This document shows, in pieces, positions 1 to 51,266 of a stretch of DNA of 51,266 bases. The stretch covers positions 1-51,266 of the forward strand of contig MQRK01225404.1 in the NCBI GenBank assembly GCA_001938485.1, read 5' to 3'. Under the pieces are notes generated by a model. The model had not been told where the DNA came from and made no database searches. It saw nothing but the letters and a program-made list of their open reading frames with translations. The stretch is from Girardia tigrina (taxonomy: Eukaryota). Position 1 is the stretch's first letter. Each line of letters starts with the position of its first letter. The translations under genes and the position numbers were made by a program.

Positions 1-518
1 AAACATTTGAATCGAAGGTAATAAAAGACATGGCTGAAAGCATGAGCATTAAAATGTGTTACTCGAGCCCTTACCATCATAATACGAATGGAATAGTAGA
101 AAGACAATTTCTGACAATTGGAGAATATTTAAACGCATCGCTACATACAAAGAAAGGATCAGACTGGGAGGAATTACTACCGGAAATAGAATTTACATTA
201 AATGCAACTTTCCAGAAAACAATAGGGAAGAGCCCAGCGGAAATTATATTCGGTAAGAAAATATACATAGAAGGATGGCATAGTCAAGATATAAAGCTAC
301 AGCAAGAAAAAGAAGACACAACAACAAAAGGAAATTTTGAAATCGGAGATGAAGTACTGGTCAAGGTGGAAACGGGGATAAAGAGTAAAGATAAATATGA
401 AGGACCGTATAACGTGGTAGAGAAAACACATGACAGAAGGTATAAACTAATAAATGAAAATGGAAGAATTTTAGATCGAAACGTGGAAAAATTGAGAAAA
501 TTCTTAAAGGGGATATGA
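1..518 (+). mobile_element. Ty3/Gypsy integrase C-terminal fragment
   Basis: SSPYHHNTNGIVER, WEELLPEIEFTLNAT, GKSPAEIIFG and GPY motifs; the ORF ends in the purine tract AAAGGGGA. Confidence 0.9.
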
Positions 519-1139
519 GGGGTTAGTTTTATGTTTCGCCAAAATAGTTTATTATTTTTTTAATTTGAAAATTTAAAAGAAATAAATTAACAATTACAAT
601 GTAGAGTAAAAATATGATAATAAATACTTATTTAAAATATGTTTACAGTAATAACAATTAACATATTTTAATAAAAGTTATAGAATAAGCTAAATAAATT
701 TTAATTAACGGATTAATATTTTCAGAAAGAATTATTTAATAAAATGGTTATTGTAAATTTAAATTAATTAGTTTTATGATTAAGTTTCATAAGAATGTAA
801 AATTTGGTTACATTAAAAATTTGTAAATTTTTTGTAAAAAAGTATAAGATGATTTAAGATTTAAATATTGTAAAATTTTTTGTAAAAAAATATAAGATTT
901 ATTAAGATCAAAATATTGTAAAATTTTTGTGAAAAAATGTAAGATTATTTAAAATTTAAATTTTTGTATATTTTCAAAATTTAATCGAAAAAATTTAATG
1001 AACTAATTTTGGGCGAAATAATTGAAGTAACAACAAATTTGTTTAAGTATATGAATTGTGAATATTAATAAATTTTTGTGGTGTTAAATTATGACTTTAG
1101 AATGTGATAATAATGAAAGTGGCATAAACGCTACTTACA
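514..1139 (+). repeat. Putative 3' LTR of the preceding Gypsy element, with about 3 internal ~47-bp tandem repeats (~820-970)
   Basis: Begins directly after the PPT (TATGAGG/TGAGG), ends ...CTTACA, AT-rich. Confidence 0.55.
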
Positions 1140-1149
1140 ACATTAAAAA

Positions 1150-1344
1150 AAGTAAACATTATATTTAATCATAGAAAATTACATTTGAAAAATATTTAAA
1201 ATATTTTTACATAAATATTAAATTCAACTATTTTTAAATAGTAGGAATTAAAGAAAATACCAATCATCCATCTGTGTAGGAGAGACACAATCCGAATCAA
1301 CATACAACATGTAAAACAACAAACAATTCAAAACATTCATCACA
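1150..1344 (-). repeat. LTR family A copy (solo or partial LTR)
   Basis: CCATCTGTGTAGGAGAGACACAAT...ATTCATCACA; similar sequence at ~6300-6387, 9302-9400, 42460-42547 and 43240-43325. Confidence 0.7.
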
Positions 1345-1999
1345 GAGGGGAACTGACATTGGCAAAGCGATGAATTGGATTGTTGAGAGACGCTCTGGTA
1401 GAGGTAAATGTCTTTTGTCTCTGATATTGTTAACAAGGAATTTGACTGACGAAATTGTAGCAGAAAATGCACTTAGTCAAGTTAAGTTATAGGTTTTTTA
1501 GAAATCCTTTTTGTATCGCTGGTATCAAGTCCATGAAAAAATGGCCATCTTCGTTGTCTTGTTTGCAAAGAGTTACGAACCATTAAATGATTTTCAATTT
1601 TGTCTTAAGTTTAATTGAAAATATAGACTTACTTTTTATCAAATTTGTTTTTCATACATTCTCACTGTTTTTGTTTCCGAAATTTGTTGATCTTGGGTAA
1701 TTGAATTAAATCTGTTGTATTTTTAGATAATTGAAATGCTAAGGTCTATTGCATGTTTTCTATAGTTCGAATTAAAAACAAAACGGTTTTTACTTCTTCA
1801 TTCATTACAAAGTAAAACATTTCATTTATATTTTTGATAAATAATATTTTAAAATTAGCGAAAAGATTAAATCGGAAAAATAAACTTTACACAGATATTT
1901 TTTAATTAGGAAGTTGTGAATAAAAATAATTGTAATTAATTAAAATTAAATTAAATTAGTTTTAATAAATACACTATAATTAAATAAATTACAATTGTG

Positions 2000-4109
2000 A
2001 TGAATAATTTGATAAATTTGATTTCGATAATTTCGAATGATAAACCAAATGAAAAAAATGAAATCCTGAAAAAAGTTAGTTAATTTATTAATTTACGATG
2101 ATTAATTTGCTTTTTCGAAATAGATAGAAGAAACTCCAGGAGCTTCGAGGCATTTAATGGACATTTGTATGTTAAGAGAATTGAAAGAGGATGTGAAAAG
2201 AGAAGCTGCCTCCCTTTTGAAGAAGCACGTTCATCATTATTGGTTTTATGAAAATTATTGTTCAAAGTTCCTTAATGAAACAGATAAATTATATATAAAA
2301 TCAAAGATTATTGATGGAATTGTGAAATCAGAAGGTGTTATTCAAAAAGATCTTCTATTAACATATGGAAAGATTATCTACTATGATTTTCCAAAACCTT
2401 GGTATGATTTACCAAACGAAATTATAAACATATTTGAAAGTAAAAATCATGACGATTGGATTTCGGGTTATTTGTGCTTCCAACAGTTATTTAAAAAGTA
2501 TTCATATTATTCATACTTAGATACTTGTTCTTCTATCATAAATGCAATAATGAAGAAACATTTACAAGTTTTGTTATATGATGATTCAGAAAGGGGAATT
2601 ACTCTACAAAAACATATTCTAAAATTACGTAACTTGTTCTCAAGATTTGAGAGGAACGTTTCGAAGGAAGAGTTTCAATTTTGGGTCCGATCTGCTGGTT
2701 TCATAAGCATGAGAGTTATCAACGAAAGGTCCACACAGTCTATGTTAATGAAGTGTCAGAAATGGGCAATTAAATTACTCTCAAAATTTATTGACATGTC
2801 CCTGTACAAAGATCAATCAAAAAATTCAGACTTGCATAATTCGGAGTCGTTTCCTATAACTATTATTCTGATATTGAACCAAATCTGTGTTAATTACTCG
2901 AAAGGAAGCTATATTCATCCAAAAGTGTTTGATAGTATCATTAAATGCTATTTAAATTTTATAAGATGTTCTAATTTACGGAAATATTTGCAACCATATT
3001 TTATTAATTTATTTCAAACTTTAATTTTCGGAATTCTCAGTAAGGAAGAAGAAGCAGCAAACCTCTCGTTGCAAAACGACCCAGAGAAGTTCTGTCAACT
3101 ATTATTCTACAATTCACAAAAATATAAAAGTACTTCAAAAATTGAAGATATGATAATTGAGGTCTCTGAATGTGATGAAACATTTTTAGAATCTTTATTT
3201 CGTTTAATCCTCAAAAGGTTTCGTTGTCAAGAAATCACACCCTTTACTAAACGTATCTATTTTAATGTTATAGGAACATTATCAAAATTATTTTCGAAAC
3301 AAAAACATTTCACTCGACCTCTTGAATTATTTATTGTTGAATTTGTGATTCCGGAACTAAAGTCGTCTGAAATATTGAGGAGATACAAAGCTTGCTGGTT
3401 AATTAAACAATTGGCTGCCATACATATTCAAGACAAAAGTCTTGTAGAATTATTGGTTTCTGAATTAATGTTTTTATTAATACATGACCAAGATCTGCCG
3501 GTCATGGTTATGGCAAGCGATGCTCTTGTAAAATTATTTTATGCCAGTAAGGAAGACAACGAAACATCCATCGTTACACATTTACGCCCAGTTGTACTTC
3601 AACTTTTAGAATTAATGAAAATAACACATAATGAAATATTTATTTCTATATTTAGCAAGTTAACTAAAATTTTCAGATTAGAAATCGTTCCGTATTCGTT
3701 GGATATAATGAAATATTCAAAGGAAATACTGATCAAAATTTGTTCAGAAGACTCAAATTTCCAAAGAAACAAATTAATTGAAATTTTTGAAACTTTCGAA
3801 GATATATCAAAGTCTCCAGTATATGAAGTGCCTTATTGTTTTAATTCAGATCCCGTAATTAGAAGAATCGCTCAGTATATTTTTGAAGAAAATTCGGATA
3901 TTGAATATTCTGAATCTGACTGTGATTGTTGCGAATGGAAATCACGAAAACTTATAATAAATTCTGACATTGAAAATTCTGAATCTGATACAGATAGTTA
4001 CGCGTCGAAACTGCAAAAGACAAAACAGCGACAGTCAAAAAAACGAAAAGCAAAACTGCGAAAGATAAAAGCTAGAACAAAAAATAGTGGAAGACAAAAC
4101 AGCCATTAA
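2000..4109 (+). CDS. Importin-7/8-like (importin-beta family, HEAT repeat) paralog A; exons 2000-2074 and 2124-4109 (~686 aa); C-terminally truncated, with an acidic then basic tail
   Basis: IBN_N-like VKREAASLLKKHVHHYW, DFPKPW, KCQKWAIKLL, NDPEKF, FVIPELKS..LRRYKACW, DLPVMVMASDAL. GTTAGT...AAATAG 49-nt phase-0 intron joins MNNLINLIS...ILKK in frame to IEETPGASRHLMDIC. Confidence 0.85.
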
Positions 4110-4399
4110 TAATCACCAGAAAATGTTATATAAACAAAGATAAACAAAACCATACAAAATTATAATAACCACTTGTTATAACAAAATCAAATATCAAAAC
4201 TTTTTTATCTAATTTAATTTTTGTGGAACAAATAAATGTAGATATATTCCGAATTATAATTGTTATGATTCTCCGTAATCATAAACTGAAATTATAAGGA
4301 AGACAAATTAAAGGAATTCAAAATTGTATTTTTAATAAAATCGGTTTATTTAAACAAGAAATAATTAATATCTTTTAATTTTTTTAAATATATAATTTA

Positions 4400-4830
4400 A
4401 TTTTAAGAAATTAAATAAATCATTATATTTCTCCACCCTCAAAAACACCATGGGTGGAGATGAAAGCCGGTTTGAGTCGACTCGAAATGCATAAGGAGAC
4501 CCGTCATCTAACACCTTGCATTTGCGGATTTTGTTACCGTATTGTCGATGATTATAACACAAAGTTCCTTGTTTACCGTTCAATTTTCGTTGTAATTGTA
4601 GTATTTTAATTTGATGTGTTCGAGATCTGTTTGTGTTCCATTGTCGGCGGGCCGGTTGATGATATGATCGAAATATCTGGCGGTGCTTGATTGAGTATTA
4701 AATCTGCTAATTCGTCAAAATCGTCGATGTCTTTAGCCGTGTGGCCAATGATGCGGCAACAAATTTGAATTGGAAGTTCCTGCAGGAAATTGAATTTAAA
4801 TATTTCCTGACAGTCAATACTAGCGTTGCT
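4400..4830 (-). mobile_element. Degenerate Gypsy gag fragment
   Basis: LCYNHRQYGNKIRKC knuckle and FLQELP...DELADLI, similar to the gag at 16751-17530. Confidence 0.65.
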
Positions 4831-4834
4831 GAAG

Positions 4835-6387
4835 GTTTTTTTTTGCGAAAATCAAAATATCATCCAAATATACGACTGCTTCTTACCAATTCAAATCTTC
4901 CAAAAATTTTACTATTAGCTCCTGAAAAGTTGCTGGGGCCGCAGCAATTCCAAAAGGCATTTGTACTTTGTTGAGAATGCCGTCTTAATCTTTGATTCAT
5001 CTTTTAATTCTACTTGATGGTAAGTGTTTCCCAAATCGATAGTACTAAAGTATTTTGCCCCATTTAGTGTATTAAACATATCGTCTACATTTGGCATTGG
5101 GGACGGGGGTCGGACGGTTATTTTATTTAACTGACGAAAATCTACACACACTCGAATATCTTGCTTTTTTCCAAACACATACTAAAGGAAAGTTCCAAGG
5201 AGACTTACACTTTTCGATAATATCGTTTTCTTTAAAGTGTTTTATAATATCATCTAGTTTCTATTCAAAATGTTTCGGTTGTCTATACGGTTTTACCAGT
5301 ACTTTAAAATTTCCTGACTTTAAAATTTCTTCTTTTATCTTCTGGAATTTTTCTATTCCGCAGTTTTTTTGTTCTCTTTTTATTTTCCACTGTTTTCCAT
5401 TCATTTTCTCTTTTTGTATTATATACTGCCACTGGTGCATTTCTTTTCTTTTTCTCATGTTCAAACATTCTTGTTGTATTTCTTCAATTTCATCAGATTT
5501 CGTGATACCTTGAATGGTTATTTGTTTTTGTACATCATCATCATCATCATCTATCAAGTTAACGTGTACTAAATTCGATAGTTCTTTCTTACCCAGTTTT
5601 TCTCTACCAATTTCTCTATTAGTTCGTCTGCCTTTCTAAATATTATTGTGGGATCGCTGGATCCAATTCTCAAATCTAACATTTCTTTCATTATACCTAG
5701 TACGGTTTTTTCCTTGGAGAACGCTGCTCTTAACTTTTCTTCCCATGTTTTACCGGGTGCTGTTTCATACTTAATTATTGCCTCTGGAGTCATGTATGGC
5801 GTGACTAAAAAGATTTTTCTTTCCTCAGAAAATCCCATTATCTTCGCGTATCTGTTGAAATTCTTCATAAATGCTTTCACTTTTGTCTCAGATCCGTCAA
5901 ATGTTTCTGAACCTTTGATATTCGGAGTCACATTGTCGTGTGTCGCCATATTACGAACACCAATTTGACTTTTCATATTTTTATTTAAACAAAAATTTTG
6001 ATTGTCCTTAAGACTATCTTTGTCAAAGCTTTCGTACGTTTGCATTCTAAACTACATTGATTAATGAATTAATTCTTATTATTTTTTAGCGCATGGAAAA
6101 ATAAATATTTTAATAAAATATTTACTCAAAACTTATTGGATAATAATTAAAATGGTTATTAATTATTGTAAAAATACTAATTTAATTTATTTATTAAAAA
6201 TTGTAAAAACTAATTAACTTATTTAAAATTTTACAATTATTTGAAACTAAAAATAAATTTAAAGATAACATATTTTTAGATAAAAAGAATTCAAATATTA
6301 ATCATCCATCTTGGTAGGAGAAACACATTTCCAAATCAACATACACATTCAAACACAAAACATCAAACATTCAAAATATTCCTCACA
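4835..6387 (-). mobile_element. Gypsy remnant: 5' LTR (family A, ~6093-6387), gag-like ORF 5569-6045, frameshifted RT
   Basis: KPYRQP, SPWNFP, RVCVDFRQLNK, FSTIDL, KTAF, MPFG, YLDD (~4860); the LTR starts TGTGAGG on the minus strand. Confidence 0.85.
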
Positions 6388-8330
6388 TGTATGAATGTGT
6401 TTGTGATTGTATGTTTGATGATGTGTTTGAAAATAATCCTTTAGAGATGTGTAGATTTGATAATGAGCTTGAAAATAATGATGAAATATGTGCTAGTTTG
6501 GGTACAGAAAATGAGAAAAATATAAACAAGAATACGGAAGATGTACTTATATTACCGAAGTTTAGCATAAATTATAAAGAATTGAAAGGACGACCAAGTA
6601 TAGAGTTCCGAATAAAGAATAAAAATGCCAAGTGACTAATAGATACAGAATCCTGAGTCAATGTTATTAAAGCAGAGATAATCAAAGATATGAAAGATGT
6701 CAGGATCAAAGAAACTAAAGACGTATACAATCTTATGCAAAGGTTTGTGAACGCTTGTTGTTAAATTGTCTTTTGCACCCAACTGCAATTATATTGACAA
6801 AAGCACACCAAAATACAAAGATTTTTTTAGAACATTATAATACGACACAAATTTATCAAAACTTGTCATAACTGGCACATAAACTTCGAAAAACCAGTGT
6901 ATATTAAGTATTTTGTGTGTTTACCCTTATTTTTGAGAAACGAACGAATTCGGTCAGGCATTGAACGGCATTATTTTTTACAATAGTCTGGTGACACTTT
7001 TTGAGTCCAAACATTTTCCACTGCTTTGATCATGTCCTGCAGGGAATTTTGGTACATGGCAGCAACCTGTTTCTTCACCTGGGTTCATGTATTCCTAATC
7101 GGATTGAGATCCGGTGAGTTGCCTGTCCAAGGACCAAAAATTTGGAAGCCTGACTGCGATAACCCCTCTCGAACAGCCTTGACATTGTGGCATGCTGAAA
7201 GAAAAGGCAACACGATCTGAAATATTTTTTTGCAGACAGCAGTGGTTTTTGCTGGCTTTGAGGACCTGAGACCTCAATCAGCTAATCTGCGACGGATTAA
7301 CCATTTGCTGATGGTTTGCAAGTGTTGGGACTGCCTACTGTGAAGTTGCACTGCTGTAGCATGAGGGGTTCCTTTAACCACCTGTAAAATTTCTCTGTCG
7401 TGTCTTTGACTGTTTGACCTTGGACGACCAGATCGAGATCTTGAACATAAGAAACCAGTCTCTCTTTTTCTCTGAACAGTCTGACACACAAATCCAAAAG
7501 AAACTTTACGAGTTGTAGCTATTTGTCGATAAGAAACGCCATGCTTCTGCAATGCTAAAACTGCTGCACACTATTCTGTTGTTAGCTCCTTGCCGTGGAC
7601 AGGCATGATTCTAAAATAAATAATGACAATTTATAACTTGAAAAGTAATAAAAATAAAATATGCATTTAATCTTTTAAATGGTTTATGTATACTTAACAA
7701 GAAATACACAAAAATGCAGTGCAACAACAAAAAGCAGTATAGAAGCAAGCGTTCACAAACTTTGCCCCTGACGTACATTGTTCAAATCCATCATATACTA
7801 ATGAATTACAGGTAATACAAGACAATCCAACTGACGAGGATAGACTGAGGAGAATAAAAGAGCTGTTTGAAAACAAAATTGGAAATAAACTAATGGAACC
7901 TTTAACAGAATATAAAGTAATATTTATGACCGACAAATAGGATATGAGGAAGACGTCGCTGACCAAACACAAGATGGAAACGCATGGAGAACCAGTTTTT
8001 GTGAAACCTTATCGACAACCACAACATTTCGGGGATAAACTGGACGATATTATTAGAAATAATGAAGAAATCGATATTTTCGAAAAGTGCAGATCACCGT
8101 AGAATTTTCTTCTGGTTAGTGTTTGGAAAAAGGAGAAACAGGATTTTCGAGTGTGTGTAGATTTTCTGCAATTGAACAAAATCACCGTTAAACCTGCATT
8201 TCCAATGCCAAATGTTGAGGAAAGGCTGAATACACTAGATGGAGCAAAGTATTTTAGCACAATCGATTTAGAAAACGCATACTAACAAGTGAAACTTGAG
8301 GATGATTTAAAAATCAAAACAGCCTTCATC
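6388..8330 (+). mobile_element. Gypsy protease-RT remnant (related to 4835-5560) interrupted by a Tc1 element
   Basis: LIDTES protease-site relic; ETKDV|HCSN rejoins across the Tc1 insertion; KPYRQP, RVCVDFLQLNK, FSTIDL, KIKTAF. Confidence 0.85.
6728..7773 (-). mobile_element. Tc1-like DNA transposon, internally deleted
   Basis: Imperfect TIRs sharing GCAAAG(G)TTTGTGAACGCTTG, TA on both flanks; HTH with RSGRPR; NSPDLNPI motif; the middle of the DDE domain is missing. Confidence 0.9.
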
Positions 8331-8639
8331 TGATTTTTTTGAAAGTTATCGATTAACTTCGATATCCAACCACAAACTACTTGACTTTGGAGTTTCAGCT
8401 CAATGCCGGAAAAGCCCCATGCATATACTAAGTTTAACCATGTGGTGCTCGCATATTAAAAATAAACGATTGAAAATAAAAAATTATTATTGGTGTGTAA
8501 AATAAATCATAATTGTTTTAATAATTACGTAAACTGTACAGTCTTAAATTTGGATTTAAACAAATAAATTTTATTGTTGCTCGTTTTCATTTGTTTTTGG
8601 CTGTCCGACATTTACCTTCAAATACATGGATGAAATCAG

Positions 8640-8930
8640 TGGGGCCTGATCTACCGCCGCCTCATTCGGTGGATCGGTACTCGGCTGATTTCCTCGGACT
8701 CGTCGAGTGGACCATCGATTGATACGGGCCTAGAGGTACGGCCAACCGTAATCTCTACCGTCCCGAACATCATCGATCGCCGCGTACTTGGTGTACCCGC
8801 TCTAGACTTGTTGCAGTAACGGCACAAACCGACACACCGACCAATGGGCACTGGAACCAATCGATCACGCCCGCCAGAGAGTCCCTCCGCAAATAAGATG
8901 TGCCGGTCGCTGCAGAACTATCCGTTGGCC
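8640..8930 (+). mobile_element. Probable LTR-retrotransposon PBS and GC-rich 5' leader
   Basis: AT-rich LTR-like tract ending ...TCA, then GTGGGGCC (PBS-like), then GC-rich non-coding sequence. Confidence 0.4.
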
Positions 8931-9200
8931 GACACATCAAAGCATGTAACTGCCGCTTTAAACTCTTCTAAATTTATGTGCCTACAGTCATTGTCTTTAC
9001 AAAGCCATGAAGCATCCTCAATTCTTTGTTTATTGACATCTAAACAAACTTTTAATGCCAACGTACAGGTATCACACCAAGCAGTGGCTCTACCATCGTT
9101 TTTCACAGACCAAGTCCTGCTGGCGAAATCGTTTGCTTTGATCTTTTCAATCGCTTTCTTCAACTCTTCGTCAATTTTACCTTCAAATTACTGGTAGATT
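8930..9200 (-). mobile_element. Gypsy RNase H fragment
   Basis: AWCDTC...IEDASWL..D.RHINLEEFKAA aligns with IWTDAS...IEDATGL...HINRSELDAA at 26039-26287. Confidence 0.7.
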
Positions 9201-9301
9201 GTCGTTTAAGAAATTATTGTAGTTCACTAGAAGATTGTAATAAATTTAAAGCAATGACGGTAAATGACAGGAGATGATTTATGAAGAATCGTTTGTTTGT
9301 T

Positions 9302-9480
9302 TGTGAGGAATGTTTTGAATTTTTTGTTGTTTTATTTGGTGCATGTTGTATGTAGATTCAGATTGTGCCTCTTCTACCCAGATGGTTGAGTGATATTTTC
9401 TTTGATTCCAAATAATTAAAAATAATTTAATTTAATTTTAAAGTAAAAAGATTTAAAATAATTTTCGAATGTAATATTTA
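9302..9480 (+). repeat. LTR family A copy
   Basis: TGTGAGGAATGTTTTGAA...CTCTTCTACCCAGATGG, the reverse complement of the other copies. Confidence 0.7.
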
Positions 9481-11269
9481 ATTTTTTGTTGCATTCATAC
9501 GTCCGAACCAGTTGCGTACGCCAACTCTAAAGATTACAATTCATAATACGAAGAAAATAATACAACATAATAAAATAAAACCGTCCTGATAAAACAAGAA
9601 TTATTTAAATATCAATAATCAAATAAAAGCCATAAAACATAAAAATACATACAAGACAAAATATATTTAAAATAAAATTATCACGAATTGAGACCGTGCT
9701 GAATTTTGTTGTCACCGGAATAGCGGAAAGAATCGGTGAAATCCAGTTATCTGCGGTCTGTGTTGGGACGTTGTTTCCAGAGCCATAAATGGATCCCATT
9801 GCAGTGAGACGATGAAATCAAACGATTTTAACTACAAATCTTACCCAAATAATATCATATTGGATACTCCGGTCTTAGCTCTTGAAGCCCACCTCCCAAG
9901 TCTGGGAACAAACCCTTCGACAATCTTAAAAGAAACAGTAAAGGTTCAATGAGTATCATCAAAAAAGTATTAAAACTTACGTTTCACAAAAATCGATAAT
10001 CATTGTTCATTATGAATGGTCCTGAAACAATAACATAGTGTATAACAATTACATTCCAAGAAAATCAACAATAACTTATCAAATAAGATACACAACATAT
10101 AAGACCGGGGCAGGAAATAATTTATCCATATTACGCATAACGGGTTGGTTGATTATTGACGAAGTGTGGTAGATATTGGCCGGTGTATATGTACACCACA
10201 TAAGTCGATCCGGTGATCTCGGGTGATACACAAAGATCATCCAATATATAAATCAGCTTGGATTTTACAAAAATCAATCAAATCAAATCAAAATTAAATT
10301 TAACAGGTACAGATCGTCTGGTATTTTATTTTATTTTGTTTGCTTTCTTTGATTCATGAATATTGTAATCGTTATTAAGCACCAGAATAAATATTTATTA
10401 TGAATTTGGTTTATTTATTTATTATAAATTTAATTAATCTCTTTATTGATAATTTACTTAATCTTACTATGAATTTAAACCCGTTTTATGTGAGTTACGG
10501 AAGTCTAACCGAATTAAATATTTAATTATGTATCTTTACAATTTAAATTTAAATTAGTAAGTAAAAGTTTGGGAAGGATTTGGTTACATTTTGGTTATTT
10601 CTTGACTTACATTCTTAATTTTTATATACCTGAGTTATAATTTACACATAAATATAGATATCTTAACCTACGGAACTTACAACTGTAAATATTGTTCTTT
10701 TATCAGTCTAAGTTAGAATTCTCAACTAGCTAAAGTAGGGCAGTATCCAATACGATCATGTTCTTTATTCATAGAATATCTCTGACTGTTGATTGTGTAC
10801 AAGTTGCGAAGGATGTTCAGTAGTTCCAACTCTGGAGACGTTGGTGACCCGCCTCTGAGTTCAAATGATTCCTCCTTGGACTTTAACGCGTAGTCGAGGC
10901 ACATCTCCAATCTTTGTAATTAATTTGATTGGTAATGGAATTCATAATAATCATGTCTTGTAACGTTTTTATATATATTTATCGTGTGCTGTAATTTTAA
11001 TTATTATATTATTAACCAGTATTATTATTAAAACATTGAATTATTACTAATGATCGAAGAAGATCAAGATTTTAATCGTGCTCTGTACTGTAGTGCTCAG
11101 AAAAACTAACACTTAAAAAATTGAAAAATTGAAAAAACTTTCAATTTTGATTTTTGTTTATTTAAATTAAAAGTGTGAAAATCGAGTGCACAAATTTTGA
11201 AACCTCAAATAAATATTATTGGTGTTGAATTTTCTCTTTTTCTTTCTTTTTTTCCACAAATAATGAGAC

Positions 11270-11930
11270 ATATGTGGTCTCTGAACTCCACACCACTAGC
11301 GGAACTGATCCGACCGACTACGATGCCAGAACATATCGACACGCTTGTCGCATTCAATGAAACCGCCCGGTGTCGCGAGAATGGATTGTGGAGACTACCC
11401 ACAGTTCCAAGTGGAACCAACTGTCCCACGTTCGGCGGTGTAAAACGGAGGACCAGTGTACACCGACCGCAATACCGACCCAAAGCGACCCGTCTACTGG
11501 TGGGCACTCGACCTGCGGGTATCAAGAGCGATAGCGAAACGATCGGTTGTTCTTTCCCGCCGGTGAACCTCAGCGGGAAATTAAGAGGTGCTGGTCGCCA
11601 CCACTCAGCCCAGCAGCCGGTGCCCCATATACTATGATATTATTTTATCGTGTGTTGTATTCCTAATAATTATTGATTAAATTGTTGCTAACGAGTTAGA
11701 TTCGTATTTTGTATGGATCGGCTTCTATCCACGAATATGCTTGTCTTTGATAAAGAGATTTTAATTACATATTTATTTTCCGGATTTATTTTGTAGTTTA
11801 TCATACCGTTTATTAAAATATTTGGACTAAACTAAAGTGTGGGTTTAGTGCCATATATGATTTAAAAGATTTTACAATTTAACTGAATGTGAATTAATTT
11901 TGAACGCTCTTAGAGTTCTAACTACTGACA
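11270..11930 (-). mobile_element. Probable LTR, PBS (TGGGGCACC) and GC-rich leader of an LTR element
   Basis: Minus-strand TGGGG at ~11624 marks a sharp AT-rich/GC-rich boundary; no credible ORF. Confidence 0.4.
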
Positions 11931-11999
11931 TTTTATCCTTTTGATAGAAGGATACTTTACATTTATCTTTCAAATTATTCAATATAATTTAAAAAATTT

Positions 12000-12900
12000 A
12001 TAATCCTCAGTAAATTTCTCTTGTCTCATTTCAAATTCATCAGAAGCAATACGCAATACTTTCCTTGATGTTTTTGGCAATGATAAGTTGCTTATTATGT
12101 GTTGGGCGCACATGCGTCGAATTGTAATGAAATATATCTATCTCTTAGAAGACGATGAGTCCAGAAAACCTGTGGACGAAGATATTGATTTTTTGCAGTT
12201 GTCTTCGAATACAGAGATCTTTTTGAAAGCAGTCGAATGTTTCCAAAAAATGGAAGAAATAAAAAATGTTTCTAAAATACATGAATAAAATGGGGTTTTC
12301 TACTCATAAGAACTGGTACGAAGGCGCCCGAATCCTCACGCCATCTACAAACAATGCGTTGGAGTCATTGAATTTGATAATACAAAATGAGCATACATTT
12401 CGAGAAACACTGCCACTGTCTCGTTTTCTCTTGAAGCAATGGTCAAAAATGTGTTTTCATGGCGATAAGTCATTCAGCAAAAGCACAACGATTTTCTTAA
12501 AAGATTTGATGGTAATATATGATTGGGCAAAAGAGAAGAACGACGTGAGCTCAAATGAGACTGAAGTTGGCAACGTTTACTATGTACCAAAAGGGCACGA
12601 GATTTTTTGGCCACCCCTGACCAAATCAAGTATGTCGAGTCGAAAGTTTGGGCAACTTTCGACCAGTTCAGGAGGCGAGCCTTTGCTATCTGGATTGTTA
12701 CTCTGCATCATGACATTGAGCAATGGCGACACGGCTCATGCACTTGCCCTTACTTTCTCAAACATTTTATATGCAAACATCTTTTTGGCCTAGAAATTCG
12801 TTTAAAACTCATAAAACCACCAGCTGAAGCAAAACACGCACCGATTGGAGAGAAAAGAAAGCGTGGTCGTCCTAAAAAGCGACAAAAGCTTTACTCATTG
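12000..12900 (+). mobile_element. MULE-like transposase pseudogene with SWIM zinc finger
   Basis: MCWAH, WYEG..PSTNNALES, CTCPYFLKHFICKH (SWIM), KRKRGRPKK AT-hook; frameshifted. Confidence 0.85.
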
Positions 12901-13299
12901 AATAATTTTTTTTCAATTTCAGCTTTTTTTATTTTATATGTTAATAATTCTTTAACAATTATCTTTTTATATTTGTACAATTGAATTAGTAATGAATACT
13001 TAATATGTTTAATAAATACTACTTATAAATACTTATAATATTGTTCATAAATACTGATAAATATATAATTTGTTACTTAGACTATTATATTTTAATACTT
13101 CATAAATGATTTGTATACTGAAAAATGTTTTTTTCTTTCGGATCAAAATTCATTCAAAATATTTTTTTAAAATTAATAAAATACGAATAAATCAATTAAA
13201 AAATACTGAGAGTTTTATTTTTTTTACTGAAAGTAAAAATACAGGCCGAAGAAATTCATCTTTGCAAATCAGAATTTAAATATTTGAGTGAAGTTAGAG

Positions 13300-13440
13300 T
13301 GGATCAGTGTTTGGTTATCAATGCAAAAAATTCAAGGGCGGGGTATATTTTCTCTGACGCTTCATTAAATGCATATGTGGCTTGTGCCTATGTGATAGAG
13401 GAAACGATGTTTGGAAACGAACGTATAATATTTGTAAATA
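13300..13440 (+). mobile_element. BEL/Pao RNase H fragment
   Basis: IFSDASLNAYVACAYV motif. Confidence 0.7.
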
Positions 13441-14038
13441 TTTTTAGATTTGTTTTAGCTAACTAATTTTCAAGGTTAGAAAAAACTAGTATATAAACAA
13501 TTATTATTTCAGTATTATTCACAACAAAAAATTTCGGACAAAAAATTATACTGCAGACCTTACTAAAGTTTTTAAAACTTCATCATGTATTACGATAATC
13601 TTTTTTATTTAATTTTTGTTAACCAATCTAGTATCCTGTAAAGGAGAAATATTGAAATTAGACTTTCAGGTATCGCGCGTTCTAAATTGATATTGATTTG
13701 GTTGATTGAGTGTGCTTCAAATATTTGATTTAGTGATAAAGTTTTGAAATTCAGTTTTTTGCTCAAGTTGTCATTTGCAAATAAAGTTTATTAAAAGGAA
13801 TTATATTATATAAGAATTTTATATTATTGTTGGAAGAAACCTTTTGGTCGATTTGGAGTTAGATTAGTAGTTTAATATAAGCAAAGATAAAAACGAGATT
13901 TAATTGTAATACCCAACAATATATATATATATATATTAATAATTTCGAATTTTATAATTTTTATTTAAATAAATCAATCAAATAAAGAAAACTTTGTTTT
14001 GAGCATTTTATTCCTTTTTTAATTTAAGTCAATAAAAA

Positions 14039-14194
14039 ATGTCTCGACGAGAAAAATGAGGAAAATGATTGGGAAAGGGAGGAGACTCCGGAAAGCGTTT
14101 GAGAAACAACATCCAGGGCAACACCAAGCCGGTCATGAGGCGACTGGCGTGAAAAGGCTGTGTGAAGAGAATCTCCGGTTTGATCTAAGAAGAG
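14039..14194 (+). pseudogene. H4: Histone H4 pseudogene (N-terminal half)
   Basis: Reads [45 protein letters not shown] against H4 [54 protein letters not shown]; four stop codons. Confidence 0.93.
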
Positions 14195-14381
14195 AGCATT
14201 CAGTCATCTATCCTGAAAATCGTCCGCAATTTATTGAGGGCTTCAGAAAATGCGCAACGGTCCTCTTTAGGGCCAAAGTTGTTGATTGTAGGACGAGTGT
14301 CTTCATTCCAACGAGACAAAAAATAACAATATCTGTATACATTTACACCATTTTTTCTTAAGCCAAATGAAATGTTATAAA

Positions 14382-14614
14382 ATGAATCGCGCACATCCGC
14401 TAGAAGTGAAAAATGTAACATTTTACGTATGTGTAGTTATTTGGATATTTATTTATGCATATATGTGTAGGTATATATATTCGATCCATTTATGAAAATC
14501 CTTCTTGAAAATGCGGTCGAAATCGATAAAGATAATCAAGAGATCAATATCGGGACGATCGTGATCCGTGGCATCAGCATCAATATTCTCGAGGCGGTCG
14601 ATCGCGTCTTTTGA
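14382..14614 (+). pseudogene. SNRPG: Degenerate Sm protein G copy lacking the first Sm1 strands
   Basis: MNRAHPLEVKN matches MSKAHPPELKK; FDPFMKILLENAVE...NIGTIVIRGISINILEAVDRV matches the SmG C-terminus; possible GT-AG intron 14415-14470. Confidence 0.85.
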
Positions 14615-14670
14615 TCGTTTGCGTAAAAGTGTGTTGTAATATATGAAATGAAAATGCGAATTTTAGCTTT

Positions 14671-15321
14671 TTATTGATCGATTTTAAGATTATTTATTGT
14701 TCGATTCTTAGATTTTATTTTACAAAATAAAAGTTTTCTTAAGTAAATTTGAGGGAAATCTTTTGAAGAGTGGGTGCCACTTCGTCTATGTGAGACCTGA
14801 GCTGGCCCAATCGTCGTAAATCGATCCTGGGAATTGGATCGAGAGAAACTGCTAAAAAAATAATAGCCTACCGGTTTCGGATGGCGTTGGGATATAGTTG
14901 GGATATCTTGCCCGACAGCTCCGGAACGAAGTCGATTTGACTTGAGGGCGATCGAGTTGCCGTTAGTGCCGTTGATATGATTGGTGAGGTTGTTACCGTT
15001 GTTGTTGGCCGCCGATTGATTCAAATGAGACAAATTGAAGTCGGCCACGGGCGACTGGTTGAGTAAACTGACGCTGTTCCCACTGGTCGAGTTGGTGTGA
15101 TCGTTGCTGAAATTTGACCATTGGAAAGTTTGATCGGGTTCGGGAATCGAATGCATTTTCGAGACAAAAACGTTGATTACAGGCGAATAATTCCGATAGG
15201 TGTACAAGAAAATATTCAACAATTGACTGTCGATTTTGTTCGAGGGATCAGTGAAACATTCGATAATATCGTCTATTGTCAGTAGATGACCAATCGTTCG
15301 AATTTCACTCAGAAATTTCAA
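14671..15321 (-). CDS. RasGEF N-terminal (REM)-like fragment followed by an Asn/Ser-rich region; no ATG before the domain, probably a gene fragment
   Basis: TIDDIIECFTDP..IDSQLLNIFLYTYRNY resembles the REM consensus (L..L.....D..F...FL.TYR.F). Confidence 0.5.
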   Translation of the reverse strand: MKFLSEIRTIGHLLTIDDIIECFTDPSNKIDSQLLNIFLYTYRNYSPVINVFVSKMHSIPEPDQTFQWSNFSNDHTNSTSGNSVSLLNQSPVADFNLSHLNQSAANNNGNNLTNHINGTNGNSIALKSNRLRSGAVGQDIPTISQRHPKPVGYYFFSSFSRSNSQDRFTTIGPAQVSHRRSGTHSSKDFPQIYLRKLLFCKIKSKNRTINNLKIDQ

Positions 15322-15449
15322 TTAAATTTCATTAAATTCGATAAAGGATTTGTTGAGAAAATTTGTCAAAATAGAAAAACATTTTAAATCTGTACAAAGA
15401 TTTTATTTACAATCACAAAAGATATATATTTTTTTGAAAGTAACGACCA

Positions 15450-17545
15450 AATTGAAATTATTCAAACAACATAATTATAGTGTTAATTTTTTTTAAGTTT
15501 TTTTTTCGATACTTTTTTCTGTTCTAATGTTGTCGATTCACTCCATTGTTTTTTTTAAAAAATTAAATTTCGCATTTTTACACATTTTTTTGTTATTAAA
15601 TTTTGATTGTTAAAATTAAATTAATAAATTGTGATCACTACATCAGCCCCCAACGATAAATGCGGAGCATGATGCGAATTATGGTTTGGTGGGGAAGACC
15701 TGTGAATCGTTGAACTGGACAAATGGTGCAAAGGAGATGGACTGTCGTAATAAAGATGGAGGTTTATTGTTGTATTGGGGGTTATAATTAATGTGGTTGG
15801 TGTTGTGATTGATGTGGTTGTGGATACCTACACGGAACAACGGTTTGGCGATTCTGCAGCTGTTAACGCCATTTACATCATTCGCTACGGTTTTGAGGAT
15901 TGGAACCAGTTCTTCTTGCTTGTGGTGGACGCATCCTGGAGCACAGTCCTTGGCGTCCTTTCTAAATTGGGCGTGCCAGATGCACACTTCGCTAATCTGA
16001 AGTTCAGATTCGATACAGGGAAATATGCACCCCGGTTGATACTTCTTCGCTTCCTTGTCGAATCGACGGTGAAAATAACACATCGTAGCGTTCGAGAATA
16101 AACCGGGTGGGGGTGTCGGTGTCCCTCCATGACATTGAGCGGCTAATGTTCTTCCTGTGTGAATTTGCAATTTCCGAGTCACGGTATTTTTGAACGGCGT
16201 GTGTTTATCTCGCAGGTCCTTATGATTGCGGTTGATGTCGATTGGTGCTTCCTGGATTGTGTGGATGCCAGCAAGAGTCGATGTCACGTGTTGGCTGTCG
16301 GAAATATGATCTTTGAAGATTAGTTTACGATTCCTGCAGTCGACAAGAATGTTAAAATGGTCGAAAAAATCGGCACCTAGAATGGGTTGTGTGACATCGG
16401 CCACAACAAAGGTCCAATTGAAGGTTTGGTTGAGCTGTTTCAATGAAAATGATAATTGAAGCTTTCCAAACGTTTGGACTGTGGANNNNNNNNNNNNNNN
16501 NNNNNNNNNNNNNNNNNNNNNNNNNNNNNNNNNNNNNNNNNNNNNNNNNNNNNNNNNNNNNNNNNNNNNNNNNNNNNNNNNNNNNNNNNNNNNNNNNNNN
16601 NNNNNNNNNNGCATCATAAGTGAATAAACCACAGCAGCTGTCCTCGTCCTTGTCATCTGCTGCTTGGATAGAAGGCGAAACTAGTTTTTTTGGCGGTTCA
16701 TGTTTGCAACCGAGAGCGCATGATCTGGCTTGATCGGCGTAATTGTAATGTCAAATGCACATGTCCGTCATGTCAAGTATTGAGCGGTCGCCTTTCCACG
16801 CGCAGCCGGGTTGGCATTTCTTAGCCTTGGTGCCAAATTTGCGGTGATAATAGCAGAGAGGAGTTTGTTGTTTCGTCGGGTTCTTTCGGTGGTCATGTTG
16901 ACCGTTGGATCTGCAGCGGTGTCGGTTGTCCGATCCCGACTTCAACAATGCGACAGTGGATGCCAGATCAGACATGATGGTGGCCCTCTGAGCTGTCAGT
17001 GCCTCGATTTTTCCGTTCTGTTGTGTCACCGAGTCCGGATTTTCGCATCCGGTGGTGGGTGGGGACAGGTTGAAACAAGTGTCGGAACTGGAGAGCACTG
17101 TTTCGGTAATTTTATCTGCGATTTCTGCCAGTTCTTTCAGATCAGTGGTGCTGGTGGCTGCGAGAATAGCATTGTGAATCAGGGGAAGCGATTGAATGAA
17201 AAATTTCTTCAAAATCGCTGAATCCTGTGTAATCCCTGGTTGGATCAACTCAAGATCGCTGATAACCCGTTGTAAGAATTTTGATGGCTTCAGTATGCCG
17301 ATTTGTTGTGTCTTGAAGTAGTTTTCAAATACAACATCAAATTTTGGCTCGTGAGCCATCATAATTTTTCGCCGAAGTTGGTTATACGGTTCGGCGTGCT
17401 GTATGATTGCTGCAAGATGTGGTGCAAGCATTTGGAGTTGTTCTGCTGGAATCGCACTGAGAAGGTTCTGGAACAGACTGTTCTGCGACTTGATGCGGAT
17501 CGCCTTGAACCTGACATCCATGAGGTCCAACCATACTTTGGGTGA
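15450..17545 (-). mobile_element. Gypsy gag-protease element without RT or integrase; PPT at 15643-15653 and 3' LTR starting TGTAGTG at 15642
   Basis: gag with LKELAEIADKI and CYYHRKFGTKAKKCQPGC; protease WTFVVADVTQPILGADFF; left LTR boundary approximate. Confidence 0.85.
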
Positions 17546-17559
17546 AAAAAAATATAATA

Positions 17560-18600
17560 ACGTTTAAGACTATAGAGAATAATTACACATGGAAAGTGAA
17601 CTGTCTGATTCAAACAACTTATTCTAACTGGAAAAGATTAATACTCGTTTTTGCATGGATTAGACGTTTAATTCATAATTTAAAAAAGGTTCTTCTTAAT
17701 CAAAAATTTGAAAATATCTGTGTAGAATAATACAAGCAGTCAAAAATGGAAATCATAAAAAGACAGTAAATGACTGATTTTAGTGAGGACATTGAGAACC
17801 AAAAACAGGGAAAAGTTATTCCTAAAAAGTTTATACCGATAAAGTTAAATCCTTTTGTAGACCCAAATGGTGTGTTAAAGAGTTGAAGTCGTTTGGATAG
17901 TTCAACTTGGTTATTAAGTGAATAAAAATTGCCGATAATTATAAAACGTAAAAGTTGGTGTACCATGAAATAAATTGTCAAGAAAAACATTATGGTGGAG
18001 TAGACTTCATATTTAGTAGAATTAATCAAGAATTTTGGTTTACTGAAGAACGAGACGTAATTAAATTTAAATCATTTTATAAATCTTAAATCATTGTATA
18101 AAATGTAATAGAGATATAGCTAAGGGAATAAATCAACAAGTCGTGGTTACCTTTGTTTCGACTAGATCCACAGTGGAGAAGTTTACTAAAAGTTGCTAAA
18201 GATTATGGTGACCTCTTGATACCATACTAGGTCGCGGATACCACCGAGAAAAGAGATATCTTTGCTTATTCTCTTGTTTACTCACTTGAGTGGTGCATTT
18301 AGAACTCGTAAAAAATCTGGAGACTGAATTGTTCTTGAGAGCATTTTAAAGATTTATTAACAGAAAGGGAACAGCAAAATTGATAATTAAGGATAACGGA
18401 ACAAACTTTTTTGCAACAGCAAACGATGAAAACATGTTTTGAGTAGTTACTTATTCTCTTAAGAACCACATATACCAAAATAAGATTACTTGACTTCAAA
18501 CAATTTTATCAGAAGTCGAAAATATGCTGAACAGTCTTTCTATTGTGTAATGCGTACTGATGTAGCCTATGATCTGGCGTTAAAACCTTATCATTTTCTA
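17560..18600 (+). mobile_element. Degenerate BEL/Pao pol (integrase region)
   Basis: YSNWKRL, LNPFVDPNGVL, VHLE, FKRFINRKG..DNGTNF and SEVENMLN across several frames. Confidence 0.8.
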
Positions 18601-19099
18601 TGATGATATAAATAATTATAAAAAACAATATTAAAATAATATTAAAAATTTGAATCCCGAACATTGGTAAAAATCAGGGTACACTCACCAGCTGTACGAG
18701 TTAATATTATGTCCGATCTTGTACTTTTTCCATTGAGAAATGAAGAATAGTAGTGGTCGAAACCCTTGTCTCAGACTATTTGAAAAAAAATTGCTTGACG
18801 AAAATTTCAAGTTAATATTAATGAAAAATAAAATGACTTGAACATTCATGTAAGATCGTGTGATATGAAATACACAAGACTATAACATATAAACATCATG
18901 CAAAGAAACCAAGAAACCAAATAATTAAGTAAAACATAAACAATATACAAAGTTGAATTTTGATTTTAAAAAAAAGTTTAATAAATGGATTTTGAGGAAA
19001 TGATTAAATTGGATTAACGAGAAGAGATTTGTTTAAATTTGTGTGAAATTTTCATTAATAAACTTTAGTATGAAATTATGATTTATAATCCTGAATCAA

Positions 19100-19700
19100 A
19101 CATTATCGAAGATCATGTTGATGCAACTAATATGACAATCAGCGCTACATTGGTAACAATTGTTACTAGAAAACTTCCTTTTAAAGGTGAGTACTTGGTT
19201 ACATTCGACGAGGATTACTAATTTTCTTTCAATTTGAGGGAATCACGAGATCCAAGTGTGAGATCATTGTTCAATGCTTATTGCACAAGGACGTGAAAGA
19301 GAGATACAAAGCTGTCAACAAGACAATTGGGGATGCAAAGACCGTTTGCGAAAATATTTTGTCGGTCCACGTCATTATTCGAAATTTGAACTGAAGTTTG
19401 CGGCTCTAAAATGAAAGATAATATACCAGAAAATTTGTTAGAAAAGATAGAAAAACTCAGGACGAATACTAAAACACAATCTCACTAATAAAAGTATCAT
19501 GGAAACCTTATTATAAAACTTTTGAAACGACATGGATATAAAGACAGAACAACGAGTGAATAAGCTAAAAAGAGTAGAAGAGATAAAAAAAGAAGATTAT
19601 AATATGTGAGTGCGAAGAAGCATTACAAGATGTTAACAACGTGGTATAACAAGAAAATTACAAGTAAAATTGATAAATAAATGGACATACATATATAGCG
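19100..19700 (+). mobile_element. Possible decayed retrotransposon gag
   Basis: Fragmentary frame KLPFKGE...IIVQCLLHKDVKERYK is loosely gag-like; many stops. Confidence 0.25.
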
Positions 19701-19899
19701 AGGAATATTGCGTTACTTTACTTACATAACCAATAATTCCACAAGAACATAAGCAGAGTATACATATAGGTAAGACTATATTTTCAAGTAATTTTAAACC
19801 AACATTAAAAATAGTTTAATAGTTAGTGCTTCTTTACTTACGAGACAACGAAGATTGTTGTTTTACATGTTAGTTTTACTGGCAATAAAAATGAACTTT

Positions 19900-20290
19900 T
19901 TTCAGTAATCCCACTCACAACAAAAACCATTTGTTCAAGTAAGCGAACCATCAACATTCAGGAATATATGATTTGTTTAGATGAGATTAGGTGAGATTAG
20001 AAAATATTTGTGTACTACTTAATCCAAATGACACAAATACCGCTAATGTTTACTGACAACAGTTGATAAATTTGAGACATTTATTTTATGAAAACAGTTT
20101 TATTCGACAGAAAAAACAGCGTAAAGTGATTTTCCGGAAAAAAACTACGAAGAAATAAAAAGAGAGCTCAAAAAATTTTATTGTATCAAAAGGTAAAACT
20201 ATTTTTTCAATGCAGTTCATAAATTGCCAGAAAGGTGGTCGAAAGTCAAAGTTAATCACTAAAAATACTTTTATTACAATAAAATCGACG
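19900..20290 (+). mobile_element. Mariner transposase remnant
   Basis: PNDTNTANVY*QQL and FFNAVHKLPERWSKV (mariner C-terminal motif). Confidence 0.7.
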
Positions 20291-20614
20291 ATTATTCAGA
20301 AATAAACGTATTTCTAGTGTAAAAATACTAAAAAATAAGTTATATATTCTAAAAATAAAGTATTTTAATTTTAATTCAATCGTATTTCTCATACAAACTT
20401 TTTAACATTTTTTTTAATATTTTTAAACATATTTTCATTAAATCGTAAAATATTTTTGATAAATAAAATTTAAAATTAGCGGAAAAATTTAAAGGGAAAA
20501 ATTGACTTTACACAGAAATTGTTTAATTAAGAAGTTATAAATAAAAATAATTATACTTAATTAAATTAAATTAAATTAAATAAATACACTATAATTAAAT
20601 AAATTACAATTCTG

Positions 20615-22520
20615 ATGAATAATTTGATAAATTTGATTTCGATAATTTCGAATGATAAACTAAATGAAAAAAATGAAATCCTGAAAAAAGTTTGTTAATT
20701 TATTAATTTATGATGATTAATTTGCTTTTTCGAAATAGATAGAAGAAACTGCAGGAGTTTCGAGGCATTTAATGGACATTTGTATGTTAAGAGAATTGAA
20801 AGAGGATGTGAAAAGAGAAGCTGCCTCCCTTTTGAAGAAGCACGTTCATCATTATTGGTTTTATGAAAATTATTGTTCAAAGTTCCTTAATGAAACAGAT
20901 AAATTATATATAAAATCAAAGATTATTGATGGAATTGTGAAATCAGAAGGTGTTATTCAAAAAGATCTTCTATTAACCTATGGAAAGATTACCGAAAATG
21001 ACTTTCCAAGAAAATGGAAAGATTTACCAAACGAAATTATCAAAGTTTTTGATAGTAAAAACCAGGAACATTGGATTTCGGGTTATCTGTGCTTGCTAAA
21101 GCCGTTTCAAGTATTAAGTTATCACAATAAATTCAAAAATAGCCCTTTAACAGAAGAAACAATATGTACCATAATGAAGAAACACTTAGAATTTTTCTTA
21201 AGTGATGATTCAGAAAGTGGAATTACTCTACAAAAACATATTTTAAAATTACGTTACTTTTCGTTAAGATTTGAAAAGGACATTCCGAAGGAAGAGTTTC
21301 AATTTTGGGTCCGATCTGCTGGTATCATAAGCATGAGAGTTATCAACGAAAGATCCACACAGTCTATGTTAACGAAGTGTCAGAAATGGGCAGTTAATTT
21401 ACTTTCAAAATTTATTGACACTTACAAACGTCGAACTTTATCACAAAATTCGGATTCGGGGATTTCGGAGTCCTTTCCGACAACTATTATTTTGATATTG
21501 AACAAAATCTGTGATAATTATTCGAACGGAAACTATGCTCATCCAAAAGTGTTTGATACTATCATTAATTGCTATTTATCGTTTATAGAATGCTCTAATT
21601 TACTGAAATATTTGCAACCATATTTGATTAATTTCTTTCAAACTTTCATATTCGGAATTCTCATTGATGAAGAAGTAAAGAACCTTTTATTGCAAAACGA
21701 CCCAGAGAAGTTCTGTCACATCATATACTACAATGCACGGAAATATATATATAATTTGAAAATTACAGAAATGATAATTGTGATCTCTAAATGTGATAAA
21801 ACATTTCTAGAATCTTTATTTCATTTAATCATCAAAAGGTTTCGTTGTCAAGAAATCACACCCTTTACTAAACGTATCTATTTTAATGTCATAGGAACAT
21901 TATCAGAATCATTTTCAAAACTAAACCATTTCACTCGACAACTTGAATTATTTATTCTTGAATTTGTGATTCCGGAACTAAAGTCGTCTGAAATATTGAT
22001 GAGAACCAAAGCTTGCTGGTTAATTAAACAATTGGCTGTCATACATTTACAAGACAAAAGTCTTGTAGAATTATTGGTTTCTGAATTAATGTTTTTATTC
22101 AAACATGATCAAGATTTGGCGGTCATGGTTATTGCAAGCGATGCTTTTGTGAAATTATTAGTAGTCAGTAAGGAAGACAACGAAGCAGCCCTCGATGCAT
22201 TAGTACGTCCAGTTGTCCTACAACTTCTAAAATTAATGAAAATAACACATAACGAAATATTAAATTATATATTCAGCCAAATTACCAGCAATTTCAGATT
22301 AGAAATCGTTTCGTATTCGTTGGATAGAGCGATAAATTTAAAGAAAATAGTGCAAAAAATGTATTGCGAACATTCCAATTTCAATAAAAAAAAATTATTT
22401 GAAATTTATGAAAGCTTGGAAGACAATTGCCATTCTTCATTGTATAAATTGTTAGATATTTTTAAATCAGATCCAAAAATTCTCGAAATCGCCCAACAAA
22501 TTTTTGAAATAAAACTCTGA
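20615..22520 (+). CDS. Importin-7/8-like paralog B; exons 20615-20689 and 20739-22520 (~618 aa)
   Basis: Collinear with paralog A, same 49-nt GT-AG intron; a +1 frameshift near 22511 removes the tail. Confidence 0.85.
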
Positions 22521-22951
22521 CACTGAAAATTCTGCATCTGACACAGATTATTTCACATCAAAACTGCGAAGACAAAACAATGAAAGACAAAACCGCGAAT
22601 AATAATCTCCAGAAAATGGCATATAAATAAAGATAAACAAAAACAGACAATATTATCTTGGCACCTGATATAATGAAATCAAATATAAAAACTTTTTTAT
22701 CTAATTTAATTTTTATGGAACAAATAAATGTAGATATAGCCAAAATTATAATCATAAAAAATTCTATTTGAAAAAGTAAATAATGTCAAAGGATATAAAC
22801 AAAGTATTTTATTAAATACAAATTGTGCTACATAAATATTTTCAGATCATCGGACTTCAGAAAAAAATTGTGTACATGTCCTTGGAGATCATCTAGCTTT
22901 AATGTTCACGTCCATAAGCAGCTTCCGCATAATTATTAGTAGGGGTTAAAA

Positions 22952-23898
22952 TGTTATAATTTTATTATATTATATTTAAATATTTTATTTATTAAATATT
23001 TCATTAAAACTAAAATTATTACATTTTTTAGAATACTTGATTAAAACTAAAATTATTACTGTAGTGGAGACGTTGCTCCGGAATGGTTGTGTCCCCGACC
23101 ACTTAATATTTCAGAGTCCGTGAGACTCTACACGTTTGATGGACCCGCTTCCACCGGTGACGGGAACCACCATCGGGTCGTAGGAGAGAGTGACGACCGC
23201 AGGACAGCCCGTCGCTGTCGACGTGTTGTCTGATTCGCCCTCAAGCCGGAACCGAGAGCCTGGGTGCGCGTAGGGATGGCCCAGGAGTTCGAGCTCCGGG
23301 GAAACGCCGCTGGATTGGGCTAAAACCAACCGCGCGATGAATTGCGGCGTGCAGAAGGTGTGTACCCCCGGCAAGTTCGATCGGACAGATTCACCACACG
23401 AACGAACGAGAGAGTTCCAGTCTGTGACAATTCTCGTGTCGAATAATTATCCATCAGTCACGTCGAAAACACAGTAAATTGTAGAACAGTTAATGGAAAG
23501 TGCGGATTTCAGTAAAAAAAGATAAAGCGATTCATCGTAAACTATTTATTTCCTTTCAAATTTCACACCTATTTTGTTTGTTCATTTAATTATTTCAGTT
23601 ATTTAAACAATATTATTTTTACACAATCAATAATTATTTTTTATTATTGTTTTTAATCAGCTTTTTTATCGACGGTACTACAATTACTTCAATAGAATTT
23701 ATAAAATGTTAGATTAAATCTAAATTTTATTACATAAATCATAAAAAATAAAATTTATAAAACGGTAACAAATATATGCTTTATTAAATTCATATACAAA
23801 AATTCATGTACAAATACAAATAATATCTGAATATTAAAAAAAATATACAATAAATTATTTTTATAATATTGTCGCAAATTCCTCATAATATCGTCACA
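22952..23898 (-). repeat. 3' LTR of the Gypsy element at 23899-26340, interrupted by a solo LTR
   Basis: Minus-strand G-rich PPT followed by TGTGACGA; ends ...TAACA. Confidence 0.6.
23060..23682. mobile_element. Solo LTR with 5-bp target-site duplication
   Basis: Termini TGTAGT...ACTACA; ATTAC on both sides (23055-23059 and 23683-23687). Confidence 0.85.
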
Positions 23899-26340
23899 CG
23901 CCCCCCTGGTGGACACACCAAACGGATCAACCAAAGTCATAGACTTCATGCCATCCAGGAGTCCTCCTGGAGCGTTGTAGTCTTGCCGACTCGTGGTGGC
24001 CTTCATCGGATACCTCATCTGGATAGTTCTCTATTTTGAACTCTCTCCCTTGAGCAATCTGCTACTTCGTTTTCTAGGCTATGTTTTCTTCTATTTGGTG
24101 TAAGACGCAAAAACAAAACAAGCCTCGCCACACCATCATCATTTATCTCAACCGAAACTCTTGAAATGATCTCTTTTACTAGATAAGGTCCACTCATTCT
24201 TCGTCACATCTCTTACTGTCAGACTTCAAATAAACACTGTCGCCGACAACTAGTGGATTACGAGCAACGTCATTATAGTCGTTCTAGCACTCTACCTGTT
24301 TTGGTTCACAGTTAATTCTTGTCCTGACATTGCTGACTCCGGGTTTCCGGGATACATACCCCAACATCAATTCGGACGGGGCTTTCCCTTGTACCCCAGC
24401 AGTGTTGTTGTACCAAAAGACGGTTTCTTCAACCGATTTTCCAGTTCTGTCTACCGATCGTTTTATTGTTCTGTGGACTTTTTCAATTGCACCATTGCTT
24501 TGAGGCCTGTATGCACAAGAATATTCTTGTCTGACTCCCCACTCTTGAAAAAGTTGGTTGATATTGTTGGGTTTTAAAATTATTAAAAATGTCTTTAACT
24601 TCAATTATTCACTTTTATAAAATACAAATCTTTAAATCTTTATCTTTAATCGTTTATTTCTTTTCTTAATTCTTTAATCAGTAATCTTTAACCAATAATT
24701 CTCAATCAATAATCTTTNNNNNNNNNNNNNNNNTCAATAATCTTTTATCTTTTGATCTGACTCCAATTATTCAGAAAGGCCTTCCAACATAAATATATGA
24801 ATAATAAACACAAATTCTTTTATCAAACTTTATTTCAGATAACAAATATCAATAAGACACAATTAATAATAATAATTCAATTCTTTGATGACAGAATACA
24901 AATACAATCAATATTTCGTGCGAGTTAACAGATTACAGTAAAAACTGTTGATCTCCCAAAACGAACGATGATTTGATTACAACTCAAAGATTTTAAAACA
25001 AANNNNNNNNNNNNNNNNNNNNNNNNNNNNNNNNNNNNNNNNNNNNNNNNNNNNNNNNNNNNNNNNNNNNNNNNNNNNNNNNNNNNNNNNNNNNNNNNNN
25101 NNNNNNNNNNNNNNNNNNNNNNNNNNNNNNNNNNNNNNNNNNNNNNNNNNNNNNNNNNNNNNNNNNNNNNNNNNNNNNNNNNNNNNNNNNNNNNNNNNNG
25201 TTTATATAGTAATTTTTCTCAGCCTTGAAAATTGATGAAATAAAACAAAGAGTAAAATATTTATAATTTTTGATGAAGTAAAACAAATGTTTATGATTTT
25301 AATTCCAAGTTTTGTAAAATTAAATATTATTTTATTTGACATTAATGATTTTATTAAAAGAATTATTTAAAAATTTTCCTTTATAAAATTTTATCAAAAG
25401 TGTTCTCATGTATTTTTCGGAACCCTAACAATATCTCGTCCTCGAAAAACTGTTTCATTGCCAGACATGAAAGAATGCGACGGCCCATATTCTGCGATTA
25501 TTTGCCTTAAGTATAAAACAATCTCATTGGATGATTTATTTCTGAGCTACCTCTACACTGTAAATCCAGAGTAACCATCTATCAATGTGAGGTATGGTCG
25601 TCCATTTACATGCGATATGTCGATTGTAATACGTTCCCACAGTTCATTACACATTATTAGTCCCTTCTCCCATATATGCGTTATCGTCGGATCCACACGA
25701 CAGCATCTGTCATAGATTTTAATACAGGCTTCAACCTTCTTTTTCGATACTTCGGATCCCATTTTCACTCTGCACAATTCAAATGTGCGTTGCACACCCT
25801 AGTGACAAAGGTTATGAATTATTTTTGATTTCCTTCTCCAAAATCTGAATTTTGGTGTGACTTACATTCAACTCGTTTGGATAGCGTGTTAATCTATCAG
25901 CTTTGTTATCTGCGGATGCAACAAGCTCAATTGATAAACATAATTCTTCTTCCTTGATGATTTCACGAACACTTTCAAGCCGCCTTCGAATGACTATCTC
26001 ACTTAATGCATGTATTTTCGCATTGTGAGTTTTATTGATTATTGAGTTGAGCCATCCGTACACTGTTTTTGAATCCCCTTTAGGATCAGTCTGCGCGCAG
26101 CCCATTTAACTGCTAAGTTTATTTCCCTGATGGCAGCATCTAATTCGCTACGATTTATGTGATTTAGGTCGTCCTTGGATCTCAACCCAGTGGCGTCTTC
26201 TATGATCTCATTATTCACTTCCAACAAGACTCCAATTGCCACTGAGCTCGCATCAGTCCAGATCGTCATTGGTGAGTCCTGTTTCACTGGCCACCTTCCC
26301 TTACTTTGATCACCATTCTCTATAAAAAACTTTTAATACT
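23899..26340 (-). mobile_element. Gypsy RNase H-integrase remnant, interrupted at ~24575-25420
   Basis: WTDASSVAIG, ADNKADRLTR, WERITIDI..YLTLIDGYS, AYRPQSNGAIEKVH, GPY. Confidence 0.88.
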
Positions 26341-26979
26341 TCTAACCTTCTGTAATACTTCGATTCATACAAGTTCGATCCCAACCAGAAATTGAGACGG
26401 AATATAGAAACGTTTAAGGTAAAATATATTAATTTTGAAAAAAAGTGTTTATTTATTCATTGTAAATTATTAAAAGAAAGGTCATTAGTGTACATATATC
26501 AATTTGTACGTAGATCAAATGGTTAGGGGTTTTTGGTGAAATTAAATTTTTGAATGTTTAAAACGTAAACTCGTATTTATAATTAAAATAAGTACAAATA
26601 ATTTATTTTAAAAATGGCAATTTTAATTGAAAAGTATTTTTACAGTTATTTTTAAATCAAAAGTGAAAATAAATATTTTAGAAAAATAATTTTTTAAAAT
26701 CGAAATTTAAATTGGAAATAATTTTTTTAATTTTTATAATGTTTAAAATCAAAAGAAAACAATAAATAGTTTACGAAATTAATTTTAGCAGTAAATTTTA
26801 CATTGAAAATGATTTTTAATATCTAAAATCAAATTTGAAGATTAACAAAAATTGTTAATAAATTTTTAATTTATTATACAAAACTTTCAAAATAAAATCA
26901 ATGTCATATAATTAATTATTATATTGATATTTATATTTAGAATTTTAAAAAAATGTAGTTTATTCAAATTGAAAATATT

Positions 26980-27790
26980 ATTCCCCATAAATTTGTTTGA
27001 AAAATGTAAGATTCATTTCAATTTTTTTGATGGAATAATTCCAGTTGGTTTATATTGTTTATTGCCAGATAAAACAATAAATACTTACGTTCAATTGTTG
27101 CATGCAATTATGGAATTGATTCCATTGGCTTCTCCTCAAAAAATTTTAGTTGATTTTGAACAAGCAGCAATTAATACACTTAGCAATTCATTTCCAAATT
27201 CTTCGGTAACAGATTGTTATTTTCACTTATGTCAAAATGTCTTACGAAAAGTAAATGAACTGGGGTTAAAAAGTTTTATATGAAACTAATAATCAAATAT
27301 GAGAATATGTTAGATGTCTTCCAGCTCTTGCTTTTGTTCCATTAAATGATGTTGAAGAAGCATTTGACATTCTAGCTGAATCTCAGCCACCAGAAATAGA
27401 AGGTTTAGATGAATTTACTACATTTTTCGAGCATACATATATTCGTGGCAGAAGAAATCGGTGTATATTTTAAAACTCCACGTTTTCATAAAGAGAAATG
27501 GAATCAAAATTTAGCTGGAATTGCAAGAACAACAAATTCTTTCGAAGGATGGTACTATATGCTGCAATCTTTATTTTCTTATCATCATCCAACATGATGG
27601 AAATTTTTAGAAGGAATAAGTAATGACATGCAAAAAAAGCATGTTTTATACAAGGTGCCACATGAGTAATTCAAACTTCGACCAAAATATATCGAGTATT
27701 AAATGAAAGAGTTTCAAGAGCAGTGTCAAATTATGGACGAACAAGCGTATTGATTTATCTTAGATCAATCACATCTGTCTCACTGTTAAA
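26980..27790 (+). mobile_element. MULE transposase pseudogene
   Basis: YCLLPDKT..TY, VDFEQAAIN, CYFHLCQ, LPALAFVP, RTTNSFEGW. Confidence 0.88.
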
Positions 27791-27820
27791 TTAAATTTAC
27801 CTTATTTCTGATGCTTTTAT

Positions 27821-28340
27821 CAGTGCTGCCCAACCAGGCGATCGCGATCTACGAGGCGATCGCGATACGACTTTGGGTAGATCTTCTACTACAGACTAAA
27901 AATGAAAAAAAATTTGTAAAAAAATTTTTTTTTGTAAACACAAATATTAAAAAAATTTAAAACAACGTTCTGTCCTGACTGTCCTCATTATTATTATCTT
28001 TGACAGGATATACGCCTAATTAGGATTCTTTGGTTAGAGACATGTAAACACAATCTTCTCCTTAATATTTAAAAATAAATTCTTAGTCTGTCTTTTTTTT
28101 GTAGCTAATTTGAACAATCAAATATTGTTAATTACTCATATTGTTTTAAATTTATCTTCAAAGTGTGGAAACACGGAATTTTGCAGTAGTGTATCTTGTA
28201 TTATAACATAATGTAAAAACATAGTATGTATTTCTAACTTCCCAATCTTCCCTTAAACTACAACTATGACAACAAGTCGATCGCGACACATTTTTAAGAA
28301 AAAAAGTCGATCTTACGTACACAAAAGTTGGGCAGCACTG
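27821..28340. mobile_element. hAT-like non-autonomous element (MITE)
   Basis: 14-bp perfect TIR CAGTGCTGCCCAAC/GTTGGGCAGCACTG; subterminal CGATCGCG motifs; imperfect TSD (GCTTTTAT/CTTTATAT). Confidence 0.8.
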
Positions 28341-28364
28341 CTTTATATTAATGTGATATTATAT

Positions 28365-28469
28365 AAATGTGATGCAGTTAAGTGTGATGCGGTTAAGTGT
28401 GACCTGGTTAAGTGTGATGTGGTTAAATGTGATGTGGTTAAGTGTGATGCGGTTAAGTGTCTGCACACC
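28365..28469 (+). repeat. 15-bp tandem repeat (about 6.5 units, AAGTGTGATGCGGTT), probably the subterminal repeat of the MULE 3' end
   Basis: Repeat read directly; ends ...GCACACC. Confidence 0.75.
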
Positions 28470-29979
28470 AACAAACATTTTAATTTCAAATTAATCAAAT
28501 TATTAAAAATTATTTAAAAGCTCAAAATTATTATATTTTATGAAAAAGTATATCTTTTATGTTAGAAAAGATTAAATATGTTCCGCAATTGCGTAATAAG
28601 AATAAACGATTATGCAGAGAAATGATGTGTAATTGAAATTGACCCCACTCATTGGTGGGTCATATCTTATTGCGTAATTACGCCATTCTTTGTTATATAT
28701 ATATTGTATTTTGTATTTAAATAAAGTTTTAATAACCGATATATTTTAGTTCTTTTACTGGTGACCACTCCGAAATCAATATCATTATACGGACGAAACG
28801 CGAGGAGAGACAAAAAATGTTCTTCAGTTTACCGCAGAAAACCCAGGAGCTGCTTATTCCGAAGCCAACTTTCTTCGATGAATGCAGAAAGAAATGATGC
28901 CGAAGAATGGATGCAATCCATAAAGGATTTCGTGTCATTGAACCAAATGGAGTTGTCCTTCACCTTTGACATGTTATTAAGAAACGATGTCAAACAACTG
29001 TGGCAAGTGTTTTGCTCAACAAAGCAAACCTTGACGAACGAAGAAACTGAACAGTGATTTACTGATATATTCACAACCACAAAGTCAGTTGTTGAGAAGG
29101 TTACAGAATTGTATGTTTGCAAGCAGAAGCAAAATGAGAGATATCGGGACTATGAAATCAAAGTCAAATAATTGGTAAAAGAAGTTTTTGACAACAAACT
29201 TTCAGTTAGATACATTTCAAGAATGCTTCTTCTGAAAGGAACTCAAAACGACAAATTAAGAGAAGCTTTTATACTCGACCTTGATATGCCTGATGACAGA
29301 CAACGCGATCTAGCTTCAAATTTAGAAAATTCAAATTGTGGGGGATGTGAAGCAAATAAAACTGAGTTATTCAGATATCATGAGAAGAAATACTAAATTT
29401 AATTATTTTAGCCAGGAAAGCACTCTGCGTTTTCACAAGCCACTTTCAATGGAGACAAAGAAGCACATTCATGAAAGAAGAGATTACAATTACCACCAGA
29501 ACAAGCCCGTTTATGAAAATGATAGAAGAAATTATAATGCTGACAGAATGAATCACAACGAAATGGCAAAACGTTTGTTGAAGTTTATTGCAACAACACT
29601 GTACAATTGATGTCAGGGAAAATCAAATCGGAAAAAGAAATTTTAAAACCCGGGGATTGTTTTTGTTGCGGAGAAGCTAATCACAGAAGAAGTGATTGTC
29701 CATTAGGAAATATATGCTTCATCAGCGCAAAAGAAGGTCATTTATTTAAAAATTGCATTATTATTCAGAACTGACAAACCAGAGTTCCAGCGAGAATATT
29801 TTGCGTCCAGGAAGAACAACAAGAATATTTAATAGATATTCATAAAGAAATTAGCCATGATGTTGAAGATTATGACGATGAAAAAAGCCTCCCGTATCTA
29901 TCTCGTCGGTGGGGTTGGGTCAATAGATAAAATTTCAGAGGGGATAGAGAGAGTGTAGTATCGGTAGAAAGAAGAAGTA

Positions 29980-32900
29980 AGTAGGGAGAAAATGGGGTTT
30001 CTCCCTCAATCAATAATTGACCCCCCGTGGGGAGGGTAGCCCATTGCATGGCAACGGTTCCGGTTACCATAGCAACAGTCCCGATCACCCTAGCAACGGT
30101 TCCGATTCATCGCCAGTACCTTGGAAACACTTCTGATAGGTTCCCGGTTCCTTATCAACGGTTTCGGTTCCCATGGCAACGGTAACCAAGGACGTTTTTC
30201 ATTACCCACGGATACAGTGATTCAAGGCGGTTGTAACCATGGTAATGGTTACCGTATCCATAGTAATCATCACCCTATTCATAGCAACCGTAGAAAAAAA
30301 TACTAATCGATCACTGCACAGTGTTCCGATGTGCTAATCGATATTTTTAAAGAACTAATCGATAGTGCACATTGTGCCGCACATTTCTAATATGCTAGCA
30401 CAGTACTTTTTATTTTGTACATGTGCAAAAGTGCAAACATCAATACCTAAATATTTTTAAAAGTACTAGTGTCAAAAATCAATATCATGTGTTTGAATTG
30501 AAACATGTTGTTTGAAAACATGTGTTCTATCTGAATGTGCAATTAGAATTTTTATATATTGATTACTTTTCTCTATTATTAGCATAATATGCAAATTTAC
30601 ACTAAATGCATATCGATTTTAGAGACAGAAGGAAGCAGAATATCAAAAATATGCTCATGCTTTTGAATAGTAACCCATATACGTACATTCATATTCCACA
30701 TCAACATTTTCAAAAAAATGCTGATAAATTGATTTTTTCGAACATTTCTGAAATTCTCAAAAAAAGTGCTCAAAAATCAATTTTTTCGTATATATCTGAA
30801 ACCCCTATGATATATGTATGTTATTTACCATAAAATAATACCTCATGAATCGCCTAATGTACCTCATCAACAATCACAAGTACCATGGTTACCGTAACCA
30901 AGATACATAACCTTTTATATTACATATAAAAACTACATGTATAAAACTCCTATTGTACTTAAAACATGCATCGACATTATACATAACATCTACATAATCA
31001 GCTAAGTACTTGAGTCTAGGTATCAACCATCAAAAGTACCTTGGTTACCGTAACCATGCTACATAACCTTTTAATATGCTACATAACCTTTTTATATATA
31101 AAAACAATCGAAAACACCTTATAAACCATCAACCTTACCTTAAAAACCATGAAAAACACCTTTAAAATCATCGAAAACATGTAAAAACCACCAAAATTAC
31201 ACAAAAAAGTGCAAAAATCCATACTGCACTTGTGCTGCCTAGGCTGCCTAGGCTGCACTGTGCTAATCAATAATACACATGTGCTAATCAATAATGTACA
31301 TGTGCAGCGTGCCTAGGCTTAGTGCAAGTGTTCAAAATCAATAAGTTCACAATTTTACAAAGCGCAATATATTCATGTTTTAATATAATACAGTTTAAAG
31401 TGAGCAGAATGCCCCCTGTGGGGAAGAATGCCCATAGGGTATAGATGCCGTAGGTAGTAAGATATCGAAAATCTGTCTGAACACATGTATCGAAACTTAT
31501 AGGTAAATAGCCGGAATATGATCTTAGATTCTCGAAAAAAAGATACATATATCGATTTTTGAGATGTTGTGTTTTATAGTGTAAAATGAGGGAGAAGTCT
31601 CAGAGGGTATAAAAGGCGAAACAAGCAAAATATCAAAAATCTGTCTGAACACATGGATAGTAACATATATATGAATAGTCAGATTCAATATCAACATTTT
31701 TGAAAAAATCGATACGTAGTGCTTTGTAGAATATATGCACATTATGTGTGCAAATATTATATTATAGATATGTATTATATTATGAAATTATACTATATTA
31801 TCAACCAATATCGTATCAACCATTTAAAACATGGCCTTATCCAAGGTGATATATCATGCATCCATCATGTCAACGTATTACATTCATCATATCAATACAC
31901 AGCTGAACATGTAAAAAATACAGAAAATGCTGAATAATATATAAAATACTATAAGAACTACCTTATCAACAATTACAATCATATTATCAACTATCCAATA
32001 TACATTATCAAACATACCATCAACCATCAAATTTACAATATGAAACATCAAAAATACCTTAACAACCATATCATCAACCATCAACCACCAAAATCACATC
32101 ATGAACAGCCAAATCTACCTTAACAGCAACAAAAAGTGACCCTAATTGTTTCAACCATTACCTTATCAACCTTTCAAAAAGTGAACATTTTAATATACAT
32201 GTGTTACATATATATTATATGTAACATATATACTAAGGCTGTCCAAAAAGTCCTCAGGTGGCCTATAAAAACACACTAATATTTTACCAAATTTAACCAA
32301 ATTTGGACTGAATATTATTCAGACTGTCATAAGTACTGTGTTAAAATTCCAAAGCATGAAATTTGAAACTTACCAAAAAATAATATTATTAACCAACAGA
32401 AAAAATTAGATGCAGCGAATTTAAAAATTTATTTAAAAAAATATTTGAAAAATTTCTTAAGCAACAACATATTCACCATTGTTGTCAATAACCAACTGGC
32501 AATAGTTAAAAAGTTTATTTAGTTGATTTTTTAATGTTTCTGTTGATAAAGAATTAAAAAAGAATTTACAAGCTTCTTCAATTTCTTCATGTGATTTGAA
32601 AACATGATTTTAAAACTTTTCTTCATTTTTGAAAACAAGAATCTGTCACACAGATTAAAATCTGGACTATAGGGCGATTTTTAATTTTTTTCAATTTTTC
32701 TTCTTCCAAAAAAAAGAGTTGTTTCTTTGCTAGAATGAGGTCTTGCATTATCATGCAATCACTTAAGTTCCTTTAGCTTGATGCTGTTAGATCTAAGTTT
32801 CCGCTATTTTTCACCGGTGTCATGAACAAAGTTCACATACGCCTCGGAATCAATCTTTGTACCATATGGTAGTGCTTTTACATTAAAACGTTTGTTGCAG

Positions 32901-33736
32901 GTAAAGGTTACGAAAACAAGAGATTTTTTATCAGTCATCGGTGATGGCTTTATCACTTTTGGTGGAACAGCATTAGAAGGAATCCAAACTTTGTGATCTT
33001 CTTTCTTTCCTCTACCTTGGAAAAAGACTCTGTGATATTACATGACGTATATGCTTTGCGGTGTTAATGCGTTGTTGTTTATTAGCAGCAGAAAGTTTGT
33101 GAGGGACCCAAACAGAGCAAACTTTTTTGTAATGAATTTTTTTACGTAAAATTTTGTGGACTGTATTTTTGCCTAAAAAAAGTTCATTTTCAATATAATG
33201 CACAGACGCATTTAGAGCTTCATCGCCTATTAATGACGGCCTGCCACTTCTTGATGAATCGTCGAATGACGTCCGCTTTTCTTTTTAAAATCAGTCAACC
33301 ATTGTTGAATAGTTTTCAGTGCTAGGTGATTTGCGTCTTCCCATGCCTGCTAAAGTTGCTGAAGAATTTCTGAAGCAGAGAATCCTCTTTTACTTTGAGT
33401 TAGAACAAAAAAACGTTGGCAACATTTATTTGGTTCCATTTTTAAAAACCGCTTGATTTGAATTCGCTGCACTTTTAAAATTTCAATACTTTAATAAAAC
33501 AAAATTTTACTTTTTTTTAATTTTATGCTTTGAAATTTTAACACAGTATTTATCACAGTCTGAATAATATTCAGTCCAAATTAAGTTAAATTTGATAAAA
33601 TATTAGTGTGTTTTAAAGGCCGCCTGAGGACTTTCGGGACAGCCTAAGTATTATATTATTGTTATATATTATATATAATCACTATGTGTATCATCAACTA
33701 TTTACTAAAGAATAATTACAATATCAACCATTAATA

Positions 33737-33745
<9 letters not shown>
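29980..33745 (+). mobile_element. Unclassified insertion with AGTAGGG terminus and X-box array (candidate Polinton/Maverick TIR), copy 1; right end not seen
   Basis: Terminus shared with 50930; degenerate 21-bp units at ~30043-30290; A/C-skewed, internally repetitive non-coding body. Confidence 0.55.
32233..33648 (-). mobile_element. Mariner-type transposon with ~130-bp TIRs and disrupted transposase (ATG at 33439)
   Basis: TA flanks; long TIRs CT(A/T)AGGCTGTCC...; WVPHKL, HDNARPH and PYSPDFNLCD motifs. Confidence 0.92.
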
Positions 33746-33773
<28 letters not shown>

Positions 33774-33823
33774 NNNNNNNNNNNNNNNNNNNNNNNNNNN
33801 NNNNNNNNNNNNNNNNNNNNNNN

Positions 33824-33878
<55 letters not shown>

Positions 33879-34440
33879 AAAAACCAGTTGACTAACTGGA
33901 TACCAAAGATCGAATTTTACATCAATGCAACACATCAAAGTTAAACCTGACGATCACCGTTTGAAATTATTTATGAGTGCAAATTATTTTTACATGGACA
34001 ATTCCAGGACTACAAGCTAAACCACAGTGGTAATATTGCTAAAACAGAATTTTCAAATAAGAAGACTTCAGAAAAGTTGTGGTTCTTGGTTAGATCTAGG
34101 AGGGGAGAGAGAGTTTCCCATGTTGGACAAGAAGTTATAGTAAAAATTGAGCCACATAAGGCAAATAAAATGGGTTCAGATACGAAGGACCTTTTAAAAT
34201 TTAAGAATTTATAAGTTCACATCAGGTATTAGTAGATTTACAGTGTCATCCGAAACCAAGAAGAATAGATTGACTTAAGAAGAATCAAAAAGATTAAAAG
34301 GGTGGAAGTTGGAATAAAATAAATTCCGCAATTACGTAACAAGAATCAGCAATTTCGAACAGAAATGTTGTGCAATTGAAATTGACGCCACCCATTGGCA
34401 GGTCAGATCTTATTGCATAATTACGTCATTCTTTGTTATA

Positions 34441-35260
34441 TGTTATGCCGAATTCGTGAACTGGGCAAAAAAATTGCGGAATTCACAAATTAAAAAATAT
34501 TTTGCCGATTTTGTGAATTCGGCAACAGTTCGCTGAAATTGTATAATTGTCGAATTAATGAACGAGTCAATTTTTGTCAAATTCACTAACTATATGAAAT
34601 TTTTAATTTAAAATGAAAATTTCTTAATTTAAAATGAAAGATTATGTATTTAATATGAACAAAATATCAATTTAATATGAAAAACAATCAAATTAACGTG
34701 AAAGTTTGTATTTAATATAAAAAAAATATGTATTTAATTTGAAAAATTATCAATTTTATATCAAAAAATCTGTATTTAATATGATAAAAATATCAATTTG
34801 TCATTAAAAATTATCAATTTAATATGAAAAAATAAATTAAATAGGAAAAAATCTTAATTTATTATGCAAAATAGACTCCAAATGTAACATTTTATTCATA
34901 GTTAATAAAACGTCTTCCTTGGTGGCAAGATGAATTGCAAACGTTTGCATTTTAAAAGCATTTTATCATAGTAAAATGATATTTTTCATATTAAATTTAT
35001 ATTTTTTCGTATTAAATACAATTTTTATATTAAATCGATATTTTTAAATTAAATTGATATTTTTTCATATTAAACTGATATTTTTTTCATATTTAATCAA
35101 TATTTTATCATATTAAATTGATATTTTTCATATTAAATACAAACTTTGTCATATTAAATACATATTTTTTTCATATAAAATAATCAATTTCAAATATTAA
35201 TTTCATAATTTCATAAAAGTTTTTTTAAAAAGTTGCCTAATTCACGAATTCGGCATAACA
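34441..35260. mobile_element. Foldback MITE with TGT...ACA ends (Ginger-like)
   Basis: 20-bp TIR TGTTATGCCGAATTCGTGAA, TATA on both sides, mirrored ATTTAATATGAAAA repeats in the arms; splits the 3' LTR. Confidence 0.85.
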
Positions 35261-35939
35261 TATACATATCCTAATTTTGTATTTAAATATAGTTTTACTA
35301 ACCGATGTCTTTAATCTTTTACTTTATCAATTATTATTTATTTCAATGTTATTACGACAATTCCTTTCAAAATTTAAATTAAAAAATTAAATTTTTTAAA
35401 AACTAAATATTTAAAGTTTTTTAATTACTTAAATTCTGATCAGCAAAAAGGAAACTAACTCATTTTTTTGTTCTTCTTATTAATTGTTGTTTTAATGAGT
35501 AATTTTCGGAAAAAATGGAATTTTTCGGTAACATAAATTAAAAGGAAAGAAAAATAAAGCCAAAATAATTTTTTTATCTCTTGTAATAATTAAATTTTTT
35601 TAATGAAAAAAATTTACATTTTTACAGGAAATTAAAACAAATATACAAAAATATATAAAGATGTATATATATATTTACATTGATCATGGAACTTAAACAA
35701 TGAGTTCAAAAAGGAAATGTCGGCAAATTTCTACCAAAAATAAAGCCGAAAAAATAACAATTAATGAATTGTTGTTTTTATTTTGTTTTCAAATATTTAA
35801 TTTACAATCGGTCTCCGACAGAAAGACAAAAAAATCCTTTCACCCTCAAAAATTATTTGTATAATATTGGAAATATTTTATTACCACCAGTCAAGTATTG
35901 GAAAATATTTTTAAAAAAAATAAAATAAAATTCATGAAC

Positions 35940-36480
35940 CGCTGTGTTGTGAACATATGGCCAAATAAGTTCATTCGAACGACGAGCGCTGCTAAATCTG
36001 ATAAAATCGTTCCCATAAAATCTCAATGTTCATCAAGCCACCTGTGTATATTTTTTCCATTAAATGAAATTTGCAAATTTTCAAATAAGAAATCACCAGA
36101 AGAAAATAGTGACTGCCAGCGCGCATTAATCGCGAAGAGCAGCTGGCTCAAGCATTCATACAACCCTAACAACAGTAGAAATAAGATTGTCACCGATTTT
36201 AACTAAGATAAGCCAAAAAGAATCAGTAAATATTATTTACAAAAAAATCATGCCTCCACAAGATGAATTGATAGCAATCATTCATTCAGTCTTTTCTTGA
36301 AAATTTGATCATAGGAGGTTGTATTCTTAGTCCCAACATGCTTTACAAAGGAGCTAACATACGTCCAGGTCGCGTTTCGTGTGTGATAAGGGCTAATTTT
36401 ATAAAATATTTTTTGTCATTGTCAACCTACTAATTACAACAGCTGGCAATAAAGTCATTATTGAACATCTGGCTAGTTTG
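35940..36480. promoter_or_regulatory. Candidate enhancer with an E-box cluster
   Basis: AACATATGGC 35952, CACCTG 36039, CAGCTG 36140, AACAGCTGGC 36438, AACATCTGGC 36464. Confidence 0.45.
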
Positions 36481-37189
36481 TTTAGCTTGCTGAATAAATT
36501 GAAAATTTATTGGTGTTGAAAATTAATTATTTTAGAAATTAAATATGTATCAGAATTTTAATTATTGAATATTTTATTTATATAAAATAAATGAGGAATT
36601 TTAAAATGAGACAAAAAAACCCCAATCATTTCTATGTAAAGTGATAATTATATTTTTTTTTATTTATATTTATTGGAAATTTGAAACGAAAAAAAATTCG
36701 TAAATCACGTTTCTTTTTTTTGAAAATAAATAAAATCAATTTTATTTATATTTCAATGGTTCAATCGTTAACATCAGATCAGTGAAGTAATACGATCTTT
36801 TGTGAGAAGAAAAATCAATAACAAACAATTGTAAATGCGGATTCAGCAAATATTTTTTTTGTCTTTAAGAAAAAAATATGCAAATTATATATTTAAATAC
36901 TCCGTGAAAAAAAGTTGTTTTGATTACTTGTTCGATAAACGAAATAATGTTTTCACTTAGGTTGAATGGAAAGAGTTCGATTTCCGAAAGTACAATACAC
37001 GTATCTTGCAGGGTGAATACGCATCTCATCGGAGCTTATCAGAAAGATAGATCCCATTTTCCTATTAAGGGGCTCGGTAACTACAGTGAAATTATTTTTT
37101 GAGCCCATAGCTATTCTTTCGACATCATAGAGATTGTCAGGAAAGAATAGTAAAAATTAGCTCAATCATACTAATTGTATGCATTAATA

Positions 37190-37240
37190 GATAAATTGGG
37201 TTTGAAAGCTGAAACTTAATGGAATTGATGGAAGAACATC
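37190..37240 (+). pseudogene. 18S rRNA pseudogene segment, left of the insertion
   Basis: GAAAGCTGAAACTTAATGGAATTGATGGAAG resembles conserved GCAAAGCTGAAACTTAAAGGAATTGACGGAAG. Confidence 0.75.
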
Positions 37241-37276
37241 TGGAAATACTTTAAAATTACTTTTGTTGAGCAACGT

Positions 37277-37753
37277 TCAGGCCCATAGGAACGCGCCCCA
37301 ATCTTTAATCTCCCAATCGTCAATTGTGGTCCTTAAGAGGACCGTATTTCTTTCGCAATTATTTGAATCAGTTGAGGAACCACCGATGAAATAATCTGGT
37401 TGAAACAGTTTCCCAAGATTCGAATTCAGTAGGTAATCGAGAGTGGTACTATTCAATTCAACTATGACGCTGATCAGCACACACTTTCCATGAATTCCAG
37501 AAGCAAAGTAAACGTAAATTCTACGTAATTGCAAATCACCGTCACTTTCGTAAACAGCAGTGGTCGATTTGACAATGTGTTCGATGATGGTTATTTTACA
37601 AAATGTCGTTCCAATACTGTTTCCAAAACTTTGAAATATTCTCATTAATTCATTTTTAGTAGGTGCTGAAATTTCGTCAGTTTCTTTGATATACAATCTC
37701 CGATCGGGAATTCTTACATGATTATCTTCAAATATCTTCATAAAATAATCCAT
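37277..37753 (-). CDS. Orphan 158-aa ORF (from ATG 37753), function unknown
   Basis: Uninterrupted ORF with globular-looking composition in very AT-rich DNA; no recognisable motif. Confidence 0.5.
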   Translation of the reverse strand: MDYFMKIFEDNHVRIPDRRLYIKETDEISAPTKNELMRIFQSFGNSIGTTFCKITIIEHIVKSTTAVYESDGDLQLRRIYVYFASGIHGKCVLISVIVELNSTTLDYLLNSNLGKLFQPDYFIGGSSTDSNNCERNTVLLRTTIDDWEIKDWGAFLWA

Positions 37754-38022
37754 AATCAGAATGAATAATTTTCTTTGATAATTAAATATATTTAATATTT
37801 TTCTCAAATAATTAAAAAATCGATATCTTCATATATTTTTTATTCGAAATCAAAATTAATTAAAAATAAAACATTTAAACAAATCACATTTCTGTTCATC
37901 ATTTAAACACTTTTTTCTTTACATTTTTCATAAAAACTTTTCTTACATATATACAAAAGTAATTTTAAGTAATAATTTTCTTTATTAATTTTGCAGTAAT
38001 TTTTTACTCTAAATAAATATAA

Positions 38023-38074
<52 letters not shown>

Positions 38075-38203
38075 NNNNNNNNNNNNNNNNNNNNNNNNNN
38101 NNNNNNNNNNNNNNNNNNNNNNNNATATATATATATATATTATTGAAATTGGAATTAAAAATTCCAATTCCAAATTTTTCCTTCAATTTCCAATTTGAAC
38201 ATA

Positions 38204-38580
38204 TTAATGGAATTGATGGAAGGACATCACTTGCACAAGAGTCAGTGGCTGAATTTAACGCAGCAGTGAAATGCCAGCGATTTGTCTGGCTTATTCTGAG
38301 TTTTTTTGAAGCTAGAAATGGCCGGGTAATTGCTGAAACAATGTCATATCAGGAATAAAGAATTTTATTTTTCTCCACTTGAGCGAGTAATTTCTAGTAT
38401 GTAAAATTTAGTAGCTTACAATGAATACGTCCCTGCTATTCACTTATACCACCAGGCACTCCTATAGATAAAGTCAGTGAAAAATATAGGTAAATTGTGG
38501 AAAATGTAGCCACTAGACAAGAATCAAAATAAGTGTGTTTCACAGGCCTTAGTAGGACAAAAATGGTTGATTTGGATCAT
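38204..38580 (+). pseudogene. 18S rRNA pseudogene, 3' third with large deletions
   Basis: Collinear relics: GGAATTGATGGAAGG, GCGATTTGTCTGGCTTATTC, GGGTAAT.GCTGAAAC, GAGCGAGTAATTTCTAGTA, ACGTCCCTGC, GTAGG...GGATCAT. Confidence 0.8.
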
Positions 38581-39029
38581 GCAAGTGTTACCAAAAATGC
38601 AATTGTTTACTATGTAAAAATGGATTTACCTATTATTCATTGCTCTCTACCAATATTATGAAACAATGTCCATCAAATACCATTCATATGAGTACCAGAC
38701 ACAATCGTCAACGACTTCTTTTTCAGAGAAATATCTTCATTGGACTCCACAGCAAATATTCTCTTACAAGACCATAGGAAGAAGTTTCAAAGTTTTGCGT
38801 TTTATGTCCATTACAAAGAAGGACTGAAATGAACGATGTACTTCTTCGTTTGAAAAATTCTACCCAGGTTATGATAAGAGAGTTGCGATAATTTCTTTAC
38901 CTGGTACTGTTTTCCAAATACACTATCCCTTCTTTTTTTATACTTGAAAAAGCTTGAAAAATTTTTCCAGTGTTAATAATTGTCTTTACAGTATACCATT
39001 ACAGTGTACTCCATAAAGGTTGTGAAAGT

Positions 39030-39125
39030 ATAGAGATCTCAACCCAATAGAGAATATTTGCGCAATTATTAAAAATTATCAACAGCAAACGAATCTTTGA
39101 AAGTGAAGTGGAGATGTTATTAGAG
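39030..39125 (+). mobile_element. Small Tc1-type transposase relic
   Basis: DLNPIENICAIIK resembles SPDLNPIENxWxxxK. Confidence 0.55.
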
Positions 39126-40984
39126 TCTGAAATCATCCATGTCCAGATGTCTTGAAGGTGTTTTTGCTACCTACTAAATATTTTATTTTTTTTCTGTAAA
39201 CTATGTTAGATGAAATATGCCGATCTTCCATGAATCTCAAATAAATACAAAAAACAGCTGAAAAATAAATGTGCCGAAAATTACATACTTATGATACGGT
39301 CAACGTCTTTCACTTGGTAACTTAAAGTTAAATGTCAAAGTAGTTTGGAATATGTTTCAAAGACGGCTTGGGTTTTCTCCAGATCATTGAAAATACATAA
39401 GGCAATAATTTTAACGGTAATTCCAATACCAGACGAGAGTAAATATGTAAATACATAATTCAGTATCAAAGAGAGAGATTTCCAGAGTTCCATGTGAGCA
39501 TAAACATTAAAAATATTATGACTTTGTATAGATAAATATGAGTGATGCTTGCGAAACTCAAGAAAAGACGTAATCTTATTAACTTTTCTATTGTGCATTA
39601 AAGTAATTTTTCCAGATTCTCTTATATTTATTATGTTATTGTAATACATTGCAATTATATAAAAAAATTTATAACAGACAAATAATTTCGATGGTATAAC
39701 CGTCATCGTCAGGTCACAAAGAGATTCTGATTTTTCAATCTGCCGATATAGGCAAGCATTGATTATTCAATCAATGAATAATTGTGTCCTCTAAACACAC
39801 TCAATAAGGTTGTCGAGAGACTTTTGAACATTAATCATAGAATCTAAAGATCTGATATTTTGTGTTTCACATTTCACTCTATGTCAATAATTATTAAACT
39901 GAGCACACAGAATATTAAAAATAATTGCCTTTAAATGGTGTTTTTGTGTTCAAAAATAAAATGCCACTATTTTTAATTATTTGAATAAATATTTTAATTA
40001 TATTAAAATAATAACTTCGTTCTTATTAACATAATAACAAAAATAAATGCTAAATAGAAAAATTATTACTAAATATTAATATAATTTTGTCCGTTAAAAA
40101 CACTGAAAGAAATTGTATTTTATTTCAGTATTGATTGTTGGCATGATACGGGATGGATAAATGATTTTTTTTGTTTTATTGTACCTCGTTTTGGTAAACG
40201 TTTTTCGATTCCACAAAGGAGTTAAAAGCACTTTAAAATAGTTCGTTTTATGCTTGGAAAGTTTACAATTCTTCATAGTTTTAATAAATTCTCACAAAAA
40301 AAGACAAAAAAATATAGATCTTGCTTGTAAAATATAAATTTTCTTTCGTTGCTTCCTATTTTTGTTAATTTTGTTTTGATAAAATAGGAAGTGTATTGTA
40401 GATTGTACATTCTTGTCTAAAAATACCAATGACTTGTCTCATGGTTGTATGGCTATAAATCTTCTTTCCCTTTATACTTTAATTTTGTAGCTAATTTTTT
40501 CGTTGCTAACTCTTGTTTTATATTTCAACATTATTTATTTGTTTTAAATAATTTAAATATTATCAATATTATTTTCAACAATTATTTTTTATACAAATAG
40601 TATATTTAAAAATTTATAATTTCATTAAGATAAATATAACAAAATTTAAAATGGAAATATATAAATGTAAAGTTACATAAGGAAAAGATACAGTATTGTA
40701 ACGGGCATGAATATAAATTAATTAAAACAAAAAATTATTGTTAACCCTTGGAGATAAAAACGTTTTTCTATTGTTAATTTTTGTATTGTTAAATGTTTGA
40801 CTGAATCAAAATACAAAATGAAGAAGTTTGATTAACAGAGAACATATTGAAACTAAATCAATTAAAAAATATTTAATTATTTTAATATAATGTTGGATAA
40901 GTAATAATGAGAAAACATATTTCAAATTCCATATAAAACATGTCATAATATAATATAAAAAAATAATTATAAATTCATTCTACA

Positions 40985-41395
40985 TACATCGTGCGTTCAA
41001 TAAGTACCCGGCCTAAAGTAAAAAATGTAATTGTAAATTTAAGTTTTTGTGTGATTAAATAAATTAATATAAATTCTAAATTAAGTAATTGTTTTATTTT
41101 ATCAAGCGCATTAAACTTTTCATGGCGACATTTTGAATTTTCGTCAGTGCGATGAATTTATACGTCGAATATCGCAGTGTTATCAAGTTTTTTATGTTGC
41201 AGATGAAGACGACAGGTGACATCTACGATATTTTGCAGTCAACTTCCCTACATGACTCCTTATCTCTGACAACTGTTAAATATTGGGTCAGAGAGTTTAA
41301 ATGTGATCGCTCCTTCGTTTTTTGATCAAGAAATATCATGTCAGCCACAAGACATTTTCGACAAAGTTGATGAAAAATTGAAGAAGATAGTATTA
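40985..41395 (+). mobile_element. Mariner 5' fragment (TIR and HTH)
   Basis: TA-CATCGTGCGTTCAATAAGT TIR-like end; EYRSVIKFF...TTVKYWVREFK. Confidence 0.8.
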
Positions 41396-42359
41396 AGTAT
41401 TTGTCATTTTATATTTGATGGTAAATTTCAATATTTATTTTGATTTAAATATATTTAATAAAAATAAATTCGTCTTAGCCATAAAAAAACCATAAGTCAT
41501 ATTATAAATATTATTAAAAAAATAAATATTATTAAAAACACTAAAAAAGACAGATATTTATAAAAATTAACAAATGGATGAAAATATAATAACTAAATAA
41601 TTTATTAATGATTTCCTATTTTTTCACATTATTTATTATTTATAAAAGCTTTCTTTAATTAATTATCCTCTGGAGTTTATTGTTGCTGGATGATTCTGTG
41701 TGTGAAGAATATTGACAAATATTATTCATATGATAAAAAAATAATATTTTATCATTATTTAAGTATAAAAAAATAAAATATCTTATTGGAAACTTGTTCA
41801 TTATTAGCAACATCAATATTATTCTTCAAACATTTATTAATATTACAAGTAGTAATTTTCAATTCAAAAATTATTCAAACCACTTTGACTATTCGACATC
41901 TTTCTTAATAATTAATTTTCTGAAGATCAAATCAATATATGAAAACAAATGGAAAAATATAAATAAATTATCCGAATTCTTATTTCTTTAAATCAAATTT
42001 AATCTAAACATTTGAAAGAGAAGTATTCATTAATATTTAAAATTACATTAAAAATTTAAATATTACATTTGATATTCTTGTATTAATATTAAAATATTAC
42101 ATTTTAAAAATTACATTAAAAAAATAAATATTACTGTAAAATTCAGTTTTGTGAATTCTACTTAATATTTTTATATTTCAAAATGAATAATTATAAATCC
42201 AAACAAACAATAAATTAGTTTATTATTTCAAGAAAGCCATAAAAGTAAACCTAATAATTACAATTTAACAATTTAATTATTGTCATCAATAAAATCAATT
42301 TTTATTGGTTATAGGATTTCAATCCTATATACGTACAAGAGTAGGTTACTACAATTACA

Positions 42360-42547
42360 TTTGAAAATTTAAATATTACTTTTGAAACATATTTTAAATA
42401 TTTGTCCCTTTAAATTAAAATAACTTATTTTCGAATATTAGGAATCAAATAAAATACTATTCAGCCATCTGGGTAGGAGAGACACAATGTGAATCAACAC
42501 AGAACATACAAAATTTAAAACAAGAAACAATTCAGAACATAATCATA
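42360..42547 (-). repeat. LTR family A copy
   Basis: CCATCTGGGTAGGAGAGACACAAT core. Confidence 0.7.
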
Positions 42548-42744
42548 GCTTAACAAAAAAACTAGAAAATAAAAAAATTTTAACGTACATTCTTTATGTT
42601 GGCAGAACTCTATTAGGCCAAGAGAATTTTTTCGTTATCTTTCATAGAAGGGAAAATAACTATTATTATTTATTAATATTATTAGTACATTTATATCTTT
42701 ACTTTTCGTGTAATATAAAGTTTATATTATAAACTACTTATAAT

Positions 42745-43462
42745 TTATAAGTAGATCCTTCTCAATATCATATTGTTCAGGAACTCCGATGGAACCGTTT
42801 TTTCCAAATTCTGAGACCATTAAAAAGTTTTTTTGCTCAAATTTTCACATTATCATTTATTGTCCTCGAGAATGAGTAAGTGTGCAAAGTTTGAAGAAAA
42901 TTGATTAACGAAAATCCTTCAAAAATATGTATCTAAATTCCATGAATACATATACTTAGAAAGTAAGCAATTGTTTATTCGAACAGTTTTTTAAGTCATT
43001 TTTCAAAATATTTAACTTCTAAAAAATATTAATTAAAAATAATAATTTTTACCATTTCTCAACAAATCCCAAAATAATAAAATGTCATCAAATTATTAAA
43101 ATGCATTTAATTTAAATTTTACTAAAAATATTAAACCTAATTTTAATTGTTAAATTAAAAATATGAACTTATAAAATGATTATTTTAATTATGTTCGAAT
43201 AGTCAATCACTTCAAATTTAAATAAAAAAAATACCAAAAAATCACCATTCTAAATTCAACATACATAAATCAACATACAGCATCCATACATTTACACATT
43301 CAAACAATTTAAAATATTCCTCACAACAATAAAAGTTATTAAAAACAACTTATAAGTTATAAGTAGATATCTTGCAATTAATATTGTTCAGGAACTCCGA
43401 ATTTTCCGTTTTTTCCCATTTTGGGAGTAAAAAGCCTTCAAAAACAGGTTTCTAAATTCCAT

Positions 43463-43498
<36 letters not shown>

Positions 43499-43580
43499 NN
43501 NNNNNNNNNNNNNNNNNNNNNNNNNNNNNNNNNNNNNNNNNNNNNNNNATATATATATATATATATATAGAAAGTAAGCT
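42745..43580 (+). repeat. Two diverged copies of a ~220-bp repeat (~42745-42970 and ~43355-43580), separated by an LTR-A end
   Basis: Shared GTAGAT...ATATTGTTCAGGAACTCCGA and TCTAAATTCCATG...TAGAAAGTAAGC. Confidence 0.65.
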
Positions 43581-43899
43581 AATAAAAAGAATGGAAAAAA
43601 GAAGAATAAAAACGAAAAACGTTTAAATGAATATAAAACCACTTTATAAATAGTTTCATTTTTTTCTTTTCTTGTTAATTTATTAAAAAAAACTTTTTTC
43701 CCTCAATCGTCATTTCAATCTAAAAATATTCTTTAAAACTGCAACACAATGAAAAATTGACAAAAACATAAGAGAAAAAAATACAGAACAATATCTAACG
43801 GACGTAAAGCCAATTAAGTAAATTACTACATTCAACTGCAAATTTCTTTCCCCGAAGCCTATAATATCTAATAAACAAACAGTTTTGTCTGCACAATCA

Positions 43900-45241
43900 A
43901 CAGTAACCACCCCTATAAATTGAACATCTGTTAAGAGGAGGAGAAGGATATTTAGTAGTCAGGCGGAAAGTATGCAAAAATCATTCGATGTGTTTGTCTA
44001 TGCAGCGCTTTCCGTTGCATTAATAATGAAGGGAAAAAAACGAAAAAAAACCTGTAGCATTAGTTGGGAATTCGTGAATTAAATAAAAAATATTAGCTTC
44101 ATTACCAGTGGTAAGCTAACATCTGGCAGTGTGATTATTTTCATTTCGACGAACAGCTGGTGAGTTCTTAAATTCACTTTGTTGTCTAGTGCTATTATTT
44201 GCGAGGTGGATTGCCAACATGCTAATCGCGCCCATAATGCCACAGGCATACGGCTAAAGGGGGCATTTGTTAATTTTCAATCCCCGGGATTGCATGCAGT
44301 TTCCATTTACCTTCTGTTAGGAAAAAAAGAATCAAATCGACGAAAAATAAACCCCCCAACAACAAAATGAGTAAAATTTATATTGGACCTGAAATTTATC
44401 CCTTACTACATAAACTCTTCGTTGTTTCGTTCTTTTTTCAGAGAATGATTATAATTTATTAATTGAATCATTTGTTTGGCACTCTATATAGGACTTCGTC
44501 GTTATCATGTCAATCATGACATATTTTAGCCGTTTTCTTTGCATCGGCGATTCAGGAGGAACGACAGACTAAGAGGGTTAGGGTTAGTTCATCTTGATAT
44601 CACGTACTTAAAATCCCATGTGGCTTGTGTACTGTGTGTAGGTAGGCTATTAAATTTACATACCAACTTACATACAACCTCTTCTTTCGCATTCAACTCA
44701 TACGACAGTAAGCCATGTCCCGACTTCATCTCCTAGTCTTAAGGGAGGCCACTCATCACCATAACACTAATAATTACAGCCGAAATCGAACACCTGTTTG
44801 ATGACTGATTAATAACCTAAAACCAGCAGCAATATTGTAGAGAATTCATCAGACAGGCCACTTAATTGCCGCTATTCTGTATAACAAGTCGTGTCTGCGA
44901 TATATTATAATTCATTGGAGTTAGTATGCCTTTACTCTGCACGCCTGTTTCTTACCAGAAACGTCCATTCAAACCACCTCTACAACCACTTAAATTGTTG
45001 ATTGGCTATATTTTAAACAGATTTAATATCTTTTACATTTGACACATTCGCCAAAATATGTCAGCACGAAACGTCATGAAAATATTTTCCCCAATATCTT
45101 AGAGGATATTTTTCATTTTATCTATCTCTCTCACGCTCATTCAGTCACTCTCTTTCCACATTCTCCTCTCTCTCTCTATCTATCTCCATCTCTATTTATC
45201 TCCATCTCTATTGCTCTTCGGTTACTTCTCCACCTTAACTA
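43900..45241 (+). promoter_or_regulatory. Upstream regulatory region of Atoh8/net
   Basis: No TE motifs seen, less AT-rich; E-boxes at 43923, 44118 and 44152; inverted CCAAT (GATTGGCT, ~45000); CT-rich tract 45120-45215. Confidence 0.5.
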
Positions 45242-46015
45242 ATGGCTAAAATCAAAGATTTATCAAACCATTCATCAAAAGATTTATTGAATTATAACAA
45301 CTCAAACAAATTTTCGAAAAAGAAATCTCGTCAAAAAAAACTCATCTCGTCGTCACAGAAAATCATCGAATATTTTCAAGTCGACAAAAATCTTCCCGAC
45401 CAAATGATCCATTTGAATCATTCGCCTTTTGAAAGGTTCGATGTATTAGAGGTATATTCGAATCTTATTCCCGATGATGATTCCTCATCGTCAATCGATT
45501 GTTCCGTTAAATTATCACATAAAAAATCGGTGTTATCATGTTCCGATTCCGACACTAATAAATCGCCGATTGATGATGAAAATACAAATCAAAATATTTT
45601 ATCACAAATGAATACGATCGGCCATCAATCGCGAAGTTCTTCGGAATGTCACAGTTCGATTACTCGGGATAAATCTCCGATTAATCTCGGTTCGAATAAA
45701 AAGAATTACAAAAGTCTAACCAGAGAGCGACGAGTGGAAGCGAACGCTCGCGAAAGGTCGCGAGTCCATACGATCAGTGCCGCCTTTGAAACGTTAAGAC
45801 ACGCCGTTCCCGGTTATTCCAATTCACCGAAATTATCCAAATTGGGAATCTTACGAATCGCATGTTGTTATATAGAATCACTAAATCAACTTCTTCAAAC
45901 CTCAGATAAAATTGATCCTCAATTCAATTCAAGTTTTAGTAAATGTATTCAAAAACTCGCACAAGTTATCGCATCAGAAAGTAAATTGAAAAATAATACT
46001 TCCAGTTTACGTTGA
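45242..46015 (+). CDS. ATOH8: Atonal-related bHLH transcription factor Atoh8/Net
   Basis: TRERRVEANARERSRVHTISAAFETLRHAVPGYSNSPKLSKLGILRIACCYI is diagnostic of Net/Atoh8; C-terminal FSKCIQK helix also conserved; single exon. Confidence 0.95.
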   Translation: MAKIKDLSNHSSKDLLNYNNSNKFSKKKSRQKKLISSSQKIIEYFQVDKNLPDQMIHLNHSPFERFDVLEVYSNLIPDDDSSSSIDCSVKLSHKKSVLSCSDSDTNKSPIDDENTNQNILSQMNTIGHQSRSSSECHSSITRDKSPINLGSNKKNYKSLTRERRVEANARERSRVHTISAAFETLRHAVPGYSNSPKLSKLGILRIACCYIESLNQLLQTSDKIDPQFNSSFSKCIQKLAQVIASESKLKNNTSSLR

Positions 46016-47516
46016 AAAGAATAATTAAAAAAAAAATTTTAATTTGTAAATGAAATAGATTTAATTATCCAATGAAGGATATTTTGTTCGTTCTTATTTT
46101 CTCTTATTTTTACAAAAAAAATATTATTTTTTTTCTCAATTATAATTAACTATTTTTAATATTCACTCGAATTTGTACTTTTAGAATAATATGATTAATT
46201 AAAACAAAAAATTCATTGAATAAACTTATCGTCATCCTCGTCATCCGAATCACCCTTATCATTACCGAACTCGAACCTTAACAACGTTTTATCAAGATTT
46301 TTTATTATTTAAATTTGATTTAATTAATTTAGCAATGTATGTTTAATTTATTTCGAAAATATTATATTTTTATTTATTTTTGTTAAATTAAATTATATTT
46401 TTCATGAAAAAAAGTTTAATATGAACGTAAAAATAAAACATATTTTATCATATAACAAATCCAAATTGAATTGATGGATTAGAGATAATTATATCGACTT
46501 AAAAAAAACATTTTGTTTAAGTGTGAGTATTTATTAAAACAAAAAAATAATACAAAAAAATAACCAAAAAATCAATTGGAAAATCATTAAGAAATATTAA
46601 AATTATTAATCAAAATTTACAAATTTTATAAATAGCAAAAAAAAACAAACATTTTATTTTTTTTCATATTGAAGAATATTTTCTTTTTTATTGAATTAAG
46701 TAAAAAAGAACACTTGTTTGTATGTAAACCTGTTGGAATGGCAGTGGACGTTGCAGGTGTTTGTTCTGTTTCTGTAAATCAGGAGTTTGTTCTTCTCGAT
46801 TTTATTTTCGGAGTTGTCTTACTTTTTGGGGGATATTTATTGGGTAGAGATTGATCGACTTTGAGTTCCTTTCGGGATGGGAGAATGTTACTGGCTAAAA
46901 TTGTTTTTCTAGGGTAAACGACTGTGTTCATTTTGCCAATATTTTATTTTATTTTTCTTTTAATTGCTTTTAATTTCGTTAGAGATTCTTGTCAGTGGGT
47001 ATTTGGACAGACTAGGTCTATTGTAGACGTTCATGTAGCTGCTTTTTGTTTAGATGACTTTTAGTATGTGATGATGAACCGTACCTTCCTTTTGAAGGAA
47101 TTTTGAGGGAGTTTGGGTTCGAATATTCTTGAAAATTAGTAACGGCTTTCTACAGATATATTATTATTAAATATTTTAAATTGTAATTAAAAGGATTCTC
47201 AACATTTCGTTTATTAATTATCATTAATTACCTTGAATATCTGAAATTAAAATTAAATAAAATTTAAAACATTCAAATCATTTGAAAATCGATTTCGAAT
47301 TTAAATTTTTTCAATATAAATAAGTTATTTTAAAATTAAATTAAAAATTAGAAATTAGAAAACAATCCAAACAACATGTAGTGCAAACTCCAGAAATCGG
47401 AAGAAATCGTAAGTCCTTCATTTTTGCCTTTCAAAGTAATGGTACGAAAACAATCACTATGCTTTAAAAGCATTAAATATATACATTAAATATATTCAAT
47501 CAAATATATATATATA

Positions 47517-47620
47517 CAGTGCGGTTCATAAGTAAGTTCGCACCCTAACAATTTCAATATATCTCAATAAAACGATGAAAAAGTCTTTATTATTTTAATT
47601 GCATTGTTTAAAATGATTAA
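47517..47620 (+). mobile_element. Tc1-like TIR running into an assembly gap
   Basis: TA-CAGTGCGGTTCATAAGTAAGTTCGCACCC. Confidence 0.5.
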
Positions 47621-48460
47621 ANNNNNNNNNNNNNNNNNNNNNNNNNNNNNNNNNNNNNNNNNNNNNNNNNNNNNNNNNNNNNNNNNNNNNNNNNNNNNNN
47701 NNNNNNNNNNNNNNNNNNNNNNNNNNNNNNNNNNNNNNNNNNNNNNNNNNNNNNNNNNNNNNNNNNNNNNNNNNNNNNNNNNNNNNNNNNNNNNNNNNNN
47801 NNNNNNNNNNNNNNNNNNNNNNNNNNNNNNNNNNNNNNNNNNNNNNNNNNNNNNNNNNNNNNNNNNNNNNNNNNNNNNNNNNNNNNNNNNNNNNNNNNNN
47901 NNNNNNNNNNNNNNNNNNNNNNNNNNNNNNNNNNNNNNNNNNNNNNNNNNNNNNNNNNNNNNNNNNNNNNNNNNNNNNNNNNNNNNNNNNNNNNNNNNNN
48001 NNNNNNNNNNNNNNNNNNNNNNNNNNNNNNNNNNNNNNNNNNNNNNNNNNNNNNNNNNNNNNNNNNNNNNNNNNNNNNNNNNNNNNNNNNNNNNNNNNNN
48101 NNNNNNNNNNNNNNNNNNNNNNNNNNNNNNNNNNNNNNNNNNNNNNNNNNNNNNNNNNNNNNNNNNNNNNNNNNNNNNNNNNNNNNNNNNNNNNNNNNNN
48201 NNNNNNNNNNNNNNNNNNNNNNNNNNNNNNNNNNNNNNNNNNNNNNNNNNNNNNNNNNNNNNNNNNNNNNNNNNNNNNNNNNNNNNNNNNNNNNNNNNNN
48301 NNNNNNNNNNNNNNNNNNNNNNNNNNNNNNNNNNNNNNNNNNNNNNNNNNNNNNNNNNNNNNNNNNNNNNNNNNNNNNNNNNNNNNNNNNNNNNNNNNNN
48401 NNNNNNNNNNNNNNNNNNNNNNNNNNNNNNNNNNNNNNNNNNNNNNNNNNNNNNNNNNNN

Positions 48461-48502
<42 letters not shown>

Positions 48503-48803
48503 TCAAATGACTATTTGTAACTGTCATCGATAGTAACTTCATTAAATTATACATTTACTTGTCTGATTTGATATATTTAATTTACAACATATACAACTTC
48601 TATAATAAATTATACATTTTAACTGTCAGGTTTTATGCTTAATTGTTCAAATTTGATGAGTAAAAATCACATCATTTGAAAAAAGTTCTTCAAATTTTTC
48701 ATTTAAGAAAATGTCAGACAACAAAATCATTATCTAAATCCGTGTTCAAAAAGCGTGCGTTGATGGCGGTGGTGGGGTTGGGAATAATTTCATCCTTGAT
48801 CGA

Positions 48804-49043
48804 TTAATTACCCATAAACAAACAATGTCTTGGTAGTCTCTGATCGCTGCCCTGGTCATCCAGCTCGCCTGGCTCTCCGACATTTGCCAAACAATTGGCA
48901 TCCTCATTCACTTCTTGAGTAACCTTCAAATCAACAATTTCCGTTCCATTGTACTTCCAATCGTCGACATTTGGAGTTAAAGTCAAATTATAATCAACCG
49001 GTATAAAGTTTCTCGATAATCGATGTTCGTGGGTTTCTGTCAT
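48804..49043 (-). pseudogene. M1 (puromycin-sensitive-like) aminopeptidase N-terminal fragment fused to unrelated sequence
   Basis: RLSRNFIPVDYNLTLTPN....YNGTEIVDLKV matches the M1 N-terminal motif; no GAMEN/HEXXH seen downstream (a gap follows). Confidence 0.7.
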
Positions 49044-49567
49044 TATTACTTACGCGTTTTTTAATGAAAATTTTGTAATGCAAAATCGTAATAATATAAA
49101 AGAAGATTTAAACTTACAAAACATTTATTTCCATCATTTTTTTCATTTACTGCAGTTTATCAACAACTACAATGTTAATCATAATAAAATTTTTTAATCA
49201 TTTAAATCATCAATGATTTTTCACATTTAAATTAATAATTTTCACCAGTGAATTACCAAGTTCATGAAACACTATGTCATGTAGCAAACATTACTAAGGA
49301 CGTTGACAGTAGTTTGAGCTGCAAGGAGATTAAATGTAACGACAGAATACCTGGGAAAATATTAATAGCTGAACGAATCAGTACATAATCATCAATAGAT
49401 TCAAGGATGTTGAAGAGTTGTTCTTCCATTTTCAAGTTTTAAACAAAGAATCCGGTTTCCGTGATGATGTTAGAAATGATTGCAATTTAATGCATGTACT
49501 TAATTGAATCTAGACTATGGGAAGGAACAAAAAAGAAATTAGAAAATGAATTTTAAGTTCCGAATAT

Positions 49568-49674
49568 TGTAGTATCTTTCAAATAATGGAGTGAATAACG
49601 TTCAATTAATTTTATTTAAAAATCCATTTTACATTTACATCTACAGTGATGTATTTAAACAATACATGTTTATA

Positions 49675-49707
<33 letters not shown>

Positions 49708-50929
49708 AAGTTAGTCACAACATCTCTCTCTCTTTTTAATAGTTCTGGATATAATCTTTCAAATGTTTCGGGTTTCTTCGTAGTCTCCAGGATCTTCGAA
49801 GCGCTTCTTCCAGATTGTTCTCCGCATCTTCAGATTATTCCGAGGGAGTTACCTGAACCGATGTGTAACTAGGAGTTCTAGGAACCAATTTCAAATTTCG
49901 GGTATTTATTTCGAAACCATCATTCATGTCAAAGGTATACGGACCAACTACTTTAACCAATCGCCGCTTATTGCCATTAGGTGTAATCACTTCATCACCA
50001 ACTTTGAATGGATTCTTTTGCAAAGGTTTTCGGCGATTATTAGCATAGTTTGCTTGAGCTCGCTGTTTATAGAGTAAAGTGAAATACTCTCGCGATGGGT
50101 CTTTATTTCCAGCTACATCCAAACATCAAATAATGTGGAGATTTTTCAGTTGTATTATGTTTGGTGGCTCCATAATTCCGGACATACTCCCACAAATCAT
50201 TTTAAACTTTCTCCAATGTTACAAATCCTTTGCTCTTTTCTAGCATTTTTGTTATGTTTCTCTTCATCCGTTCCACAAGCCAATTTGCTTGATGGTTGTA
50301 AATAGAAGAACACTTATGCTGAATACCATGATTAATTAAATATTCACTGAAAACATGAGAGATAAACTGTGCACCATTGTCACTGACAATACAAGTAGGT
50401 AGTCCGAAGATGGAAAAAATTCTTCCAAAAATGTATGATTTCTAGTTTCGTAGCTCGACGAACCACACGGTAGGCGGGGACTTTAGTAAAATAATCTACT
50501 ACAAATAAAATGTAGAAGGACATCCGCTCGTTTCATAATTTTGGCCTTTAATATCAATAGCGATCTGCTTCTATGATTCTAGGACCTGGTTTATCAATTG
50601 TACAGGGCTTTCTTGATAAACCTGCTGGCTACATCCACAATTATGAGGAGCTTCATCCACATCAGTGTTGAGTCCTGGCCACCAATATAATTCTCGAATA
50701 CTTTGTTTGCACTCTGTGGCACCTTGATGGCCTTCGTGAGCCAAATCAATGATTTTGTTTCTTAATCCGGAGGGAGTGATTATTCGCTCTCCTCTCATGA
50801 TAAAATCATCAACAACACTGAATTCATTAAACACATTCAAAAAAGGTTTTATTTTTGGATTCTTTTTACAAGCTTCTCCACCCTTGTCAATGTAGGTCCT
50901 AAGTTCTTGTAATATATCTTTGATAATAA
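49568..50929 (-). mobile_element. Gypsy integrase remnant with PPT and short 3' LTR (49568-49722)
   Basis: LAHEGHQG..YWWPG, GLPTCIVSDNGAQF, YNHQANW, GPY; minus-strand AAAAAGAGAGAGAGA then TGTTGTG...ACTACA. Confidence 0.88.
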
Positions 50930-51266
50930 AGTAGGGGAAAAATGGGGATTCTCCGGTAGACCCCCCCCCCATCGCCATAGGCCGTTGCCATGGTTACGTA
51001 ACCAGTTACCACGCGGGGTTGCCATGGAAACGGTCGCGATCACCTTAGCAACGGTCGCGGTTACCATGGCAACGGTCGCGATCACCCTAGCAATGGTCGC
51101 GGTTACCATGGCAACGGTCGGGTTACCACGGCAACGGTCGCGATTACCTTAGTTACGGTCGCGGTTACCATGGCAACGGTCGCGATCACCTTAGTTACGA
51201 CCGCGATGTCCCACGGGGGGTTACCGTTACCACGGCAACGGTCGCGATTACCTTAGTTACGGTCGC
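50930..51266 (+). mobile_element. Unclassified element terminus with 21-bp X-box tandem array, copy 2 (runs off the window)
   Basis: AGTAGGGGAAAAATGGGGATTCTCC, then units of GTTACCATGGCAAC or ATCACCTTAGCAAC plus GGTCGCG. Confidence 0.7.

Follow-up and report, generated by a model that had tools for sequence, protein, structure and literature searches.

Background

Karyopherin-betas are usually encoded by conserved, single-copy genes. The leucine-rich repeats (LRRs) of plant NLRs and the VLRs of lampreys, in contrast, place a hypervariable concave face on a conserved repeat scaffold and evolve by exchange between paralogs and by birth and death. Duplicated nuclear transport genes are represented by a set of Drosophila cases that includes the Ran, Ntf-2 and importin-alpha retrogenes, Apollo/Artemis and Sd-RanGAP. 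Among insects, fast-evolving duplicates of this kind are reported to occur largely in Drosophila (PMC8645118). In the openly accessible literature searched, an expanded importin-7 family had not been described. Here, two genes of a planarian genome, designated A and B, are compared with these systems; the whole stretch of DNA analysed, with a length of 51,266 nt, is referred to as the window.

Results

Gene models and truncation

Genes A and B are two-exon importin-7 derivatives located on the forward strand that encode proteins of 686 aa (A, 2000-4109) and 618 aa (B, 20615-22520). Exon 1 of gene A (2000..2074) provides 25 codons for HEAT 1 and was assigned by an in-frame splice model, with the intron at the same position as in the parent gene. 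It is followed by a 49-nt GT..AG intron (2075..2123) and by exon 2 (2124..4109), which specifies HEAT 2 to 14A along with a non-importin tail and matches Xenopus importin-7 with E=2e-29. Gene B consists of exon 1 (20615..20689), a 49-nt intron (20690..20738) and exon 2 (20739..22520), which completes the 618-aa protein with a stop codon directly after helix 14A. The exon-2 ATG is the internal codon Met37 and does not mark the gene start, and gene B ends at 22520 instead of the 22602 given in the first-pass annotation. The first intron measures 49-50 nt in the five family members modelled, compared with 83 nt in the parent.

The region upstream of gene A (1828..1999) is common to A, B and other family members, the blastn alignment of A with B beginning at 1828, and likely represents the promoter or 5' UTR; in full-length members the approximately 80 bases preceding the ATG are 77-92% identical. 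A basic C-terminal stretch (4038..4082), NLS-like by consensus, occurs in A-type copies but not in B. The 3' region shared by A and B (4110..4260) contains an AATAAA motif at 4231-4236, and its counterpart in B (22521..22752, AATAAA at 22723-22728) is homologous to the A tail and 3' end with deletions. Since an N gap (16486-16610) separates the two genes, their spacing depends on scaffolding.

Both genes end after helix 14A and thereby lack the C-terminal third, as initially described, namely HEAT 15-20 and the large C-terminal acidic loop that full-length paralogs retain. A comparison of the C-terminal third of the parent and of three full-length paralogs with the window yielded only a 16-aa match inside gene A, and downstream exons restoring a normal importin-7 are absent from the window. 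The truncation and the 3' end are common to copies on different contigs. In functional importin-7, a C-terminal GGxxF/FxFG tail binds importin-beta (PMC6436938). This tail is absent from A, B and the full-length members, but its absence is not specific to the family, because the parent and the close orthologs P0002 and P0003 also lack it.

A family derived from the resident importin-7 gene

Genome-wide counting yielded 67 matches, including 28 loci with at least 290 matched codons, of which 22 have open frames and some are alleles. The family comprises roughly 20 fast-evolving importin-7 copies in one animal genome, and A and B are not the lone pair they had appeared to be. Most members are full length, which the first-pass annotation had not foreseen. 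A and B fall within a truncated subclade, one member of which is frameshifted. The full-length parent that had been sought is present as a conserved importin-7 gene.

The importin-7 origin proposed earlier is supported by the match to Xenopus importin-7 and by the tree, in which the family groups with the importin-7 of this lineage. The copies arose by duplication of the importin-7 gene of the lineage itself and kept its intron, although the long branches leave both the exact branching and the date of the duplication unsure. The family stem measures approximately 1.0 substitutions per site versus 0.19 for the parent, and strongly conserved polar residues are retained to 32% in the copies versus 72% in the parent. 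Monophyly of the family together with the parent was rejected (p-AU 0.0008, or 0.04 with the old copy C188159). A retrocopy origin is ruled out by the retained intron, and the upstream region is likewise common to the copies. In most comparisons of paralogs the homology extends 200-300 bases beyond the genes, and a flanking mobile element acting as a shared carrier was not seen. Amplified copies of other genes, with no evident function, likewise occur in this genome, as do intronless Ran copies.

A wider protein search with gene A gave one protein of 19% identity among 8,000 candidates scored. The closest match of a full-length member among 1.84 billion representatives was an ordinary importin-7 with 36% identity. 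In the libraries used for both searches, proteins from close relatives may be sparse. Neither gene A nor one full-length member had a match in three small contig sets of the same species, a result that is silent on expression.

Identical tracts, divergent patches and sequence exchange

The near-identity of A and B over parts of their length was confirmed: a single synonymous change is the only difference in the 73 codons that begin with the exon-2 ATG, and there are 2 differences in the 49 bases of the intron and 1 in the 75 bases of exon 1. The tract covering aa 33-105 (2145..2363 in A, 20760-20978 in B), with one difference in 219 nt, is likely a recent conversion tract. In 10,000 codon shuffles, neither the observed variance between windows nor the 72-codon identical run was reached, the longest shuffled run comprising 39 codons, so that the differences are clustered to a degree well above random expectation.

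The four divergent patches quoted previously were all found in A and B. They comprise the end of helix 3B with the following loop (patch 1, 2376..2405), the end of helix 4B with its loop (patch 2, 2481..2534), where B is unlike every sampled paralog, the end of helix 6B with its loop in an uncertain register (patch 3, 2796..2822), and the HEAT 8 insertion with the start of helix 8B (patch 4, 3096..3137). As the first-pass annotation had proposed, these are normally conserved loops: their counterparts in Xenopus importin-7 read HDYPNRW, YEYK, FERYG and DPYEYIR, motifs that 33 orthologs conserve. Within the patches dS is raised along with dN, reaching 0.8-1.0 in three 25-codon windows versus 0 in the identical tract. 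Over the whole comparison dS is 0.23 and dN 0.16, a pairwise ratio (0.71) that is uninformative because of sequence exchange. No donor exceeding 77% over the patch 1-2 region of B was detected among the sampled paralogs.

The gene-conversion test that had been suggested revealed significant identical runs in 14 of 91 paralog pairs. Additionally, the nearest neighbour of a paralog changes from window to window along the gene. The patchwork is the product of sequence exchange between paralogs, and the mosaic of A and B largely reflects this exchange, which had not been anticipated. In two pairs the 3' halves match exactly, and several loci look allelic.

Predicted fold and position of the variable sites

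The AlphaFold model of gene A (pLDDT 80.6, pTM 0.74; the alignment included orthologs) found importin-7 (9qej) as its best Foldseek match and aligned with importin-9 over 565 residues (VIA Z 29.0, rmsd 5.2). The predicted fold is a HEAT-repeat superhelix of the karyopherin-beta type. With exon 2 only, the IBN_N domain scores 19.8 bits in A and 18.4 bits in B against a curated cut-off of 21, compared with 28-29 bits in two full-length members and 48 bits in the parent. The LKN motif, presumably involved in Ran binding, reads LKK in both genes, the lysine being kept and the asparagine lost.

A face class was defined as the C-terminal half of each inner B helix plus the loop that follows it, and as this class was drawn after the candidate sites had been seen, the mapping of 31 candidates to its 112 positions versus 3 to the 160 outer positions (p=1e-10) has to be read accordingly. 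Ordinary importin-7 behaves in the opposite way, the face being more conserved than the outer surface among orthologs (0.67 vs 0.58, p=5e-4). According to two structural reports, the B helices make up the concave cargo/Ran surface, and those of HEAT 2-8 bind the H1 globular domain (PMC13542611, bioRxiv 2025.08.04.668392). Lys163 and Ser282 of importin-7 are reported as cross-link sites for HIV integrase (PMC13399220); mapped by hand via the Xenopus alignment, these residues fall in patches 2 and 3. The model supports a location of the variable positions on the predicted cargo/Ran face, and the view of a diversifying karyopherin-derived family is likewise supported.

Tests for selection on the family

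Site models were applied to 14 sequences, selected because their frames are open and probably including some alleles of the same locus. The M8a/M8 comparison gave 2dL values of 68 with one tree, 58 after gap masking and 44 with ten segment trees, and M1a/M2a allowing multi-base changes gave 20-27. Strict masking (408 codons) left 2dL at 17-22 with 8-10 candidate sites, all on the face. When a shared site-rate multiplier was included, the whole-gene 2dL dropped to 3.5, which is not significant, and that of the face only to 7.4. The proposed site-model test thus indicates positive selection in most models, but the signal is lost with shared rate variation.

At the top 30 sites the nonsynonymous rate is 1.93 but the synonymous rate only 1.11, and 25 of these sites lie on the face, where 98 neutral-face simulations placed 24 at most. 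When the face was simulated as neutral but with rate variation shared among sites, 2dL rose to as much as 19; of 9 such runs, 1 reached the observed value of 14.5 and 4 reached at least 12.5. The observed synonymous rate of the top sites was matched in 3 of 34 simulations of this type. Without shared rate variation, the observed top-30 rate was reached in 0/32 and 1/32 runs. Overall, dN/dS of the face is 1.0-1.3 and never significantly above 1, with a 1.2-1.4 times higher synonymous rate; a simpler comparison, of every polar B position with the polar A positions, gave 1.06 versus 0.51.

The truncated subclade has a mean dN/dS of 0.92 (core 0.83) and an M1a/M2a value of 6.2, or 1.9 with multi-base changes. 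An even ratio of about 1 had been named as evidence against the diversification view; the subclade mean indeed does not differ from 1, but the distribution is uneven, with about one third of the sites near 0, and the frames are open. A neutral change creates a stop codon 7% of the time, and none occurs in the four truncated genes (approximately 590 codons, approximately 0.86 substitutions per codon). Positive selection on the family is probable but not proven. The data do show that the core and the outer face remain constrained while the B-helix ends and loops accumulate amino-acid change.

Discussion

Since the copies exchange patches and vary most on the predicted cargo face, they are likely variable-specificity binders or decoys. 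The explanation to which we would give about an even chance regards A and B as truncated members of a birth-and-death importin-7 family whose predicted cargo-binding inner face would be under diversifying selection; the two would bind, probably as decoys, fast-changing nuclear cargo. Selected point mutation would make new inner-face patches, and gene conversion would shuffle them and homogenise the scaffold. Full-length members may retain import with altered specificity, and truncated members may grip cargo after losing normal delivery or release. The cargo might be a transposon or viral protein such as an integrase, a guess made because importin-7 uses the corresponding face for cargo that is basic and binds DNA. 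A more specific version, which we regard as rather unlikely, is an NLR-like intracellular recognition repertoire, in which selection and conversion would diversify the concave face of about 20 copies that catch nucleus-bound transposon or viral proteins, A and B acting as dead-end traps.

It is possible, though doubtful, that cargo and Ran binding were lost and that the inner face drifts neutrally, with a generic role such as nucleoporin binding or chaperoning preserving the scaffold and the outer face, and with the patchwork caused by conversion alone. The face-class ratio near 1, the raised synonymous rate there, a selection signal that is no longer significant once shared rate variation is modelled and the low retention of strongly conserved polar residues all agree with such a relaxation. 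The excess at the top sites, however, concerns nonsynonymous change only, neutral simulations lacking shared rate variation hardly ever attained it, and an unused surface should resemble the outer face (0.5) and not be twofold higher. A role in germline-specialised transport or in a meiotic-drive arms race, with the copies as drivers, suppressors or germline importers of new endogenous cargo, appears improbable. Its precedent is found in Drosophila, where duplicates of Ran, Ntf-2 and importin-alpha have arisen recurrently and evolve fast and where Sd-RanGAP is truncated (PMC8645118), and the intronless Ran copies of the present genome would fit; yet most of the Drosophila cases involve a single retrocopy of another component, and the Ran copies examined bear P-loop or switch changes and resemble processed pseudogenes. 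A reading of A and B as young pseudogenes, or in part as chimeras of a fragmented, heterozygous assembly, is highly improbable. The 255,254 contigs, the pairs with identical 3' halves, the seemingly allelic loci, the subclade ratio of 0.92 and the frameshifted member point in this direction, but the terminal branch of B carries 0.29 substitutions per codon and zero stops where approximately 12 are expected, a third of the sites are near a dN/dS of 0, the same truncation and 3' end recur on different contigs, and chimerism has no way to confine substitutions to one helix face.

Comparison with known systems

The family resembles importin-7 and importin-8 (RanBP7/8, Drosophila moleskin) in sequence, HEAT solenoid and a putatively IBN_N-like N-terminus. 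It differs in being multi-copy, with about 30% identity to the parent and an inner face that is hypervariable instead of conserved, in a HEAT 6 loop that is 8 aa shorter and in the altered LKN motif, besides the C-terminal losses of A and B. With the Drosophila duplicates it shares fast evolution beside a conserved parent, truncations and turnover (PMC8645118). The Drosophila duplicates are mostly RNA-mediated, testis-expressed, few in copy number and derived from other components, whereas the present family consists of about 20 intron-keeping importin-7 copies that exchange sequence. With a family that varies specifically on the cargo face in another animal lineage, nuclear import as an arena of genetic conflict, an idea of long standing, can be put to a direct test; the family also offers a natural library of ways to rewire importin cargo specificity. 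Like the NLR LRRs and VLRs, it joins a conserved repeat scaffold to a hypervariable concave face, with exchange and birth and death of copies; unlike them, it carries no signalling domain and is built from the HEAT repeats of a housekeeping transporter.

Structure and origin of the importin-7 paralogs

Two genes on the forward strand of the window, gene A (exons 2000-2074 and 2124-4109; 686 aa) and gene B (exons 20615-20689 and 20739-22520; 618 aa), are importin-7 paralogs by descent, and the pair is a real feature. The importin-7 origin claimed in the first-pass annotation was confirmed by the match of gene A to Xenopus importin-7 (E=2e-29) and by a Foldseek search, in which importin-7 was the top match to the AlphaFold model of gene A (pLDDT 80.6, pTM 0.74, with orthologs included in the input alignment). 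In this model, a HEAT solenoid extends from repeat 2 through helix 14A and gives way to a tail of low confidence. This genome also encodes a conventional importin-7, whose last ~380 residues, including the large acidic loop, found no match within the window, although the same query did detect this part in full-length loci; accordingly, the claimed loss of the last third held, and neither gene has the full length of a working importin-7. Copies on other contigs have the same truncation and 3' end, which indicates an inherited state.

Genes A and B are 85% identical across 2.1 kb, with 1 of 75 bases differing in exon 1 and two of 49 in the intron. The near-identity noticed after the exon-2 ATG was verified, as codons 33-104 are without any difference and codon 105 differs synonymously. 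Divergence outside this tract is clustered in patches to a degree that none of 10,000 codon shuffles equalled, bearing out the reported alternation of near-identical and very different blocks. Within the patches dS is elevated together with dN, a first sign of segments with different ancestry rather than of selection alone.

The window also contains an intact-looking bHLH gene (45239-46015, forward strand; PF00010, E=1e-15), which we take to be atonal-8-like, an ORF between A and B (14671-15321, reverse strand) with a weak RasGEF_N match, likely to represent a single exon of a RasGEF gene, a 183-aa open frame (37277-37828, reverse strand) with a very weak DUF3557 match as its sole hit, and an imperfect palindrome of ~620 bp with internal repeats (34592-35215) detected by self-BLAST. 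A DUF7041 match under the cut-off (16751-17563) marks a gag/pol-like retrotransposon remnant; the remainder of 15679-17563 and the segments 3-518, 4430-6050, 24284-24604 and 50571-50993 are presumably of the same type.

Genomic composition of the importin-7 family

A search of the 1.43-Gb assembly (255,254 contigs) yielded 67 matches, among them 28 loci matching at least 290 codons, of which 22 were stop-free across the shared region (counted by hand from the match table), besides many short broken fragments. The conventional importin-7 was located on contig C198766 (L031:2741-5716, minus strand); its exon 2 encodes 992 aa, with 70% identity to the close ortholog P0002 and 37-39% to named animal importin-7 proteins. 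Its GC3 is 0.75, and that of all family copies is 0.27-0.30, near the genome background. The truncation noted initially applies to a subclade comprising A, B, C105950, C240735 and the frameshifted C227559, and not to the full-length members (970-1070 aa), which are 51-57% identical to A. The flanking sequences suggest that several loci are alleles (C163894/C253210, C117092/C235454a and the C105950 group), and the copy number can therefore be put only roughly, at about twenty.

In phylogenetic trees, the family and the older single copy C188159 group with the importin-7 of this lineage, beside tapeworm importin-7, a placement suggestive of a flatworm genome. The stem leading to the family is roughly five times as long as the branch of the conventional gene. 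C188159 itself (L032:1908-4439) is very divergent, with an open frame of ~830 aa and 32% identity to the conventional gene and 25% to the family. No relative nearer than ordinary importin-7 was detected among 1.84 billion representatives.

Exchange between paralogs

The gene-conversion test proposed in the first-pass annotation was positive: in an alignment of 14 open-frame copies (578 codons) the closest paralog shifts window by window, and in 14 of the 91 pairs the longest stretches of identity exceed every one of 2,500 permutations. Gene B equals A at codons 33-104, is nearest to C240735 at patch 3 (3/36 differences, versus 17/36 to A) and shows ~75% identity to every paralog across patches 1-2. 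The identical 3' halves of two pairs could reflect alleles, recent conversion or assembly collapse.

Distribution of amino-acid changes and tests of selection

The predicted model supplied the helix limits and HEAT alternation the A/B helix labels; 33 orthologs served to class positions as polar or core. When mapped on this structure, candidate sites (posterior above 0.5) occupied 31 of 112 positions on the C-terminal halves of the inner B helices and their following loops, versus 3 of 160 polar A-helix and A-B loop positions (p=1e-10), this half-helix class having been defined after the candidate sites were known. The plainer contrast of all polar B versus A positions gave dN/dS values of 1.06 and 0.51, and some sites are spaced as one helix face (303/306 and 581/585/588). 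By class, dN/dS was 1.0-1.3 on this face, 0.5-0.57 on the outside and ~0.6 in the core, whereas ordinary orthologs conserve it more strongly than the outer face (0.67 versus 0.58).

Custom-written codon models of the MG94 type gave a mean dN/dS of 0.77, with ~45% of sites around 0.2. The M8a/M8 comparison favoured a class above 1, 2dL being 68 on a single tree, 58 once gaps were masked and 44 when ten segment trees were used. The same preference was seen with multi-base changes allowed (M1a/M2a, 20-27) and in 408 codons from which every indel-prone loop had been removed (17-22), but not with a shared per-site rate multiplier (3.5). The truncated subclade alone had a mean of 0.92, close to the even value of about 1 named beforehand as speaking against the proposal, yet about one third of its sites lay near 0; no significant positive class was obtained there with multi-base changes allowed (1.9).

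That the face is merely relaxed and the patchwork due to conversion only is a minority reading, though one of some weight. Neutral-face simulations with shared rate variation can match the observed likelihood ratio (at least 14.5 in 1 of 9 runs); such variation usually lifts the synonymous rate of the top sites as well (mean 2.3 versus 1.11 observed; 3 of 34 that low). Of 64 null runs without it, one attained the observed top-30 rate. The face received 25 of the 30 top sites in none of 98 null simulations. We regard positive selection acting on a portion of this surface as probable.

A pseudogene or assembly artefact is very improbable. All conclusions are subject to the fragmentation of the assembly, to the picking of sequences for open frames and to the fact that, in this genome, another karyopherin and Ran have likewise been multiplied into broken copies. 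The four truncated genes have accumulated 0.86 substitutions per codon in all with zero stops, though 7% of neutral changes create one. The second karyopherin accounts for 19 of 30 fetched IBN_N loci, all N-terminal copies of 80-90% identity (L072-L096, e.g. L075:1-663, minus strand), most with stops or frameshifts within ~250 codons, in contrast to the open importin-7 copies. Its PDB matches are Cse1 and Kap120, and we assume it to be importin-11-like. Genes presumed to be importin-beta-, CRM1- and Cse1-like gave one IBN_N match each. Ran is present in three intronless copies (L099/L128, L101/L129 and L107), two with P-loop or switch changes, and in intron-bearing copies (L130-L135) representing at least two genes, plus more diverged Ran-like loci (57-77%).

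Functional implications and comparison with known systems

The B helices are described as the concave surface for cargo and RanGTP and the A helices as binding FG nucleoporins, and a revised model has the globular domain of histone H1 touching the B helices of HEAT 2-8 (PMC13542611, bioRxiv 2025.08.04.668392). In the family, therefore, scaffold and outer face are retained and the predicted gripping surface is rewritten. Lys163, Lys262, Ser282 and Ser402 of importin-7 are cross-linked to HIV-1 integrase (PMC13399220); hand mapping onto the Xenopus alignment places Lys163 in patch 2 and Ser282 in patch 3, which is suggestive only. In most full-length members both the LKN motif and the acidic loop are preserved, and such proteins would plausibly import altered cargo. 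Since A and B are without C-terminal arch and acidic loop and carry LKK, we infer from sequence features that they would bind cargo without normal delivery, as decoys. The basic tail of A is lost in B and is thus not essential to the truncated subclade. One might guess that transposon or viral proteins are the target in this transposon-rich genome; a role in germline transport or drive seems rather unlikely.

A C-terminal GGYxF/FxFG tail, known from PMC6436938 as importin-beta-binding, is absent from the conventional gene (L031:2741-5716, minus strand) and its close orthologs P0002 and P0003; tapeworm, insect, brachiopod and shark orthologs retain it. Literature searches brought up no expanded importin-7 family. 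The closest known parallel comes from Drosophila, where nuclear-transport genes have been duplicated recurrently and the duplicates evolve fast (PMC8645118); these duplications are mostly RNA-mediated and concern components other than importin-7.

Follow-up and report, generated by a model that had tools for sequence, protein, structure and literature searches.

Tandem modules with candidate RFX X-box sites at a mobile-element end in Girardia tigrina

Element ends with repeated binding sites

A mobile element packed with repeated sites for a single host transcription factor has a precedent in the Helitrons of Caenorhabditis, which carry HSE clusters and bind HSF-1; HSF-1 drives the transposase of Helitron1_CE through embedded HSEs and rewires nearby genes (PMC6927752). 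The element end described here, found in a 51,266-nt stretch of Girardia tigrina DNA (the window, i.e. the whole sequence analysed), would likewise be part of a DNA element with such sites, but the candidate factor is RFX, and the carrier need not be a Helitron. A second point of comparison is the HERV-K(HML-2) LTR at 3q12.3, whose promoter is supported by a predicted RFX3 site present at insertion (PMC6102855). There, a single predicted RFX site resides in a retroviral LTR, whereas here the sites form a tandem array. An earlier note on this locus knew of no description of such an arrangement. Dense arrays for one factor are on record for the HSF-1 Helitrons; of X-boxes arranged in tandem at the end of a transposon, we found no report among the literature matches listed, with thin coverage of subscription journals and Repbase reports. 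The element family itself may already be catalogued.

Repeats at element ends may also serve the element's own proteins. In hAT elements such as Ac, Tol2, Tag1 and Herves, the transposase usually binds short motifs that are repeated beside the TIRs (PMC3143072), and the TIRs of Galileo carry multiple transposase sites (PMC3688188). Our array shares with the hAT subterminal repeats that short variant motifs are repeated just inside the end, but it differs in that a 14-bp dyad stands in strict tandem and matches the consensus of a host factor. HINEs are described with internal tandem repeats, a 3' stem-loop, palindromic subTIRs and insertion in TT (PMC4067079, PMC7492417), the hairpin of HINE-Mo residing 8-35 bases from the end (PMC4067079). 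The ends of Mavericks read AG or AGT, with (AGT)2 or (AG)3 in vertebrates, their TIRs measure 46-1447 bp and their gene modules are oriented inward (PMC8097293); AG termini of Polintons/Mavericks are also given in PMC6839031. Putative transcription factor sites have been noted in C. elegans Polinton-derived repeats (PMC8097293, PMC6839031, bioRxiv 10.1101/2024.01.15.575659), and our searches brought up no RFX array in Polintons/Mavericks.

Two copies of one element end

A conserved 25-bp element terminus is present at positions 50930..50954 on the plus strand (copy A), as had been described before, with an exact junction uncertain by 1-3 bases. It recurs on the same strand at 29980..30004 (copy B, overlooked in the earlier note), where 22/25 bases are the same. 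These two matches in the whole window compare with a chance mean of 0.01 and, as the second copy shares the terminus at an unrelated junction, the identification as a mobile-element end is borne out. Looking for further copies of the terminus thus yielded a diverged one at 29980; an opposite end, a TSD, a coding core or any element gene were not found within the window, in which copy A runs off the edge and copy B ends in a gap. An inverted 13-mer partner of the terminus with up to 2 mismatches does not occur in the window. Candidate opposite ends at 44393 and 36417 (inverted 15-mers, up to 3 mismatches) are isolated, one per copy, and were taken as chance. A 12-bp inverted match between 30020-30031 and 51209-51220 joins different copies and sits in an array slot.

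Copy A cuts a broken LTR-retrotransposon pol/integrase remnant (49800..50929, minus strand) with Pfam matches to Integrase_H2C2 (residues 53-98, E 2.6e-11) and to rve (E 5.9e-6, below its curated cut-off). Domain order suggests a remnant of the Gypsy type. Of the Gypsy integrase that was thought to be interrupted at 50930, an integrase-bearing pol remnant is indeed cut, but not inside the catalytic core: about 52 codons separate the insertion point from the zinc-binding domain of the integrase, which is situated downstream.

Inside the terminus of copy A, an X-box-like core that fits on the minus strand (50984-50997) overlaps a perfect 12-bp palindrome GGTTACGTAACC (50992-51003) which we take to be PAR-bZIP-like; together the two span 50984..51003. 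The array of 21-bp modules begins 88 bp inside the element end and extends on the plus strand over 51018..51266, where it runs off the window. We parsed 11 cores of 14 bp, six of type A and five of type B, which alternate and start at 51018, 51039, 51060, 51081, 51102, 51122, 51143, 51164, 51185, 51226 and 51247, in line with the roughly 11 units of 14-bp core and 7-bp spacer reported originally. The spacer reads exactly GGTCGCG in 8/11 units; of the other three, one is 6 bp long, another is mutated and the last is truncated where the window stops; CAACGG spans the border between core and spacer in 6/11 units. Core-to-core steps measure 21 bp in eight of ten cases, 20 bp once and 41 bp once, the latter across a degenerate slot at about 51206. 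The 21-bp period and its 42-bp higher order were thus correctly seen, and a further order of 104 bp had been overlooked; Tandem Repeats Finder also gives 62.

In copy B, modules are found in register with those of copy A at 30021..30260 on the plus strand, at an offset of 20997. Good cores are retained at 30063, 30084 and 30167, and decayed ones at 30021, 30042, 30146 and 30233. The pairs 51060/30063, 51081/30084 and 51164/30167 each agree in 13/14 bases at one ungapped offset, and both the A/B pair and the 104-bp spacing are common to the two copies. Between terminus and array, copies A and B do not align. As the motifs are common to two copies that differ completely in this part, the terminus and the A/B module pair are ancestral and have outlasted their surroundings. 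The uniform array of copy A has probably been homogenised since. The feature is real, and it is better anchored than first reported because the diverged second copy keeps the motif pair.

What remains of copy B occupies 30261..33735 on the plus strand, an extent that we infer, and is non-coding with local duplications. About 2.3 kb after the array are non-coding, and none of the six frames of 29980-32237 matches Pfam. Two GGTTACCGTAACC palindromes at 30887 and 31043 correspond to the arms of GGTTACGTAACC with one extra central base, an inward-facing TATA-like site is located at 31608, and the copy terminates with (AT)n and a gap in the assembly. Duplications of 20-21 bp at 31056, 31099 and 31259 carry no X-box. 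An unrelated TIR element at 32208-33676 (arms 87% identical, TA flanks; about 32233-33648 when delimited as the interruption) is inserted in the copy; it is mariner-like by eye and its two ORF pieces are without Pfam match.

The host of copy B is a decayed, internally deleted LTR element (28571..34441, plus strand) with direct repeats at 28571-28698 and 34314-34441 that are 83.6% identical. None of its six frames has a Pfam match; positions 33900-33998 match another integrase-like remnant at the window start (tblastx E 2.4e-5), and a zinc-finger remnant at the copy B junction was recognized by eye. We rejected the possibility that in copy B the array belongs to the LTR of the flanking Gypsy itself, because the direct repeats of that element lie at 28571 and 34314 and because the same end cuts the pol remnant in copy A. 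The 3' direct repeat of this LTR element is interrupted by a foldback-like element at 34437-35264, each inverted arm of which contains AT-rich 21/43-bp tandem repeats.

Three further candidates were discarded: a protein-coding repeat, as the open frame across the array has neither a Pfam match nor a homologue among 231 candidates; a structured RNA, with no Rfam match in the window; and a prokaryotic or phage origin, with copy A unmatched in 50,697 phage and 72,556 plasmid records and the array and terminus patterns without match in GTDB genomes.

RFX consensus matches and the possible function of the modules

RFX has roles in cilia, and an X-box match by itself does not predict regulation (PMC2375033). 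We scored the cores with consensus strings published in the same paper, in Table 2 of which ATCACC left halves occur in a conserved X-box of a Drosophila RFX-regulated gene. Allowing up to 2 mismatches, the strict X-box GTTRCCATGGYAAC has 10 matches in the window, seven in copy A and three in copy B, against a shuffle mean of 0.33, and none of 100 shuffles reaches 10. All six A-type cores are X-box-like, fitting RYYNYY-n-RRNRAC; five of them fit RTNRCC-n-RGYAAC and three the strict X-box. Among the five B-type cores of copy A, only that at 51039 fits a published RFX consensus, and the other four fail every consensus tested, because three carry GTTAC for GCAAC and one ends in T. The B-type core of copy B at 30084 does fit. 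Of the cores described earlier as canonical X-boxes or matches to a relaxed consensus, 3/11 conform to the strict string and 5/11 to the relaxed string used there, and the assignment of the B-type to the relaxed consensus, and with it an X-box in each unit, is not supported. With one B-type core in five fitting, the interval between good sites is mostly 42 bp.

The string RTNRCC-n-RGYAAC has 12 strand matches in copy A, two in the head of copy B and none elsewhere in the window, and the chance of encountering it in a shuffled 21-mer is P 0.0006, a value uncorrected for other factors or repeats that could have matched. Perfect X-boxes make up 3/11 cores and occur in 0/50,000 shuffled units. Four positions (1, 3, 7 and 9) distinguish the A core from the B core found at 30084, and RTNRCC-n-RGYAAC permits all four differences. 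As a partly independent test, substitutions were evaluated over 14 cores, namely the 11 of copy A and the three best of copy B, the latter picked as recognizable, leaving out 50984, 30042, 30146, 30233 and the degenerate slots. In this set, RTNRCC-NN-RGYAAC permits 8/12 distinct substitutions against 13/42 possible ones (P 0.003, rising to 0.014 under a 4-fold transition bias), the loose RYYNYY-n-RRNRAC permits 10/12 (P 0.004, or 0.077 with transition bias) and GYTRYY-NN-RRHRAC 7/12 (P 0.059, or 0.37 with transition bias). The A cores and the intact B core read well as putative RFX sites, and the pattern of substitutions lends moderate support to RFX sites as the target of selection.

Cores and spacers were also compared for conservation. 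For the three best units, 39/42 core and 14/21 spacer positions are conserved (P 0.012), a comparison that is circular as these units were chosen for their cores; the figures are 54/70 and 24/35 with five units (P 0.35) and 69/126 and 38/63 with all nine aligned slots (P 0.53). The cores thus have no clear lead over the spacers, and the outcome varies with the selection of units. Between the copies, the block that changes least is CAACGGT (module positions 11-17); it reaches from the right half-site into the spacer, and we take it to resemble a Myb site. CAACGG persists in copy B at two places that have lost the X-box (30052 and 30156).

The explanation that we place first, with a little less than even confidence, is an RFX-type enhancer of the element's own that was lengthened by slippage. 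The first 300 bp or so are built from a 21-bp module whose X-box-type core runs with its right half into a Myb-like hexamer, and in these cores the element would have host RFX sites for its own use. RFX has a role in sperm, and an end-proximal enhancer of this kind might drive element genes, or help replication, in RFX-rich cells, plausibly in the germ line. Slippage and homogenisation may then have lengthened the copy A array and spread the damaged B cores. Several observations speak against such an enhancer: the four B cores of copy A that fail all consensuses have been amplified nevertheless, the substitution test weakens under transition bias with two of the three strings, conservation does not favour cores over spacers across five units or nine slots, CAACGG has outlived the X-box at two places in copy B, TATAAAAG occurs at six other places in the window, and there are only two copies in this window.

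Alternatively, the modules could be subterminal repeats to which a protein of the element itself binds, namely a transposase of the hAT, CACTA, Harbinger or P type, the likeness to X-boxes being incidental. In favour of this, the array starts 41-88 bp from the end and fades within about 300 bp in copy B. The steadiness of CAACGGT across copies also agrees with this explanation, as does YAACGG, which is found eight times in copy A (both orientations) and four times in the head of copy B compared with 0.44 per kb elsewhere; both resemble the Ac transposase motif AAACGG. A TAGGG start is hAT-like, and a TAGGG reading of the junction begins two bases in, but it requires that both targets ended in the same three bases by chance. 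The 14-bp dyad with its perfect X-boxes and the variation at positions where the RFX consensus is degenerate would hardly arise by accident, and we regard transposase repeats as rather unlikely, though they are the foremost alternative to an RFX-type enhancer.

Helentron-like features, helical phasing and the identity of the carrier

It is also conceivable that the tandem DNA is a passenger of a Helentron/HINE-type rolling-circle element, viewed here from the 3' end (minus strand), and that its amplification involved no selection for binding. Like HINE/DINE-1 Helentron derivatives, the element has a non-coding body with tandem repeats and junctions that are compatible with insertion in TT, both copies reading TT on the minus strand. 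Copy B moreover contains a perfect 9-bp hairpin near its end (29983-30006; z -2.6, 3/200 shuffles as good) and a near-palindrome 41 bp inside the end. In contrast, copy A keeps the terminal sequence and not the hairpin (z -0.79, 38/200 shuffles), the hairpin of copy B lies 3 bases from the end and thus nearer to it than in HINE-Mo, paired subTIRs, in particular a 5' subTIR end, were not found in the window, and the motifs outlasted the DNA between them. As the end keeps sequence but not structure, a terminus read by a protein is favoured over a Helentron hairpin, and amplification of a mere passenger appears quite unlikely.

The earlier note had proposed in its strong form a selected, phased array that aligns RFX on one face of the DNA and acts as an RFX sink or as a portable host enhancer for cilia or sperm programmes. 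The geometry holds at 10.4 bp per turn, where all 11 cores of copy A and six of the seven listed slots of copy B fall within 14 degrees; at 10.5 bp per turn, the cores of copy A drift to -69 degrees. The 104-bp spacing is moreover preserved in both copies. However, this geometry follows from the 21-bp period alone. Among 34 merged tandem loci in the window (period at least 10), seven include a 21-bp period and five of these are without X-box, two of the five being situated inside copy B and two being arms of one element. Selected phasing is therefore not supported, the period being common in this window, and phasing is better taken as a by-product of the 21-bp unit length. The cores at 50984 and 30233 are out of phase, 4/5 B cores are damaged, and both copies reside inside dead retroelements and not at promoters; the distance from copy A to an Atoh8-like gene (45239-46015) is about 5 kb, and nothing points to a connection between them. 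We consider a selected sink or host enhancer very doubtful. The Atoh8/net-like bHLH ORF itself has named relatives in molluscs, insects and other invertebrates, none of them close.

As to the carrier, a DNA-type mobile element of which one end is seen is most likely. Our tentative preference, held with less than even confidence, is for a Polinton/Maverick TIR. Both copies can be read with an AGT start, given the uncertainty of 1-3 bases at the junction, and AGTAGG agrees with the vertebrate Maverick motifs in 5/6 bases. The AG/AGT start, if so read, the long non-coding end region and the inward orientation are shared with Polinton/Maverick TIRs. The element differs by its AGTAGG end, and a second TIR, a 6-bp TSD or a Polinton gene were not seen in the window; pPolB, integrase, ATPase and capsid genes are absent from the six frames of 29980-32237 by Pfam, and the interior of the element lies outside this view. 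A Helentron/HINE origin is unlikely, and the same applies in equal measure to a hAT or other TIR element. Still less probable is a long LTR: the TATA-like site at 31608 is present, but a paired repeat was not found, and neither 29980-32235 nor 33645-33740 contains AATAAA on its plus strand.

Should RFX read the array, the locus would illustrate a way in which selfish DNA can tie its active phase to germ-line or ciliated cells, and RFX would join the few host factors whose clustered sites are spread by transposons, comparable to HSF-1 in Caenorhabditis Helitrons. RFX motif enrichment in this genome may then stem from repeats. If the carrier is a Polinton, it would provide a first handle on what switches such virus-like elements on; if the sites are transposase repeats, this is an ordinary element end. 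At the far end of speculation, and with little probability in our view, stands a Polinton/Maverick family that carries an array of overlapping RFX and Myb sites at integer helical turns in its terminal repeat, such that a spermatocyte or multiciliated programme would switch on its transcription or replication and scattered copies would act as portable RFX enhancers or sinks.

The window contains further elements and open frames. A small element at 27830-28342 has short inverted ends with repeated GATCGCGA motifs inside, is hAT-like by eye and is followed by a 15-bp tandem at 28364-28460. Remnants at 26912-27800, 7274-7570, 24284-26332 and 15679-17563 comprise a MULE transposase (E 1e-8), a Tc3-type HTH and LTR-retroelement fragments. 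A 183-aa open frame at 37277-37828 has no Pfam match and no homologue among longer proteins. CpG observed/expected for the whole window is 1.09, and this lack of CpG depletion suggests little DNA methylation in the host. Two long, intronless ORFs of the importin-beta family at 1828-4260 (661 aa; IBN_N E 8e-4) and 20450-22752 (593 aa) are 85% identical and possibly represent retrogenes or a local duplication.
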